Shown here piece by piece: positions 1 through 60,551 of a DNA stretch of 60,551 bases. This stretch comes from Patescibacteria group bacterium (GTDB lineage: Bacteria; Patescibacteriota; JAHJAL01): contig JBAZOB010000003.1 of assembly GCA_041648895.1 (NCBI GenBank), forward strand, positions 1-60,551, in the 5' to 3' direction. The position numbers and the translations under genes were made by a program. How positions within the stretch are numbered: the stretch's first letter is position 1; every line of letters begins with the position of its first letter. A model generated the notes under the pieces. That model saw nothing but the letters and a program-made list of their open reading frames with translations. It ran no database searches and had not been told where the DNA came from.

Positions 1-599
1 TTAACCCAGACGGATTGATATTCGCCGGGGTTGAGAGTGATATTTTCATCACTTTGTGAATAAAAAGAGGCATGGTATCCGTCTTGGTTGTCATATTGCA
101 GATTGTCTTCAGCGGTGTTTTGGCTGGCGCCGGTCACTTCAATTTTCCAGAATACTCCCCAGTCTTCCATCCAGGTAATACCGTCAGCGACGGGTTGAAA
201 ATATTCTTGGTAGACGCCGTTTTCATTGGGAGCTTTGAGATAAAATTCGAAGGTGCCATATCCACCCGGTTTGACCTCGGTCTCTTTTAAGTTAGTGGTT
301 CGGTTGGCTGAAATCCAAGTGTGTTTGTAAAAGTTGGAGGTGCGATCAAGGGCGTGAGAGGTACCAAGGCGGATAGGATGATCGCCGGAATTGTACCAAG
401 TGGCGGTACCGGTATTTTTGAATTTAACCCAAACGGTGGTTATTTCCTCGGGACTGAGGTTTAAGTAAGTAGATTGTGAGTGCCAACTGGCGTGATAGTG
501 GGTGGGGTCCAGATCTGAATTATTAATTTTGGTGGTGGCGTGGGCGGTCAGGGGTAAAACGAGTAACATTGACAGTAGGGCGCCAAGTATTTTTTTCAT
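1..599 (-). CDS. Exported protein, N-terminal part only (ORF runs off the window edge); signal peptide plus tandem Ig/NBR1-like repeats
   Basis: Absent from the ORF track because there is no stop in the window. Manual translation from ATG 599-597 gives MKKILGALLSMLLVLPLTAHATTKINNSDLDPTHYHASWH... A second repeat starts ...DGYHASFYSQSDENITLNPGEYQSVWV. No in-frame stops were found in the hand-checked segments. The antisense ORF 72..290 is judged spurious. Confidence 0.6.
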   Translation of the reverse strand, partial: MKKILGALLSMLLVLPLTAHATTKINNSDLDPTHYHASWHSQSTYLNLSPEEITTVWVKFKNTGTATWYNSGDHPIRLGTSHALDRTSNFYKHTWISANRTTNLKETEVKPGGYGTFEFYLKAPNENGVYQEYFQPVADGITWMEDWGVFWKIEVTGASQNTAEDNLQYDNQDGYHASFYSQSDENITLNPGEYQSVWV

Positions 600-654
600 A
601 ATGCTCCTTTAGGTAATATTATTATTTATTTAATTTTATATTTTAAATTTAAAA

Positions 655-981
655 TTATTTCTTTGGTTTTTTCGTGCTAACGTCGATGATTTTTTCTTCA
701 GTTTGGGGTGGTTGATAATATTTTTTCAAGACCGATTCGGGGGTAAGTTTAACAATAAGATATGCACAGCCGGTCAAGACGGCGGCATCATCGATACTTC
801 CTAAAACTGGGATATAGTCGGTGATAAAATCAAAAGGTAATATTAGATAAAGGATAAAGGCGGTGATGGGTAGAAGTTTGGCTAGCCAAGGTACCTCTTT
901 GTCAAAGAGTAATTTAATGGGTAGGGCTAGGCTTTCAAAAAATTGGATGAATTGTGGTTTGACGGGTGGGTGGGAATTCAT
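655..981 (-). CDS. DUF1232 (YkvA-like) small membrane protein
   Basis: Motif LILPFDFITDYIPVLGSIDDAAVL is typical of DUF1232. Hydrophobic helices are present. The stop abuts the upstream gene. Confidence 0.7.
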   Translation of the reverse strand: MNSHPPVKPQFIQFFESLALPIKLLFDKEVPWLAKLLPITAFILYLILPFDFITDYIPVLGSIDDAAVLTGCAYLIVKLTPESVLKKYYQPPQTEEKIIDVSTKKPKK

Positions 982-3761
982 TATTGGACGGTTAGATTGA
1001 TACTTTTTTGTTTGGAATTACCAGCGTTATCAAAAGCGATGACTACAATGTTATAGTTGCCACTACCGGGGTAGGTCCAGGTGGTGGAAAATATATTGTT
1101 GGTGTGCGAACTGACCGTTGAGTAGGGAGTGGAATTAATTTTGTATTCAACCCGGTTGATACCGGTTTGATCGTCGGTGGCGGTGGCTTGGATAATATAG
1201 GGGAAATTGCTGGAACCGAGAGTGCCACCATTGGTGGGCGAATTTATGGTTAAGCTGGGGGCGCTAGTATCGGGTGTATTGGAAATGTTGATATCGACTG
1301 AATCGGAGGCGGATAGATCAAAGTTATCAATTAAATTGACGGCAAGGTGATGTTGGCCGGAATTGACGGAAGAAACATCGTATATCAACGAATATGGTTC
1401 CAAAGAGGTTTGGCCAATGGATGTGCCATCAAAATAGAATTCAATGGTTTTGACCCCGCCCGGGGCGTTGACGGTGGTGCTAATGTTTAGAATGCTATTG
1501 ATGGTCGAATTTTCCCCGGGGTAGGTGATGTTGATACTCGGTTTAATGGCGTCAAGAGTACATTTTTCGGTGGGTGGGGGGGAAGAAAGATTGGCACCGG
1601 CGGCCCAACCTTGGACTGGTTTTTCCCAGTTAGGGTCGTCGGGCATTTCGGAATGAATGACGCGGTAAACTTTTTCTTCGGTTAAATTGGCCGGAATACT
1701 ATCGTCGGCTAGTAAACCGTTGGATTTGCAGACGCGATAAATAGTCACGTCGCTGGAATATTCAGTTGGCTGGTGCCAGGAGGCGCCGAGGTCAGTATTG
1801 GTTGGTGAACCGGTGACCGGCTTCTGATTGGAGTATTTATCGACGCTGATACTAACGATGCCGTCGGGTTTATCAAATTGTTCAATCGGGGTATTGTCGA
1901 GAAGGTAATGCATGTATTCATTCCAGATGGGAGCGGCAATGTAGACGCCGGTTTCCCCGTACATGGAGGTATTGTCATTATTACCTGTCCAGACGCCGGT
2001 TACTACCGATGGGGTGTATCCCAATGTCCAACCATCTCGAAATTCATCGGTGGTACCGGTTTTGGCAGCTACCGGACGGTCACCAAGTTGCAGGGGACTA
2101 GTGGAGCCAAAAGTGGGGGTGCGGGCGACATTGTCGGATAAAACGTTGGTGATTAGATAGGCAACTGGTTCGGGAAATATTTCTTTTTGATTTTGATTCT
2201 TTTGTTCTTCCGTCCATTCCTCCAGAATATTGTTATTGGCATCGGTGATTTTTAAAATGCTAGAAACCGGATTATATTTACCTTTATTGGCGAGGGTAGC
2301 GTAGGCGTTGGTTAGTTCAAGTAATTTGACTTCACCGCCACCCAATACTAGAGATAATCCATAGCGGTCCGGGTCGTTCAAGGATTCGATACCCATGTCG
2401 TTGGCTATTTTGATAGTTTTTTCCAGACTGACCAAAGCCAGCATTTTGACGGCGGGGATATTGAGGGAGTTTTGCAGGGCGGTGCGGATGGTGACTGGTC
2501 CACGAGTGGCTTTGTCATAGTTATCGGGGGCGTAACCGCCACCAAAATCGGTTTTTAAGTCATAGAGAGTACTGCCGGGAAACCATTTATCCATAAAGCC
2601 AATCGCGTAAACAAATGGTTTAAATGATGATCCGGGCTGACGTTTGGCAGTGGCCACGTTGACGTTACCGTCGTTGTCGGTATCCCAGTAGTTTCGGGAG
2701 CCGACCATTACTAATATTTGGCCGGTTTTGGGGTCAATGGAAACGAGGGCGGCATTGTTGGCGTTGAAGTTAATCGCGTTGGCGTCGGCATGGCGGGTGA
2801 GAATTTCCTGTGCTTTGTTTTGTTTATCTAAGTCGAGGGTGGTAATAATGGTTAAACCGCTTTCTTCGATTTCCTTTTGGGTATATTTTTGTTCCAGCTG
2901 TTCCAGGACATAGAAGACAAAATGTGGGGCCTGAATATTTTCCTGGCGACGTTTGAATTGAATTTGTTCGCTTAGGGCTTCGTCGAGCTGTTGTTGATCA
3001 ATATAGCCGAGCTCGTGCATCTGTCCCAGAATCCAGTGGTGACGCTGTGATAGTTCGTCGGTGTGATTACCGTAGGGCGAATAGTATGATGGGGCTTGAA
3101 TAATGGCGGCCAAAACCGCGCCTTCAGCGATGGTCAAATCTTGGACATTCTTGTCGAAATATATTTCGCTGGCCGCTTGGACACCGTAGGCGGTACTACC
3201 AAAAGGAATTTCGTTGAGGTATATCTGCAATATTTCTTCTTTGGAGAGGCGCTGTTCGATTTCGATGGATAGGATTAGCTCTTTGATTTTGCGGGTATAT
3301 GTCTTTTCACTGGTTAGCATGGTGTTTTTTACTAGTTGTTGGGTAATGGTGCTGGCACCCTCACCATAGATATCGCGGTTGAGTAGATTATTGAGGACAG
3401 CGCCCAGGAAACGGCGGGGATTAAAACCAATATGTTGGTAAAAATCGCGATCTTCGGTTGTGATCATGGCATCTTTGAGATGCTTGGGCATATCGTCGAT
3501 GGATACTAGAGTCCGTTGGATGTCACCGTGAACTTCATAGAGCAACTTTTCATTACGGTCGTATATTTTGGTAGATTGAGCTATTTGTCTTTCCTGCAGC
3601 TTGGAGGGATCGGGGAGTTCTGATGATAAACTATAAAAAAGAATGGAGGTGGCTAAAATGGTCAGAGAAAACAGAAATAAGGCAATTTGCCACACCCATT
3701 TGAAGACGCTTGATACAATCATATATTTTTTATTCATATGGTTAATATTATCAATTTTCAT
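981..3761 (-). CDS. Class A penicillin-binding protein (PBP1A-type transglycosylase/transpeptidase) with C-terminal Ig-like repeats
   Basis: N-terminal TM anchor. GT51 motifs EDRDFYQHIGF and GASTITQQL. Transpeptidase motifs SSFKP (SxxK), SLN (SxN) and KTGTT (KTG). About 250 aa of repeated beta-rich C-terminal domains. Confidence 0.9.
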   Translation of the reverse strand: MKIDNINHMNKKYMIVSSVFKWVWQIALFLFSLTILATSILFYSLSSELPDPSKLQERQIAQSTKIYDRNEKLLYEVHGDIQRTLVSIDDMPKHLKDAMITTEDRDFYQHIGFNPRRFLGAVLNNLLNRDIYGEGASTITQQLVKNTMLTSEKTYTRKIKELILSIEIEQRLSKEEILQIYLNEIPFGSTAYGVQAASEIYFDKNVQDLTIAEGAVLAAIIQAPSYYSPYGNHTDELSQRHHWILGQMHELGYIDQQQLDEALSEQIQFKRRQENIQAPHFVFYVLEQLEQKYTQKEIEESGLTIITTLDLDKQNKAQEILTRHADANAINFNANNAALVSIDPKTGQILVMVGSRNYWDTDNDGNVNVATAKRQPGSSFKPFVYAIGFMDKWFPGSTLYDLKTDFGGGYAPDNYDKATRGPVTIRTALQNSLNIPAVKMLALVSLEKTIKIANDMGIESLNDPDRYGLSLVLGGGEVKLLELTNAYATLANKGKYNPVSSILKITDANNNILEEWTEEQKNQNQKEIFPEPVAYLITNVLSDNVARTPTFGSTSPLQLGDRPVAAKTGTTDEFRDGWTLGYTPSVVTGVWTGNNDNTSMYGETGVYIAAPIWNEYMHYLLDNTPIEQFDKPDGIVSISVDKYSNQKPVTGSPTNTDLGASWHQPTEYSSDVTIYRVCKSNGLLADDSIPANLTEEKVYRVIHSEMPDDPNWEKPVQGWAAGANLSSPPPTEKCTLDAIKPSINITYPGENSTINSILNISTTVNAPGGVKTIEFYFDGTSIGQTSLEPYSLIYDVSSVNSGQHHLAVNLIDNFDLSASDSVDINISNTPDTSAPSLTINSPTNGGTLGSSNFPYIIQATATDDQTGINRVEYKINSTPYSTVSSHTNNIFSTTWTYPGSGNYNIVVIAFDNAGNSKQKSINLTVQ

Positions 3762-3796
3762 TATACTATAATATGTAACGGGAGGATATTAACTTT

Positions 3797-3979
3797 AATT
3801 ACAAATTACAAATGACTAATTGCATTAGCCATATATCATTTATTTTAATTATTGGCAGCAAATGTATTGCCGGTGGTGTTAATGTGGATCTGTCTAATAA
3901 TGGTAAGTTTTATGGCTAGCCATATAATTAAAATAAATGATATATGGCTAATGCAATTAGTCATTTGTAATTTGTAATT
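3797..3979. repeat. Nested palindromic element, copy A (conserved core 3830..3946 inside a copy-specific perfect outer stem)
   Basis: The outer arms aattacaaattacaaatgactaattgcattagc / gctaatgcaattagtcatttgtaatttgtaatt are perfect complements. The core is near-identical to those at 5263..5380 and 57907..58023. Confidence 0.85.
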
Positions 3980-3996
3980 TGTCATTAATTATTTTT

Positions 3997-5217
3997 ATGA
4001 AAAAAATATTAGAATTAAAAAAATGGGTGGGGGAGCGGGCGGAACAAATTATTGGTTGGGATGAACTGGAAAAAAAGATTAAAGCTGGTCAGAAAATAAA
4101 GATTAAATATGGCGCTGATCCCAGCAAACCGGATTTGCATTTGGGACACGCGGTGGAGCTGCGAGTCATGCGTAAATTTCAAGATCTCTTGGACGCCGAG
4201 GTCCAGTTTTTGATTGGTGATTTCACGGGCCGGATTGGCGATCCGAGTGGCAAGTCCAAGGCGAGGCAAGTTTTGGATCAAACCGAAGTGAAAGCCAATG
4301 CTTTGTCCTACGCAGCGGCGGTGTTTAGGATTTTGGATTCAGACAAAACGTCAATCTGGGCCAATGGTACCAAATTGCCTTTTGTGAAAGATTGCCAGGG
4401 AGGCTGGTGGGATGAGATGAAATTGAATGATTTTTTGTCCTTGTTGACATTGGTGACTCACGCTAAATTGATTGATCGGGATATGTTTCAGGAGCGGATC
4501 AAAAATGGACAAGAAATTTACATGCATGAAATGATGTATCCCATTTTGCAAGGCTATGATTCAGTCATGATGGAATCTGATTTGACAATTGTGGGGACGG
4601 ATCAATTGTTTAACGAATTGATGGGCCGATTTTTCCAGGAAAAATTTGATCAAATTCCGCAAGCCATTATTACGGTGCCGTTACTGTTGGGGACGGATGG
4701 GCATGAAAAAATGAGTAAGTCACTGGGAAATTATATTGGTTTAGAAGATAAACCGAGCCAGATGTATGGCAAGGCGATGTCAATTCCGGATGAGTTGATA
4801 GTTGGTTGGGCCAAATTGGCGACTGATCTGGATTATAAATTGTTAGCCAAAGAGTTGGATCAGGGTTCAAACCCGCGTGATATTAAAGCGCGGGTGGCTT
4901 CCGATATTGTGCGACTATATTATAATGAAGACGAGGCGGAAATAGCAGCGACGGAGTTTAATCGGGTTTTTTCACGAAACGAAGAACCGGAAGAGATGTT
5001 GGAAATTAAGTTTTTGTCTGGTCAATCGATCAATTTGCTTGATTGTTTAACTGATCATAAATTGGTGGCATCGAAAACTGATGGGCGGCGGATGATTGAG
5101 CAGGGGGCGGTGAAAATTGATGGCGACAAAATCCTGGATGTGAATTATTCATTTGTTCCAGTCGATAAGAGTGTGCTGCGGGTGGGGAAAAGGCGTTGGG
5201 CGAGGTTTGTTTTATAA
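3997..5217 (+). CDS. tyrS: Tyrosyl-tRNA synthetase
   Basis: HIGH-type motif DLHLGHAV, KMSKS present, GTDQ motif, C-terminal S4-like domain (DGRRMIEQGAVKIDG). The ORF-track start 3979 is TTG and lies inside the palindrome, so the first ATG at 3997 is preferred. Confidence 0.85.
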   Translation: MKKILELKKWVGERAEQIIGWDELEKKIKAGQKIKIKYGADPSKPDLHLGHAVELRVMRKFQDLLDAEVQFLIGDFTGRIGDPSGKSKARQVLDQTEVKANALSYAAAVFRILDSDKTSIWANGTKLPFVKDCQGGWWDEMKLNDFLSLLTLVTHAKLIDRDMFQERIKNGQEIYMHEMMYPILQGYDSVMMESDLTIVGTDQLFNELMGRFFQEKFDQIPQAIITVPLLLGTDGHEKMSKSLGNYIGLEDKPSQMYGKAMSIPDELIVGWAKLATDLDYKLLAKELDQGSNPRDIKARVASDIVRLYYNEDEAEIAATEFNRVFSRNEEPEEMLEIKFLSGQSINLLDCLTDHKLVASKTDGRRMIEQGAVKIDGDKILDVNYSFVPVDKSVLRVGKRRWARFVL

Positions 5218-5432
5218 TTACGAATGAAAAATTACAAATTACAAATAATGAATTGCATTGGTCATATATCATTTATTTTAATTAATGGCAGCAAATGTTT
5301 GGCCGGGTGGTGTGAATGTGGAACTGTCTAATAATGGTAAGTTTTATGGCTAGCCATATAATTAAAATAAATGATATATGACCAATGCAATTCATTATTT
5401 GTAATTTGTAATTTTTCATTCGTAATTATAAA
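5211..5432. repeat. Nested palindromic element, copy B (core 5263..5380)
   Basis: The 52-nt outer arms (tttataattacgaatgaaaaattacaaattacaaataatgaattgcattggt and its reverse complement) are perfect. The element spans from the tyrS stop codon to 4 nt before the argS ATG. Confidence 0.85.
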
Positions 5433-5435
5433 TAT

Positions 5436-7163
5436 ATGAATTATATTTGGTCAAAATTTAGAACCGAAGTAGTTGATTATTTAAAGAAACAAGGAATAGC
5501 GGAAGACAAAATGGTGTTGGAAACGCCGCCGGCGGGGGTGCGGGGTCATTTGGCTTTTGCTTGTCATGTTTTGGCGCGGGAATATAAAAAGAATCCGGCG
5601 AACATCGCGGCCGAAATTGCTGGTAATTTTGCCAATACTAATGGTGGTTTGGTTGGTGAAGTGGTCGCGACTGGTCCTTATGTTAATTTTCTGGTTGACG
5701 GCCGGGTATTTTTGCCTTTTTTACAAACCGAATTGGATGCTGGTAAAGATATGTACGGTAGTCTACCGGCGCAGGGACAAAAAATTGGGATTGAGTTCGT
5801 GCAACCTAATACCAATAAAGCGCTGAGTATTGGCCATGCTCGCAATGCTTCTTTGGGTTGGAGCATGAGTCAGGTGTTGAAATTTGCTGGTTATGAGGTG
5901 GTGCGGATCAACTTGTTTAATGATCGAGGGGTACATATATGTAAATCAATGTTGGCCTATCAGAAATGGGGTAATAATTCGACACCAGCCGATGAGGGTT
6001 TAAAACCGGATCACTTTGTTGGTAAATATTATGCCATGTTTACCCAAAAATCAGTGGCCGACGAGTCTTTGGAAAAAGAGGCGCAGGTCATGTTGAAAAA
6101 ATGGGAAGAAGGTGATAATGAGGTGCTGGCGTTATGGAAAAAAATGACTAAATGGTTTTATGAAGGCGTGGAAGAAACTTTTCGGCGTTATGGGATAGAA
6201 TATGATCAAATCTATTATGAGTCCGATTTGTATCAACATGGTAAAGAGATTATCGAAAAGGCTCTAAAAAAGGGTTATTGCTATCGTCTGGCGGATGGAG
6301 CGATTGAGGTGGATTTGGAAGCGAAACAATTGGGTAAAAAAATTCTCCAGCGTCGGGACGGCACTTCAGTCTATATCGTGCAGGATCTGTATTTAGCCAA
6401 AAAGAAATTTGCTGATTTGCAGCTAGATTGGTCAATATATGTAGTGGCCGATGAGCAGAAATATCATTTTGATGTTTTGTTTGAGTTGTTGGATAAATTT
6501 GAGATTGTTGATCGCGAGAAGAATTACCATTTGGCTTACGGCATGGTCAATCTGAAAAGTGGTAAAATGAGTTCCCGCCGCGGTACGGTGGTTAAAATGG
6601 ATGATCTATTGGATGAGTTGCATATTTTGGCCAAAGAACAGATTGCTATTCGGGAAGCTGATTTGCCGGCGATGGAATTAGACAAGCGAGCGGAGAAAAT
6701 CGCGCAGGCAGCGATGAAATATAATCTTTTAAATCAAGATAAGAATCGAGTGATTCTGTTTAATAAAGAGGAAGCGATTAAATTTGAGGGAGATACCGGA
6801 CCTTACTTATTGTATACCTATGCCCGGGTGATGAGCATCTGGCAGAAATCTGGTTTGGATGCCTGGCCGGCGGTGGATTGGAGTCAATTTGTTGGTAGTG
6901 ATGAGTATCTGGAAATTATGACCCAGCTGGCGCGTTTTAGTACCGTCATCAAAAAAGTAGCCGAAGAATATAATCCGGCTATTTTAGCTAAATATTTGTA
7001 TACTCTGGCCCAATTGTACAACAGTTACTATCACCACCGGCGAATTTTAGATGCCAAGGATGAGATTGATCGGCAATCTGGTTTGGTTTTGTCTTTGGCG
7101 GTGGCGCAGATTTTGCGGATTGGGCTTTCTTTGATGGGAATTGAAGTAGTGGAAAAGATGTAA
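5436..7163 (+). CDS. argS: Arginyl-tRNA synthetase
   Basis: PNTNKALSIGHARN (HIGH region), MSSRRG (KMSKS equivalent), and a C-terminal DALR-type anticodon-binding region. The length of 575 aa is typical. Confidence 0.9.
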   Translation: MNYIWSKFRTEVVDYLKKQGIAEDKMVLETPPAGVRGHLAFACHVLAREYKKNPANIAAEIAGNFANTNGGLVGEVVATGPYVNFLVDGRVFLPFLQTELDAGKDMYGSLPAQGQKIGIEFVQPNTNKALSIGHARNASLGWSMSQVLKFAGYEVVRINLFNDRGVHICKSMLAYQKWGNNSTPADEGLKPDHFVGKYYAMFTQKSVADESLEKEAQVMLKKWEEGDNEVLALWKKMTKWFYEGVEETFRRYGIEYDQIYYESDLYQHGKEIIEKALKKGYCYRLADGAIEVDLEAKQLGKKILQRRDGTSVYIVQDLYLAKKKFADLQLDWSIYVVADEQKYHFDVLFELLDKFEIVDREKNYHLAYGMVNLKSGKMSSRRGTVVKMDDLLDELHILAKEQIAIREADLPAMELDKRAEKIAQAAMKYNLLNQDKNRVILFNKEEAIKFEGDTGPYLLYTYARVMSIWQKSGLDAWPAVDWSQFVGSDEYLEIMTQLARFSTVIKKVAEEYNPAILAKYLYTLAQLYNSYYHHRRILDAKDEIDRQSGLVLSLAVAQILRIGLSLMGIEVVEKM

Positions 7164-9263
7164 TTATTTTATAATGACTGAATATATTTTGTTATCAGCC
7201 AAGAGGTAGATGGTGTTTATTTTTTCATTGACGACAAAATAGTCGATATCACCCAGGTTATCACCAACGACTTGCTGAATGTATGAACCATCATCTTTTT
7301 TAAATTGTAAAATACGTTTGTTGTTGGGATCAGAGATATAGATAAAGTCGGAGTCTTCGTCGGTATAAATATGATTGGGATTAGATAGGGTGCTATATGG
7401 TTCAGGCAGGCCGGATAATTTATATTCGGATGCTTCCCCTTTGATGAATTTAATTATATTGCCGTCCGATTTGAGAACATATATCGCGCCATCGATGGCG
7501 AGTGAGGTGGCGTTGGAGAGGTCCAGGGCGCCGGCATTGACAATGTAATCACTGGCGGTGGAATAACTGGTGCCACCCAAGGTGGAATATTTAAAGATTT
7601 GATTGGCGGCGGGAGATAAAAGGTAGAGGTTGTCATAGTAGGTGGCGAGGCTAACGGCTGGTTGCCAGGCTGAATCGAGGGTGGAAATATCGATCAGGGT
7701 ATTGCCGCTGGGGTCAAACTTTTGCATCAGTCCCTGGTGGTAAAAGATTAGATTGGTCGAGTTGTTGGCTAGTGAAGCATCAACGAAGTTGTTGATGTCA
7801 AAGCCGGTGATGTTGGTGATTTTACCACTGGTAAAATTGATGCTGGCGATATCGTGGGCAAAACTATAGAGATTGTCATCGATCCGGAAGAGGCCATGGT
7901 ATTTTTCTTCAGAAATACTGCTTAGATCGGCCAATGGCTCATTGGTGTTGAGGCGGGATATCTGGTCAACTCCGTCAAGTTTGGAATAGATATTATTGTT
8001 GAGGGAAGTTATTTCTTCACTAAAAAATGGCGATGACTCAATTGATGCCAATAGTTCAAGGGCTTCTGAATATTTACTTTTAGCCCCATTGTTGTCGCCA
8101 ACAATCATGGCATTGTCGGCCTGGCTGGCTAGATCATCGGCTTGGGTCAGAATATTGTCAACGGAATTCTTTTTGTTGTTTAAATTTTGGCGGTTGCGAA
8201 TATAGGTAATACTGAAACCTAAAATGATAATTAGAATAATAATGGCGCCGGCAATATAGTATTGTTTTTGGCCGGGTTTTTGGTTTATTTTTTGGAGCAA
8301 GTTGGTTTTGGTATCGAGGCGGCGCGGAGTTTTAGTTGGTTTGCCGTGTTTAATCACGGGGGCTTTTTTGGGTTTTCTTTGATTGTGATTATCCTGATTT
8401 TCTGTTTTGGGTTGGGAGCGAGCAGCGATTTTTTTGGTGATTTTGTTGATAGAAGCGCCAATTTGAGCAAAGAAATTTCTTGCTTGTTCAGTAATGACGG
8501 AGAATTTAGTGCCTTCATTCTTTTTATCTTGAAGAATAACTTCTTCGGGTTGGGGTTTGACTACTTCTTTGGCTAGTTTTTCTTCAGTGGTGGCTTCCAT
8601 CATAATCGTACCAATGCTGCGAATGTTTTCTTGAGCCAGGATACGGGCAATCTCCGCCACACAAGTGGTAGGATTGTGTTGGACTGCTAAACGGCGTAGG
8701 CGATCGAGAGAGATATTATTGAACAGTTGCTCGGTGGAAATGATAATGCGATCGCCAAGAATCATTTTGCCGCTGGAGATGTTAACAAAAGTGTTCAGTG
8801 GGTGTTTATCTTCATTTTTATCTGACAAGCCTTCGGTAATGTGGCTGATAATTTTATTTCTTATCAAAAAAGCCTCACAAGTTCCGGTTTGGGTGAGGTG
8901 AATATCGTGATTGCTGACGACGGCGATGACGGCGTTAAGGTTGTCTATCCAATGAGAATTACCTTGTTCGGCAGCTTCGGCCAAACTTTCATTGACGTAG
9001 CGGAGAGCAATTTCTAAAGAAGTGAGTGGATCATCGAGATTCTTGTAGTAATTTTTGATAGTCGCTTCAACGATGGTATCAAATATTTTTTGGGAATCTT
9101 TTTGGGGGTGATGAATATCGAGGACGAAGAATAAACAACCATGGTTTTTTTGGGAGGTCTTACTGGGAACATAATGTTCAACATGAGTTAGGTGGTCCTG
9201 TCCGGATAACTTACTATAAAGTTTACCGATGCGAACAGTTTTATGTTCTGGTTGCTTTTTCAT
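7164..9263 (-). CDS. Membrane protein with a cytoplasmic PP2C/SpoIIE-like (degenerate) N-domain, one TM, and an extracytoplasmic beta-propeller-like C-domain
   Basis: The N-terminal segment (LNAVIAVVSNHDIHLTQTGTCEAFLIRN...GDRIIISTEQLF) resembles the PP2C fold. A K/R-rich linker is followed by a TM helix (YYIAGAIIILIIILGFSITYI). The C-terminal ~330 aa are repetitive and beta-rich. The call is tentative. Confidence 0.4.
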   Translation of the reverse strand: MKKQPEHKTVRIGKLYSKLSGQDHLTHVEHYVPSKTSQKNHGCLFFVLDIHHPQKDSQKIFDTIVEATIKNYYKNLDDPLTSLEIALRYVNESLAEAAEQGNSHWIDNLNAVIAVVSNHDIHLTQTGTCEAFLIRNKIISHITEGLSDKNEDKHPLNTFVNISSGKMILGDRIIISTEQLFNNISLDRLRRLAVQHNPTTCVAEIARILAQENIRSIGTIMMEATTEEKLAKEVVKPQPEEVILQDKKNEGTKFSVITEQARNFFAQIGASINKITKKIAARSQPKTENQDNHNQRKPKKAPVIKHGKPTKTPRRLDTKTNLLQKINQKPGQKQYYIAGAIIILIIILGFSITYIRNRQNLNNKKNSVDNILTQADDLASQADNAMIVGDNNGAKSKYSEALELLASIESSPFFSEEITSLNNNIYSKLDGVDQISRLNTNEPLADLSSISEEKYHGLFRIDDNLYSFAHDIASINFTSGKITNITGFDINNFVDASLANNSTNLIFYHQGLMQKFDPSGNTLIDISTLDSAWQPAVSLATYYDNLYLLSPAANQIFKYSTLGGTSYSTASDYIVNAGALDLSNATSLAIDGAIYVLKSDGNIIKFIKGEASEYKLSGLPEPYSTLSNPNHIYTDEDSDFIYISDPNNKRILQFKKDDGSYIQQVVGDNLGDIDYFVVNEKINTIYLLADNKIYSVIIK

Positions 9264-9378
9264 ATTCGAACAGCCCTCGTTGGTAGTATAAAATTATACA
9301 TTATAATTATATACATAAAACAACATAAAAGTTAAAGGTTAGCTAGATAATATTTTTACGCATGTGTTAATAATGGAC

Positions 9379-9469
9379 AAATAAATTATGAATTATAAAT
9401 GACAATATTGTAGGGGCGGGTTTGAAACCCGCCCCTACAATATTGTCATTTATAATTCATAATTTATTT
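9379..9469. repeat. 91-nt perfect palindrome: GC-rich hairpin tgtaggggcgggtttgaaacccgcccctaca nested in AT-rich arms
   Basis: The arms aaataaattatgaattataaatgacaatat and its complement are perfect. It overlaps the mutM stop codon and likely acts as a terminator for mutM. Confidence 0.85.
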
Positions 9470-10324
9470 TTGACAGTGGGGGCAGTAGTGGGTGCCACGG
9501 CCGGCAATTTTTATTTTTTTAATTTTGGCCTGATGGCAGGAGAGACAGATTTTTCCCTCTCGGCCGTAAACTTTCAGATGTTGGCTATAATTTCCTTTTG
9601 CTCCTTGGGAATCAACATAGTCACTGAAGGTGGTACCGCGATATTTGATGGCATATTTAATAATTTTATTGGCGGATAAAAATAATTTTTTGATTTCGGT
9701 GGCGGTTAGTTTATTGGTTGTTCGTTGGGGTTTAATTTTGGCCTCATGACAAATCTCGTCGGCGTAGATATTGCCAATGCCGGCGATATTTTTTTGGTTC
9801 AAAAGAGTGGTTTTGATGACGGTTTTTTTATTGGCGAGGGCTTTGGTCAGACTGGCCAGGGTAAAATTTTTCGCCAGGGGTTCAATGCCGTATTCATTGA
9901 CTATGGTTTGGAGTTGTCTATGGTTGACCGTATTCAAATATCCAAATTGACGTTGGTCGTTGAAAAATAATTGCGAATGATCAGCAAAGGTAAAAATGAT
10001 ATGTGAATATTGATTGGGTAAGCAAAGGCCTAGTGGGGGATAGTTGTGGCCGCCGGCGACGATGGTTTGGCAGTGCTGATAAATTAATTGTCCGGTCATT
10101 TTCAAATGAATCAGCAGGTATTTTTTATTATCAAGGGCAAATATCAGTAGTTTTCCCACCCGATTAATCTGGGTAATTTTATGGTGGTATAAATCTCGAC
10201 TAAAAGTTTTCAGGCTATTTTTTATTAATTTTTTTTTACCAATCACAATATCCACAATTTTTTTATTGATAATTGCTTTGGCTAAATCACGGCGGATTGT
10301 TTCGACTTCGGGTAGTTCGGGCAT
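9464..10324 (-). CDS. mutM: Formamidopyrimidine-DNA glycosylase
   Basis: N-terminal MPELPEVET catalytic motif, H2TH region, and C-terminal zinc finger CLSC...CPHC. Confidence 0.92.
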   Translation of the reverse strand: MPELPEVETIRRDLAKAIINKKIVDIVIGKKKLIKNSLKTFSRDLYHHKITQINRVGKLLIFALDNKKYLLIHLKMTGQLIYQHCQTIVAGGHNYPPLGLCLPNQYSHIIFTFADHSQLFFNDQRQFGYLNTVNHRQLQTIVNEYGIEPLAKNFTLASLTKALANKKTVIKTTLLNQKNIAGIGNIYADEICHEAKIKPQRTTNKLTATEIKKLFLSANKIIKYAIKYRGTTFSDYVDSQGAKGNYSQHLKVYGREGKICLSCHQAKIKKIKIAGRGTHYCPHCQK

Positions 10325-10329
10325 ATGAA

Positions 10330-11439
10330 TTATATTTCAATCCAACTCAATCGTTTGGAGCTGGGAGTGATATTGACTGGTTGGCCATTTTTGAGATAAA
10401 TGATGTCTTCCAGACGTAGGCCGCCCCAGCCGGGGAAATAGAGTCCGGGCTCGATGGAAAAAACCATGTTGTTGGTTAATTTGGTGGTAATTTTTGGTTT
10501 GAGAGAGGGGGCTTCGTGGATGGCTAAACCAATGCCGTGGCCGGTGCCATGGATAAAGTTCGATTCTAGATGATGTGGCTTGAGTGCTGAACGCACAAAA
10601 TTATCGATTTCGCCGCTAGTGGTGCCAGGCCTAATTTGTTTAATGGTTTTGTTTTGGATTTGCAGTAAGATTTGATAGCGGGTGGTGAATTCAGGGGATG
10701 GTTGTCCTAGGTAAATGGCGCGAGTCATATCACCACAGTATCCCTGGTATTTACACCCCAGATCGATGAGTAAAATATTACCATTTTTTATTTTAGTTTG
10801 ATTACTGTGATGATGCGGAATGGCGGAATTGCTTCCAAAAGCGACGATTGGTTCAAAACTATTGCCATCAGCGTACTGGAGAAAAAAGACACTGATGGCT
10901 CGACTGATTTCTATTTCAGTTATGCCGGGCCGAAGCAGCGAGAGGGCGTGTTTGTATCCCAAGGAGGTAATCTGAGCGGCTTTTTTGAGTAGTTTAATTT
11001 CAGTTTCGTCTTTAATGGTTCTGGCTAGATCGATGATCTCAGAGATGTCGGTAGTTAATTTAGGGTTAATGACTTGGTAAATTTGATTGAGGTCAAAATA
11101 GGAAATGTGTTGATATTCAAGACCGATCTGACCTTTGCCGGCGACGTTTTTGATAATATTGCCGATAGTATGGCCACTCGCGGGGGCGGGAATTTCTATA
11201 AAGGTAAAATCTTTATATTTTTTTAACTCTCTCTTTAGTCGAGAGTCGCCTAGTATATATTGTTGTTTTCGGTGGATAATAAGAAAAACTTCCGGATCGG
11301 ACATTGGTTGGATATTGCCCTCTATCTCTGGTGAAAAACCAGAGTAGTAGTATATGTTTTGTGGGTTGGCAATAAAAGCCAAATCAATTTTATTTTTGGA
11401 TAGGTCTTCTACTAATTGGTTTATTCGTTTTCGGTACAT
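10330..11439 (-). CDS. M24 family Xaa-Pro peptidase
   Basis: HGTGHGIGLAIHEAP and EPGLY metal-binding motifs. An N-terminal creatinase-like domain is present. Confidence 0.85.
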   Translation of the reverse strand: MYRKRINQLVEDLSKNKIDLAFIANPQNIYYYSGFSPEIEGNIQPMSDPEVFLIIHRKQQYILGDSRLKRELKKYKDFTFIEIPAPASGHTIGNIIKNVAGKGQIGLEYQHISYFDLNQIYQVINPKLTTDISEIIDLARTIKDETEIKLLKKAAQITSLGYKHALSLLRPGITEIEISRAISVFFLQYADGNSFEPIVAFGSNSAIPHHHSNQTKIKNGNILLIDLGCKYQGYCGDMTRAIYLGQPSPEFTTRYQILLQIQNKTIKQIRPGTTSGEIDNFVRSALKPHHLESNFIHGTGHGIGLAIHEAPSLKPKITTKLTNNMVFSIEPGLYFPGWGGLRLEDIIYLKNGQPVNITPSSKRLSWIEI

Positions 11440-11490
11440 AATTAATTACGAATTAAGAATTAAGAATATTCTTCTCTTATTTGTAATTAA

Positions 11491-11640
11491 AAAAGTCGGC
11501 CTAAAGTAACTCTCCTCGAACTCGATTTTCTGTATGATGAAGAATGGATCAAGAAGATGAATCAGGCCAAGAAGATACTCGAGGAGGTTTACGAGGAAGG
11601 AAACGTAAAACCGAAGGTCCCTATCCTCAACCTTTACTAA
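11491..11640 (+). other. Start-less 49-codon coding remnant, proposed as the alternative C-terminal extension of the recombinase in the excised circular form
   Basis: Open frame KSRPKVTLLELDFLYDEEWIKKMNQAKKILEEVYEEGNVKPKVPILNLY* with no start codon. It begins with the same in-frame AAA AGT CGG (K S R) that precedes the recombinase stop region at 18111..18119. Confidence 0.45.
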
Positions 11641-11681
11641 TTTATTATAATGGATAGGTAATAATAATTAAATCCAAGCTA

Positions 11682-11861
11682 ATGAGCGATGATATAAAGA
11701 CTGATCAAAATGAGGGGGAAGATAATTTGGGTAATGTATTAAATATAGTCAAAGAATCCGATGACTCTAAACTCGAAGATTATCAAACAAGAGATAGGCG
11801 TGGACGAAAAGTTATTCTGACAGAGCTAGAAGATGACAGCATTATGAATAAAGAGTTTTAA
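11682..11861 (+). CDS. Small acidic hypothetical protein (59 aa), below the ORF-track cutoff
   Basis: ATG 11682 to TAA 11859-11861: MSDDIKTDQNEGEDNLGNVLNIVKESDDSKLEDYQTRDRRGRKVILTELEDDSIMNKEF. No family was recognised. Confidence 0.3.
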   Translation: MSDDIKTDQNEGEDNLGNVLNIVKESDDSKLEDYQTRDRRGRKVILTELEDDSIMNKEF

Positions 11862-11905
11862 TATTAATAACAAGCTAAAAACGCTCGAACTATCACAAGC
11901 TACAC

Positions 11906-12631
11906 CTAAAGATTATTAGTTATATTCATTAATATCAATATGAGTCGAGAGGATAATTCTTTGTTAGCATAGTCAATTTTTCTTCCATGTAAAATATCAT
12001 TTCTAAATTCACCAAACACATCTTCAATTACATCAAATAATACCTTATTATTAGTAAACTCGTTCTCCTTTTTTGAAAGATATTGAATGATATTTCTAAT
12101 AGTTGGTTTTTGTCTTTGGTTTTTCTTTGCACATTCTTTACATAATTTGGTCATACATTCATCACAAATAGCAGTATAACCTTTGATATCTTTAGGAACA
12201 CTAATGTGAATCTCAAAAAATAAGCCATCTATTTGAGTTAATAGTACAGGTATGGATAGAATAAAATTAGTATCAAAGTGAGCTTGAACAGCTTTATTTA
12301 TAATGTGTTTTCTTTTATTTTTTTGTAGTTTCTTATTGAAAAAATTTTTTATTTTGCTCGCACTATATTGTGATTCCAGTAAATTACTGATTTTGATGTC
12401 TAAAATGCCATCATATTGCTCTTCTAACTTATCTAATTCATACCCTAAGCTCACAAGCGGATCAGTAAGATTTTTTATTGCCGTGCTTACCTCCTGTTCT
12501 CTTTTCTCATAATCTTTTAGAGTTTTGGCAAGTTCAGCAAGTTCCTTAGATGGCAAAATGTCATTTAAGTTATCAAAATATGCTTTGTAATTTCTAAAAT
12601 CAATACGATTATTATCCTTTGTTTTTTTCAT
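11906..12631 (-). CDS. HEPN-like (Rx4H) domain protein, candidate RNase/abortive-infection effector
   Basis: The C-terminal helical domain has FGEFRNDILHGRKIDY (R-N-x-x-x-H-G, the HEPN signature). An upstream helix reads AVQAHFDTNFILSIPVLLTQIDGLFFE. The N-terminal half is coiled-coil. It sits directly downstream of a PIN gene. Confidence 0.5.
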   Translation of the reverse strand: MKKTKDNNRIDFRNYKAYFDNLNDILPSKELAELAKTLKDYEKREQEVSTAIKNLTDPLVSLGYELDKLEEQYDGILDIKISNLLESQYSASKIKNFFNKKLQKNKRKHIINKAVQAHFDTNFILSIPVLLTQIDGLFFEIHISVPKDIKGYTAICDECMTKLCKECAKKNQRQKPTIRNIIQYLSKKENEFTNNKVLFDVIEDVFGEFRNDILHGRKIDYANKELSSRLILILMNITNNL

Positions 12632-12640
12632 ATTATTTAA

Positions 12641-13087
12641 TTAGCCGATATTTACTTTTTTTATATATTCCCCAATGTTATAAACTTCGAGATTGAGTTC
12701 TTTTGCTTTTTTATAAAGATGATTATCTTCAGTTATTAATGGAATTTTATCTTTATAAGCAATGCTTAATAATAAGCAATCACCCGCCTTTATATATGGC
12801 AATTTGGCATTAAAATATTTACGAAAAAATTCTTGGTTAATATCCAATGCATTTAGTTTTAATGCATTCTTTTCATTTATCCCTTTGTATTCTGTGCTCC
12901 CATTATGACGTTCTTGTTTTGAGCCGCTAGAAAATTCGAATATCGAAAATAATGTCACTGTAATTGTGATATTATTTTCTATTGCATACTCACCAATTTT
13001 CTTAGCTTTAGAATGCCGACTTCTATTCTTGAAGAATATGTCTAAAAGAACACACGTATCAACGACAATATTCATAGTATTACTCAA
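12641..13087 (-). CDS. PIN-domain nuclease (VapC-like)
   Basis: Acidic residues in PIN order: IVVDTCVLLD, IFEF, AGDCLLL, ITEDNH. There is no obvious small antitoxin gene upstream. The start overlaps the lipoprotein gene stop by 8 nt. Confidence 0.7.
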   Translation of the reverse strand: MSNTMNIVVDTCVLLDIFFKNRSRHSKAKKIGEYAIENNITITVTLFSIFEFSSGSKQERHNGSTEYKGINEKNALKLNALDINQEFFRKYFNAKLPYIKAGDCLLLSIAYKDKIPLITEDNHLYKKAKELNLEVYNIGEYIKKVNIG

Positions 13088-13607
13088 GTTCCCAAATCAC
13101 CTGTGTCGTGTCGACGAACGATAAAGGCTCATAGATGAACTCAAATTGGTTATTTGCCATGTCTGCGGGTACCTCATAGGCAACATATCCTTTTGCCTTT
13201 CTAGTGGGTTGTAGGGTGCCACTATTTAAGCTTGGATCAACGTCTGTAAATGCTGTATCATAACTAGCCCCATCTTTATCAACTAATTTGAAATTTAGCA
13301 TATTGTAGCTTGTTGAATCAGAAGAAACGTTTTCTATTTCTACCATGATAGCAAGATATGTGTGTCCATCTTTAGCTTTCATAAAATCATTACTAGATAC
13401 ATAGTCTTTGACCTCCGTGAGAGCAATCTTTTGTCCGTCAACTTCTACAACATCATTCAATTTATAAATCACAGGCTTTTTAACTTCTTCCTGTTTGTTT
13501 TGATTTTGTTCAGTTGACACCTTTCCAGTATTTACTTCTGTAGAAGGCAAACAACCGGCTAGTAACAAAATTGAAATTAGACTGGCAAATAAAATTGACT
13601 TTTTCAT
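13080..13607 (-). CDS. DUF4352-like lipoprotein
   Basis: Lipobox LLAGC after MKKSILFASLISI. The pattern DGHTYLAIMVEIENVS...KGYVAYEVP is typical of DUF4352. The start was moved to ATG 13607, which has GGAGA upstream. Confidence 0.6.
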   Translation of the reverse strand: MKKSILFASLISILLLAGCLPSTEVNTGKVSTEQNQNKQEEVKKPVIYKLNDVVEVDGQKIALTEVKDYVSSNDFMKAKDGHTYLAIMVEIENVSSDSTSYNMLNFKLVDKDGASYDTAFTDVDPSLNSGTLQPTRKAKGYVAYEVPADMANNQFEFIYEPLSFVDTTQVIWELE

Positions 13608-13624
13608 TTTTTTTCTCCAATAAA

Positions 13625-13906
13625 TTAAATACCATTTTCTTTTAAACATTTATAATACTGATCATTGAAATAATCGTTCATGCAGTCTTCAATTTCCGAA
13701 TCACTTTTTATTTCAGGTTTTTTCCATTCTGTTTGCATATAATCTAGTGGACTATTGTCACATTTAGTGTAACTATTTACTAACTCTTCGGCTCTCTGGC
13801 TACAGAATTTTTTGGTTTGGGATGGTCTGTACGCAAACCAATAGAAGGATAATCCGAAAATTATCAACAAAACCAAAGATAAAAATACTATATTATATTT
13901 CTTCAT
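13625..13906 (-). CDS. Small membrane-anchored hypothetical protein
   Basis: N-terminal TM helix (IVFLSLVLLIIFGLSFYWF) and a Cys-containing ectodomain. The start is likely MKKYN at 13906. Confidence 0.4.
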   Translation of the reverse strand: MKKYNIVFLSLVLLIIFGLSFYWFAYRPSQTKKFCSQRAEELVNSYTKCDNSPLDYMQTEWKKPEIKSDSEIEDCMNDYFNDQYYKCLKENGI

Positions 13907-13914
13907 AATGAATA

Positions 13915-14610
13915 TTAGCCACAAATATTCTCACATGGTACACCATCATTGTCTTGGTCCTTGTCACCACAACCAACATCATTGAGATACCAATATGCTT
14001 CCTGACAACTGATCATTTCATCACATCGCTTATCACAAGTCATGCTGGTAAATTCTTGTTTTGGTACTTTGAAAGCCGGTCCTTCATACGTCCAATTACT
14101 ATCCGTATTTTTTACTTTATTCATCTCATTTTCATCTGCCGTATAGAAATGATGAAGAAATACAGGGCTCCAAAAACGATAAACTGTCTCAGTTTCGACC
14201 GGACCACTATAGCTCAGAGGATATACATAGTATGCAATCCATTCATATTTCCAGTTTGAATCCGTGTCTTTGACTTTTACATATTCGTTATAATCAGAAG
14301 TGTAAAAATGACCATGAAATACATCTGACCAAAAACGATACAAGGGTTCAGTCCCCTCAACCTGGGTTTTATACGCGCTGAAAGCAACTTTCTCGTAGGT
14401 CCAGTTTGAATCGGTATTCTTGACTTTGGTCGCCTCATCAAAATCAATAGTGAAGAAATGACCATGAAATACATCGGACCAATAACGATATACATAATCA
14501 GCCTCTGTAGTCTCCTCCTGCGGTAAATTTGATGTCACCGCATAGGTGATACCACCTCCAACCAGACTAACCAGCAGAAGGGCAAACAGAATTGTTTTTA
14601 GTTTTTTCAT
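13915..14610 (-). CDS. Secreted protein with three DUF5648-type repeats and a C-terminal Excalibur calcium-binding domain
   Basis: Signal peptide. The repeat YRFWS[DP]VF.[GH]HF[YF]T.D..E...VK.TDSNW.YE occurs 3 times. The C-terminal GCGDKDQDNDGVPCE matches the Excalibur DxDxDGxxCE motif. Confidence 0.65.
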   Translation of the reverse strand: MKKLKTILFALLLVSLVGGGITYAVTSNLPQEETTEADYVYRYWSDVFHGHFFTIDFDEATKVKNTDSNWTYEKVAFSAYKTQVEGTEPLYRFWSDVFHGHFYTSDYNEYVKVKDTDSNWKYEWIAYYVYPLSYSGPVETETVYRFWSPVFLHHFYTADENEMNKVKNTDSNWTYEGPAFKVPKQEFTSMTCDKRCDEMISCQEAYWYLNDVGCGDKDQDNDGVPCENICG

Positions 14611-14849
14611 AATTCCTCTTATTAATAAAATTAAATAAAGTATATATTAATCAGATTAAGAATTTATTAAGACTATACAAAAATGGTCCTCCGACCAGAC
14701 GACAATCCCTTTCGAGATTGCCCCAAACTCTTTCGAGTGAGGACCTACGTGAATAAGTGTCGGTCATGAGGACCGTCTTCATTCACGTAGGTTTTAAAAA
14801 CCATACTTCAGTAAATTGAAGGTTAGGTTATTTGTCTAATATAATCGTA

Positions 14850-15302
14850 TTATACTTTGTTCTCGGCGGCAATTTTTGCTTGTCTTTCTTTTTCTTTAGC
14901 TTCAGCTACATGAGGACCAACAAACTGCGATCTTTCCATACCGAAGTGAACTATAATTCTTTCGTCATTAGCCATTTCTGGATTCTCTTTCCATCCGTAT
15001 CTATTCTTAAAATTAAAGCCCCATACCTTGGCATTAAAACCCTTTAACTTGCCCATCATGCCGTTAATACCCGCTTGCTCCCAAAATAATCTACATTGTC
15101 GCTTAGCCTTTGCTATTCTATCGGCCGGAAAATCATTTGGATATTTCTTCATATACGACTCAATTGTCTTATAGCTACAATCAGGAAAACATTCCTTTGA
15201 TAATCCTCCAGCTAGATGAGCACAATATTTTGAACAAAGCCCCTTGCGGGCCTTACTGGTTTTGTATTTAAGGGCGAATTGGTTATTCTGGTTATTAGTC
15301 AT
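14850..15302 (-). CDS. Phage terminase small subunit-like DNA-binding protein
   Basis: The pattern ...LAGGLSKECF...YKTIESYMKKYPNDF...FWEQAGINGMMGKLKGFNAKVWGFNFKNRYGWKE matches my recollection of the HTH plus FN..W.FN.KNR.GW signature of phage TerS proteins. Confidence 0.5.
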   Translation of the reverse strand: MTNNQNNQFALKYKTSKARKGLCSKYCAHLAGGLSKECFPDCSYKTIESYMKKYPNDFPADRIAKAKRQCRLFWEQAGINGMMGKLKGFNAKVWGFNFKNRYGWKENPEMANDERIIVHFGMERSQFVGPHVAEAKEKERQAKIAAENKV

Positions 15303-15309
15303 TTAAGTA

Positions 15310-15798
15310 TCATCTATCACAATGTTGTACTTTTCCTCTGTATACTTCTTTAATCTTGTCTTCGTACTGATTTGGAATAGTATACAAAGGAGAATATTTG
15401 CCAATATTCATGATCGCACCCGTCTGGTCTTTGTTGCTTTCTATGTGACGGTTTACTACATTCTCAACACAGATATACGGCTCATTTTCGAAAAAAATCC
15501 AATCTACTTCGATTTCATTATTAAAGGCATTTTGAATATTTGTCACCGCTTCCTGACGAGCTTCTTCACGACAAAAATCAATATCAAGAATTGCGCAATC
15601 TTTTCCCTCCTCTAATTGTTTCATTAGAGAGCTATAATGCTGACTCATGTTAAATGCGCTATCGTCATTTACAGCACCAGCCTTATAGTCATCAAATACA
15701 GAATAGCCCTGACTTGATAGTTCATTGACTATACTCGTTTTGCCTGAGCCAGGCAGACCTACAATAAACAAAATTTTTCTATCCATTGTTAACTCCAT
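15310..15798 (-). CDS. P-loop NTPase/kinase-like protein
   Basis: Walker A GLPGSGKT near the N-terminus. Small size (162 aa). The start overlaps the stop of the upstream gene. Confidence 0.55.
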   Translation of the reverse strand: MELTMDRKILFIVGLPGSGKTSIVNELSSQGYSVFDDYKAGAVNDDSAFNMSQHYSSLMKQLEEGKDCAILDIDFCREEARQEAVTNIQNAFNNEIEVDWIFFENEPYICVENVVNRHIESNKDQTGAIMNIGKYSPLYTIPNQYEDKIKEVYRGKVQHCDR

Positions 15799-16421
15799 TA
15801 ATTAATAATGAAACTAATATCGAAAAATGATATTACAATTAGTAATAACCCTATAATAAACAACCACGTGCATACGTCTGATACTTTTTGGAAAAAAATA
15901 CTTTCTTTAACTTCCAGAAGTTTTGTTTCAAGTTCTGCAAATTCATAGATCATGTATCTTCTTGTTTCCTCAGTAACTTCGGGCAATATTTTACGCTCTT
16001 TATTTTTTAGTAATAAATCAGTCTCCTTTTTTGATGACATTTTTATAAACTCTAATTTATCGCTAAGGCCATTATTTTCGGCTGAAATAATTTTATTAAG
16101 ATAAACTATACTAAGAATCATCTGGGTTAGCAGTAAAATCATGCCAATAAAAGTGATCTTTCTCATTGCAAAAATATCAGGGTACTGACTTACTAATGGC
16201 ACAATTGGGGCTAGAATTAATAATGAAAGTGTATCTAAATGAATTTGGTATTTTCTAATCCAATCTATATTTTTTATTGATAAATTTCTAACGACTTCAA
16301 TGCTGGTGTTTTTCCTGTTTATTGAATCCTTGACATTGTTAAGATAGTACTGATTAAACTGATTAATTTCTTGTTGTTTTGATCTATCATCTGTGTTTTC
16401 TGGTGAATTATTATTCTCCAT
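15798..16421 (-). CDS. Hypothetical membrane protein (3 predicted TM helices)
   Basis: Hydrophobic segments LSLLILAPIVPLV, ITFIGMILLLTQMILSIVYL and WLFIIGLLLIVISFF. No family was recognised. Confidence 0.4.
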   Translation of the reverse strand: MENNNSPENTDDRSKQQEINQFNQYYLNNVKDSINRKNTSIEVVRNLSIKNIDWIRKYQIHLDTLSLLILAPIVPLVSQYPDIFAMRKITFIGMILLLTQMILSIVYLNKIISAENNGLSDKLEFIKMSSKKETDLLLKNKERKILPEVTEETRRYMIYEFAELETKLLEVKESIFFQKVSDVCTWLFIIGLLLIVISFFDISFIIN

Positions 16422-16463
16422 ATTTTGTTATTAGTATAATTAAATCATAATCTAAAAAATAAA

Positions 16464-18134
16464 ATGCTCGAAAACATAAAAACCAGCGAGGACCTTGCGA
16501 ATCTATACAGAAAGATCAAAGAGATTGAGGAAATCGATATCACCAAGCTCCGTTTCGTCATGTATACCCGCAAATCTACCAAAGATGAAAAGCGACAAGC
16601 CAAATCTATACCCGATCAGATAACAGAATGCAAACAAACTGCTGAACGTCTCAATCTTAACATAACTGCTATTGTTAAGGAAAAAGAATCAGCCAAGGAA
16701 CCAAATATTCGGCCCAAATTTCGTCAAATGCTGAATGATATAAAAGCTGGGAAATATGATGCCGTGTTGGCGTGGCATCCAGATCGTCTCTCTCGCAACA
16801 TGATGGAGGCTGGAGAGATCATAGATATGCTGGATAAAAACCTTATCAAGAGCCTCAAATTTGCTAGTTTTGAATATACCAATGATGCTTCCGGTAAGAT
16901 GCTACTTGGTATAGCCTTTGTACTTTCAAAACAATATACAGACAAATTAAGTAAAGACGTGAGCAGAGGAATAAAACGAGGTATTGAGAGAGGCCAATAC
17001 TTGAACAAAGGAAAACATGGATATTACAAGGATATAAATCAATATTTACGACCGGAAGAGGTCCATTTTAACCTCTTGCAAAAAGCATGGTATTTGAGAG
17101 TAGAAGGCAATTCTCTCGATTATATTGCCAACTATATGAACGAGCACAACTACCAAAGACGATACAAAGGTACTCACAAATTAAAGAAATTCAAATTTGA
17201 TAAAAGACGACTATCTGAGCTATTTCGAGATCCTTTTTATTGCGGGGTATTAGTTTATGGTAAAGATACAGTTTGTAATCTAGGCGAGGTTTTGGATGAC
17301 TTTGTGCCGATGATAGACGTTTCTGTCTTTCTTAAAATAAATAAACTCAAAGGCGAAAAAGAGCTTTTTGCTCTAGCTAGAAAACATCGTGAAGATGTGC
17401 TAGCGGACCTGATGAGAGGAAAAATTATTTGTGGTCATTGCAATGAGCCCTACACTTCAGGAATCACTGTCAAATACAAAAAGGATAAAAAGGGAAAAGT
17501 AATATCCACGGAGCACAGATATTATTATCGTTGCGAAACTGTAAAATGCAAGATGAGAAACGAGTCTATACCACCAAGAACATATTTGGAGTTTGCCCAC
17601 GATCTATTTAGTGACAATTTGACATTAATCGAAAATAAAAAGGCATTTGATATATACGTTAAGCATGCAAAGAAAGCCATTAAATACAAGGTTAGAGAAT
17701 TGACTGATACTAGATATGGCTTATATAAAGAAGAAGCTCTGTTGAAGGAAAAAATTGAAGAAACAAAGAGGATAATCGTTGATCATAGGGATGATAAAAT
17801 TTTAGTTGAAGAATTTACCGAAGATCTAAAGAAACAAAAAGAAGAGCTTAAAACAGTATCAGATACGATCCAAAATATCACTGACGTATTAAAAGATACT
17901 GAAAAACTGATTTATTCCTATCCAGAGTTTCTCGAACTAATTGCGAAAATACCGTCTAGGATTAAAAAGACTAAAAATATGGCCGCACTCGACAAACTAA
18001 TGAAAAATATCTTCTCGAACTTTGTCATTAAAAATCGAAAAGTTGCTTCCTATGAACTAAAAGAACCCTTCAAACAAATTATGAAAGGTGCTCTTGACTC
18101 AAAAGTCCTAAAAAGTCGGGGATACCGGACTTGA
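16464..18134 (+). CDS. Large serine recombinase (integrase)
   Basis: Resolvase-type N-domain (MYTRKSTKDE with catalytic Ser, WHPDRLSRN), recombinase domain, Zn-ribbon CGHC...YYYRCETVKC, and a coiled-coil C-terminus. The last 19 nt overlap tRNA-Pro on the opposite strand. Confidence 0.85.
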   Translation: MLENIKTSEDLANLYRKIKEIEEIDITKLRFVMYTRKSTKDEKRQAKSIPDQITECKQTAERLNLNITAIVKEKESAKEPNIRPKFRQMLNDIKAGKYDAVLAWHPDRLSRNMMEAGEIIDMLDKNLIKSLKFASFEYTNDASGKMLLGIAFVLSKQYTDKLSKDVSRGIKRGIERGQYLNKGKHGYYKDINQYLRPEEVHFNLLQKAWYLRVEGNSLDYIANYMNEHNYQRRYKGTHKLKKFKFDKRRLSELFRDPFYCGVLVYGKDTVCNLGEVLDDFVPMIDVSVFLKINKLKGEKELFALARKHREDVLADLMRGKIICGHCNEPYTSGITVKYKKDKKGKVISTEHRYYYRCETVKCKMRNESIPPRTYLEFAHDLFSDNLTLIENKKAFDIYVKHAKKAIKYKVRELTDTRYGLYKEEALLKEKIEETKRIIVDHRDDKILVEEFTEDLKKQKEELKTVSDTIQNITDVLKDTEKLIYSYPEFLELIAKIPSRIKKTKNMAALDKLMKNIFSNFVIKNRKVASYELKEPFKQIMKGALDSKVLKSRGYRT

Positions 18135-18189
18135 ACCGGTGACCTCATGCACCCCATGCATGCGCGCTAGCCAACTGCGCTAATCCCCG
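18116..18189 (-). tRNA. tRNA-Pro (anticodon GGG)
   Basis: Hand-folded cloverleaf: CGGGGAT/ATCCCCG acceptor, GCGC D-stem, CATGC-ATGGGGT-GCATG anticodon arm, ACCGG-TTCAAGT-CCGGT T-arm. Length 74 nt. Confidence 0.85.
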
Positions 18190-18225
18190 AAAGATTTGAT
18201 CTTTGGTTGGAAACTAATATTAATT

Positions 18226-18368
18226 TTGGATGTTGATAAATTTTCAATTTTAAATTTCTAATTTTCAATGATTGAGTCGCTTCGCGACAATATTATATAT
18301 ATCCGTCGCCTTGGCGACACCTCCATTGAAAATTAGAAATTTAAAATTGAAAATATATCAACATCCAA
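18226..18368. repeat. 143-nt palindrome: 45-nt AT-rich arms enclosing two GC-rich mini-hairpins
   Basis: The arm ttggatgttgataaattttcaattttaaatttctaattttcaatg pairs with its complement with one mismatch. The loop contains gtcgcttcgcgac and gtcgccttggcgac. It lies just downstream of the M50 gene on the minus strand. Confidence 0.8.
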
Positions 18369-18389
18369 GGTGACTAATATTGTTTGTGT

Positions 18390-19037
18390 TCATGTAAATA
18401 TACTGACTGGCAGGCCACGGAGTAAATATTGAAAAATACCAAAGACAAAGATAAATAGCCACCAGAGAATAGGATACCAGATATGGATGATAAGGAGAAT
18501 AAAAAGAAGGCGCGGGCCCCAAATCATGTAGCGGCGGAGGGAAACAGGGTTTTTTATCAAGGCCATGACTAGTTTTGATCCATCAAGAGGGTAAATTGGT
18601 AGCAGATTAAATATTAACAACAAAAGGTTGGCGTTGAGAAGAATTTCCGTAAATTGGATGATGACATTGTTATCAATATTGTAGCCGAGGATAATAGCCA
18701 TGGTGCCCGGCAAGGAACTGAAGAAGGCGAGGATAAGATTGGCGGCTGGACCGGCGAGGGAAGTGATGGCAAAATCTATAGCCGGGCGGCGATAATGGCG
18801 AGGATCGGTTATAACCGGTTTTCCCCAACCAAAACCGGCAATTAGTAAAAAAATTGAACCGACGGGGTCGAGATGTGCCAGAGGATTAAGGGATATTCTG
18901 CCTTGTAATTTGGGAGTGGGGTCGCCCAGTTTATTGGCAGTCCAGGCATGTGAAAATTCATGAAAAGTAATGGCCACGATCAGGGCCAGAATAAATAGTA
19001 TTGTTTCGATTGGGTTTTGTAAAATATTGAGCAGCAT
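18390..19037 (-). CDS. M50 family (site-2 protease-like) membrane metalloprotease
   Basis: HEFSHAW (HExxH) and NLLPIYPLDG (NxxPxxxLDG) motifs. Polytopic. Confidence 0.85.
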   Translation of the reverse strand: MLLNILQNPIETILFILALIVAITFHEFSHAWTANKLGDPTPKLQGRISLNPLAHLDPVGSIFLLIAGFGWGKPVITDPRHYRRPAIDFAITSLAGPAANLILAFFSSLPGTMAIILGYNIDNNVIIQFTEILLNANLLLLIFNLLPIYPLDGSKLVMALIKNPVSLRRYMIWGPRLLFILLIIHIWYPILWWLFIFVFGIFQYLLRGLPVSIFT

Positions 19038-19118
19038 TATTAATGTTTATATTCACATATAAAGTAAGAACATGATACAATTGTAATGCTTATTTTTATT
19101 ATACCATTAGGAATATTT

Positions 19119-19304
19119 ATGTCTAAACAATGTGTGGAATGTGGTAAGGCGGCCATGTCGGGTAACAATGTCAGTCATTCACATCGAAGAACTAAGCGTA
19201 GTTTTAAAGTAAATTTGCAACTACGAAATATCCAGGTGGCCGGACAAAACAAAAAGGCTTTATTGTGTTCGCGTTGTATTAAATCATTGCATAAAGAACA
19301 ATAA
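19119..19304 (+). CDS. rpmB: 50S ribosomal protein L28
   Basis: [34 protein letters not shown]... is the typical L28 pattern. The start was moved from 19086 to ATG 19119. Confidence 0.9.
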
Positions 19305-19305
19305 A

Positions 19306-20259
19306 ATGAAGAGTGTAGATTGGAGTGGTATCATTGCTCATCGGAATATCACGGCTCGGCTTGATCGTTATATTAAGGATGACAACATCCCTCACGGGAT
19401 GATTTTTGTTGGTCAGGATGGAGTCGGGAAAAGAATGATAGCCATAAGATTGGCTCAGGCTTTGATGTGTCAGCGCGATGATTGGCCGTGCCAAGAGTGT
19501 TTTTCTTGTCGGTTGTGGAAAGATAATCTAGTCAATAACCGATTCTATTTATCTGGTAATGAGAAAATATCGATTGAGCAAGTGCGGCAAATAAAAAGTG
19601 AATTGTTAAAATCTGATATTATGTCCGGTTATCGGGTGGTGGTGATTGACGGTATTGAGCGGATGACCAGGGAAGCGGCTAATGCGATATTGAAATTATT
19701 GGAAGAACCGAAGCAAAAAATAGTTTTTATCGGTATTACAGTTGATATTAATAATGTATTACCGACCATTTCTTCCCGGAGTGTGATTTTGTATTTTAAT
19801 CGCCTGAGTTATTTGGAGTCGACTGAATTGCTGACTGATCTCTCCAGTCGTGATCAAATGGTTAAGGTGATGATGGGACGGCCGGGTTTGTACAAAAAAT
19901 ATCAGTTATTGAGTCGTGACCGACATATAAAAAATGTAATCGGGTTTTGGCGGTTATTTTTTGCTAGCTATGCTACTCGGGTCAATATGATTGCCAAACT
20001 GTCAAAAGTTGAGACTGATAAAATGGCTGGCTGGCTGACTTTTTGGGAAAGCTGTCTGCGTGATTATCTGTTGTGGCAAAGTGGATCAAATCAGTATCGT
20101 TGGTGGCAGGATCAGACGACGGATGATATTTACCCAAAAATAAAATTGCCGGCTTCCCGAGTGCTTGCTTTGTTGGCTAATTTGTCGTTTTTGCGTGACA
20201 ATATTGATCGGGGCTTAAACAAGAAATTGCAGCTGGTTGATTTTTTTATCAATAACTAA
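19306..20259 (+). CDS. holB: DNA polymerase III delta-prime subunit
   Basis: GQDGVGKRMIA P-loop-like motif, CQEC..C zinc module, AANAILKLLEEP, and the SRS sensor motif. Confidence 0.8.
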   Translation: MKSVDWSGIIAHRNITARLDRYIKDDNIPHGMIFVGQDGVGKRMIAIRLAQALMCQRDDWPCQECFSCRLWKDNLVNNRFYLSGNEKISIEQVRQIKSELLKSDIMSGYRVVVIDGIERMTREAANAILKLLEEPKQKIVFIGITVDINNVLPTISSRSVILYFNRLSYLESTELLTDLSSRDQMVKVMMGRPGLYKKYQLLSRDRHIKNVIGFWRLFFASYATRVNMIAKLSKVETDKMAGWLTFWESCLRDYLLWQSGSNQYRWWQDQTTDDIYPKIKLPASRVLALLANLSFLRDNIDRGLNKKLQLVDFFINN

Positions 20260-20302
20260 ATATTATATATTATAATGAATAATTAATAATTTTTTATATT
20301 TT

Positions 20303-21166
20303 GTGGAAAAAAATTTAGATAAAAAAAAGATTGTCGGAGTGCGGTTTATCTCTGGAGTCAAGATTTATCATTTTGATGCGTCCGGGTTCGATTTGAAACG
20401 TGGTGATTATGTAGTGGTGGAAAATCAGCAGGGGGAGGAGTTGGCGCGGGTGATTTATGAAAATGTGCATCCGGAAAAAGTGACGATCGATAAGGATAAT
20501 AAAGATGAGGAAAACAAGGTTGGTTTAGCCAAGGTTATTCGTTTGGCGTCGGCTGATGATAAAAAACTAACGATAAGTTTTCATCAGGGGAAACATGAGT
20601 ATATATCAGCGGCAACGGGTTTGGCCAATAAATTGCATGTAAAGGTGCGTTTTATTGATGTGACTCGTTCGTTGGACAAAACCACCCGTTTGTTGTTTAT
20701 GTTCGTGGCTGATGGCCGGGTAGATTTTCGAGAATTGCTGACTTTAATGTCGAAAAAGTTTAATTCTTCAATCCGTCTTTATCAGGTGGGTCCGCGAGAT
20801 GCAGCGAGAATAGTGGGTGGAGTGGGGGTTTGTGGACAGCAGTTGTGTTGTCGTCGTTTTTTGAATAAATTTGCTAGTATTACCATGGAAATGGCTCGGG
20901 AACAGGATTTGGTTAATGTTGGCAGCAATAAAATTTCTGGGGTATGTGGCAAATTGTTATGTTGTTTGGATTACGAATTGGAAATTTACAAAAAATTAAA
21001 AAAAGGTTTTCCCCGAGTGGGTGAAAACGCCAAAGTCAAAGGGGAAGTGGGGCGAATTATTGAGCGCAATGTTCTACTGCGGACGGTTTCATTGGTAATG
21101 GAAAATGGCTTGCGCCAGAATTTTTCGGTAGATGAGGTAGAAATTATCAAAGATAAATCCGAATAG
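20303..21166 (+). CDS. PSP1 domain protein (RicT/YaaT-like)
   Basis: GTG start. PSP1 C-terminal pattern with the Cys cluster GVCGQQLCCRRF...GVCGKLLCCL. It follows holB, as in many bacteria. Confidence 0.8.
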   Translation: MEKNLDKKKIVGVRFISGVKIYHFDASGFDLKRGDYVVVENQQGEELARVIYENVHPEKVTIDKDNKDEENKVGLAKVIRLASADDKKLTISFHQGKHEYISAATGLANKLHVKVRFIDVTRSLDKTTRLLFMFVADGRVDFRELLTLMSKKFNSSIRLYQVGPRDAARIVGGVGVCGQQLCCRRFLNKFASITMEMAREQDLVNVGSNKISGVCGKLLCCLDYELEIYKKLKKGFPRVGENAKVKGEVGRIIERNVLLRTVSLVMENGLRQNFSVDEVEIIKDKSE

Positions 21167-21176
21167 TTGACTATTT

Positions 21177-21240
21177 AATAATGAATAATGAATAATTGAT
21201 AATGAATAATTGATAATTTTATTATTCATTATTCATTATT
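21177..21240. repeat. AT-rich hairpin (20-bp perfect stem) downstream of the PSP1 gene; terminator-like
   Basis: aataatgaataatgaataat pairs with attattcattattcattatt. Confidence 0.6.
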
Positions 21241-21263
21241 AATTATTAATTATTAATTTTAAT

Positions 21264-21920
21264 ATGGTTGAATTATTAATAATATTGGTAATTACGGTAG
21301 TTTTGGTTTATGTAATTTGGCGTTTTACGCGGCCAAAGTCGGCTTCATATGGTATTGAAGTGGTGGCGGGAAAATCAAAAAAGAAAAATTATGATGAAAT
21401 ATCTGATCAGGGTGAATCTTTGGAAGAAGATAGTATTAATAAAGAACAACCAGTGGACAGCCGGATGATGGAGGAGAGTGAGGGCGATGGTCAGGCAGTG
21501 ATTGGTAAATTAAAATCTTCAACCGAGAAGGAGTGTATTGAATTAATTTATCAGAATCCAAAAGATATCAATGCTTATTTACGTCTTTGTGTTTATTATT
21601 TACAGCGACAGAAATGGAATGATGCTAAGGAGGTGTTGATGGAAGCTTTGAAGGTTGATCCGGATAATGATAAACTTTACAATAACCTGGGTATTGTTTG
21701 GTATCGGCTAAAAAGATATAATAATGCAGTTACGGCTTTTGAGAAAGCTATCAAATACAATGATAAAATTGCTCATCGATTTATGAATTTAGGGCTCTCT
21801 TTGGCGGCGTTGGGTGAAAATGAAAAAGCGTCGGAATGTTTTTCAAAAGCCATATCTTTAGATCCGGAAGCTAAGGTTTATCAGGATTTATTGTCGGAAG
21901 CGAAGAGTCTATTGGTTTAA
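21264..21920 (+). CDS. TM-anchored TPR repeat protein
   Basis: N-terminal TM helix. The C-terminal half has TPR-like repeats (W..A...L..AL..DP.N...Y.NLG). Confidence 0.65.
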   Translation: MVELLIILVITVVLVYVIWRFTRPKSASYGIEVVAGKSKKKNYDEISDQGESLEEDSINKEQPVDSRMMEESEGDGQAVIGKLKSSTEKECIELIYQNPKDINAYLRLCVYYLQRQKWNDAKEVLMEALKVDPDNDKLYNNLGIVWYRLKRYNNAVTAFEKAIKYNDKIAHRFMNLGLSLAALGENEKASECFSKAISLDPEAKVYQDLLSEAKSLLV

Positions 21921-21925
21921 TTGTT

Positions 21926-21998
21926 GCCACCCTAGCTCAATTGGTAGAGCTACTGTCTTGTAAACAGTGGGTTGTCGGTTCGAGTCCGACGGGTGGCT
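21926..21998 (+). tRNA. tRNA-Thr (anticodon UGU)
   Basis: Hand-folded: GCCACCC acceptor, anticodon arm ACTGT-CTTGTAA-ACAGT, T-arm GTCGG-TTCGAGT-CCGAC. Length 73 nt. Confidence 0.88.
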
Positions 21999-22008
21999 CT
22001 TGAGGGAA

Positions 22009-22072
22009 AAGGAACAAGGATCAAGATTCAAGTACTAAATACTTGAGAGTTGATCCTTGATACTTGATCCTT
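22009..22072. repeat. GATCAAG-word imperfect palindrome
   Basis: aaggaacaaggatcaagattcaagtact...acttgagagttgatccttgatacttgatcctt, lying between two tRNAs. Confidence 0.6.
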
Positions 22073-22080
22073 ATAAACAT

Positions 22081-22163
22081 GGGTAGGTAGCGAAGCGGTC
22101 AAACGCGACAGACTGTAAATCTGTTGGCTTATGCCTTCGGGGGTTCGAATCCCTCCCTGCCCA
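22081..22163 (+). tRNA. tRNA-Tyr (anticodon GUA), class II with long variable arm
   Basis: Hand-folded: anticodon arm ACAGA-CTGTAAA-TCTGT, variable arm TGGCTTATGCCTTC, T-arm GGGGG-TTCGAAT-CCCTC. Length 83 nt. The overlapping ORF 22028..22276 is spurious. Confidence 0.85.
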
Positions 22164-22253
22164 CTTACTTTAAAAAGGGATGAGAGGTTTACACCCTTCT
22201 TTATATGAGTCAATGTAGAGGGGGTGAATCCCTCCCTTTGTGGGGCCCCGGGG

Positions 22254-22304
22254 AAGTACCAAGGATCAAGTTTCAAGTTTCAAGTGGCTTGATCCTTGGT
22301 ACTT
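22254..22304. repeat. GATCAAG-word hairpin (17-bp stem) followed by a T-run
   Basis: aagtaccaaggatcaag pairs with cttgatccttggtactt, followed by gttttt. Confidence 0.7.
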
Positions 22305-22310
22305 GTTTTT

Positions 22311-22383
22311 GCCACCGTAGCTCAGTTGGTAGAGCGCATCCATGGTAAGGATGAGGTCACCAGTTCGATTCTGGTCGGTGGCT
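22311..22383 (+). tRNA. tRNA-Thr (anticodon GGU)
   Basis: Hand-folded: anticodon arm CATCC-ATGGTAA-GGATG, T-arm ACCAG-TTCGATT-CTGGT. Length 73 nt. A hairpin terminator aaaactgcttttgtaaaagcagtttt follows. Confidence 0.88.
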
Positions 22384-22484
22384 TTTTAAAAAACTGCTTT
22401 TGTAAAAGCAGTTTTTGTGTAGTATCTATAAAAGATGAAGATACTAATCTATATTTGGAGATTTCTAGATAGAAGAAGTGGGAA

Positions 22485-23378
22485 TTAGCTTTTTGTACTG
22501 GATTGATGTTTGCTAAATATAGTTTCTATTTCTCCAAGTAGTTTTAGGCCAGATTGTCTTTTTTGGGGATCACTTTCGGGAGCAGAGGTAAGAGAGAGTT
22601 TTTTTTCTGGCAATTGTTCTTTAACTAAAGTGTATTTTTCATTGGTGTGCCATGGCAAATATATTCCTCGGTAGTATTCTTGGGAAAATATTTCTTGGTC
22701 TTTTTTCTTGAAAAAGTCGTGAAAAGAAATAGAGATGTCGGGGTTGTCCAAGAATTGGTATTTAAAGGTATTGATAGCAATGTTACGTGAGCGTCCAGAT
22801 TCTACCCAATCATCTACAATCATGATTTTGTAATCAGTTTGATTTTTAGTTTTTTTGTCATCGTTGATGCTTTGTTTTAGTTTGCTAAAATATCCTTGAT
22901 CAATTAATTGTTTGTCGTATTTTTCCCAATAGTCTTTAAATTTTACTTTATCAGATTGTTCTATTTGAGATATCATTTTTTGGATTATATTACGGGTTCC
23001 TTCATTATTAATTTTATTCTTTTTTTTTATTAGATCTTCTTTTTCGTAACGTCGTTCAAATGTTTCATAACTTGTGACTTCTCGGTAATCATCCTTCATC
23101 ATATCTAATTTTTCTTGTCCGATATTAGTATATCTTATTTGGGGTAACTTCTTAGCTTTTGTTTTTTCAGTTTTTCCCCATGCCGCTTTGAGCATCCAGG
23201 ATATAGGTCGGGCGGATTTGTCCATGAAAATGAGCATATCAATTTTTTGGTCGGCAATTTTATCAACCAATTCGAATGTCCTTTGTCTAATGGCATCTAT
23301 TTTTTCGGGGGTGTCAAATAATTTTTCAGATCCGGATATATTTTCTTCTTCAAAATTTTTTGATTCAATATTTGACAT
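22485..23378 (-). CDS. Hypothetical protein, possibly phosphoribosyltransferase-like
   Basis: KIMIVDDWVESGRS resembles the PRPP-binding loop, and DMLIFMDKSARPISW resembles the first PRT strand/loop. A large K/E-rich insertion lies between them. Weak call. Confidence 0.3.
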   Translation of the reverse strand: MSNIESKNFEEENISGSEKLFDTPEKIDAIRQRTFELVDKIADQKIDMLIFMDKSARPISWMLKAAWGKTEKTKAKKLPQIRYTNIGQEKLDMMKDDYREVTSYETFERRYEKEDLIKKKNKINNEGTRNIIQKMISQIEQSDKVKFKDYWEKYDKQLIDQGYFSKLKQSINDDKKTKNQTDYKIMIVDDWVESGRSRNIAINTFKYQFLDNPDISISFHDFFKKKDQEIFSQEYYRGIYLPWHTNEKYTLVKEQLPEKKLSLTSAPESDPQKRQSGLKLLGEIETIFSKHQSSTKS

Positions 23379-23680
23379 TTTAACTTGTTAGTTAGTTAAT
23401 TGAATTATCATAGTATTGTATCATTATTAAACATAATATTCAATATATTCATTAAACATAATATTCAATATATTCAATGCTTGTTTTTCTATGTCATAGT
23501 CAATCAGATAGAGAAGTATTTCCTCCGATTAAAAAAGTTGCGAGAATAAGTTAAATCTAATAGAATGATAGAGTAATGTTTATTGATATTATTCTATGTT
23601 TTAATTTAATTTTTGAAAGAGTTAAGTTATTTGTACAGGAAGGAATTTGGAATTTATAATTATAAATCAGGGAGTTAGAT

Positions 23681-23854
23681 ATGGCTAAAGAAAGTCGAGA
23701 AGTAATAAATATGGAATGTAGTGGTTGCGGGCGCATAAATTATCAAACGGAAAAACGGGTTAAGCCGCGTAGTGGTGAGCAGATCACCAAGTTGGAGATA
23801 ACCAAATTTTGTAAGCATTGTCGGAAGAGATTGAAACATAAACAAACTAAGTAA
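23681..23854 (+). CDS. rpmG: 50S ribosomal protein L33 (57 aa; below the ORF-track cutoff)
   Basis: MAKESREVINMECSGCGRINYQTEKRVKPRSGEQITKLEITKFCKHCRKRLKHKQTK, with the CxxC...CxxC zinc-ribbon L33 pattern. GGAG lies upstream. Confidence 0.88.
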   Translation: MAKESREVINMECSGCGRINYQTEKRVKPRSGEQITKLEITKFCKHCRKRLKHKQTK

Positions 23855-23894
23855 GGATCAAGTATCAAGTAAATATTCTTGAAACTTGTATGTT

Positions 23895-23966
23895 GGGGGT
23901 ATAGTTCAACGGCTAGAATTTCGGTCTCCAAAACCGACGATCTCAGTTCGAATCTGAGTGCCCCCG
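23895..23966 (+). tRNA. tRNA-Trp (anticodon CCA)
   Basis: Hand-folded: anticodon arm TCGGT-CTCCAAA-ACCGA, T-arm CTCAG-TTCGAAT-CTGAG. Length 72 nt. A hairpin terminator follows. ORF 23743..23931 is spurious. Confidence 0.85.
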
Positions 23967-24100
23967 CTTGATAAACAGCTATATTTTTATGGCTGTTTTT
24001 TAGTTAATGATCAAGTATCAAGTGTTATATACTTGATCCTTGGAACTTGATCCTTGATCCTTTTTATTATGTTATATTATTAGTAGAATAATGTTACTTT

Positions 24101-25114
24101 ATGAAAAAAATATATTTATCGATTTTATCATATTTTTTGCTTATCCAGGTGGTTTACGCCGCGACTTTCAACGTAGTGGGCAGTGTTCGATATGGGGATT
24201 ATGAAGATTTGATTTCGGCCAACAGTATTGAAGTCAAGGTGCATAAACTGGGTAATGATCGGATTTGGCTGGGGGCTTTGAGTAAAGATGGCGATCGAGT
24301 CAATTTTAATTTTCCCGTTGATGATTTGGCTCGTAACGATCAATTAATCATTACCGGTGAAGTGCTGGATTCGGGTGATGATGTGGATAACGATAGTTAT
24401 TTTGGTGGCGTCACCACGGTGATAACTGACAATGAATTAAATAGCGGTTTGGTGGGTGATTTAATTTTAGAACTCAATCCGATTCCCCGGCCGGAATTTG
24501 ATAGTATGACGGAGGAGTCGATAAAAATGTGTTGGCGAGGTATGAACGATTTTTCAGTGGTGGGATATGATGTTTATCGCACCAGTGATCTTTTCGGTGA
24601 TTGGGAGAGTGTGGGTAAATCAGGTCAGAGTAGTGATAAGCAAGTTTGTTTTACGGATGTAAATTTGCCGGAAGCCGACAAATATTATTATCGAATCGCG
24701 GTTATGACTTCCTGGAGCGCGGGCGAGGGTCGAGAATTTTTTATCTCCCGGGCCATGTCGGCGGTCAGTGATGGGATAAGTTTGGGACAGGGAGTGGTGG
24801 ATAAAAGGAATAAGCCGACTACTCCGATAGAAACAGGTGGGGAGTCAGATTTGACGTTACTACCCGAAGTTGATAGCGCGGCCAAGCAAAATTTAAAAGG
24901 TTTTTGGAATTGGGCGGGGGAGGCGTGGGAGGTGACTGCGGCCAAAGTGGAAGCCAGTCATATTTCCTGGCAAACAGTAATTATTTTGGTCGTGTTGGCG
25001 ATATTGTTGTTGGTATTAATAATATTTTTTATTTCTATTTCATTGTCCAATACGACTTCGCGGGGAAGTCTGGTGTGGATGGAGGGGGATTTGGATTTGG
25101 ATAAAGATAAATAA
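24101..25114 (+). CDS. Exported, C-terminally membrane-anchored protein with an FN3-like domain
   Basis: Signal peptide (LLIQVVYA-AT). FN3-like stretch (SIKMCWRG...VVGYDVYRT...YYYRIAV). C-terminal TM helix IILVVLAILLLVLIIFFISI. Confidence 0.55.
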   Translation: MKKIYLSILSYFLLIQVVYAATFNVVGSVRYGDYEDLISANSIEVKVHKLGNDRIWLGALSKDGDRVNFNFPVDDLARNDQLIITGEVLDSGDDVDNDSYFGGVTTVITDNELNSGLVGDLILELNPIPRPEFDSMTEESIKMCWRGMNDFSVVGYDVYRTSDLFGDWESVGKSGQSSDKQVCFTDVNLPEADKYYYRIAVMTSWSAGEGREFFISRAMSAVSDGISLGQGVVDKRNKPTTPIETGGESDLTLLPEVDSAAKQNLKGFWNWAGEAWEVTAAKVEASHISWQTVIILVVLAILLLVLIIFFISISLSNTTSRGSLVWMEGDLDLDKDK

Positions 25115-25191
25115 TAAATTTCTAATTCCTAATTGATAATTATTTTTGTATACTAAACTCTAGTAAAATAAAAAAAGCGTATTTATAAAGT

Positions 25192-27264
25192 ATGAAAAAA
25201 GAGGGTTGGAAATATATTGTCGCTTTGGCGTCGTTGGTCGTGATGTTTGTGGGTGGGTTATTTTTGGTCCGGCCGTTTCCGTGGCTCTTGGCGCAAGAAG
25301 TCAAGTTAGAGGGTCAAGTGACGGTAAATGATCAGAACTATGATTTTACCGGTGAGCGGGCGTTGGTTATTGATAATATTCGTCATATTCGAGGTTTTGC
25401 CCAGAGTGAAAGTGGGGGCAAAATCTTTTTTGATACTTCAGGCGCGGAGGTCAAGGTGGATCAGCTGGGCTATTGGTATGGCAACTTGATGACTGAGGAA
25501 TATGGTTTGATTGAACTGGGTTTGGAATTGAATCGAAAAGTGCAGATTGGCGAAACTGGTCAATTGAATGGAAGTTTTGTGATTGATGATAATAAATTCA
25601 GCTGGCAGGGGCAGACATCCTGGCAGCCATATGAGCTGGCCGAAATTCAGGTGGCCGAGACGATGAAAGTGGATGTGGGTTCTAAATCAATGATTGATCC
25701 CAAAATATTGGGTTTGGGCGGACGGGATTTGTATGACGCGCAAGTGGTTTTTGAAAGTAAAAATGATCAGGTAACGGTGGATGAATATGGTTATGTGGAA
25801 GTAAAAAAAGAAGGAACCTATAAAAACGTGGTGGTGGTGACAGTCGGTGGGGAGCAAAAAGCGATTACGTTGCAAGCGACAGAAAGGGTGACGGATGTGA
25901 CGGTGACGCCCAAGGTGGTGGTGAGGGATACCAATCCTAGTTTGACAATTGAGGTTGAGCCGGCTAGTTTGGTGGGTGAGGTAAAAGCGGTAGCTTTGGT
26001 AAAAGGGGTGGATGAACTAATAGCTTGTCTTCCAAAACCAATTAATATTAGTGTCATAAATACAGCCACCGGAACGATTGAGGTTAACTGTAATTTGGCT
26101 GGTGAAGGGACTGGTAGTTGGAATCTGGTCTTGCAGATGGAAAGTGGTGAGGAATATGTTTTTACGGATAAATTGAATATTCTTGATTCCGAAAATCCTT
26201 TAAATTTAACCATGATTACCAAAGTGGAGAAACCAAATAGTGAGGGAACGGGATATGTGGATAGTGAGGGGATGACGGTGTTGACGGGTTACCGGGTTAG
26301 TTACAAAGTGTTGGTTGATTTGCCGAGTTTTCTGGAAGAATCGGAAATTAATGGTGGTGAATATACGGTGATATTTAATGGGCGGGGGCCGTCAACTCGA
26401 TGCGCGACGGATAAAAAAACAGATCCGATCCTGTTAAAAGGTAATTTTGTACCCAATGCTGATAACGAGGTTGATCTGGGTAGCGTGGTCTACACTGGTA
26501 CGATGCCGCAAGGTTGTGATCTGGTGGCTAAATTAAGTTTAAGTGATGTTAAATTTGATAACGGTTTGGCTGGCATTGGCGGGACGGCGGAAGCGAGTAA
26601 TGCGATCAAATCGGCCAAGCAGGTTTTGCTGCGGGGTGACGTGTTGGTACAGGAGGGTGATCTGAAGGTAGAGGCTCTGCATGAGAGTTCTAATATGTTT
26701 ACATTGGTGGCGGGGGATAATGTGGATGTTAGCGTCGGGGCGACGGGAGAAGGGAATGTGAGTGATTATGATGTGAGTGGCGACGCGCAATTTGATCAGG
26801 TGCTGAGTCAGATTGAAGAAAATATTCGTAAGTTGGTAATCGAACGGGCAGTGCCATCCAGCGGGGCGTTGGATGATATTGAAAACGAATTAAAAATATT
26901 TACGGCCGAACAGAAGTCTAAGAATCCGGAAGGACGAATTATTTATAACAATGATCCGGTGGGACCGTTGTTGCTTGGTGAGGGTGGTGATACTTGGGTT
27001 TGTGGCCCGGTCACATTAGTTATTGAGGGTCGGGACGTTGTTGTTCAGAACAATATCGTCAAAGCTCCTATGCAATATCCCTGTAGTGAGGAAGGGAATT
27101 TTGGCTTGATTGTGATTGGTGGTGATATCAAATTTAGCGGAGATGTGACGCAAGTGGAGGGTTATTATTTTACTACTGGCACTTTGTACACCGGTGAAAG
27201 TCACAATAAATTTACACTGCGCGGGGTGTCGATTGCTCATGATTATGTGCTGCAGAGATACTAA
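25192..27264 (+). CDS. Large N-terminally anchored extracellular protein, function unknown
   Basis: N-terminal TM helix followed by 690 aa of beta-rich sequence. No motif was recognised. Confidence 0.5.
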   Translation: MKKEGWKYIVALASLVVMFVGGLFLVRPFPWLLAQEVKLEGQVTVNDQNYDFTGERALVIDNIRHIRGFAQSESGGKIFFDTSGAEVKVDQLGYWYGNLMTEEYGLIELGLELNRKVQIGETGQLNGSFVIDDNKFSWQGQTSWQPYELAEIQVAETMKVDVGSKSMIDPKILGLGGRDLYDAQVVFESKNDQVTVDEYGYVEVKKEGTYKNVVVVTVGGEQKAITLQATERVTDVTVTPKVVVRDTNPSLTIEVEPASLVGEVKAVALVKGVDELIACLPKPINISVINTATGTIEVNCNLAGEGTGSWNLVLQMESGEEYVFTDKLNILDSENPLNLTMITKVEKPNSEGTGYVDSEGMTVLTGYRVSYKVLVDLPSFLEESEINGGEYTVIFNGRGPSTRCATDKKTDPILLKGNFVPNADNEVDLGSVVYTGTMPQGCDLVAKLSLSDVKFDNGLAGIGGTAEASNAIKSAKQVLLRGDVLVQEGDLKVEALHESSNMFTLVAGDNVDVSVGATGEGNVSDYDVSGDAQFDQVLSQIEENIRKLVIERAVPSSGALDDIENELKIFTAEQKSKNPEGRIIYNNDPVGPLLLGEGGDTWVCGPVTLVIEGRDVVVQNNIVKAPMQYPCSEEGNFGLIVIGGDIKFSGDVTQVEGYYFTTGTLYTGESHNKFTLRGVSIAHDYVLQRY

Positions 27265-27283
27265 CATTGTGTGTCATCATTCG

Positions 27284-27421
27284 TGTCATCCTCAACCCTA
27301 AGCGAGGAACGAGCGCTAGGGATTGGGGATCCAGTTATTAATTAACGGAAAGGAATATTAATAATTAGATAGGTGAGTGGGTCCTGGATAAGAAGCGCTG
27401 CGCTTTCTTTCCAGGATGACA
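27284..27421. mobile_element. MITE-like element, TGTCATCCT...AGGATGACA subfamily
   Basis: The left half is tgtcatcctcaaccctaagcgaggaacgagcgctagggattggggatccag and the right half is ggtcctggataagaagcgctgcgctttctttccaggatgaca. The terminal inverted repeats are shared with copies at 44750 and 45411. Confidence 0.65.
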
Positions 27422-27462
27422 AAATTATTTGATATTTGATATTTGTTTTTAAAATATTTTTT

Positions 27463-28113
27463 ATGCAAAAATTTGATCGTTTAAAAAAAGTGCTGTGGAT
27501 TTTTCTGTTGGCGGTGGTAGCGATTATCATTGTTACTTTTTTGATGTACATGACTTTTCCGGGGGGACTGCGGGATCGCCAGGCGGAAAATAATTTGGCG
27601 GAAAAAGTGGAAGAGATTGAGTTATCGGGGCAGGTGACTTTTCAGGATGAAAACAAGATTACTTTATTGGTGTCGGGTGGTTTGAGCCAGGATCTGGTTT
27701 TGGCCGACCAGGTGGTTTTCCAGGTGCGTAACCCGATGACCAATGATTATACCAATCTGGATACCGGTTATGATTTGACTGGACTATATGTCTTTGTGGA
27801 AACTAGTTATAACGGTCAGACCTATACGGCCAACAAGGTTAAAGCGGAGCAGGCCACGACTGTTTCGGGGCGGGTGGTCAGCGTGGGTGAATCTAGTTTT
27901 CAGATAGAAGATTATACGGGTGCGGTTTATGAGGTGTTAGTTACTGAGCATACTTCATATTTTATGGCTGGATCGACTGAACGTTTCAGTCTGGCGAATG
28001 TGGCGATTGACGACAATGTGGTGGCGACTTCGGCGTTGTTACTATCGACAGATAATAAAGTAGCGGCGGATTGGGTGGAGATTATTGATAGTAGTTTATT
28101 TGTGACCGAGTAA
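27463..28113 (+). CDS. Membrane-anchored hypothetical protein
   Basis: The start was moved to ATG 27463 (MQKFDRLKK). One TM helix, then a beta-rich ectodomain. Confidence 0.45.
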   Translation: MQKFDRLKKVLWIFLLAVVAIIIVTFLMYMTFPGGLRDRQAENNLAEKVEEIELSGQVTFQDENKITLLVSGGLSQDLVLADQVVFQVRNPMTNDYTNLDTGYDLTGLYVFVETSYNGQTYTANKVKAEQATTVSGRVVSVGESSFQIEDYTGAVYEVLVTEHTSYFMAGSTERFSLANVAIDDNVVATSALLLSTDNKVAADWVEIIDSSLFVTE

Positions 28114-28118
28114 TATTA

Positions 28119-28742
28119 ATGATTATGGCTGGCAGGACAAAAAAAATTATTGATGTGGTGAAGATGGCTGGTTTTTTGGTGCTGGGGATGTTATTGGTGT
28201 ATGCGATATTTGTGTTGGTGAATTTGAGTTTATTAAATAATACTAAGCAAGAAAAATTAGTGGAGGAATCAGAGGAAGTCGAGAGTAGTGAATTACATTT
28301 ATCGGATTATTCAGTAACTGGTCAATTACTTGCTGTATATGATGATCGAGTAGAATATTTTGATTCGGCTGGTGAAAAACAGATTATTAATGCGAATAAT
28401 CAATATAATGTATATAAAATTAATGGCGAAGACTCGGTTGAAATAAATATTAATGAAGTGTTGAACGAAGAAGTAAAATTTTATATTGTGAATAATAATC
28501 TTGAAGAGATTATTTATATTCCTTTTAATTATTACTATTCAGAGGTAGATAATATTGGTGATAATATAATAGAATTAAATAATGGTTTGAGTCTGGAAAT
28601 AAACGATGAAACAAAATTTGAGGGTTACGATGAATATAGTATTGAAGGTTTGACTTCATTGATCATTGGTGATTCGGTGTATGTAAGAACTTATAATAAA
28701 AGTAATTTGATTGATTATATTAGACTATTAGTTAGACATTAA
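28119..28742 (+). CDS. Membrane-anchored hypothetical protein
   Basis: One N-terminal TM helix, then an acidic N/E/I-rich ectodomain. The stop overlaps the start of the next gene. Confidence 0.45.
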   Translation: MIMAGRTKKIIDVVKMAGFLVLGMLLVYAIFVLVNLSLLNNTKQEKLVEESEEVESSELHLSDYSVTGQLLAVYDDRVEYFDSAGEKQIINANNQYNVYKINGEDSVEININEVLNEEVKFYIVNNNLEEIIYIPFNYYYSEVDNIGDNIIELNNGLSLEINDETKFEGYDEYSIEGLTSLIIGDSVYVRTYNKSNLIDYIRLLVRH

Positions 28743-30526
28743 TGAATATTAATATAAAAATTGTTTTAGTATCAGTATCATTTTTAATGATTATTTTAGT
28801 TGGTATTGCCAAAGGCGCTGATAATAAATATAAATCATTTGGTGATCGTGGTGTTTGCCAGCATGTTTCTGGTGATCCAATTTGTACATCTACTCCGCCA
28901 ACAATTTCGGCTAGTAAAACTTCGGCTGGTTTTAGTATTACTGCAACAACTAAGTATGGATCAAATAGTTTTAGTGCTCCATACCTGGATCCCAATGGCC
29001 CGGCGGATTGCTGCAGTGCAGATCTGGCTTGGAAAGCTGTAGTATATAGAGGATTTAATAGTTCAAATGAAACCACGTACACGTATAATGGGCATAACAT
29101 AAGAATTAGGTATGTTCCTTCATTTTATCATGACACGAATAGTGATTATATTGGCACTATTATCAAACCAGATCCTGTATTTAATTATGATGAAGCAAGA
29201 TTTAATTTTGCTGATTATGCTGGCAATAGTACTATTATTGCCACATGGATGGGAGTTCGAGCGGATGGCGTTTTGGTCAAAAATGCTATTACAGACAGTG
29301 ACGCTTCTTTGATTCTGTGCATTTATAAATCAACTAATCCGATAGGGTGTTTTGGTGGGGCTGCTAACCCTCGGCCGACAGCAGCGGAAATTACTTCATT
29401 TCGAAATTTTGTGAATGGTTTTGTGTCATCAGCAAGTGTTAATACAATTTTTTATCAAACAGTCTGGGAAAGTAATTGGGGTGGTGGGGAAGCATGTAAT
29501 TTTACTGGTCCCGCGATTAACAATTCATTCACTGGGACTATTAATAAAAATTATGTTTTTGATAGTAATCTAAAATATCGAATTGGATTACATGAACAAG
29601 TTGGTTCAGAGAATTGCATTGGTGATGAGGTTAATTCATTAGACAATTTTCGCTGGCGTACTCCTGTTGATTTACTTATAACTACTCCTCAACCTGGTCA
29701 GTGTGGTGAAGCCAATACTCATCATTTTGCATACAATGAAGCAACTTATACTTCTACATATGACCAATGTAATATAGGTAGTCCCAGCAGCACAGCTTTT
29801 CCGGCTCAGGGCAGTTCAGCGGCTTGGACTTGTAGCGGAGCAGATGGTGGTTCTCCAAGCGGTACTTGTACTGCTTATCGCGCAGCGGCACTAATAAATG
29901 GCGATTGTAGTTCTACGAAATATTTATGTGACGCAGGTGATGCTACTTCATCGTATGACACTATAGATTATTATAAATGGGATTGTATTGGTAGAAATGG
30001 CGGAACAAATGCTCAGTGTAGTATACCTAAGCCTGGTGATTGTGGTGGTGCGGCTACGTATTATACCGAAACAGCTTCATTTTTAACTGGCAGGGAGTGT
30101 GATATTGGTTCGGTGGTTGATAAATCTGTTAGTAATTTGAATCCTGCTCCTGGTGGACGGACGACTTGGCGTTGTCAGGTATTGCCGGGGGGTACGAAAA
30201 GTCCAACTTGCACGGCAACTAGGGAATTGATTGGGCGATGCGGTGTCGCGCAGGGTGAATATCTTGGTTCGGAATCAACATATCGTTCGCCATATTGTGC
30301 GGCGGGGACGGCGACAAGTTTGGATGTAAATGTTAATACCGGCCGACCTTTCCCTGATTTTGGCGATACGATTGATGAGGCTTGGAAATGTAATGGGGGT
30401 GCATATGGCGGGGCTAGCCCGACTTGTTCAGTCAGTCGCAAATCAATGGTGGATGGAGCGTGTCCGGAGTGTGGAACGAAGTATATGAATATTAGTATTA
30501 GCGTGCCTTTGGTAAGGTGTAGTTAA
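28742..30526 (+). CDS. Secreted Cys-rich protein with four tandem C-x-C...W-x-C-x-G-x-x-G-G...C repeats
   Basis: Signal/TM at the N-terminus. The repeats end AWTCSGADGGSPSGTCTA, YKWDCIGRNGGTNAQCSI, TTWRCQVLPGGTKSPTCTA and EAWKCNGGAYGGASPTCSV. Each is preceded by a G-x-C-G/S...C-x-x-G segment. Confidence 0.6.
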   Translation: MNINIKIVLVSVSFLMIILVGIAKGADNKYKSFGDRGVCQHVSGDPICTSTPPTISASKTSAGFSITATTKYGSNSFSAPYLDPNGPADCCSADLAWKAVVYRGFNSSNETTYTYNGHNIRIRYVPSFYHDTNSDYIGTIIKPDPVFNYDEARFNFADYAGNSTIIATWMGVRADGVLVKNAITDSDASLILCIYKSTNPIGCFGGAANPRPTAAEITSFRNFVNGFVSSASVNTIFYQTVWESNWGGGEACNFTGPAINNSFTGTINKNYVFDSNLKYRIGLHEQVGSENCIGDEVNSLDNFRWRTPVDLLITTPQPGQCGEANTHHFAYNEATYTSTYDQCNIGSPSSTAFPAQGSSAAWTCSGADGGSPSGTCTAYRAAALINGDCSSTKYLCDAGDATSSYDTIDYYKWDCIGRNGGTNAQCSIPKPGDCGGAATYYTETASFLTGRECDIGSVVDKSVSNLNPAPGGRTTWRCQVLPGGTKSPTCTATRELIGRCGVAQGEYLGSESTYRSPYCAAGTATSLDVNVNTGRPFPDFGDTIDEAWKCNGGAYGGASPTCSVSRKSMVDGACPECGTKYMNISISVPLVRCS

Positions 30527-30541
30527 TTTATCGCGTAACTT

Positions 30542-32737
30542 ATGAAAAAAAGTTTTTTATTGATTAATAGTGTTTTAGTATTGACTATTTTGTTGGTAAT
30601 AGCCTTAATTGGAATAAAAGTAGTCAAAGCCCAATTTCCGACCGGACCTTCCGGACCGGCCGGATGTTGGTGTGAACAAATTACCGGTAGTTGTGGTACT
30701 ACACCTATTAGTTGTCCGGCTGGTACAGTTGGGACGGCGGTAAGTCGTTGTCATAAGGTTAGTTATCGAAAAGTATGTTCGCCTGGTGCACCAAATCAAG
30801 TATTGAATTGTCCAGCTGCCAGTGAAACCTGGGAAGATGATTTTTCAGGTTGTCGAACAGTTTCAGGTACGATTTCGGCTAGTGGCACATGTAGCGGGAG
30901 TAGTCCGGCAGTTAATTTAACTTGGAATATTACCGGGGTTTCCAGTTGTTATGTATTTAGAGAAGGCCGGGGATCATCAATTTTTAGTACCAGTTGCAAT
31001 ACATCGTACACTGATAAAGATAGTAGTTTGAGACTTGGGACAAGTTATAACTATTATGTTTCTGATACTAGTAGTGGTGCCAATAGAATTGCCAGTGCTA
31101 GTGCTATTACCCCATCTTCTTGCGGTAGTCCGACGCCGAGTAATTTACCTTGTCAATCAAGTTGCACTGCAACTTCTCAATGTACCCAAGGTTTGACTTG
31201 TGTGGAAGGTAAGTGTGTTAATAATAATTGCGCGACTGACACAGATTGTGTTTGTGGTAATGTGCCATCCCAAACATACTCAGCAACATTAACTGGTCCG
31301 GTGGAGGTAAATGTCGGGCAGAGTTTTAATCTAAATTGGACCTGTTCTTCATCGATACAAGGAAGAAACTTGACGGCGGTAAGAATGGATGCATCACCCG
31401 CTCCAAGTGGATGGAACAGGGTAATGTCGACGACTGCCAACGGGGTGATATCGACTCAAATAAATGAGCCAACAGATTTTCATGTCTATTGTTTTTGGGG
31501 GATTGATATGGCAGAAGCAAGAAAGTCAGTTGGAATTATCGCGGCAGTGAATACTCCACCAACTGGCAGTCTGACTGTCAATGATTGTGGTCTGGTTACA
31601 GCCAATGTTTCTGATACCAACAATACTAGTGGTGGTAATATGACGGTCCGACTGTATGGTCGGGTGGAAGGTAGTAGTACGTTGCGTTTGATTACTTTGT
31701 CATCTCCTTATTCATCCGGCAGCATTCCGGCCAATCAAAGTGTAACTTTGTCTTTTGATCAAAATGCTTTTGCCCGAAGTTACGGATATGGAAGAACTTA
31801 TTTATATTTGGATACTAGGGATATATTGCCGAATGGTAGTGCCGGTTCATATGTCCGGGTGGTTGGCGGTAGCGCGGCCGATTCGTATGTAATTAATAAT
31901 CCAGCTACTTATTCTGGTCAGTGTGATGTTTCTTATAAATTATTGGTCAACGACGATGATAAAACTTGTCAGGTGGTTGGTAGTATAGTTAATCCCGATG
32001 GTTCTTGCCAATTGCCTGGAGCGAATAATTTTGTATGGAAAGCTCCTGTAAGAGAGTTTATGCAGGATTATGGCGGAGATATTAAGGTGAAAATGGTGGG
32101 CAATGCGAGATCTTATGCAAATACTGATAATGACAGGTGTAATGTACCAGAAACAGATGATGAACAAACATTTTTTGAAGATACATTTACACGCGAGTGT
32201 GCTATCCCGGATAGTATAAAGATTACAGATTTGTCAAATAATGAGGATGTTGATGGAGACAAGCCAGTTGTGATATATAGCCAGCCGGCGTTGGGGCAAC
32301 CGAGGTATGATGATGTGTTGGCTGAGGCTCAATGTACAGATGGAACATTATTTAATTTGGATGCTGCAAATATAATTGAGGGAAATAGTGGAAAGTGGGA
32401 ATATGGCGATTTGGCAGATTGCAGTTATAGTTCAGTCGATGGTTCTATTCCACCTTTTAATATTAAACGCCAATCAGGATTTGATATATATCGAATTACC
32501 GCCGGAGATAATGCTACTGATTGTGACGGTTCAGTTCGGGCAATAATTATTAATTATGTTTTGCTTGATCGGGGCGGTTCGGGAGAATTGGAATTTTGGG
32601 GACGGTTAACAGGTACGAAAACCGTTGAAGTGAAGGCGGGCGATCGGGTTTCGGAAGAGTTCAAATATACCGGTGATGTGATCACCAATCCACCGCCGGG
32701 GTTTGATAAGTTTATAGAGCCGTATGTTGGGGAATAA
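30542..32737 (+). CDS. Large secreted Cys-rich protein, function unknown
   Basis: N-terminal signal/TM and numerous Cys pairs in the first 240 aa. A hairpin+T terminator follows at about 32763..32795. Confidence 0.5.
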   Translation: MKKSFLLINSVLVLTILLVIALIGIKVVKAQFPTGPSGPAGCWCEQITGSCGTTPISCPAGTVGTAVSRCHKVSYRKVCSPGAPNQVLNCPAASETWEDDFSGCRTVSGTISASGTCSGSSPAVNLTWNITGVSSCYVFREGRGSSIFSTSCNTSYTDKDSSLRLGTSYNYYVSDTSSGANRIASASAITPSSCGSPTPSNLPCQSSCTATSQCTQGLTCVEGKCVNNNCATDTDCVCGNVPSQTYSATLTGPVEVNVGQSFNLNWTCSSSIQGRNLTAVRMDASPAPSGWNRVMSTTANGVISTQINEPTDFHVYCFWGIDMAEARKSVGIIAAVNTPPTGSLTVNDCGLVTANVSDTNNTSGGNMTVRLYGRVEGSSTLRLITLSSPYSSGSIPANQSVTLSFDQNAFARSYGYGRTYLYLDTRDILPNGSAGSYVRVVGGSAADSYVINNPATYSGQCDVSYKLLVNDDDKTCQVVGSIVNPDGSCQLPGANNFVWKAPVREFMQDYGGDIKVKMVGNARSYANTDNDRCNVPETDDEQTFFEDTFTRECAIPDSIKITDLSNNEDVDGDKPVVIYSQPALGQPRYDDVLAEAQCTDGTLFNLDAANIIEGNSGKWEYGDLADCSYSSVDGSIPPFNIKRQSGFDIYRITAGDNATDCDGSVRAIIINYVLLDRGGSGELEFWGRLTGTKTVEVKAGDRVSEEFKYTGDVITNPPPGFDKFIEPYVGE

Positions 32738-32797
32738 ATAGAATAATTTTTGATTAAATATAAAAACGTTTGTCGGATTTGGCAGACGTTTTTTGTT

Positions 32798-32871
32798 ACG
32801 CGTTACGTTTATTTTGAAAAAATACATTTGGTTTAAACGCGTAGAGACGTTGCATGCAACGTCTCTACGCG
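32798..32871. repeat. REP-like unit R1 (74 bp) containing the 28-nt perfect palindrome gtagagacgttgcatgcaacgtctctac
   Basis: Identical to 33632..33705 in direct orientation. It lies just 3' of the RAYT-like gene. Confidence 0.85.
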
Positions 32872-32927
32872 GGCAATTTTCCGTTATTGTTTGATATTTA
32901 TTGATGGCGTTTAAAAAAACGTAATAA

Positions 32928-33527
32928 TTACCGGATTCCATTATTTCGATCCCGATTCCATAAAACCGGATTATTTTGTATATAGGCATAAATTTTCTCA
33001 TATTCGATTTGGTTACGGATAATATGATCATGGTACAGTGATTGCCAACGAAAATCAGGATTGGTTTGGCAAATATTATTTGTACAGGCGGTTTTGTATG
33101 AACGGATAATGATCGGCAATGAATGTGGTTTGGGCGATATTTGTGACATTGTATAGACGTTGCATGCAACGTCTGTACGCGTGGCCATCGCGTTAATATT
33201 TGAATTGGACGTATCACGTTTATTTATCATCGAATATGACATTGACGGATTATTTATTATTTCCAGTATTCCATGCATATGATTGGGCATAATGACATGA
33301 ATGTGTGATATTGACAACGGAAAATGCTGGGGTATTTGTTGCCAGCAACGGTCGGCAATTTTCCCCATTTTGTTTAAATGCATGATTTTATTTTTTATGT
33401 GACCAAAATAATGTTGGCGCCGGTGGGTACAGACAGTGATAAAATAATATCCAGCGGTGCGGTAATTATGGCCCGATAAACGGGCGGATTGAATACGGTA
33501 TTTGTTTTGGTATAAATGGTTGGACAT
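32928..33527 (-). CDS. REP-associated tyrosine transposase-like (IS200/IS605-type Y1 HUH) protein
   Basis: N-terminal YQNKYRIQSARL..GYYFITVCT, HUH motif IMPNHMHGIL, C-terminal FRWQSLYHDHIIRN. The coding sequence contains an in-frame copy of the palindrome (TRTDVACNVYT, 33151..33202). Confidence 0.75.
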   Translation of the reverse strand: MSNHLYQNKYRIQSARLSGHNYRTAGYYFITVCTHRRQHYFGHIKNKIMHLNKMGKIADRCWQQIPQHFPLSISHIHVIMPNHMHGILEIINNPSMSYSMINKRDTSNSNINAMATRTDVACNVYTMSQISPKPHSLPIIIRSYKTACTNNICQTNPDFRWQSLYHDHIIRNQIEYEKIYAYIQNNPVLWNRDRNNGIR

Positions 33528-33631
33528 TTCATAAATTGATTATTTTATTTTAAGTTATCAATTACGAAATGATGGAAAAATAAATGATTGGTTATTTTTT
33601 GGTTAATTTGTTGTTTATTGGCGTTTGTTTG

Positions 33632-33726
33632 ACGCGTTACGTTTATTTTGAAAAAATACATTTGGTTTAAACGCGTAGAGACGTTGCATGCAACGTCTCT
33701 ACGCGCGGCCATCGCGTTAATATTTG
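33632..33726. repeat. REP-like unit R3 (74-bp unit plus a 21-bp tail)
   Basis: The 74 bp are identical to R1. The tail cggccatcgcgttaatatttg also follows the internal copy at 33181..33202. ORF 33545..33757 is a translation of this repeat and is spurious. Confidence 0.85.
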
Positions 33727-33833
33727 TGTATACCATTAACGTTTCAATGTTCCCCATATAAAATATTTTCTATATCATTGACATTTTCAATAAAGAAATG
33801 CTATAATGTACGGATTTATCAAATAATATCCAA

Positions 33834-34811
33834 ATGATCGATTCCTGTCCAAATGTTATCGGAATAGATATCTCGAGTAGCAGCGTCAAAGCGGTGTGCT
33901 TGGATAAAAATGGTATTTTAAAATCATATGGCGTGGCGGATTTACCGGCAGCGGCGACTGATACGGATGTGATCTTGGCGTTAAAAAGTGTGATTGGCGA
34001 AAAGTGCGGGGAATGTCGGGCCAATATTGGATTGCGCGGATTAGATGTTTTGACCAAGTCTTTGACGGTCAAATATGGCTCGGCGGTGGAGATTGAAAAG
34101 CAGGTGGAAGAGCATTTGTCAGAGTTTTTACCGGTAGAAAGAGAAGAAGTGGTAGTTAGCTGGGAGGTGGTGGGCAAAGAGAATAACCAGGTTAAGATGA
34201 TATTGATCGTTGTTCCCAAAAAAGTGTTGGAGAGATACAAACGTCTGATTGACGGAGTGGGAATTGCGGTCAACAATTACGAAATCAATGCTTTTTCTTT
34301 AAAAAGATCATTGGTGACTAATTCCAATAACAAAACAGTGATGGTGGCCGATATGCATAGTGATGAGACGGATATTGAGGTATTTGCCGGTGATGATTTG
34401 ATTTTGGACAAAACTATTCCCATTGGCGGTAAACGAATTACCAAGGAATTATCACAACGAAAGATGATTTCGATTGAGGAAGCGGAACGGGAAAAAAGAG
34501 CCAATAAAGAGATCGAGGAACAAATGGTCTATGAAATATACAAGCCTTTGCGTGATGATATTGTGAGTGAAATTGTCAAAGTGGCTTCCATGATTAGAAT
34601 CGAATACGGAATTGAGATTAATAAAATAGTTTTATCAGGTGGCGATTACAATTCCAGTCAATGGCGGGAATTGGTGCTAGAGGATTCGAGTAAATTAGCG
34701 ACCGTGGAAGTTAAAACACCAGAAGCAATTACCCAAAGTAGTGTACTTTTCAAGGAAGTGGGTGAGAAAATGCGCCTGGCCAATGCGGTGGGACTAGCTT
34801 TAAAGAAATAA
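33834..34811 (+). CDS. pilM: Type IV pilus assembly protein PilM (actin-like ATPase fold)
   Basis: N-terminal GIDISSSSVKAV phosphate-1 motif, length about 325 aa, first gene of the pilMNO order. Confidence 0.8.
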   Translation: MIDSCPNVIGIDISSSSVKAVCLDKNGILKSYGVADLPAAATDTDVILALKSVIGEKCGECRANIGLRGLDVLTKSLTVKYGSAVEIEKQVEEHLSEFLPVEREEVVVSWEVVGKENNQVKMILIVVPKKVLERYKRLIDGVGIAVNNYEINAFSLKRSLVTNSNNKTVMVADMHSDETDIEVFAGDDLILDKTIPIGGKRITKELSQRKMISIEEAEREKRANKEIEEQMVYEIYKPLRDDIVSEIVKVASMIRIEYGIEINKIVLSGGDYNSSQWRELVLEDSSKLATVEVKTPEAITQSSVLFKEVGEKMRLANAVGLALKK

Positions 34812-34843
34812 TTTAGTAAAAATAAATATAAATAATAAATAAG

Positions 34844-35497
34844 ATGGAAATTTCAATCGAATCAAAGCAGGGCGTGGAATTGGATCAATATCCGGTTTAT
34901 ACCATGCCGGTCATAGTCAGCTCAATCGTTGTTTTGTTGGTGACGCTAATAGTGGGTGGGGCTTTGATGTATATGGATTCATCACAAGCTAAGCAAACAG
35001 CCGCTCTCAATGATCAGATTGCTGTGATTGACGCCGATATCAAGAAGAAAGATGTCGAGGGTGAGGTGTTTAAACAGGCGGAAAGAATGACCAAAGCCAC
35101 CAAAATTTTTGACGATTATGTAGCTTATGGTTTGGATTGGGATAAATTTTTGACCAAGTTAGGCGATATTACCTTGAATGAAGTGACTTATTCTTCGTTT
35201 ATTGTCAATCGCTCTGATCGTTCATTTTCCATCGATGGGGTGGCGCCAAGTTATCGCGTAATTGCCGAACAATTGAATGTGTTTAAAAATGAGGTTGATT
35301 TTCAACAAGTAGTGCTAAAAACGGCTGTTTTGCGGCCCGACAGTGAGAGTGCCAGTCGAGTGGCTTTTAGTCTGGAACTGAAGCCGACCGCCGAGGCATT
35401 TAAGACAGAAGTTGTTGAGGAAGATGTGTTTAATTTAATATCAGGCGACGAGGAAGTAACCACTGATAACGCTGATATGACGGTGACAAGTAATTAA
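34844..35497 (+). CDS. pilN: PilN-like pilus assembly protein
   Basis: Single N-terminal TM helix and a coiled-coil then ferredoxin-like periplasmic part. The position after pilM supports the call. Confidence 0.6.
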   Translation: MEISIESKQGVELDQYPVYTMPVIVSSIVVLLVTLIVGGALMYMDSSQAKQTAALNDQIAVIDADIKKKDVEGEVFKQAERMTKATKIFDDYVAYGLDWDKFLTKLGDITLNEVTYSSFIVNRSDRSFSIDGVAPSYRVIAEQLNVFKNEVDFQQVVLKTAVLRPDSESASRVAFSLELKPTAEAFKTEVVEEDVFNLISGDEEVTTDNADMTVTSN

Positions 35498-35537
35498 CAG
35501 GTGAATTTAATAATTATTAAAAAAAATAAACATAAAC

Positions 35538-36107
35538 ATGAAAAAACAAGCCATAAAATTATACGAGAAAAAGCAAGTGCCAATGCTAGTTGGCGTTATG
35601 ACCGTACTAGCTGTGGCGTTGGTGATGAACTACTGGATCATGCCTCTTTGGGATACGGTGCGAAGTGGGCAACTGCGTTATGAAGCTGCCGGATCAGAAT
35701 TGGAGGCCAAACAGAAAGAACTGAACGCGGTGGAGAGATTTATGATTTTCTTAAACAAAGAAACTGACAAAATAAATTTACTAAATGATGTCGTTCCAGT
35801 TGAGGATAGTGTTGATGATATTATGATCCAGGTGGAACGGATGGCGGTCAATAATTCTTTGTTTGTCAAAAGTTTGTCAGTGGTGGAACCCGACAAAAAG
35901 GATGTAGTGGAGATTGATAACGCGGACGAGGTTAAAATTATGGTTCAACTTGAGGGAGAATATCCGGATTTGTTGAATTTTATCCAGGAGATGCAAAATA
36001 GTACCCGTTTGGTTTTGGTCAATAAATATAGTACGGCCAGTAATATTGAAGCGACTGATCAGGAAGTGGTACATACATTGGAGATGTCAGTACTTTATAA
36101 GAAATAA
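35538..36107 (+). CDS. pilO: PilO-like pilus assembly protein
   Basis: N-terminal TM helix, coiled-coil (LEAKQKELNAVE), position after pilN. ORF 35501..35683 is an alternative-frame artefact. Confidence 0.6.
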   Translation: MKKQAIKLYEKKQVPMLVGVMTVLAVALVMNYWIMPLWDTVRSGQLRYEAAGSELEAKQKELNAVERFMIFLNKETDKINLLNDVVPVEDSVDDIMIQVERMAVNNSLFVKSLSVVEPDKKDVVEIDNADEVKIMVQLEGEYPDLLNFIQEMQNSTRLVLVNKYSTASNIEATDQEVVHTLEMSVLYKK

Positions 36108-36127
36108 TATAAAATTATAATAAAAAT

Positions 36128-36382
36128 ATGAAAAAGTCTTGGATAATTGGTATCATCATTGTTTTGATCTACATGGCCGCTGCTCTCGGTGCTTCTTGGT
36201 ATTATAGTTTCCCGACTTTAACTGAACGGCAAGCGGTACATATTTTGCCCAAAGTGGTCAATGCCAATCCAATTACGGATGAAGCGATGAAGCAAATGAG
36301 TGAACGTCAAAAATATGGTGACTGGCCAATTCAGATTTCCGATGAGCGTTTGGGTCGGGCTAACCCGTTTAGGATTAAATAA
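36128..36382 (+). CDS. Small membrane-anchored protein in the pilus operon
   Basis: N-terminal TM helix (WIIGIIIVLIYMAAALG), 84 aa. No family was recognised. Confidence 0.45.
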   Translation: MKKSWIIGIIIVLIYMAAALGASWYYSFPTLTERQAVHILPKVVNANPITDEAMKQMSERQKYGDWPIQISDERLGRANPFRIK

Positions 36383-36392
36383 TTTTAAATTG

Positions 36393-38405
36393 ATGCAAGA
36401 ACTAATTCACAAAAACAGTTTTAAAGATTTTTTTGCCAGCGAATGTGGCTTAGAGACCGATGTGGTTAATCGACTGTTTGATGAGGTGTTGGCTAGTAAA
36501 AAATCAGTGGTTGATCTAGTTCTATCAAAGGGTCTGACCGATGAAACTAAATTGCGAGATTGTTTGGCCAGATTTGCCGGTTTGAAAGTGGGTGATGTGC
36601 CATATGGATTAGGTATAAAAACTTATCAGTTTATTAGTTACAAAATTTGTTATAAATATCGAGTAGTTACTTTTGAGGTTAATGCTGATTTGGTACGCGT
36701 AGCGACTGATAATCCGCTGGATTTGGAGTTGCGCGAAATATTGGATTTCCTCGGAAGAAGTCGAGGAGTGCGGGTGGAATTGTTTGTGGTGACTCGCTCG
36801 GAACTGGTTGATTTAATACATGCCTATCAACAAACATTATTAAAGGAAGGATTGGCGAGCCAGGAAGAAATTGATAATATTATCCAAAAATATGGTCAAT
36901 TGGGCACCAAAATTGATGACGCGCAAATAATTGTTGGGGGCACGCAGCAGCGTGGGGAGGGCACGCAGCAGCGTGCCCGTACGGATGCGGGCATGGATGC
37001 TGGTAGGGGCACGCTGCTGCGTGCCCATCCGGATAATGCCGAATCCGATATCCATCAATTAGAAAGCCAAGCCGTGGCCGAAGAGCGAGTGAAAGAGGTT
37101 AAAGAAAGTGAGGTTATAAATCAGGATTATTCCGAAGAACAAAAAAGCTGGCTAAACCTCTTGAAGCAAAAAGTGGAATCAGTCGATGAGTTAAAAAAGA
37201 TAATCAACACGCGCGATATCCCCAGGATTGTGGCCGCTTTTGTGAACTACGCTATCTACACCAAAGCGTCTGATATTCATATTGAAGCCATGACGGATAA
37301 AATTCGGGTGCGTTATCGAATTGACGGTGTATTGCAGGAGATTATGGAAATTGATAAATCTTTGCAACCAGCTTTGGTATCGCGGATTAAGATTTTGGCT
37401 CTTTTAAAAATTGATGAGCACCGTATTCCGCAAGATGGTCAATTTAGGGTAACTTTCGAAGGCCGGATGGTGGATTTGCGTATTTCCACCTTGCCGACTG
37501 TGCATGGGGAAAAAGTGGTTATTCGAATTTTGGATGTATCTTCGGGAAGGCTAACTTTGGACCAGCTGGGTTTACAAGGGGTGAATAAACAGAAAGTGGA
37601 GAAGAATATCCATCGTTCCAACGGCATGATTTTATCGACTGGCCCTACGGGTAGCGGTAAATCGACCACTCTATTTTCGATTCTGGGCATGGTGTCGGTG
37701 CCGGGCGTGAATGTGATCACACTGGAAGATCCAGTGGAGTATCATATTCCCGGTGTCAATCAGGTGCAGATCAAGCCCGATATTGACTTTACTTTTGCCC
37801 GGGGCTTGCGCAGTATCTTGCGTCAGGATCCCAATATTATCATGGTGGGTGAAATTCGTGACGGCGAGACGGCTGAATTGGCGGTACACGCCTCTTTGAC
37901 CGGTCACCTGGTTTTGTCGACTTTACATACCAACGACGCGCCATCAGCAGTACCAAGATTGATCGATATGGGCATCGAACCATTTTTAATCACTTCTTCC
38001 TTGGTATTGGTGATGGCTCAACGTTTGACCAGGCGGATTTGTGACCATTGTAAACAGGAGGTGAAGATTTCCGAGGAAAAAGTTAAACAAATCAAGGAAG
38101 AGCTTAAGCATGTTCCTCCCGAGCATTTTCAACTGTTAGGTATAGATATGACTAACATGAAGTTCTACAAAGGCTTGGGGTGTGATTATTGCCAGGACAC
38201 TGGTTACAAGGGGCGGGTGGCGATTTTTGAGGTGATGGAAATGTCGGAGACGATCCAGGATTTAGCCATTGCCAAATCATCCGGTATCGATATTTTTGCC
38301 CAAGCGGTTAAAGAAGGGATGATTACGATGCGAGAGGACGGGTTTGTCAAAGCGCTGCAAGGAATGACGACCCTGGATGAAGTGTATCGGGTAACAACAA
38401 AGTAA
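36393..38405 (+). CDS. pilB: Type IV pilus extension ATPase PilB (GspE family)
   Basis: Walker A GPTGSGKST, Asp box, Walker B IIMVGEIRD, His box GHLVLSTLHTN, tetracysteine CDHC...CDYC. The start was moved to ATG 36393 to avoid overlap with the preceding ORF. It contains a GC-rich palindromic insert at 36939..37026. Confidence 0.9.
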   Translation: MQELIHKNSFKDFFASECGLETDVVNRLFDEVLASKKSVVDLVLSKGLTDETKLRDCLARFAGLKVGDVPYGLGIKTYQFISYKICYKYRVVTFEVNADLVRVATDNPLDLELREILDFLGRSRGVRVELFVVTRSELVDLIHAYQQTLLKEGLASQEEIDNIIQKYGQLGTKIDDAQIIVGGTQQRGEGTQQRARTDAGMDAGRGTLLRAHPDNAESDIHQLESQAVAEERVKEVKESEVINQDYSEEQKSWLNLLKQKVESVDELKKIINTRDIPRIVAAFVNYAIYTKASDIHIEAMTDKIRVRYRIDGVLQEIMEIDKSLQPALVSRIKILALLKIDEHRIPQDGQFRVTFEGRMVDLRISTLPTVHGEKVVIRILDVSSGRLTLDQLGLQGVNKQKVEKNIHRSNGMILSTGPTGSGKSTTLFSILGMVSVPGVNVITLEDPVEYHIPGVNQVQIKPDIDFTFARGLRSILRQDPNIIMVGEIRDGETAELAVHASLTGHLVLSTLHTNDAPSAVPRLIDMGIEPFLITSSLVLVMAQRLTRRICDHCKQEVKISEEKVKQIKEELKHVPPEHFQLLGIDMTNMKFYKGLGCDYCQDTGYKGRVAIFEVMEMSETIQDLAIAKSSGIDIFAQAVKEGMITMREDGFVKALQGMTTLDEVYRVTTK

Positions 38406-38412
38406 TGGCGTG

Positions 38413-38517
38413 TGTCATCCCGCACAGAAAGCGAAGCGCTTCTGATGTCGGGATCTCATCATTAAGGCGTTTATAAATGACTTGATAATGAGATCCCCGC
38501 TCAAGGCGGGGATGACA
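38413..38517. mobile_element. MITE-like element, TGTCATCCC...GGGATGACA family
   Basis: It has terminal inverted repeats, an internal left hairpin, a central hairpin atctcatca...tgataatgagat, and a right hairpin ccccgctcaaggcgggg. Confidence 0.75.
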
Positions 38518-38554
38518 GGAAAAAAATAAATATATAAACAAATAATATACAACT

Positions 38555-39643
38555 ATGCTTAATCAACAACAATCTTTTAGTGACGACAATCAACTAATTG
38601 AAAAATTACTTGATATTACAATTAAACAGGACGCTTCCGATTTGCATATCGTGGCGGAGAATTGTCCGGTGATTCGGGTGGATGGCGATCTGAAATATTT
38701 GGAAGAATATGGGAAGTTGTCTTCATCACAAACGGCGCAGTTGTGTTACTCCCTGATGGATGAACGACAAAGAGAAAGATTGATTCAGATTCGGGAAATT
38801 GATTTTTCTTTTCCCTATAAAGACGGTTTTCGTTTCCGGGCCAATGTTTTTTACCAAAAAGGGACAATTTCCGCGGCGCTGCGGTTAATCAAGTCAATGG
38901 AAAAGACGTTTGAAGAATTGGGCATGCCGCCGATTATTGAAAGATTCACCAAGATATCTCACGGGTTGGTGCTGGTGACGGGGCCGACCGGTAGTGGTAA
39001 ATCAACCACCTTGGCTTCTTTGATCAATACGATCAATCAAAATCGTCGTGATCATATTGTGACGATTGAGGATCCGATTGAGCATATTTTCAACAGCAAT
39101 AAGAGCTTGATCGAGCAACGGGAGGTGCCACATGATAGTAAGGATTTCGCGGCGGCGCTGCGGGCAGCGCTTCGTCAGGATCCGGATGTGGTACTGATTG
39201 GTGAAATGCGTGATTTGGAAACAATTTCAGCGGCGCTTACCGTGGCGGAAACGGGTCACCTGGTGTTTGGCACTTTGCATACCAATGACGCGGCCCAGAC
39301 GGCTGATCGAATTATCAACGTTTTTCCTTCTCATCAACAACAACAAGTGCGAACTATTCTGGCTAATGTGATCGAGGGGGTAGTTTCCCAACGATTATTG
39401 AAAAAGAAAGGTGGAGGCCGAATTGGGGCTTGTGAAATTATGACCGGTAGTATGGCGGTGCGTTCACTGATCCGAGAAGGCAAGGCGCATCAACTGCAAG
39501 GCGTGATTCAAACCAGCGCGGCTGATGGTATGATTACTCTGGATAAATCATTGGCCGATTATGTCCGACGGGGCGTGGTGGATTTGGACGAAGCCCTGTC
39601 TTGGGCGATTGATCCGGATAATTTGAAGACTTTAATTGTATAA
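38555..39643 (+). CDS. pilT: Type IV pilus retraction ATPase PilT
   Basis: 362 aa. GPTGSGKSTT, ALRQDPDVVLIGEMRD, GHLVFGTLHTNDA. It lacks the GspE N-domain and the Zn module. Confidence 0.88.
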   Translation: MLNQQQSFSDDNQLIEKLLDITIKQDASDLHIVAENCPVIRVDGDLKYLEEYGKLSSSQTAQLCYSLMDERQRERLIQIREIDFSFPYKDGFRFRANVFYQKGTISAALRLIKSMEKTFEELGMPPIIERFTKISHGLVLVTGPTGSGKSTTLASLINTINQNRRDHIVTIEDPIEHIFNSNKSLIEQREVPHDSKDFAAALRAALRQDPDVVLIGEMRDLETISAALTVAETGHLVFGTLHTNDAAQTADRIINVFPSHQQQQVRTILANVIEGVVSQRLLKKKGGGRIGACEIMTGSMAVRSLIREGKAHQLQGVIQTSAADGMITLDKSLADYVRRGVVDLDEALSWAIDPDNLKTLIV

Positions 39644-39725
39644 AAGGATCAAGTATCAAGTTTCAAGTATCAAGTACTTGATCCTTGATCCTTGAAACTT
39701 GATACTTAGTAATTGATCCTTGAAA
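39644..39725. repeat. GATCAAG-word palindrome
   Basis: aaggatcaagtatcaagtttcaagtatcaagtacttgatccttgatccttgaaacttgatactt. Confidence 0.75.
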
Positions 39726-39745
39726 ACAAATAATAAATATAAAAA

Positions 39746-40948
39746 ATGAAAACATATCTTTTTGAGGCCAAAAACGTGAGTGGAGAGAAGATCGCCGGTA
39801 GTCTGGAAGCGGAGGACATGAAGCAGGCGTTGGAGCTACTCAAGCAACAAAAATACACCCCACTGCGGCTGGAAAAACAGCGCAATGTGATGGATTCACT
39901 GTTGTCGGTTTTAGACCGGGTGAGCGTGGGCGAGATGGCGATTTTTGCCCGACAGCTGGCGATCATGGTGGAAGCGGGTTTCCCGCTGATTCAGGCCATG
40001 AAGACCTCGGTCAATCAGACCAAAAATACTAAATTGAAAGAGACTCTAGCCTTGATTGCCATGGATTTGGAATCAGGTTTGTCACTGTCCATGTCGGCGG
40101 CCAAACATCCGGAGGTTTTTTCGCGGTTTATTGTCAACATGGTTCGTTCGGGTGAGGAAACTGGTCAGTTGAATAAAGTGTTGCGGGAAGTGGCCGAGGA
40201 AATTGAGAAGCAGAAATCACTCCAATCTAAGATCAATAGTGTACTGATGTACCCAATTTTTGTGGTGGTGATGATGATCGCGGCCATGGTGGTGGTGATG
40301 GTCTATGTGATCCCGCAGCTGAAGGCCCTGTTTGATGACGTGGGGGCGCAACTGCCTTTGGCGACCAGAATCTTGATTGCTCTCTCTGATTTCTTTATCA
40401 ATTATTGGTATCTTGTCATTATTGGTTCAGTCATATTGATTTTTGGATTATACAGTTTCTTTACCAGTGACTATGGCCGGGCCTGGCGCGACAAATATAT
40501 TCTCAAGATTCCGGTGGTGGGTCATTTGATTCTCATGTCTTCCATGATGCGTTTTTCTCGCACTTTTGGCATGTTGGTGGAAGGTGGTATTCCCATCTTG
40601 GACGCGATTGAAATTACGGCCGGAGTGATGGATAATTCTGTTTTCAAAAAATCTATTCGCGATTGTTCGCCCTATGTGGAAAAAGGTATTCCTTTTTCCA
40701 CACCATTGAAACGCGATCAGCTTTTTCCCACGGTGGTTGGTCAGATGGTGGCGGTCGGGGAACAGTCGGGACAATTGGGCAAAGCCATGAGTAACCTGTC
40801 CACCTATTTTGAAGAAGAAACGGATATGTTGGTCAAAGGCATCTTTTCTTTGTTTGAGCCAATCATGTTGGTAGTTGTTGGTCTGGGTGTGGCGGGTCTG
40901 GTGTTCGCGGTGCTGCTGCCGGTATTTCAGGTATCGCAAGTCTTATAA
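39746..40948 (+). CDS. pilC: Type IV pilus platform protein PilC (GspF family)
   Basis: 400 aa with two T2SSF repeats and 3 TM helices. The antisense ORF 40448..40939 is spurious. Confidence 0.88.
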   Translation: MKTYLFEAKNVSGEKIAGSLEAEDMKQALELLKQQKYTPLRLEKQRNVMDSLLSVLDRVSVGEMAIFARQLAIMVEAGFPLIQAMKTSVNQTKNTKLKETLALIAMDLESGLSLSMSAAKHPEVFSRFIVNMVRSGEETGQLNKVLREVAEEIEKQKSLQSKINSVLMYPIFVVVMMIAAMVVVMVYVIPQLKALFDDVGAQLPLATRILIALSDFFINYWYLVIIGSVILIFGLYSFFTSDYGRAWRDKYILKIPVVGHLILMSSMMRFSRTFGMLVEGGIPILDAIEITAGVMDNSVFKKSIRDCSPYVEKGIPFSTPLKRDQLFPTVVGQMVAVGEQSGQLGKAMSNLSTYFEEETDMLVKGIFSLFEPIMLVVVGLGVAGLVFAVLLPVFQVSQVL

Positions 40949-40949
40949 T

Positions 40950-41021
40950 AAGTATCAAGGATCAAGTTTCAAGTACCAAGTGACTTGATCCTTGAAACTT
41001 GATCCTTGATTCTTGATCCTT
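40950..41021. repeat. GATCAAG-word palindrome
   Basis: aagtatcaaggatcaagtttcaagtaccaagtgacttgatccttgaaacttgatccttgattcttgatcc. Confidence 0.75.
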
Positions 41022-41108
41022 ATATTTTATATTTTACGTTGGTCGAACGTGAGTTATAATATAAAAGTAAATATTAAAAATAAATTTTTCTTTCAAAGGA
41101 GAAAAAAG

Positions 41109-41525
41109 ATGAGAAAAGAACTTTTAGAGCGCTCTAAAGGTTTCACCTTGGTTGAGCTGATGGTGGTGATTGCAATTATTGGTATTTTGGCCGTCGTGGC
41201 TTTGGGCATTGTGCGTGGTGCTCAGCAACGGGCCAAAGATGCCAGCTTGCAAGCTACCGGCGCCAACCTGAGTACCGCGTTGGAGACTTATTACACCATA
41301 CAAGGAGAATATCCAGATGATATTGGTTTATTAGAAACTACAGTTTTGGATCAACTGCCAACTCTTCCTTCTGGTTGTGGTGAAATCAATAGTCCAACTC
41401 CTACTTGTGGTATTTCTTACACACAGAACAGCACGGAATCTTTTACGCTGACTATCGAATATGTCAGTGATACGGCTGGTCGAAATGCTAGCGGTACAGA
41501 AGAAATACAAGGTGGAACGTTATAA
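41109..41525 (+). CDS. Type IV pilin (candidate major pilin)
   Basis: Prepilin signal MRKELLERSKG-FTLVELMVVIAIIGIL. AAGGAGAAAAAAG lies before the ATG at 41109. A strong terminator follows. 138 aa. Confidence 0.85.
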   Translation: MRKELLERSKGFTLVELMVVIAIIGILAVVALGIVRGAQQRAKDASLQATGANLSTALETYYTIQGEYPDDIGLLETTVLDQLPTLPSGCGEINSPTPTCGISYTQNSTESFTLTIEYVSDTAGRNASGTEEIQGGTL

Positions 41526-41540
41526 TAATTGTTATTTAAA

Positions 41541-41590
41541 AAGACCAAGGGGAGAGCGCGGCCGCAGGTTCGGCGCCCCCTTGGTTTTTT
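41541..41590 (+). terminator. Rho-independent terminator after the pilin gene
   Basis: The stem accaagggg...ccccttggt has a GC-rich interior and is followed by tttttt. Confidence 0.8.
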
Positions 41591-41728
41591 AGAATTTTAA
41601 ATTTCTAAATGTCTAAATTTTAAAACAGACACGAAGACAAAGTCGTTTTAGCTTTTAAAATTTGATCATTTAAAATTATTTTTAAATTTAAAATTTAAAA
41701 TTTAAAATTCTAAAAAAACAAACACAAA

Positions 41729-42484
41729 ATGAACATTCCCATTTTTATCTTCGGTTTATTTCTCGGCAGCTTTTTGAATAGTTTTATCTGGCGGTGGCGG
41801 GAGAATAATCTAAAATCAATATTAACGGAGCGTTCGGTGTGTCCGCATTGTAAGCATATGTTAAGTACATATGATTTGATTCCGCTGATCAGTTTTATCA
41901 CTCTGGGTGGACAGTGTCGCTACTGTGGACGGCCGATCAGTTGGCAGTATCCAATGATTGAACTGTTTTACGCGCTCTTAGCGCTCTTATTGTATTGGCA
42001 CTATGGTTCGGGTTTACTATTTGTTATTGCTTTAATAATTGCTTTTTTCCTCTCGGCTCTGCTGGCGATCGATGCTTTGGATGGAATTTTGCCCAATATG
42101 CTGATGGTCTGGGCGATGGTGGCGATTTTACTGTTAATGATCTTTGGACAGATAAGCACAGTGGAGTGGTTTGAAGCGATCATTGGTTCGTTGGTTGGTT
42201 TTAGTTTCTTCCTGGCGTTGTGGCTGGTGACGCTGGGGCAGGGGATTGGGATAGGGGATATCAAGCTGGCTTTGGTGCTGGGCCTATTGATCGGCGTCCC
42301 GGGTACATATTATTTGATCATGTTGTCCTTTATTGTTGGTGCTCTCTATGTTTTGCCGCTAATATTGATGGGTAAGACTACCTGGCGGCAAAAAATAGCT
42401 TTCGGTCCGTTTATGATTTTGGCCTACTATCTGGTTTTCTTTTTGTCAAGGCAGTTAAATTGGTTAGTGGAATGGTATATGTAA
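41729..42484 (+). CDS. pilD: Prepilin peptidase (A24 family) PilD
   Basis: CPHCKHML...DLIPLISF..LGGQCRYCGRPIS.QYP.IE N-terminal Zn motif. Polytopic. GIGDIKL aspartyl motif. Confidence 0.88.
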   Translation: MNIPIFIFGLFLGSFLNSFIWRWRENNLKSILTERSVCPHCKHMLSTYDLIPLISFITLGGQCRYCGRPISWQYPMIELFYALLALLLYWHYGSGLLFVIALIIAFFLSALLAIDALDGILPNMLMVWAMVAILLLMIFGQISTVEWFEAIIGSLVGFSFFLALWLVTLGQGIGIGDIKLALVLGLLIGVPGTYYLIMLSFIVGALYVLPLILMGKTTWRQKIAFGPFMILAYYLVFFLSRQLNWLVEWYM

Positions 42485-42490
42485 CCTATA

Positions 42491-42606
42491 TGTCATCCCC
42501 GACCGGAAACGAAGCGTAGCGAAGTGCTCCGGCTATCGGGGATCTCATCAGTAAGGCGTTTAAAAAGTACTTGATGAGTAGATCCCCGCTCAAGGCGGGG
42601 ATGACA
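42491..42606. mobile_element. MITE-like element, TGTCATCCCC...GGGGATGACA family (full length)
   Basis: 10-bp terminal inverted repeats. The left 60 nt are identical to 45465..45524. Confidence 0.8.
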
Positions 42607-42664
42607 GGGAGAAAGCAGTGGGGACTAGGGAAGAGTGGTAAAGGAATAGAAAAAAAATTTAATA

Positions 42665-43873
42665 ATGAATAAAATATTTAAAAATCAATCCGGTTTCACT
42701 CTCGTCGAGCTCCTGATTGCCATTGCCATTATGGTCATGCTATTGGGTGCGGCGATCACCTATCTGCCGGCCTATCGTAACCAGCAGGTGTTGCGACAGG
42801 GTTCACTGGATGTGAACAATAGTTTGCGCCAGGCGCAGACACTGGCGTTTGCGCCGGATGAAAATAATGTTGATTATTATGTTTGGGAAATTTTGGACAA
42901 TGGCGCCGACGTTGGTTGTTTGACCGAAAATTATATTTCGGTGTGGGCGGGTTTAAAACCCGCCCCTACAGAACCCGCCCACACGACATGCCTTGATGAC
43001 AAAATTTTAATCGATTTTGTGGACGGTGTGGATAAATTGTATTTCCAGGTGCAAACGGGTAAAATTTTTGCCGATGATGCCCTGAGTGTTCCGGCCTACG
43101 GTCAGATTGAGGTCAAACATACCGCCATGCAAGATGTGGACGATTATTATTACAATATTGGGATCTACAATGATTCGTTTGATTTATTAAATTCTACCGT
43201 GGGTGAGCCGAGGGAATTGCCGGCCGAGCAGACAGTGACGGTGCCGCCCCCTTTAAATAATGGTGGAGAAGAGACACCGCTGGTAACCGATGAAGGGGCG
43301 AGCTATGGCGGATGCAATACTGACGCGGATTGTCAGACCGGATTTGAGTGTGTGATTTCGGCTTCGCAGGTAAAATATTGCGCTCCGTTGCCGGTTTGTG
43401 GAAATGGTACAATAGAGACTGGCGAACAATGTGGCGAACCAGGCTTGCAATGTTTAACGAATCAGAATTGTGACCAATGTGTTTGCGTGGCTAAAACAGC
43501 TAAATGTCCAGATGGCGGTTGTGATGCTAATGAAAATAGTGATTCCTGTCCGAGTGATTGTCCAGTGCGGCCAGATGATGGATATTGTGATACCAATAGT
43601 GGAGAAAATTATTGGAACGCTCCCCAGGATTGCGAAGCGCCGCCGATTGATTCGAAATGCAGCAAAGTGAGTTTTTGTACGAGCAATACACAGTGTCTGG
43701 GCGGTACTTGTCTTAATTATCGATGTGATTGTACTCGACCGGCAAATCCTGATTTAAAAAATAATGGGTCCAGTTGTGAGGTGGGTAGTGAGTGCGCGAC
43801 GGGTTATTGTGTGTTGGGTTATTGTAGTGGGAATGATTATATTTGTCGGTATTTGCCGCAGTATTGTACTTAA
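42665..43873 (+). CDS. Pseudopilin with a large Cys-rich C-terminal domain
   Basis: Prepilin motif NQSG-FTLVELLIAIAIM. The C-terminus contains CGNGTIETGEQCGEPGLQC (a Myxococcus-type Cys-rich repeat) and further CxxxC modules. There is an in-frame GC hairpin at 42941..42984. Confidence 0.8.
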   Translation: MNKIFKNQSGFTLVELLIAIAIMVMLLGAAITYLPAYRNQQVLRQGSLDVNNSLRQAQTLAFAPDENNVDYYVWEILDNGADVGCLTENYISVWAGLKPAPTEPAHTTCLDDKILIDFVDGVDKLYFQVQTGKIFADDALSVPAYGQIEVKHTAMQDVDDYYYNIGIYNDSFDLLNSTVGEPRELPAEQTVTVPPPLNNGGEETPLVTDEGASYGGCNTDADCQTGFECVISASQVKYCAPLPVCGNGTIETGEQCGEPGLQCLTNQNCDQCVCVAKTAKCPDGGCDANENSDSCPSDCPVRPDDGYCDTNSGENYWNAPQDCEAPPIDSKCSKVSFCTSNTQCLGGTCLNYRCDCTRPANPDLKNNGSSCEVGSECATGYCVLGYCSGNDYICRYLPQYCT

Positions 43874-43875
43874 AA

Positions 43876-44004
43876 TGTCATCCCGCACGGGAAGCGATAG
43901 CGCTCCCGATGTCGGGATCTCATCCGTAATGCTTTGAGATAAACTTAAAGGATGAGATCCCCGCTCAAGGCGGGGATGACAGGGGGAAAGAGGCGGGGAT
44001 GACA
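43876..44004. mobile_element. MITE-like element (full length plus a duplicated right terminus)
   Basis: tgtcatcccgcacgggaagcgatagcgctcccgatgtcgggatctcatcc...gatgagatccccgctcaaggcggggatgaca, then aggcggggatgaca repeated. Confidence 0.78.
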
Positions 44005-44041
44005 GAAGAGTTGGTAGAGATAATAAGAATAGTAATTAATA

Positions 44042-44590
44042 ATGAAAAAATTACATAACAATCAATCCGGTTTCGGTCTCATCGAAGTCATCATTGGCAT
44101 CACCATGCTTTTGATTACTTCCACGGCGGCTCTTAGTCTTTCACACACGGTGACGACCGCCGAACGTCTGAATGAAAAGCGGGTAGTGGCTTACAACCTG
44201 GCCCAACAGGTCATAGAGGAAATTCGGCGCAAGCGGGATAGTAATTGGGATGACCTTAAAGCCGAGACACGCTGGGAAGACAGTGATATTTTGGATGATT
44301 TAAATAACTACTACGCGACGACCGGTAGTGAATGCGAGGTGCAAAGTACCAGCGAAATTGTGTGCGATATTGATAATACGGAGTACACTGTTACCAAAAA
44401 TATTGATGAATTAACTGACGACAATATTTCCGGTCTGCATGATATTGCAAATGACGATCGTGGTTCATATATTTCCGGCACTTTAGCCAAACGGGTGGAG
44501 GTGGTGGTGGAGTGGTTTGATAAAGGCGAGCCGCAGGATCTATCACTGGTGACCATGCTCTCGGACTGGAGTTCGATTAGTTATCAATAA
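44042..44590 (+). CDS. Pseudopilin (prepilin-type N-terminal cleavage/methylation domain)
   Basis: NQSG-FGLIEVIIGITMLLI. Confidence 0.8.
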   Translation: MKKLHNNQSGFGLIEVIIGITMLLITSTAALSLSHTVTTAERLNEKRVVAYNLAQQVIEEIRRKRDSNWDDLKAETRWEDSDILDDLNNYYATTGSECEVQSTSEIVCDIDNTEYTVTKNIDELTDDNISGLHDIANDDRGSYISGTLAKRVEVVVEWFDKGEPQDLSLVTMLSDWSSISYQ

Positions 44591-44627
44591 AAGAGAACTT
44601 TTAAATAAGTGGAGCGTATTGCCAAAA

Positions 44628-44795
44628 TGTCATCCCCGACCGAAAGCGAGTCAGCGAGCGCTTCGGCCATCGGGGATCTCATCCATAACGTGTTTAGTGG
44701 AGCTTGAGGATGAGATCCCCGCTCAAGGCGGGGATGACAGGCAGGCAGTTGTCATCCTCAACAGAAAGCGATAGCGTTTCTGATTGGGGATCCAG
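44628..44795. mobile_element. MITE-like elements: one full copy (44628..44739) plus an adjacent left half of the CCT subfamily (44750..44795)
   Basis: Same termini and hairpins as the other copies. Confidence 0.75.
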
Positions 44796-44804
44796 AAAAT
44801 AATT

Positions 44805-45350
44805 ATGAAAAAAACATATAAAAATCAATCCGGTTTCACTCTTGTCGAGATTCTCATCGCGGCGATGATTTTCATGTTGTCTTCCATCATGTTCATGGGT
44901 GTTTTTTCCATGGTGTCCAACGCTACTTTGCGGGTGGAAAATGAGCGGTTTGCGCAGCAGGACGCGCGCTACGCGATTGAGCAAGTTTCGCGCGAGATTA
45001 GGGGCGGATGGGATTTTGAGACGGCGGACGGGGGCAAGACTTTGGAATACAAGAGTTTGTCGGTGGACGGAGACCTGATGGATTGTTCAATGTATTTTGA
45101 ATTGATGGATGAAGGTACGGATAATGCCAAGGGGGTGATCAATAAACAATGTGATCTTTTGAGCGGCGTGCAGCAGCTTTCCAGCGGCGTGATCAATGTG
45201 GAAGACTTTGAGTTCGCGGTGATCCAGCCGGCCAATGAATACGCCAGTGTGGAACTGCGGATGAAGGTGAAACGGCAAGACTTCAATAAGTTAGCTAAAT
45301 CGGTGGAACTTAGTACACGGGTGACTTCGCGGATGCGGAGTTATGAATAA
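44805..45350 (+). CDS. Pseudopilin (prepilin-type N-terminal domain)
   Basis: The start was moved to ATG 44805 (MKKTYKNQSG-FTLVEILIAAMIF). The ORF-track start 44784 lies inside the MITE. Confidence 0.8.
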   Translation: MKKTYKNQSGFTLVEILIAAMIFMLSSIMFMGVFSMVSNATLRVENERFAQQDARYAIEQVSREIRGGWDFETADGGKTLEYKSLSVDGDLMDCSMYFELMDEGTDNAKGVINKQCDLLSGVQQLSSGVINVEDFEFAVIQPANEYASVELRMKVKRQDFNKLAKSVELSTRVTSRMRSYE

Positions 45351-45410
45351 AAGGATCAAGTGTCAAGGATCAAGGATCAAGTAAGATAGCATCGGACAAC
45401 ATAATTTACC

Positions 45411-45526
45411 TGTCATCCTGGAGGCGGAAGCGAGTATTTTAGAAGAATGGATATTTACTTTTAATGTCATCCCCGACCGGAAACGAAGCGTAGCGAAGTG
45501 CTCCGGCTATCGGGGATCTCATCATC
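45411..45526. mobile_element. MITE fragments (a CCT-type terminus at 45411 and a left half at 45465..45524)
   Basis: 45465..45524 is identical to 42491..42550. ORF 45439..45873 (-) is spurious. Confidence 0.7.
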
Positions 45527-45552
45527 AAGAATGCAAATAAAGCCTTACATAA

Positions 45553-46593
45553 ATGAAATCTATTTATCAGAAAATTAAATCTATCCTCTCCGACGACTCC
45601 GGCTCGGCCATCATCATGGCCCTGATTATAATCGCCGGCCTCGCCGGCACCGGTCTTGGTGCTGCTCGTCTGTCGCGGTCCAACATTAGCCAGACCAACC
45701 AATTTGAAGACTCGCTGAAGGCTTTCTACGCGGCGGAAGCGGGCGTGGAAGCGGCGCTGCTGGAATGGCGGTTTGATCATGATGTGGAGTTTTGGGATCA
45801 GCAGGCGGCCAACGACTGCTATGATTCCGGCGGTACGGATGTCGATCGCTGCGCGGCGGCCACTCCGGCACACTATGTGACGCTGGATGATCAGACTTCG
45901 GCTTTTATGGGGCAGGATCTGGTGAGGAATTTGAGTGAAACTGAGGTGGAGGCGGGGGTGGTGCCCAAGAATCAGGCGTGGTATGAACTCCGGATTTATT
46001 ATCGGGATCCGAAGAATCCGTTTTTGGGGAATTATAATGGGTTTAATCCGGCGGTGGATAAAGAGGTGAGGATAAATAAAGATGAGACGCTGGAGATTAG
46101 GTTCCCGGAGAAGGATGAAGTAAAGGGTTTTAGTTTAAGATGGGCTCCTGATGGTATTGTGACTGGTAGTGATGAGTTTGTGCAATTAATGGTGCATCCG
46201 GTAGCAAAAGATGTGGATACAGGTGATACAGATCTTGTGTCTCCTCGTGGTAAAGAATATTTTACTGACAAAAACTGGAGAAATAATCAGCAGGGCGCAT
46301 TATATAATATTGAAAATGTATCTTCACTTGGAACTGGCAATTATGATTATGTATATAGTTTGCGAGTAAAGTGTTTAACAAATAATGAAAGTGGTAGTGC
46401 GGTGGTAGCGCTTTGGGCTTTTGATGGTGCTAATAATCCTATTCATGTGCCGCTTGATTTCATAACTATTGAATCAGTTGGACACTACAATGATGTTGAG
46501 AGGAAGGTTGTATATGAAATTGATAGAGAGAGTGGCACGATAATGGATATATTTGATCACGGTGTGTTTTCAGAACAAACACTGAGAAAGTAA
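45553..46593 (+). CDS. PilX-like minor pilin / pseudopilin
   Basis: N-terminal DDSGSAIIMALIIIAGLAGTGLGA hydrophobic helix typical of PilX_N. 346 aa. Last gene of the pilus block. Confidence 0.6.
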   Translation: MKSIYQKIKSILSDDSGSAIIMALIIIAGLAGTGLGAARLSRSNISQTNQFEDSLKAFYAAEAGVEAALLEWRFDHDVEFWDQQAANDCYDSGGTDVDRCAAATPAHYVTLDDQTSAFMGQDLVRNLSETEVEAGVVPKNQAWYELRIYYRDPKNPFLGNYNGFNPAVDKEVRINKDETLEIRFPEKDEVKGFSLRWAPDGIVTGSDEFVQLMVHPVAKDVDTGDTDLVSPRGKEYFTDKNWRNNQQGALYNIENVSSLGTGNYDYVYSLRVKCLTNNESGSAVVALWAFDGANNPIHVPLDFITIESVGHYNDVERKVVYEIDRESGTIMDIFDHGVFSEQTLRK

Positions 46594-46620
46594 TTAGTAA
46601 AAAATACCCCAATAAATCAC

Positions 46621-46652
46621 GAAAGACCGAAGCTTTTATGCGTCGGTCTTTC
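46621..46652. terminator. Bidirectional hairpin terminator between convergent genes
   Basis: gaaagaccga agcttttatgcg tcggtctttc (10-bp stem). Confidence 0.7.
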
Positions 46653-46727
46653 GCTTACGTTCTAAATAAAGAATCAAAACGTAAACGATATAGATTTTTT
46701 GATTTTGCTTATGTTTTGATTTTTATT

Positions 46728-48338
46728 TTAGAACGAAAATACTTCCCAGCGTCGAGGTGGATCGGCGAAATATACGAGGTAGTTGTTGCTGAAATCTCCA
46801 CCTCCTGGAGCCCATCCTGTAGGTAGGATTATGTCACACATACGTGTGGACGTCGTTCCTTCTACCAGGAATAGACTTTCCATTGCATTACCGGTGCCGG
46901 TGTCGCCGTCAGAGAATATTGCAGTTTTTCCGTTTTTTTTGGTAGAGCACAAAAAATTACTGTTATTTTGGCTCCATTCTGCAATATATGTTCCGCTGGA
47001 ATTGTATTTTGTGATCTTATCGCTTTCAGAACTGGCAACATAGAAGTTACCGTCTTCATCAGAAATAAGATCTTGCGGCCTTGCTGATAAATTTATTTTT
47101 GTGGAAGGATTCGAACCATCAAGGTCAAATTGCATAACAGTAGATGATGATCCACCGTTATCATCCACAAAAAATATTTTACTGGGAAGGAGTGGGTTAT
47201 ATGTTACCCCATTTCCTTGCCCAGAGAAAGGAGCGCCGGGAAAAGATGTTGGACCACTTGAGAAATCTATTGGAAAATAACATGCTGTTGTACCTGTCGG
47301 TAAGTACAGCCTGTTATTTCCTGGATGGAGGCCGATATATCCCAATCCAAGCGAGGTACTGCTTGTGTTATTTTCGGTCAATGCTGGAAAAGATACGTCT
47401 CTGATGATGTTCCAGCTTAAATCGTAAGCGTATACCTTGTTTCCAGTTTGATCGAATACCAGGTCCCAAATACCCCAGCCAGCGGTGTCTTTTGAGATGT
47501 CGTCCCTATATTTATAGACGACGAAATCCTTCTCGACGGATCCGCTGGTATTTTCTATCTTTATTGTCGTAAAACCTTGTCCGAATACGTAGGTTTCACT
47601 GACAATATTGAATGAGATCAAACCGTCGTTTTGGGTTATGACACCCAATGACTGGTCTGTCCCGTTTATTTTCACTGAACAGCTGCCCAGATTACTGCCT
47701 ACAATGGTTACTTCCGTTCCCTCGGGTCCACCCGAGGGGGCAACTAATGTCACCACCGGTGTCGGCACCGCGGTCGCCGTAGCGGTGGCGGTCGGGGTAG
47801 GCGTAAACGTCGCCCCAGGAATTGGGGTCGACGTGGGGACCAACGTTGGACTTGGTGTCCACGTTGGCGTACCTGGCCCGGGCGTCGGGGGTAGGGTAGG
47901 GGTCGCCGTTGCGGTTCCTGTGGAGTAGTCGTCTGTGTACGACTCTCCACTGAGCGACACTTGTCGCTCAACTATTGGGTTTGTACCACCTTGTTGGTAG
48001 ATACCAATGAGGTACTCACCCTTGTTGACTTCAGAAAAGCCATCTCCATTCGAGTCCAAATTGAACCCAAATGGAATAGCTTGACTTCCGTCAATTTGAC
48101 TCCCAGTAGTTATTGGATTTCCCTCGACTCGGCCGTTGGCCTCGTCTGACAAGACTCTGTATATTGTCTTGTCAGGGCCACTGGGGGTAGGAAAAGTGAT
48201 GTTTGTGGGGACCGATGTGGGGTCCGAGGGCACCCCTGGAAGTCCGCCTCCACCACAGCCTATCAACAATGACAAAATAAGGATGGTTGAGGTAAATTTA
48301 AAAAATTTCGTTCTGAACAAATTGATCAATCCTTTCAA
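46728..48338 (-). CDS. Lipoprotein with a P/T-rich linker, an IPT/TIG domain and a beta-propeller (NHL-like) C-domain
   Basis: Lipobox LLIGC. Linker TATPTLPPTPGPGTPTWTPSPTLVPTSTP. IPT-like VVTLVAPSGGPEGTEVTIVGSNLG. Repetitive C-terminal half. Confidence 0.6.
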   Translation of the reverse strand: MKGLINLFRTKFFKFTSTILILSLLIGCGGGGLPGVPSDPTSVPTNITFPTPSGPDKTIYRVLSDEANGRVEGNPITTGSQIDGSQAIPFGFNLDSNGDGFSEVNKGEYLIGIYQQGGTNPIVERQVSLSGESYTDDYSTGTATATPTLPPTPGPGTPTWTPSPTLVPTSTPIPGATFTPTPTATATATAVPTPVVTLVAPSGGPEGTEVTIVGSNLGSCSVKINGTDQSLGVITQNDGLISFNIVSETYVFGQGFTTIKIENTSGSVEKDFVVYKYRDDISKDTAGWGIWDLVFDQTGNKVYAYDLSWNIIRDVSFPALTENNTSSTSLGLGYIGLHPGNNRLYLPTGTTACYFPIDFSSGPTSFPGAPFSGQGNGVTYNPLLPSKIFFVDDNGGSSSTVMQFDLDGSNPSTKINLSARPQDLISDEDGNFYVASSESDKITKYNSSGTYIAEWSQNNSNFLCSTKKNGKTAIFSDGDTGTGNAMESLFLVEGTTSTRMCDIILPTGWAPGGGDFSNNYLVYFADPPRRWEVFSF

Positions 48339-48531
48339 ATAAATTTTGATCTGCTATTTCTTGCAGATCGTCTTTTCTGGTTTCTACCGTTCTTCTTTCG
48401 TTTTTTTCAAATGTAATCTCGCGGCATACTGATGTGCTAATGTATGGTTTATTTCCGCCGCCGCAAAACAAAATGAAAAAAAAGAAAATTGTCATTAATA
48501 TTGCTTTTCCGATTTTCCTCAATAAAATCAC
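48298..48531 (-). CDS. Small lipoprotein
   Basis: The lipobox ILFCGGG follows a hydrophobic N-terminus. 77 aa. Confidence 0.45.
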   Translation of the reverse strand: MILLRKIGKAILMTIFFFFILFCGGGNKPYISTSVCREITFEKNERRTVETRKDDLQEIADQNLFERIDQFVQNEIF

Positions 48532-48879
48532 CTCACTTTTATTTTTTTTAAAATTTATTATAAATTTTTATAAAATATTATTTAAACTTTTTGATTTCCT
48601 TTATTTTCAACAAGGAAACCAATCTAAACTAAGCAAGGAGTAGGGCACAGTAGTTACTGTTGCCTAGCTTAGTTTGATTTCCTTTTTGAGTGTTGTTAAA
48701 GAGCGCATACTTTCCCATCTCTATTATATATCTTATTTAGTCAACCTTGAATCGTTGACAAATATAAATAATATTGTTTGATAATGAATGAGAAATATGT
48801 TTCACTAAACACGCGTTGCAGCGTATCAAACTATCGCATACGTGACAAGCCTTTATCATTGTTTGTTTGTGCAGTTTTT

Positions 48880-48915
48880 AAAAAGAAATAGACCGCCACT
48901 TTTTTTGTGACGGCC
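48880..48915 (-). terminator. Rho-independent terminator (minus strand)
   Basis: The minus strand reads ggccgtcac-aaaaaaa-gtggcggtc followed by tatttcttttt. There are two G-U pairs in the stem. Confidence 0.55.
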
Positions 48916-48957
48916 TAAATTATGGGAGAGGGGATTTATGGTCAGTTAGTTAACAGA

Positions 48958-49374
48958 CTATTCGTAAAAGTTTACAGTCTGTTTGTGGTCGGTACCATCG
49001 TTGAAATGGACTACGAAGTACCATTCACAACCCTTAGGCTCTATGTGGTCGATGACCGTTAGATCTTTGGGTACCAACGTTCCATGTCTGTAGGGTTTTG
49101 TTGCACTGGATGTGAACAAGGGGTTTTTTGGCGAGGGCCAAAGGTCGTAAGAAACCGAATTCTCGGGGCTTACGAAGGAAATGTAGTTTCCAAGGTCGGG
49201 TGGCAAATCTGATCCCGCCGGAGCGGGTTTAAACAGATTTTCTGGGCCACCACAACCAAACCCAGTAAGTAATCCCAGAAGGATTAGTGCAAGAAAAATG
49301 GAGGAGACAAGAAAACGTGTTCGCAGAACAAACACCTCCTTAGGTCGTAAGATATCCCTTCTCCCAAAGGGCAA
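48958..49374 (-). CDS. Small lipoprotein, function unknown
   Basis: The lipobox LTGFGC follows a hydrophobic segment. The true start may be internal. Confidence 0.45.
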   Translation of the reverse strand: MPFGRRDILRPKEVFVLRTRFLVSSIFLALILLGLLTGFGCGGPENLFKPAPAGSDLPPDLGNYISFVSPENSVSYDLWPSPKNPLFTSSATKPYRHGTLVPKDLTVIDHIEPKGCEWYFVVHFNDGTDHKQTVNFYE

Positions 49375-49692
49375 ATCTTTTATTTTTGGTTTTGATTTAC
49401 AAGAGATACAATACCAAATCCACTCGCAAATACAATCATTTCTTCACCCTCACTTTCCCAAAACACCCATAACTAAAACTATCCTGCCAAATATATTTTA
49501 AGCGGGAGATTTAATTAAAATTTAATGAGAAATTATTGGTTATTTTAATGTTTTGTTAATTTTTGCTTAAGCTGAAATTAATAACTGTTTGTGTAAAATA
49601 CAAATTAGAAATGGCTGTGTATAAGTACTATAGTGTTAGTTTGACAGTTATGTTAAATTGGTTGTGGACGTATTTTTTTAATTCAAATTTTA

Positions 49693-50553
49693 ATGAAGAC
49701 GATCGGAATAATTGCTCCTTCAAGACATCTTGGAGAGTATAAAGATATATTTAATTTTGGTGTTGATAGATTAAGGAGAGAGGGATTTAATATTGTAATG
49801 GCACCAAATGTCTATGAAGTTGATAATAATTCTGCGGGTAGTATTGAACAGAGAATAGCTGGTTTGGATCAGATTTTACTAAATGACGATATTGACGTTG
49901 TGATGTGTACTTTGGGCGGAGATAGTGCCAATCATTTACTTGATCGAATTGATTGGAGTGTTTATTCAAAATTAAATAAGATTTTGATTGGCTATAGTGA
50001 TGTTACTCATTTGCTGTTGGCGTTTCAAAAAAAGACAGATCTAAAATTGTATTATGGCCCTCATATTAAAGATATTTCTAGTTTAACCAATGAATCTTTT
50101 GGAGTTTTAACTACTTTTATTGATACTGGTGGGTTGCTCTGGCCTGATGATTTTCAAGTGGTAAGATCTGGAAAGGTGATTGGTGAGTTGTATGGAGGTA
50201 ATTTGTTTGTGGTGAATAATATGTTGGCTACGGATTATGTTGATGATTTTTCTGGAAGAGTATTATTTTGGGAAGATGTTGATGATGGATTATCGGCAGT
50301 TGAGTATCAATTGTATCAGATGAGATTGCACGGGGTATTTAGCAGAATAAAGGGGATGATGGTTGGCAATGTAGTGGGTGACGATATTGATAACAATAAT
50401 TTGGCTGAAATTATTTTGGATGCGGCAAGAGGGTTCGATTTTCCGATTGTAAAGGTGGATTGGTTTGGACATGAGGTGAATGATTTTCGGGTAGTGCCCT
50501 ACGGGGGTAAGGTGATGATTGATATTGTTGAGGATAAATTGGAATTAATGTAA
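49693..50553 (+). CDS. S66 family LD-carboxypeptidase / MccF-like serine peptidase
   Basis: IGIIAPS N-terminus, nucleophile elbow IGYSDVTHL, later FWED and FGHE consistent with a Ser-Glu-His triad. Confidence 0.75.
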   Translation: MKTIGIIAPSRHLGEYKDIFNFGVDRLRREGFNIVMAPNVYEVDNNSAGSIEQRIAGLDQILLNDDIDVVMCTLGGDSANHLLDRIDWSVYSKLNKILIGYSDVTHLLLAFQKKTDLKLYYGPHIKDISSLTNESFGVLTTFIDTGGLLWPDDFQVVRSGKVIGELYGGNLFVVNNMLATDYVDDFSGRVLFWEDVDDGLSAVEYQLYQMRLHGVFSRIKGMMVGNVVGDDIDNNNLAEIILDAARGFDFPIVKVDWFGHEVNDFRVVPYGGKVMIDIVEDKLELM

Positions 50554-50653
50554 TTTTTTTTTAGTTGTAATTAACAGATCTATTAAGATATTTAAATATA
50601 TTTTAATTGTTCTTTAATAATTAAATGATTTGAATGTAAGGAGGGGGATATAC

Positions 50654-51559
50654 ATGATCAGTGCGATCGATGTAGTAATAAAGTATTCAAAGGAAGTGAT
50701 AGATGGTGCGTCTTTCACAATTATGGACGGAGACAAGATTGGTATTGTTGGGCCTAACGGAGCTGGTAAATCCACCTTATTCAGGGCGATAATGGGTGAT
50801 ATCAAGCCCAGCTCGGGCAGGATTGAAATAGCAAAAAACACTCGACTGGGGTTTTTGCCCCAGGTTATATACGATGATTATTCTGTTATGGATAGTACGA
50901 TATATGATTATTTTATGTCTGTTCATAACTTAAAGGAATTGGAAGATGAATTGAATCAGATTTGTGAGGCTATGGAGGATGGAGTCGATGTTGAGAAGAA
51001 GATGGATAAATACATAGTTTTACAAGACAGGTTTCAGATGCTGGGCGGATATGAACTTGAAGGTAGACTGAAAAAAGTTATAAAAGGTCTTGGTGCGGAA
51101 GATTTTGATTTGCAAAGAAAGATGTGGAGTTTGTCTGGTGGAGAAAAATCAAAAATAGCTTTGGCGAGACTGATTTTTTCTGAGCCAGATGTGATGTTGA
51201 TGGACGAACCTACCAACCACTTAGATAAAGATATGTTGAGGTGGGTGGTTGATTTTCTGAAGAAGTACAAAAAGGCATTGGTCATTATTTCTCATGATCA
51301 GACTTTTTTGGATGAGGTTGTAAATCGAATATATTACGTTTCTCATGAGAATTTAGAGATTTATCATGGGAATTATTCGAAATTTGTAGAGCAGAAAAAG
51401 GAAAGAGATGACACTTTGCAGAGGGTAGAGAAAAACCGTGAGAGAGAAGAAAAACGTATTTTAGATTATGTAAATAAAATGCAGAATATATCGGGAAGAA
51501 GAAAAAGACAGGTAAAGAGTAGGATGAAGCAACTTGATCGCTTGAGTGAAAGAAAATAG
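50654..51559 (+). CDS. ABC-F ATPase, N-terminal part (NBD1 plus K/R/E-rich interdomain linker)
   Basis: Walker A GPNGAGKST, signature LSGGEKSKIALARL, Walker B VMLMDEPTNHLD, linker EKNREREEKRILDYVNKMQNISGRRKRQVKSRMKQLDRLSERK. No TM domain. The start was moved to ATG 50654, after AGGAGGGGG. Confidence 0.8.
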   Translation: MISAIDVVIKYSKEVIDGASFTIMDGDKIGIVGPNGAGKSTLFRAIMGDIKPSSGRIEIAKNTRLGFLPQVIYDDYSVMDSTIYDYFMSVHNLKELEDELNQICEAMEDGVDVEKKMDKYIVLQDRFQMLGGYELEGRLKKVIKGLGAEDFDLQRKMWSLSGGEKSKIALARLIFSEPDVMLMDEPTNHLDKDMLRWVVDFLKKYKKALVIISHDQTFLDEVVNRIYYVSHENLEIYHGNYSKFVEQKKERDDTLQRVEKNREREEKRILDYVNKMQNISGRRKRQVKSRMKQLDRLSERK

Positions 51560-51573
51560 AGATAAAAGATGAA

Positions 51574-52245
51574 ATGAAAAGAGTAAGATTATCTCTAGAT
51601 AATTTCACGGATTGTGGTAAGTTGCCGTTGGATATTGAGAAGTTGGAATTTTCATATCCAGGTTCCGAGCCGATAATTTCTGGTCTGAGTTTTGAAGTTT
51701 TACCGGAAGAAAAGTTTTTGATTGTTGGGAAAAATGGAGTAGGCAAGACTACCTTGATGAGGATATTAGCGGGGAGGATTGGGGGTTACTTGGGTAGTCT
51801 TCGTTATAATCCTAAAGTTGAATTAGCGTATTATTCTCAAGAACATGAGGATTTATGTCTTGAGAATAAGGTGATTGATGAGATATTAAATGTTACGGAC
51901 TGGAGCCATGGAACAGTAAGAAACTATTTGGCTAGATTCTTGTTTAATCAGGAAAAGGTTTTTCAAGAAGTTGAGACTCTTTCTCCTGGTGAGCGAAGTA
52001 GACTAGCACTAGCCAAAATGATTGTGTCTCCATCGAATTTTTTAGTTCTTGATGAACCAACTAATCATTTGGATTTTCAGACCAGAGATGTTTTGGCTGA
52101 TGCTCTGAATGAAAGTGGTAAGACGATGATAATTGTTTCCCACGAGATTAAGTTTCTTGAGAGACTCGAAATTGATCGGATGTTGATTTTGCCTGAGAAA
52201 ATAGTTGATTACTATGATTCTCAGGTAGTTTTGGAAAGGAAGTGA
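51574..52245 (+). CDS. ABC-F ATPase, C-terminal part (NBD2); separate frame from the N-terminal part
   Basis: Walker A GKNGVGKTT, signature LSPGERSRLALAKM, Walker B LVLDEPTNHLD. This frame is open from 51550, so a 1-nt shift in gaaagaaaa (51548..51556) would fuse the two parts. Confidence 0.8.
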   Translation: MKRVRLSLDNFTDCGKLPLDIEKLEFSYPGSEPIISGLSFEVLPEEKFLIVGKNGVGKTTLMRILAGRIGGYLGSLRYNPKVELAYYSQEHEDLCLENKVIDEILNVTDWSHGTVRNYLARFLFNQEKVFQEVETLSPGERSRLALAKMIVSPSNFLVLDEPTNHLDFQTRDVLADALNESGKTMIIVSHEIKFLERLEIDRMLILPEKIVDYYDSQVVLERK

Positions 52246-52251
52246 TATGTT

Positions 52252-53331
52252 ATGCACAGGGAGTGTTTGTTGCAGATAAAGCCGGTGGGTTCTTCATGCA
52301 ATATGAATTGTTCATATTGTTATGTTGAGCCTTTTAAGAAAAAGAAGATAAACAGAATGACTCTAAAATTGCTTGAAAAAGTGGTGAGTAAATATTCTGA
52401 ATTGGATATTGAAAACCCGACTTTCAGTTGGCATGGGGGAGAACCACTGCTTTTTGGTCTGGAGAATATGGAAAAAGCAATGGATTTGCAGAAAAAATAT
52501 TTTAATGGAAGAGGTGTAGTTAATCTTGTTCAGACGAATGGTACTTTGATTAATCTTGATATGGCCACCTTTCTTGCAGAAAATAATTTTATAGTAAGCG
52601 TTAGCTTAGATGGTTCTGCTGAAGTGCATGATAGGAATCGCAAGTTTGGCGAAAACGGATCATTTGGTCGAGTAATGGCTGGGGTGGATGTTTTGCGTAG
52701 TGTAGGCTTGAACACAAGTGTGATAGCGACTGTCACGAAGGAAAATCTGGAGTTTTCTAAAGAGGTTTTTACTTTTTTGGTAAACCAAGGTTTTACTTCA
52801 ATAAAATATAGCCCGGTCTATGATTCTAATAGGGATGCCTTTAGTATCTCTTCGGACGAATGGTTCAATTATTTGTCTGAGGTATTTGACTTATGGATGG
52901 GTTTGGCTAGTACTGGCATAAGAGTCAGGGAATTGGACGAAGTTATTGTTTGGCTAAAAAAGGATCGACTAAACCTTTGTGCCACAACAGGTGGTTGTTC
53001 AAAATGGATGTCAGTTGATCCGGAAGGGAATATTTATCCATGTGAATATTTACGGAGTAAATTTTCGTATGGAAATATTCTTTGTCAAAATTTTTGCCAG
53101 ATCATGACTTCGAGTGAGTTCGTTGAGTTTGGGAGACTGGTATCAGTTCCTAATATTCAATGTTCAGAATGTGAATTCTATGACTTTTGTGGAAATGGTT
53201 GTCCGGCCACAAGAGTTGATTTTGAGGGCAATATTTCTTACTCCGGGCAATATATTTATTGCAACCAGAGGAAGAGATTATATCAGAAAATAAAAACAGA
53301 TTTTGAAAAAATATTAGGTCATGGAATCTAA
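52252..53331 (+). CDS. Radical SAM / SPASM-domain enzyme (anSME-like peptide-modifying maturase)
   Basis: CNMNCSYCY (CxxxCxxC) at residues 16-24, WHGGEPLL, QTNGTL. C-terminal auxiliary-cluster cysteines CATTGGC...YPCEY...CSECEFYDFCGNGCPA. The start is 6 nt after the ABC-F stop. Confidence 0.85.
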   Translation: MHRECLLQIKPVGSSCNMNCSYCYVEPFKKKKINRMTLKLLEKVVSKYSELDIENPTFSWHGGEPLLFGLENMEKAMDLQKKYFNGRGVVNLVQTNGTLINLDMATFLAENNFIVSVSLDGSAEVHDRNRKFGENGSFGRVMAGVDVLRSVGLNTSVIATVTKENLEFSKEVFTFLVNQGFTSIKYSPVYDSNRDAFSISSDEWFNYLSEVFDLWMGLASTGIRVRELDEVIVWLKKDRLNLCATTGGCSKWMSVDPEGNIYPCEYLRSKFSYGNILCQNFCQIMTSSEFVEFGRLVSVPNIQCSECEFYDFCGNGCPATRVDFEGNISYSGQYIYCNQRKRLYQKIKTDFEKILGHGI

Positions 53332-53352
53332 AAAACAAAGGAGGTGAAAGCA

Positions 53353-53430
53353 GTGCAAGAATTTGTTTGGACAATATTAAATACCGACTCCGAGTGGAGT
53401 GGATCAGCTGCTCAATGGATTAAGTGTTAA
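53353..53430 (+). CDS. Candidate RiPP precursor peptide 1 (25 aa)
   Basis: AAGGAGGTG lies 6 nt before GTG 53353. Sequence VQEFVWTILNTDSEWSGSAAQWIKC*. Paralogous to peptide 2. Not in the ORF track. Confidence 0.6.
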   Translation: MQEFVWTILNTDSEWSGSAAQWIKC

Positions 53431-53463
53431 ACACTTGATCTGCCGGGCGAAGGAGGTGAAAAT

Positions 53464-53550
53464 ATGTCTGACATTCAAAATTTTGTCACTGCAGTGCTTA
53501 GTGAAAGTTCAGAATGGCAGGGGTCAGTTGCGTCCTGGACGAAGTGCTAG
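53464..53550 (+). CDS. Candidate RiPP precursor peptide 2 (28 aa)
   Basis: AAGGAGGTG lies 5 nt before ATG 53464. Sequence MSDIQNFVTAVLSESSEWQGSVASWTKC*. Not in the ORF track. Confidence 0.65.
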   Translation: MSDIQNFVTAVLSESSEWQGSVASWTKC

Positions 53551-53565
53551 GTGAGTAGTGCGCCT

Positions 53566-53600
53566 AAAAAAGACCGTGAGGTAAAACTCGCGGTCTTTTG
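53566..53600 (+). terminator. Rho-independent terminator closing the rSAM-peptide operon
   Basis: agaccgtgag-gtaaaa-ctcgcggtct followed by tttt. Confidence 0.75.
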
Positions 53601-53733
53601 TCATATTATGGTTAATTTTTTTGCATAATAATAGTTATAGTAGTATGTTAATGATATCTTTTTCTTAATGATAATTTTTTAATTAGTTTTTATGAAACCA
53701 GAGCTGTTAAGTATTACTAATAATAATTAGATT

Positions 53734-54183
53734 ATGAACATAGAATCCAAGAACCAATCCTTCTCCTGCGAAAACTGCGGCGCTGCTGTTTCCGGCCCTG
53801 GGGAAATTAGCACCAAACATCGTAATCATTGCCCGGTATGTTTATTTTCCAAACATGTCGATTTGAACATATCCGGTGACCGGCAGGCCAAGTGTGGCGC
53901 ATTGATGAAGCCAATTGGTTTAACATTTAAACAGGAAGGACAGGATAAATATGGGAAAGTACGGACGGGAGAGTTGATGCTGGTGCACGAGTGCGTGGGT
54001 TGCGGACGGGTTTCGATCAATCGGATTGCGGCTGACGATGATCCGGAAAGTATCTTGGCGGTTTTTGATCAGTCGCTAGATTTATCAATCAGGAAAAAAG
54101 ATGATTTGCAAAAAATGGGTATTCGGATCTTAACTGAGTCTGATAAGGCAGAGGTAAAAAAGCAGCTTTTTGGAAAATATTAA
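53734..54183 (+). CDS. RNHCP domain protein
   Basis: It contains the eponymous RNHCPVCLFSKHVD motif plus CENC and CVGC zinc-ribbon pairs. Confidence 0.75.
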   Translation: MNIESKNQSFSCENCGAAVSGPGEISTKHRNHCPVCLFSKHVDLNISGDRQAKCGALMKPIGLTFKQEGQDKYGKVRTGELMLVHECVGCGRVSINRIAADDDPESILAVFDQSLDLSIRKKDDLQKMGIRILTESDKAEVKKQLFGKY

Positions 54184-54232
54184 AAAGGGTCAAGAGTCTT
54201 TGTATTTTTTACTGGAAAATTTGGGGAGTGAG

Positions 54233-54343
54233 ATGTTGCGGTTGACCAAGAAAGTGGAGATTACTGTATCGTACAAAACTTTTCGGAGTCTGGAGGAACG
54301 GGTGGATAAGTTGGAAATGACTTTTGATGGCCGGATAAATTAG
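54233..54343 (+). CDS. Possible 36-aa ORF downstream of the RNHCP gene
   Basis: MLRLTKKVEITVSYKTFRSLEERVDKLEMTFDGRIN*. A hairpin cgggaattaaattccg plus a T-rich tract follows. Weak support. Confidence 0.25.
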   Translation: MLRLTKKVEITVSYKTFRSLEERVDKLEMTFDGRIN

Positions 54344-54436
54344 ACGGGAATTAAATTCCGGGCGTTTTTATTTCCACATTATTTCGAAAATAGTAAAATA
54401 GGACATAGATATAATTAATATCCATGGAGGTGGATC

Positions 54437-54655
54437 ATGACTAAAACAACGATTGATGATTTGTCAAAGATAATGAGCGATGAAGTATCGTTATTGGACG
54501 AGAGATTGACAAAATTGGAAGAGCGGATGCTGGTAATGGAGATGAATATGCGTGATCTGGGCCATTCCAATGAGGCGACGCAATATTTTTTGCGAACGGT
54601 GACTAGTGATGTAGTGGCCATCAAGCAGTATCAGAATATTAGTAATCGATATTAA
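54437..54655 (+). CDS. Small coiled-coil hypothetical protein
   Basis: 72 aa. GGAGGTG lies upstream of the ATG. The stop overlaps the start of the next RNHCP gene. Confidence 0.45.
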   Translation: MTKTTIDDLSKIMSDEVSLLDERLTKLEERMLVMEMNMRDLGHSNEATQYFLRTVTSDVVAIKQYQNISNRY

Positions 54656-54957
54656 TGCCAAATAAGAAATTTCAACGTTGCCAAGAAGATTTTACTTGCG
54701 ATAATTGCGGGAAAGAGGTGATCGGCAATGGTTACACCAACCATTGCCCATATTGTTTGTATAGCAAACATGTTGATATTAACCCGGGCGATCGAGCGGC
54801 GGAGTGTGGAGGGTTAATGTGCCCGGTGGGAGTAGAAATTAAACGAGGCCAATATATTGTGCGACATCGGTGCGCAAAATGTGGACATGAGAAACCAAAT
54901 CGGATTGATGAGGCGGATGATATGGAGGTGGTGATTGAAATTGCCCGACATCGTTAA
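54655..54957 (+). CDS. RNHCP domain protein (short paralog)
   Basis: CDNC...TNHCPYCLYSKHVD...CAKC. It aligns with 53734..54183 apart from a missing internal loop. Confidence 0.75.
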   Translation: MPNKKFQRCQEDFTCDNCGKEVIGNGYTNHCPYCLYSKHVDINPGDRAAECGGLMCPVGVEIKRGQYIVRHRCAKCGHEKPNRIDEADDMEVVIEIARHR

Positions 54958-55050
54958 ATGAGCCTGACATATGGATTAACTTTTTTTGTTTATTCATATC
55001 TGATAATATGAGGGAGAGGGAATTTATCAATATTTAGATAACGATTTATT

Positions 55051-56250
55051 ATGAAAAAATTATTAAGTTGGCTATTTTCGACGGTGTTATTATTTAATCT
55101 GTTTTTGCCGGTTTCCGCCTATGCCAAAGTGGATTTTCGTGGCGGTGAAGAGTTAAATCTGGCGAATGAAAATTTTCCCGACGATCTGATGGCGGCGGGA
55201 GCATTGTTGGATGGTGAGCTTGAGGTAGCGGGTGATACATATCTGGCTGGTAGTATGATTGATATATCGGGTAATTTTTCAGATGATTTAAATGTCGCTG
55301 GTAGTCAGGTGACTTTAGCTGGTCAAGCGGCTGATAATCTACGGGCGGCGGGAGCCGATGTCACAGTTGCCATGCAGATAGGTGGCAATGCCATGTTGGC
55401 CGGAGCCCAGGTTACTATCGATAAAAATACGGTAATTGATGGTGATCTATATGTGGCCGGAGCCAATGTGGTGTTAAATGGTCATGTTTTGGGCGATGTC
55501 TATGTGACTGGAGCGCGGGTAGTGTTGGATGGTCAGTTTGATGGCAATGTCAAGATTGACGCGGAAGAGGTGAGTTTGGGTGAACAAGCCAAGATTGCCG
55601 GTAATTTTGACTATACTTCAACTGAAGAATTGGATAACACTGTGACCGGGCAGGTCGGGGGAGCGATTCACTTTGCCAAATATCAACCGTCAGACGATCA
55701 AGTTATTGTTGATAGTTGGGGAGCAATGAGTTTGTTTAGTCGAGTCAGTAGTTTTATTGTCGGGTTAATTATGTTGTTGGTGGTGGGGTTAGTTTTAGTT
55801 TTAATCGCGCCCAAGTTTAGTGATCAAACCAATAATTATTTTATTAAACGGATGGGATGGAGTTTGTTACTGGGGATAGTGGTAATTATTGTCTGGTTTA
55901 CCGTGAGTGTATTTTTGTTATTTACTCTAATCGGTATTCCGCTGGCAATTATTTCTTTGGCTCTGTTTGGGGTGGTGATGTATCTAGCCAAAGTGCTGGC
56001 TGGTTTCTCCATTGGTTCGGTTTTGATCGGGCGGCAAAAAACTAGCTGGATAGTCATGCTTTCGGCTTTAGCGCTTGGGCTATTGGTTTATGAAATAATA
56101 GCGATTATTCCATTTATTGGCTGGATTTTTAATATGGTTTTTGTGGCCACCGCCGTGGGGGCAATGATGTGGTATTTATATGATTTACGTTTAGGTAATA
56201 AGGAATCCAAGCCAATCAAGGCGAATGCCGCAGCCGAAATTAAAAAATAA
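55051..56250 (+). CDS. Exported beta-helix repeat (bactofilin/polymer-forming-like) domain fused to a polytopic membrane domain
   Basis: Signal peptide. About 150 aa of repeats of the type L-A-G-x-x-V-x-(I/L)-x-G. Four or five C-terminal TM helices. Confidence 0.45.
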   Translation: MKKLLSWLFSTVLLFNLFLPVSAYAKVDFRGGEELNLANENFPDDLMAAGALLDGELEVAGDTYLAGSMIDISGNFSDDLNVAGSQVTLAGQAADNLRAAGADVTVAMQIGGNAMLAGAQVTIDKNTVIDGDLYVAGANVVLNGHVLGDVYVTGARVVLDGQFDGNVKIDAEEVSLGEQAKIAGNFDYTSTEELDNTVTGQVGGAIHFAKYQPSDDQVIVDSWGAMSLFSRVSSFIVGLIMLLVVGLVLVLIAPKFSDQTNNYFIKRMGWSLLLGIVVIIVWFTVSVFLLFTLIGIPLAIISLALFGVVMYLAKVLAGFSIGSVLIGRQKTSWIVMLSALALGLLVYEIIAIIPFIGWIFNMVFVATAVGAMMWYLYDLRLGNKESKPIKANAAAEIKK

Positions 56251-56281
56251 TGTAGGGGCGGGTTTTAAACCCGCCCGTACG
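56251..56281. repeat. GC-rich hairpin of the ggggcgggtt-N-aacccgcccc family
   Basis: tgtaggggcgggttttaaacccgcccgtacg lies immediately after the stop codon. It belongs to the same family as 9410..9440 and 42941..42970. Confidence 0.8.
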
Positions 56282-56323
56282 AATAAATAATAAATAAAAT
56301 TAAATAATTTGGAGGAAATAATA

Positions 56324-56641
56324 ATGGTAAAAATAATTGAGTTGGACAATAAAGAAGATTTTGATAGCACCATCAAAACCGGGACTACTTTAGTTGATTT
56401 TTACGCGCAGTGGTGTGGACCGTGTCAGGCGATGAAGCCGGTGGTTGATCGAGTTTCGGAAGAAATCGATGGAGTTAAATTTTTATCGGTTGATGTGGAT
56501 AAATTTTCCGATATTGCTCAGACTTATCAGGTCATGAGTATTCCGACTTTTGTGATTATTAAAGACAGTGAGGTCAAGTCGGTGAAAAATGGGGCGATGT
56601 CTGAAAGTGATTTTAAAACTTGGGTAGAAAAGAATAAATAA
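56324..56641 (+). CDS. trxA: Thioredoxin
   Basis: WCGPC active site. 105 aa. The start was moved to ATG 56324, with GGAGGA 8 nt upstream. Confidence 0.9.
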   Translation: MVKIIELDNKEDFDSTIKTGTTLVDFYAQWCGPCQAMKPVVDRVSEEIDGVKFLSVDVDKFSDIAQTYQVMSIPTFVIIKDSEVKSVKNGAMSESDFKTWVEKNK

Positions 56642-56646
56642 TTTTT

Positions 56647-57411
56647 ATGGCAGAAAAGAAACTAATTGTAGGTAATTGGAAAATGAATACTGACGTGGGA
56701 ACGGCTGAGGATTTGATAATGGATATTTCTGAGGGCCATATTGATGATTCGCTGGCGGAAGTGGTGATTTGTCCGCCGCATGTTTTTTTGGAACAACTGC
56801 ATTTAATTTTAGCCGACAATAAGGATAATCAGTTGAAACTGGGAGTACAAAATTTATCTTGGGAGGAGACAGGGGCGATTACGGGTGATATTTCAGTTTT
56901 AATGGTTAAAGATTGGGCACAATATGCAATTATTGGTCACAGTGAAAGACGGAAATATTTTGCGGAGACCAATGTTTTGATCAATAAAAAGATTAAATTG
57001 TGTTTGAAGTATAATTTGATACCGATTCTATGTGTGGGTGAAAGTCGTTTGTTGACTGGTGATGTGGTGGAATTGGGTCGGGATTTGAATGAGGGCCTGG
57101 TCGGTTTGACTCAGGATGAATTGAAGCGGGTAGTGGTAGCCTATGAGCCGATTTGGGCGATTGGAACGGGTAACCCGGCGACGCCGCACTATGCCAATAA
57201 AGTGATGGGTAATATTCGTAATTGGCTAAAGGATGAATTTGGTTTCGATGTGGCGGAAAATATTCGTATTCTATATGGCGGCAGTGTTGATGATAAAAAC
57301 GCGGGTGATTTTTTGCATGAAGAACATATTGACGGTTTATTGGTGGGCGGGGCGAGTTTGAAGGCTAAGACCTTTGTCAAAATAGTAAATTCGTGTAAAA
57401 TTAATAATTAG
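56647..57411 (+). CDS. tpiA: Triosephosphate isomerase
   Basis: VGNWKMN, IIGHSERR, AYEPIWAIGTG. Confidence 0.92.
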   Translation: MAEKKLIVGNWKMNTDVGTAEDLIMDISEGHIDDSLAEVVICPPHVFLEQLHLILADNKDNQLKLGVQNLSWEETGAITGDISVLMVKDWAQYAIIGHSERRKYFAETNVLINKKIKLCLKYNLIPILCVGESRLLTGDVVELGRDLNEGLVGLTQDELKRVVVAYEPIWAIGTGNPATPHYANKVMGNIRNWLKDEFGFDVAENIRILYGGSVDDKNAGDFLHEEHIDGLLVGGASLKAKTFVKIVNSCKINN

Positions 57412-57422
57412 GAATCGTTTAA

Positions 57423-57494
57423 GGCCCCTTCGTCTAGTGGTTAGGACGTGAGATTTTCAATCTTAAAACAGGAGTTCGATTCTCCTAGGGGCTA
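57423..57494 (+). tRNA. tRNA-Glu (anticodon UUC)
   Basis: Hand-folded: GGCCCCT acceptor, anticodon arm TGAGA-TTTTCAA-TCTTA, T-arm AGGAG-TTCGATT-CTCCT. Length 72 nt. Confidence 0.85.
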
Positions 57495-57504
57495 TTTTTT
57501 GGTT

Positions 57505-57873
57505 ATGAAAAAAAATATTTATAAAATATTAATGTTTCTTACGGCAACAACGGTTTTCTCTGGATGTTGGCTTTTGGATTTCAACGCTCGTCTAGCCTCG
57601 GATTTGATACCTGGTTTGGAACATAACAATGAAGTGTTGTTTACCGAGGCTAAGTCATTGTTTATGGAAAAGAGAAATACTTATTCCGGGGCGGAATGGG
57701 TTAAGGGTCCGTGTTTGGGTTGGTTGAATGATGAATGGGTGGTGGATATTTCGCATAGTCCCAGACAGCCGATTGATGATGATATTAATAATCAGTGTCA
57801 GCAATATTATAATGGCGAAGCTAAACATTTTATTGAGATCAGCCCGGAAGGGGAGATTTTAAATTATAAGTAA
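57505..57873 (+). CDS. Small lipoprotein, function unknown
   Basis: The start was moved to ATG 57505 because the ORF-track start lies inside the tRNA. The lipobox VFSGC follows MKKNIYKILMFLTATT. Confidence 0.55.
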   Translation: MKKNIYKILMFLTATTVFSGCWLLDFNARLASDLIPGLEHNNEVLFTEAKSLFMEKRNTYSGAEWVKGPCLGWLNDEWVVDISHSPRQPIDDDINNQCQQYYNGEAKHFIEISPEGEILNYK

Positions 57874-58062
57874 AATTACGAATGACGAATTACGGATATA
57901 ATTAGTCATATATCATTTATTTTAATTAATGGCAGCAAATGTATTGCCGGAGGTGTTATGGTGGATCTGTCTAATAATGGTAAGTTTTATGGCTAGCCAT
58001 ATAATTAAAATAAATGATATATGACTAATTATATCCGTAATTCGTCATTCGTAATTTTACTT
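57868..58062. repeat. Nested palindromic element, copy C (core 57907..58023)
   Basis: The outer arms aagtaaaattacgaatgacgaattacggatataattagt and its complement are perfect. They contain the stop codons of both convergent genes. Confidence 0.85.
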
Positions 58063-58533
58063 TTTGTCATAATAAATCTGTAAAGCGAACAGATATGTCG
58101 ATAACCGGTTCATAAACGGAATAATACTGCTATCATCTGGTTTTTGTTGGACGATCGATCGTTCAGCGCGACGGCAGATGGTACGAGTAATATTGATAAA
58201 AGTGGGGATTTCTTTGTGGCCGGGAATGAAAAATTGATTGTCATATGTAAACTTGCTATTTAGTAAGTTTATTTTTTGTTCCAGTTCGGTCAAAGTGACA
58301 TATTGCTCTTGGTGAGGGTAATTAGCCAAGCTGGCGGCAAATGTTTGTAATTGTTTTTGAATATTCGTGATGAATTCTTTATCTTCTTTGACAATGTATT
58401 TGACTAGACCAAGGTAGGCAATCAGCTCGTCAATATCACCGAGAGCATTGGTTAAACAATCACCTTTTTTTTGCCGATTATTTGCGAAGTCATTGGTATA
58501 GCCTGAATCACCGGGGTGGAGTTTTTTGCTCAT
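58057..58533 (-). CDS. PduO-type ATP:cob(I)alamin adenosyltransferase-like protein
   Basis: GDSGYT...NALGDIDELIAYLGLV N-terminal signature and a helical-bundle length of 158 aa. Confidence 0.7.
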   Translation of the reverse strand: MSKKLHPGDSGYTNDFANNRQKKGDCLTNALGDIDELIAYLGLVKYIVKEDKEFITNIQKQLQTFAASLANYPHQEQYVTLTELEQKINLLNSKFTYDNQFFIPGHKEIPTFINITRTICRRAERSIVQQKPDDSSIIPFMNRLSTYLFALQIYYDKK

Positions 58534-58592
58534 GATTGATGCTTAGTTTATTTTATTATATCATGGAGCTAGACTATATTTTGGAGAAATAA

Positions 58593-60434
58593 ATGAGCGG
58601 TCTTTTTGGCTATCTCGGACAGCGGCCATGCTTACCGATTTTGGTTCAGGGATTAAAGTTGATGCAGGGTTATAGTTTTGATTCGGGTGGTGTGTTGCTA
58701 AAAGGACCGGAAAAGTTTTTTGTGCGTAAAGTTTTAGGATCGCATGACGAATTAGAAAAAAGTGTTCTTGATTATAATGGCAATGAAGTGCTTGGTGGTG
58801 TGCATTTGCGGTGGGCGACTCATGGTGAGGTGGCCGAGAAGAATATTCATCCGGTTTTCAGTTGTGATGGCAAGGTCGCGGTAATGCACAAAGGTTTAAT
58901 ATCTAATTATAAACAGCTTAAGGAATTATTGCTGGCGGAAGGGCATGTTTTTAAAACTGATACTGATACTGAAGTAATTGCTCATCTGATTGAAAAGTAT
59001 TACCTTGGTGATCTGACGGTGGCGGTAAGAAGAGCATTATTGGAGGTAGATGGCACCTATGCATTATTGGTATTTTATATGGATGAATTAGTCGAAATGG
59101 TGATGGCCAATGCGGGGATGGGGACAATGATTGGTCTAGGTGACAGCGAGTATTGGGTGTCAATGAGTAAGCGAGTGATCTACCCTTTCACTGATCGGGT
59201 GGTTTATTTGAATGATGGTGAAATGGCCCATATTACGCCCAAGGGTTTTGTTACTTCAGTGATTGCTGGGGGTAGTATTAATGTGGTCAATAAATATATT
59301 GAAACTTTAAAAGAATCAACTAGTGGGATTGATGAATATTTTAACCGGATTGAGATGGAAATAGCCAACCAGCCGGAAATGGTACGCAATATTATTGCCG
59401 GGCGACTTGATTTTAAACAGGCTTCCACCCATTTTGGTGGTTTGAGTAGCTATGTTGATTTATTTCGAGAAGTTAAGCGACTTAATTTTATTGGCTCTGG
59501 TAGTTCATATTATGCGGCCTTGATGGCCAAGGTGATGATTGAAAATACTCTGCCAATTACCGTGGCTGCATATTCGGGTATGGATTTTGTGAATAAAAAG
59601 CATTATTTTAATGAAATGAAATCAGCTCTGTTTATAATTAGTCAATCTGGTCGAACTCCTGATACTTTGGCGGCGATGCGGGAAGCGAAACAGTTGGGTT
59701 TGCCGGTATTTGGTATTACCAATACGGTTGGAGGGGCGGTGGCTAGGAATACCGACGCAGGTATATTCCTTCATTCAGGACCAACATTGGGCATGCCATC
59801 AACCAAGTCATTTGTGTCACAATTGATTGCGATTGTGATGTTAACTATATATTTGGGTAGGTTGCTGGGAACAACACCCGGATTTGCCCTGGATGTTTTA
59901 CATGCTTTAGATAATCTGCCCAATAATTTATCGGCGGTAATCAATAATTCCCATGTTTATCGAAATTTAGTAAAACGTTATATAAATTACTCCGATTATG
60001 TCGTTGTTGGTAGTAAATTTGGTTATCCGATCGCTAAGGAAGTTGCACTTTTACTATGCGAGATTGCCAATATCAAAGCGGAGAGTCTGGATTATAGTGA
60101 GATAAAGTATGGCTTGATTAATCGAGTTAATCAGAATTCTTTGTTTTTGTTTATGTTGTCGCCCGACAAATATTTTTTTGATGAAGGAATTAAATTGGCG
60201 ATGGAAATTAAAAAAAGAGGGGGAAAAGTGGTCGGGATTACCAGTCAAACTGCCCAATTTTCGGCGGGGGTTTTTAGTGATTTAATTCAAGTTCCTGATA
60301 CTCACGCCATGATTTTACCGATATTGTTTTTAACTACTTTACAAATGTGGGCTTTTTATTTGGGTAAGGAAAGAAATCTTATTCCCGATCAGACTGATGA
60401 TCAAGTGTTACCGGAAGCGGGATATTATTGGTAA
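58593..60434 (+). CDS. GlmS-like protein (class II amidotransferase domain plus two SIS domains) with non-canonical active-site residues
   Basis: HLRWATHG, TDTDTEVIAHL, GSGSSYYA and SQSGRTPDT match the GlmS architecture. However, it starts MSGLFGY (Ser where the Cys nucleophile is expected), has HKG instead of HNG, and lacks the KSVTVE C-terminus. Confidence 0.65.
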   Translation: MSGLFGYLGQRPCLPILVQGLKLMQGYSFDSGGVLLKGPEKFFVRKVLGSHDELEKSVLDYNGNEVLGGVHLRWATHGEVAEKNIHPVFSCDGKVAVMHKGLISNYKQLKELLLAEGHVFKTDTDTEVIAHLIEKYYLGDLTVAVRRALLEVDGTYALLVFYMDELVEMVMANAGMGTMIGLGDSEYWVSMSKRVIYPFTDRVVYLNDGEMAHITPKGFVTSVIAGGSINVVNKYIETLKESTSGIDEYFNRIEMEIANQPEMVRNIIAGRLDFKQASTHFGGLSSYVDLFREVKRLNFIGSGSSYYAALMAKVMIENTLPITVAAYSGMDFVNKKHYFNEMKSALFIISQSGRTPDTLAAMREAKQLGLPVFGITNTVGGAVARNTDAGIFLHSGPTLGMPSTKSFVSQLIAIVMLTIYLGRLLGTTPGFALDVLHALDNLPNNLSAVINNSHVYRNLVKRYINYSDYVVVGSKFGYPIAKEVALLLCEIANIKAESLDYSEIKYGLINRVNQNSLFLFMLSPDKYFFDEGIKLAMEIKKRGGKVVGITSQTAQFSAGVFSDLIQVPDTHAMILPILFLTTLQMWAFYLGKERNLIPDQTDDQVLPEAGYYW

Positions 60435-60462
60435 TTTGTTTTTAGCTTGATATAATTTTTAT

Positions 60463-60551
60463 ATGATTAATAATTGGCAAATTTGGAGATATTTAGTGGT
60501 TTTGTTGTTGATTTTGGGAGCCTTCTATTTAGGTATGGCTTACACGACGGC
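60463..60551 (+). CDS. Start of a membrane protein (truncated by the window end)
   Basis: MINNWQIWRYLVVLLLILGAFYLGMAYTT... Only 29 codons are visible. Confidence 0.3.
   Translation, partial: MINNWQIWRYLVVLLLILGAFYLGMAYTT

Follow-up and report, generated by a model that had tools for sequence, protein, structure and literature searches.

The enzyme described here has its closest described relatives in the anaerobic sulfatase maturases (anSMEs) anSMEcpe and AtsB, whose chemistry begins at the Cβ hydrogen of a Cys or Ser residue. Sulfatase maturases serve both Ser- and Cys-type substrates. An anSME-like radical-SAM/SPASM enzyme (DarE) also makes the ring of darobactin, a peptide that carries a Trp-Lys C–C linkage (PMC10288494). 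Darobactin and dynobactin arise from short precursors with a C-terminal core, W-x-W-x-K in the first and W-x-N...H-x-Y in the second. Among the triceptide systems (HtkA/HtkB, YhhB, GrrM/OscB, ChlB), HtkB links His-C2 to Lys-Cβ on H-T-K and accepts W-T-K in low yield (PMC11499958). In tryglysin (WgkA/WgkB, W-G-K) and streptide (Lys-Trp) a radical-SAM/SPASM enzyme links a Trp to a Lys two residues away. Such maturases also make the ranthipeptides and sactipeptides (NxxcB, PapB, QhpD, CteB), in which a Cys of the core is the donor; NxxcB, PapB and QhpD use Asn, Asp and Glu as acceptors. Two resistance proteins are relevant as well: PoxtA and MccF protect against translation-directed antibiotics. 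ABC-F proteins also serve as housekeeping translation factors (PMC8987054); in the PoxtA paper the relation of that family to other ABC-Fs is left unresolved and the known occurrence of PoxtA is limited to enterococci and staphylococci.

The locus analysed lies in a 60,551-nucleotide stretch of a Patescibacteria contig, called here the window. It carries two very short genes, P1 and P2, which are very probably tandem RiPP precursors for the radical-SAM enzyme encoded directly upstream. Both are members of a widespread peptide family, not described before, whose sequences end in Trp-x-Lys-Cys. The best explanation of the locus as a whole (a RiPP system, a W-x-K crosslink and a ribosome-directed product) is plausible, and we put it forward tentatively.

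An operon ending in two mini-genes

The operon is organized in the order S66 peptidase, split ABC-F, radical-SAM/SPASM maturase, P1, P2 and terminator. Its features are as follows:

49693 to 50553, + strand: MccF-like serine peptidase of family S66, opening the operon (Pfam Peptidase_S66, S66C)
50630 to 51559, + strand: N-terminal half of an ABC-F ATPase, NBD1 and linker (NF000355, 229 bits; Pfam ABC_tran, ABC_tran_Xtn)
51574 to 52245, + strand: C-terminal half of the ABC-F ATPase, NBD2 (NF000355, 179 bits; stop codon 6 nt 5′ of the maturase start)
52252 to 53331, + strand: predicted radical-SAM/SPASM peptide maturase, 359 aa, without RRE (Pfam Radical_SAM, SPASM)
53339 to 53344, + strand: Shine-Dalgarno sequence AGGAGG of P1, read from the sequence, 8 nt 5′ of the GTG
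53353 to 53430, + strand: P1, probable precursor peptide of 25 aa (GTG start at 53353, TAA stop at 53428-53430; family HMM E 1.7e-3)
53451 to 53456, + strand: Shine-Dalgarno sequence AGGAGG of P2, read from the sequence, 7 nt 5′ of the ATG
53464 to 53550, + strand: P2, probable precursor peptide of 28 aa (ATG start at 53464, TAG stop at 53548-53550; family HMM E 2.2e-5)
53568 to 53599, + strand: intrinsic terminator hairpin (13-bp stem) that leads into a U-tract and closes the operon (RNA fold)

The two mini-genes, first noticed in a sequence-only reading of this DNA, are both present, each with its own AGGAGG. P1 is translated as VQEFVWTILNTDSEWSGSAAQWIKC and P2 as MSDIQNFVTAVLSESSEWQGSVASWTKC, and the string common to both is AAGGAGGTGAAA. 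P1 has a second in-frame GTG at 53344, located within its Shine-Dalgarno site. The P1 and P2 units are identical at 43 of 78 nucleotides (55%) while their peptides are identical at 13 of 25 aligned residues, seven of these 13 being specified by different codons; their stop codons are not the same either. The view that the DNA diverged while the peptide motif was kept is borne out, and the identical residues with different codons fit selection on the peptide. The tail proposed in the same reading as invariant, SEW-G-S-A-W-K-C, is kept between the two paralogues, but its Ser, Glu and Ala vary across 66 family peptides.

The hairpin that closes the operon has a folding energy of −27.4 kcal/mol (z −6.5; none of 200 shuffled sequences was equally stable). 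It was revealed by RNA folding, a scan with the consensus terminator having given no match at this site. Genes with an RNHCP domain located downstream were considered as further members of the system and rejected, their counterpart being absent from every related locus.

A profile HMM was trained on 55 homologous peptides, none of them from the window, and run against every stop-to-stop segment of 20 aa or more that the window contains (1747 segments). P2 ranked first (E 2.2e-5) and P1 second (E 1.7e-3).

The maturase clade and its peptide family

Only Radical_SAM, Fer4_12 and SPASM were identified by Pfam in the maturase, whose CX3CX2C motif begins at residue 16. The cysteines of this motif (C16, C20, C23) are invariant in the maturase family, as are all eight auxiliary-cluster cysteines (C243, C249, C264, C317 and C304, C307, C313, C337). 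The latter align, with identical spacing, with the cluster ligands identified in anSMEcpe (PMC5715301), and both auxiliary clusters appear to be fully cysteine-ligated. The alignment with anSMEcpe and AtsB extends over the full length, with the same CX3CX2C motif and, as here, no RRE. anSMEcpe is also the best PDB match (E 1.5e-41, 146 bits); ChlB reaches 54 bits. The sulfatase-maturase model TIGR03942 gives 252.7 bits for the window enzyme and 232-288 bits for its relatives, all below the cut-off of 349.45, whereas true anSMEs pass at 436-462 bits. Other curated models score at most 215 bits on the family, and the window maturase is below the cut-off of every curated family model. In the NCBIfam ranking three sulfatase-maturase models come first, and six of the next ten are the cyclophane synthases DynA, YhhB, GrrM/OscB, AmcB, DarW and DarE. 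Judged by these comparisons, the maturase clade is the sister of the anaerobic sulfatase maturases.

Catalytic-site proximity profiling (PMC10288494), in which six positions were mapped via an alignment to CteB, places the family with the anSMEs: the residues are YHQSEY in the maturase family and YHQSD[FY] in 142 of 146 anSME-type loci. The discrimination is weak, because the triceptide synthase ChlB has four of the six residues in common. The proposed catalytic Asp of anSMEs is replaced by Glu in the family and by Ala in two members (E265A; L088 and L164). Covariation of these E265A enzymes with short-core W-R-K-C peptides was considered and discarded, the pattern being broken by loci L006 and L003.

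A homologous peptide adjoins close maturase homologues in 20 of 23 other loci. These homologues are 39-51% identical to the window enzyme, in records titled SR1, Saccharimonas, Clostridia, Alphaproteobacteria and unclassified bacteria. In contrast, such peptides were found in none of 145 true anSME loci (1.27 Mb searched): the peptide family occurs only beside this maturase clade. The partner of the family enzyme is a peptide of 23-53 aa and not a sulfatase. None of the curated models and none of the searched literature covers these peptides, of which there are at least 66 distinct precursors, with more than 100 maturase clusters. The 66 distinct peptides used below comprise those read from the loci and those added by database searches; a typical member is MSKREFVLAVLARIGKDVKNMRPDDWRGLLHNWIKC.

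The conservation of the peptides is bipartite. An N-terminal amphipathic leader with the pattern [KR]-x-x-F-[VL]-x-x-V-[LI] provides a recognition element, and a conserved C-terminal core follows with the pattern [DN]-W-R-G-x-[LI]-x-[NS]-W-x-K-C, then the stop. The tail is nearly invariant: W−4 is found in 66/66 peptides, K−2 in 65/66 and C−1 in 66/66. The last residue is the sole invariant Cys of the family peptides, Ser replaces it in none of the 66, and the stop codon follows it directly in 19 of 19 loci examined, TGA, TAA and TAG all being used. Further upstream W−11 (63/66), R−10 (59/66) and G−9 (58/66) are conserved, position −10 being S and Q in the window peptides. Three short-core members are without the −11/−9 motif, and two of these are also without an acid or amide at −12. 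Frameshifts or loss of the motif in relatives had been named as what would speak against the sequence-only reading. The outcome was the opposite, the peptides being conserved beside homologous maturases; synteny, the joint conservation of leader and core and the co-occurrence counts above all uphold duplicated, selected precursors of a radical-SAM/SPASM enzyme.

PoxtA-like and MccF-like neighbours

The PoxtA-like ABC-F and the MccF-like S66 peptidase are conserved partners that the earlier reading did not mention. ABC-F genes adjoin the maturase in 10 of 24 loci, and their arrangement varies over at least five gene orders. The intact ABC-Fs of these clusters pass NF000355 (410-412 bits; cut-off 380), and in six loci they align with PoxtA end to end, with 40-47% identity and 472-505 bits. 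PoxtA is the closest characterised ABC-F to the copies of L166 (505 bits, 48% identity) and L167 (472 bits). Housekeeping ABC-Fs reach at most 273 bits against the cluster ABC-Fs. The window copy differs in being split in its linker by two stop codons, the N-terminal half ending at a TAG at 51557 that is followed by a TAA. Its C-terminal half has PoxtA as best PDB match (215 bits; next 160), whereas the N-terminal half is not PoxtA-specific (PoxtA 215 bits, YheS/EttA 232).

S66 genes adjoin the maturase in seven of the 24 loci (the window and six others). In the PDB the window S66 protein matches MccF immunity proteins best (E 1.5e-25), with murein LD-carboxypeptidases behind them. GYSD, ED and His are visible in the alignment to MccF and the Ser/Glu/His triad is kept. 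The stretch between the two domains has, however, about 23 aa compared with about 53 aa in MccF, so that some 30 residues of the insert are missing; this MccF-specific inter-domain insert holds the nucleotide. Methyltransferases and alpha/beta hydrolases are other neighbours of the maturase.

This gene content makes a ribosome-targeting product plausible. The mature peptide may inhibit translation at the ribosome, with the ABC-F and S66 proteins protecting the producer or processing the peptide; we consider this a tentative reading of the neighbourhood. Because an antibiotic-resistance-type ribosome-protection gene often adjoins the family, its product could be a translation inhibitor of a new kind. 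The searched literature yielded no example of a RiPP cluster that contains an ABC-F immunity gene.

Possible chemistry of the Trp-x-Lys-Cys tail

The mechanism that we propose would start with binding of the leader by the maturase, without an RRE, and generation of the 5′-deoxyadenosyl radical. The enzyme would then abstract a Cβ hydrogen within the invariant W-x-K-C tail, the electron leaving through the two fully cysteine-ligated auxiliary clusters. Abstraction at Cβ of Lys(−2) would lead to C–C coupling to the indole of Trp(−4), closing a three-residue cyclophane comparable to darobactin ring B or to the ring that HtkB builds on H-T-K, and the invariant terminal Cys would be a second reactive or functional group. 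This Trp-Lys cyclophane is possible rather than probable. The W-x-K crosslink is nevertheless the best single guess, because W−4 and K−2 are invariant with the spacing found in darobactin and the triceptides. The family element corresponds to W3-S4-K5 of darobactin and to the triceptide ω-X-X motif: an aromatic-X-X motif whose third residue bears a Cβ is present as W-[ITVMR]-K in 65/66 peptides and as W-I-R in one. The upstream W-R-G is not a three-residue cyclophane motif, since Gly has no Cβ. Recognition of the leader without an RRE is a further likeness to the triceptide systems.

The known cyclophane systems also differ from this one, and against the crosslink, which the sequence-only reading had also suggested, is that no cyclophane-synthase model was passed. 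The maturase is below every cut-off of these models: DarE (104 bits, cut-off 650), DynA (213.6, 450), YhhB (137, 445), GrrM-OscB (134, 310), AmcB (122, 425) and FxsB (92, 370). The DynA value was examined as a lead and dropped; it carries no specific signal because true anSMEs give the same score (206-217 bits). ChlB, a weak PDB match, has no Aux I cysteines in the aligned region. The family peptides have neither of the cores of darobactin and dynobactin; they contain only the W-x-K element, without the W-x-W ether motif, once per peptide and followed by the invariant Cys. Darobactin and dynobactin have no invariant terminal Cys, and their partner genes are other than the ABC-F and S66 genes found here. 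The tryglysin and streptide clusters are streptococcal and quorum-regulated, with different precursors that lack a terminal Cys, and the WgkB model gives 77 bits (cut-off 650). A cyclophane alone leaves the invariance and the strictly C-terminal place of the Cys unexplained.

The same RiPP system could instead use anSME-like chemistry, in which the Cβ hydrogen of the terminal Cys is abstracted and the Cys oxidised to a thioaldehyde. We rate this as rather unlikely, yet it draws on much of the enzyme evidence: the TIGR03942 scores above those of all other models, anSMEcpe as by far the best PDB match, the eight auxiliary ligands with their spacing and the near-identical active-site-proximal residues. 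The Cys is also strictly terminal, whichever stop codon follows, and several partners could act on a modified C-terminus (the S66 protein, of a carboxypeptidase family, the methyltransferases and the alpha/beta hydrolases). Cys thioaldehydes are readily converted to enethiolates, thiazoles or formylglycine (PMC13638132). Decarboxylation to an enethiol or an aldehyde is conceivable here, because the terminal residue carries a free α-carboxylate, as is trapping by the amine of Lys, the indole of Trp or both. Against it, the family scores below the TIGR03942 cut-off that true anSMEs pass, the sulfatase motif C/S-x-P/A-x-R is absent from the peptides and Ser never replaces Cys. Plain formylglycine is an unlikely end product for this last reason, the substrates of sulfatase maturases being different in that respect. 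Moreover, the invariance of W−4 and K−2 would need an added, unprecedented condensation step, and DarE, too, resembles an anSME overall yet makes cyclophanes (PMC10288494). As for C-terminal modification as proposed before, the strictly terminal Cys and the anSME-like enzyme favour it but its analogy with mycofactocin does not hold: MftC scores 68 bits (cut-off 265) and the peptides end in K-C, not in Val-Tyr.

Less likely again is a thioether from the sulfur of the terminal Cys to an upstream carbon, in the style of sactipeptides and ranthipeptides and within the same RiPP system. An invariant Cys without any Ser substitute matches thioether systems (NxxcB rejects Ser and Thr; PMC9389541), and candidate acceptors are present as N/D/E at −12 (55/66 peptides), N/S at −5 (56/66) or the Lys and Trp of the tail. 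The acceptor named in the sequence-only reading, an invariant Glu, is found in only 4/66 peptides, so that of this proposal the −12 site is what survives. The PapB model gives 143.6 bits, still under its cut-off of 340 and lower than the anSME models, as are QhpD (88 bits, cut-off 453) and SCIFF (81, 425). Proposed thioether mechanisms rely on an open iron for the substrate thiolate (PMC9389541). All four Aux I ligands are conserved in the family, which would leave no such iron and argues against the usual thiolate-on-cluster route. The maturase also has no RRE, the single Cys lies at the extreme C-terminus, and the short-core members dispense with the −11/−9 motif and, in two cases, with the −12 acid or amide. 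The invariance of W and K would be unusual, thioether acceptors tending to be tolerant (PMC9389541). As far as sequence goes, the three proposed chemistries are inseparable.

It is very improbable that the mini-genes encode regulatory or ribosome-arrest peptides tied to the ABC-F translation factor and not natural-product precursors. In arrest peptides, too, the last dozen residues are conserved and include Trp, and the stop is at a fixed place; ABC-F proteins are described as resolving stalled ribosomes, and ABC-F genes recur at these loci. However, the window genes are the last before a strong terminator, the next gene is convergent in many loci, the N-terminal helix is conserved too, and the peptide tracks the maturase rather than the ABC-F, being present in ABC-F-free loci. 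That P1 and P2 are chance ORFs in an intergenic tail, as their very short length and the GTG start of P1 might suggest, is a negligible prospect already refuted by conservation, given that they are paralogues with synonymous changes, have 66 homologues and take the first two places in the HMM search of the window.

Returning to the proposed precursors of a ribosome-directed RiPP, new chemistry is likely because the W-x-K-C-COOH tail and the anSME-sister enzyme fit no characterised chemistry cleanly. In its boldest form, which we regard as improbable, the family would be a new RiPP class in which the C-terminal Cys becomes a thioaldehyde that decarboxylates and/or condenses with the Lys amine and the Trp indole, the resulting C-terminal warhead of three residues, one without precedent, blocking the peptidyl-transferase centre and the PoxtA-like (ARE8) ABC-F and MccF-like S66 proteins having evolved to give self-immunity. 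If true, such a class, its producers being chiefly candidate-phyla-radiation and other uncultured bacteria, would suggest that the clinically important poxtA resistance family has a natural origin.

New bond types and antibiotics are already known to come from radical-SAM RiPPs (darobactin, dynobactin, tryglysin). The present family is found largely in uncultured lineages, including Patescibacteria, from which we know of no characterised natural product. Its recurrent pairing with ABC-F genes offers a testable lead to the natural compounds against which ARE8-type ribosome-protection proteins evolved, and to the question of whether immunity to a RiPP can rest on target protection by an ABC-F.

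The P1/P2 operon

The candidate precursor genes P1 and P2 close a tightly packed, same-strand row of genes. The row and its 3' surroundings are organised as follows:

49693-50553 (+): S66 peptidase, in the gene row upstream of P1/P2
50630-51559 and 51574-52245 (+): ABC-F ATPase, a split gene in two ORFs
52252-53331 (+): radical-SAM/SPASM maturase, 359 aa, between the ABC-F and P1
53353-53430 (+): P1, from GTG (53353) to TAA (53428-53430), product VQEFVWTILNTDSEWSGSAAQWIKC
53464-53550 (+): P2, from ATG (53464) to TAG (53548-53550), product MSDIQNFVTAVLSESSEWQGSVASWTKC
53568-53599, 3' of P2: terminator hairpin, 13-bp stem then U-tract (fold -27.4 kcal/mol, z -6.5)
53734-54183 and 54655-54957, just past the operon terminator: two paralogous RNHCP-domain (PF12647) zinc-ribbon proteins

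The maturase gene starts 6 nt past the ABC-F stop codon and ends 21 nt ahead of P1. The RNHCP-domain genes were excluded from the system because no related locus has a counterpart. The two mini-ORFs were found at 53340-53550 exactly as the sequence-only reading had described them. Both are preceded by AGGAGG, spaced by 7-8 nt, within a 12-nt string (AAGGAGGTGAAA) that is identical in front of the two ORFs. Nucleotide identity between the coding units is only 55%; 13 of 25 aligned residues are identical, seven of these 13 being specified by differing codons. A tandem pair of precursor copies is found in the window only. The inter-domain linker of the window ABC-F is interrupted by a TAG (51557), with a TAA 3 nt on, and a new ATG at 51574 opens the second ORF, whereas the homologues in other loci are single proteins of 537-548 aa. 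The split gene could code a functional two-piece ABC-F or be a decaying immunity gene.

Elsewhere in the window, a full-length Rfam LOOT RNA (RF03000) is found at 14701-14829 on the minus strand (72 bits; gathering score 46.4). Type-IV-pilin-like proteins whose N-terminal helices are hydrophobic are encoded in a row at 44042-46593, and a 536-aa surface-type protein rich in Thr and Pro at 46728-48338 (minus strand). The first codons of a 141-aa ORF with a GTG start (57448-57873) fall within a tRNA (57423-57494; Rfam, 64.7 bits), so that the true start of this ORF, if it is a gene, lies further downstream. Among named proteins, those nearest to the window GlmS (54-55% identity) belong to "Patescibacteria group bacterium", so a candidate-phyla-radiation bacterium is the most likely source of the contig.

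A family of precursor peptides

Relatives of the maturase are numerous and without names, the best 119 having 41-51% identity. Among 23 fetched loci of close relatives (39-51% identity), 20 carry a short ORF with the architecture of P1 and P2 (L002-L006, L081-L085, L087, L088, L161-L168). It directly adjoins the maturase gene in most of them; in L003, L004 and L163 the two are 1.4-3 kb apart, and in L004 and L163 the short ORF adjoins the ABC-F gene. No peptide was found in three loci: the L001 contig begins at the gene, L086 is a 1.5-kb contig, and the L089 gene is broken. Further members, none of which bears a name, came from a word-indexed search and from an exhaustive profile search (1.84 billion representatives), and no Pfam or NCBIfam model matches the precursor peptides. 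With 55 members from outside the window as its input, an HMM ranked P2 and P1 as the top two of 1747 window segments and found nothing in 145 true sulfatase maturase loci (1.27 Mb). We conclude with high confidence that P1 and P2 are RiPP precursors, and that their maturase is the one encoded next to them.

Residue conservation in 66 distinct peptides (23-53 aa, median 35), positions counted back from the C-terminus
-1: Cys, 66/66
-2: Lys, 65/66; one Arg
-4: Trp, 66/66
-5: Asn or Ser, 56/66
-9: Gly, 58/66
-10: Arg, 59/66
-11: Trp, 63/66
-12: Asn, Asp or Glu, 55/66

An N-terminal segment, [KR]-x-x-F-[VL]-x-x-V-[LI], is conserved too. The tail S-E-W-x-G-S-x-A-x-W-x-K-C, claimed as invariant from P1 and P2, was narrowed: its Trp, Lys and Cys are kept in 63 to 66 of the 66 peptides, but its Ser, Glu and Ala are particular to the two paralogues. 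The window peptides are divergent members: their linker is short, and Arg at -10 is replaced by Ser and Gln. In all 19 loci examined, the Cys codon is followed immediately by a stop (TGA 8, TAA 6, TAG 5). Three members read past the Cys, through CAG in L161 (6105-6290), Gln in the database protein P0123 and Trp in P0169. Each of these sense codons is one change from a stop, and the extensions (18-52 residues) may be natural "follower" variants or mark inactivated copies. In the 241-aa database protein P0162, the first ~207 residues of a family maturase run on, in the same reading frame, into a whole precursor peptide, probably by deletion or assembly artefact.

The maturase and its possible chemistry

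The CX3CX2C motif of the maturase occupies residues 16-23, too near the N-terminus for an RRE to precede it; Pfam detected only Radical_SAM, Fer4_12 and SPASM. All its best curated matches fall below the cut-off (score/cut-off: anSME 252.7/349, DynA 213.6/450, PapB 143.6/340, YhhB 137/445, GrrM-OscB 134/310, DarE 104/650, WgkB 77/650, MftC 68/265). The relatives score 232-288 with the anaerobic sulfatase maturase (anSME) model and true anSMEs 436-462, which defines the family as a sister clade of anSME. The same true anSMEs reach 206-217 with the DynA model, so the DynA similarity of the maturase is generic. Its best solved-structure match is anSMEcpe (E 1.5e-41), far ahead of CteB (1.5e-16) and the triceptide synthase ChlB (1.4e-13). 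The eight residues that ligate the auxiliary clusters of anSMEcpe (Cys255/261/276/330 and Cys317/320/326/348; PMC5715301) are all invariant in the family, with equal spacing. At the six positions close to the active site that the Mitchell laboratory defined (PMC10288494), 21 of 23 family maturases have YHQSEY and two have YHQSAY; 142 of 146 anSME-type loci have YHQSD[FY], and ChlB has YHQSDV. The two maturases with Ala for Glu at the anSME Asp277 position (L088, L164) have peptides with a short core, a W-R-K-C end and no upstream W-R-G motif; the pairing fails in L006, which combines a short core with Glu. In L161, two more radical-SAM genes, 921-1931 (minus strand; grouping with the maturase family by BLAST) and 7488-8738 (plus strand), flank the maturase/peptide/S66 unit.

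We tentatively propose that the maturase forms a Trp-Lys cyclophane, as the W-x-K spacing equals that of darobactin ring B and HtkB-type triceptides. In the maturase search, six of the ten models ranking next after the three for sulfatase maturases are cyclophane synthases, but a specific cyclophane-synthase signal is absent from the enzyme and the invariant terminal Cys is left unexplained. The ancestry of the enzyme, its active-site residues and the strictly C-terminal Cys would suit anSME-style oxidation of that Cys, which we regard as rather unlikely. The resulting C-terminal thioaldehyde could decarboxylate, by our own reasoning; PMC13638132 describes how thioaldehydes are known to react. 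Ser variants are, however, wholly absent, against a plain formylglycine end product, and Trp and Lys would need a further role. A thioether is improbable: Cys is never replaced by Ser and N/D/E is found at -12, but Aux I is fully ligated, an RRE is missing and the model scores are low. That P1 and P2 are regulatory arrest peptides is scarcely credible, since the ORFs lie at the operon 3' end ahead of the terminator and track the maturase, not the ABC-F.

Partner genes and a candidate target

In 10 of 24 loci an ABC-F gene lies one or two genes from the maturase at most, with order and orientation varying over at least five arrangements. Other genes adjoining the maturase code an S66 peptidase (7/24), a Class-I methyltransferase (5-6/24), a DUF1749 alpha/beta hydrolase (3/24) and a C39 peptidase (1/24). 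A 51-aa Lys/Gly/Asn-rich ORF (MSKKKSNSQKYGSTKGKKGNTYF...; L167, 6105-6260) between maturase and ABC-F is unrelated to the precursor family.

Intact ABC-Fs of the clusters score above the cut-off of NCBIfam NF000355 "ribosomal protection-like ABC-F" (410-412 vs 380) and below those of the EttA, Uup, YbiT and YheS models. Their best solved-structure match is, by a wide margin, PoxtA (505 and 472 bits; housekeeping ABC-F structures at most 273). The L166 protein shares 48% identity with PoxtA over 528 almost gapless positions; tblastn gave full-length identities of 40-47% in six loci and 36-39% for the window halves, the PoxtA-specific part of the window protein being its C-half only. PoxtA, the resistance factor defining subfamily ARE8, shields the peptidyl-transferase centre from phenicols and oxazolidinones; where it stands among the ABC-Fs has yet to be settled (PMC8987054). 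The window S66 protein resembles MccF immunity proteins more than it does murein LD-carboxypeptidases; the Ser/Glu/His residues are retained, and its inter-domain stretch is ~30 residues shorter.

Two unrelated recurrent partner types have characterised relatives that protect against translation-directed antibiotics, which suggests that the product might inhibit translation, a possibility we put forward with reserve; ABC-F proteins can also act as housekeeping factors (PMC8987054). Full-text literature (outside supplements and subscription journals) searched for the core sequences, for radical-SAM RiPPs in Patescibacteria, and for ABC-F combined with radical SAM and precursor peptide yielded nothing on the peptide family. 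What is new here is a radical-SAM RiPP whose precursor family is undescribed, whose maturase comes from an uncharacterised clade and whose partner genes are unusual.
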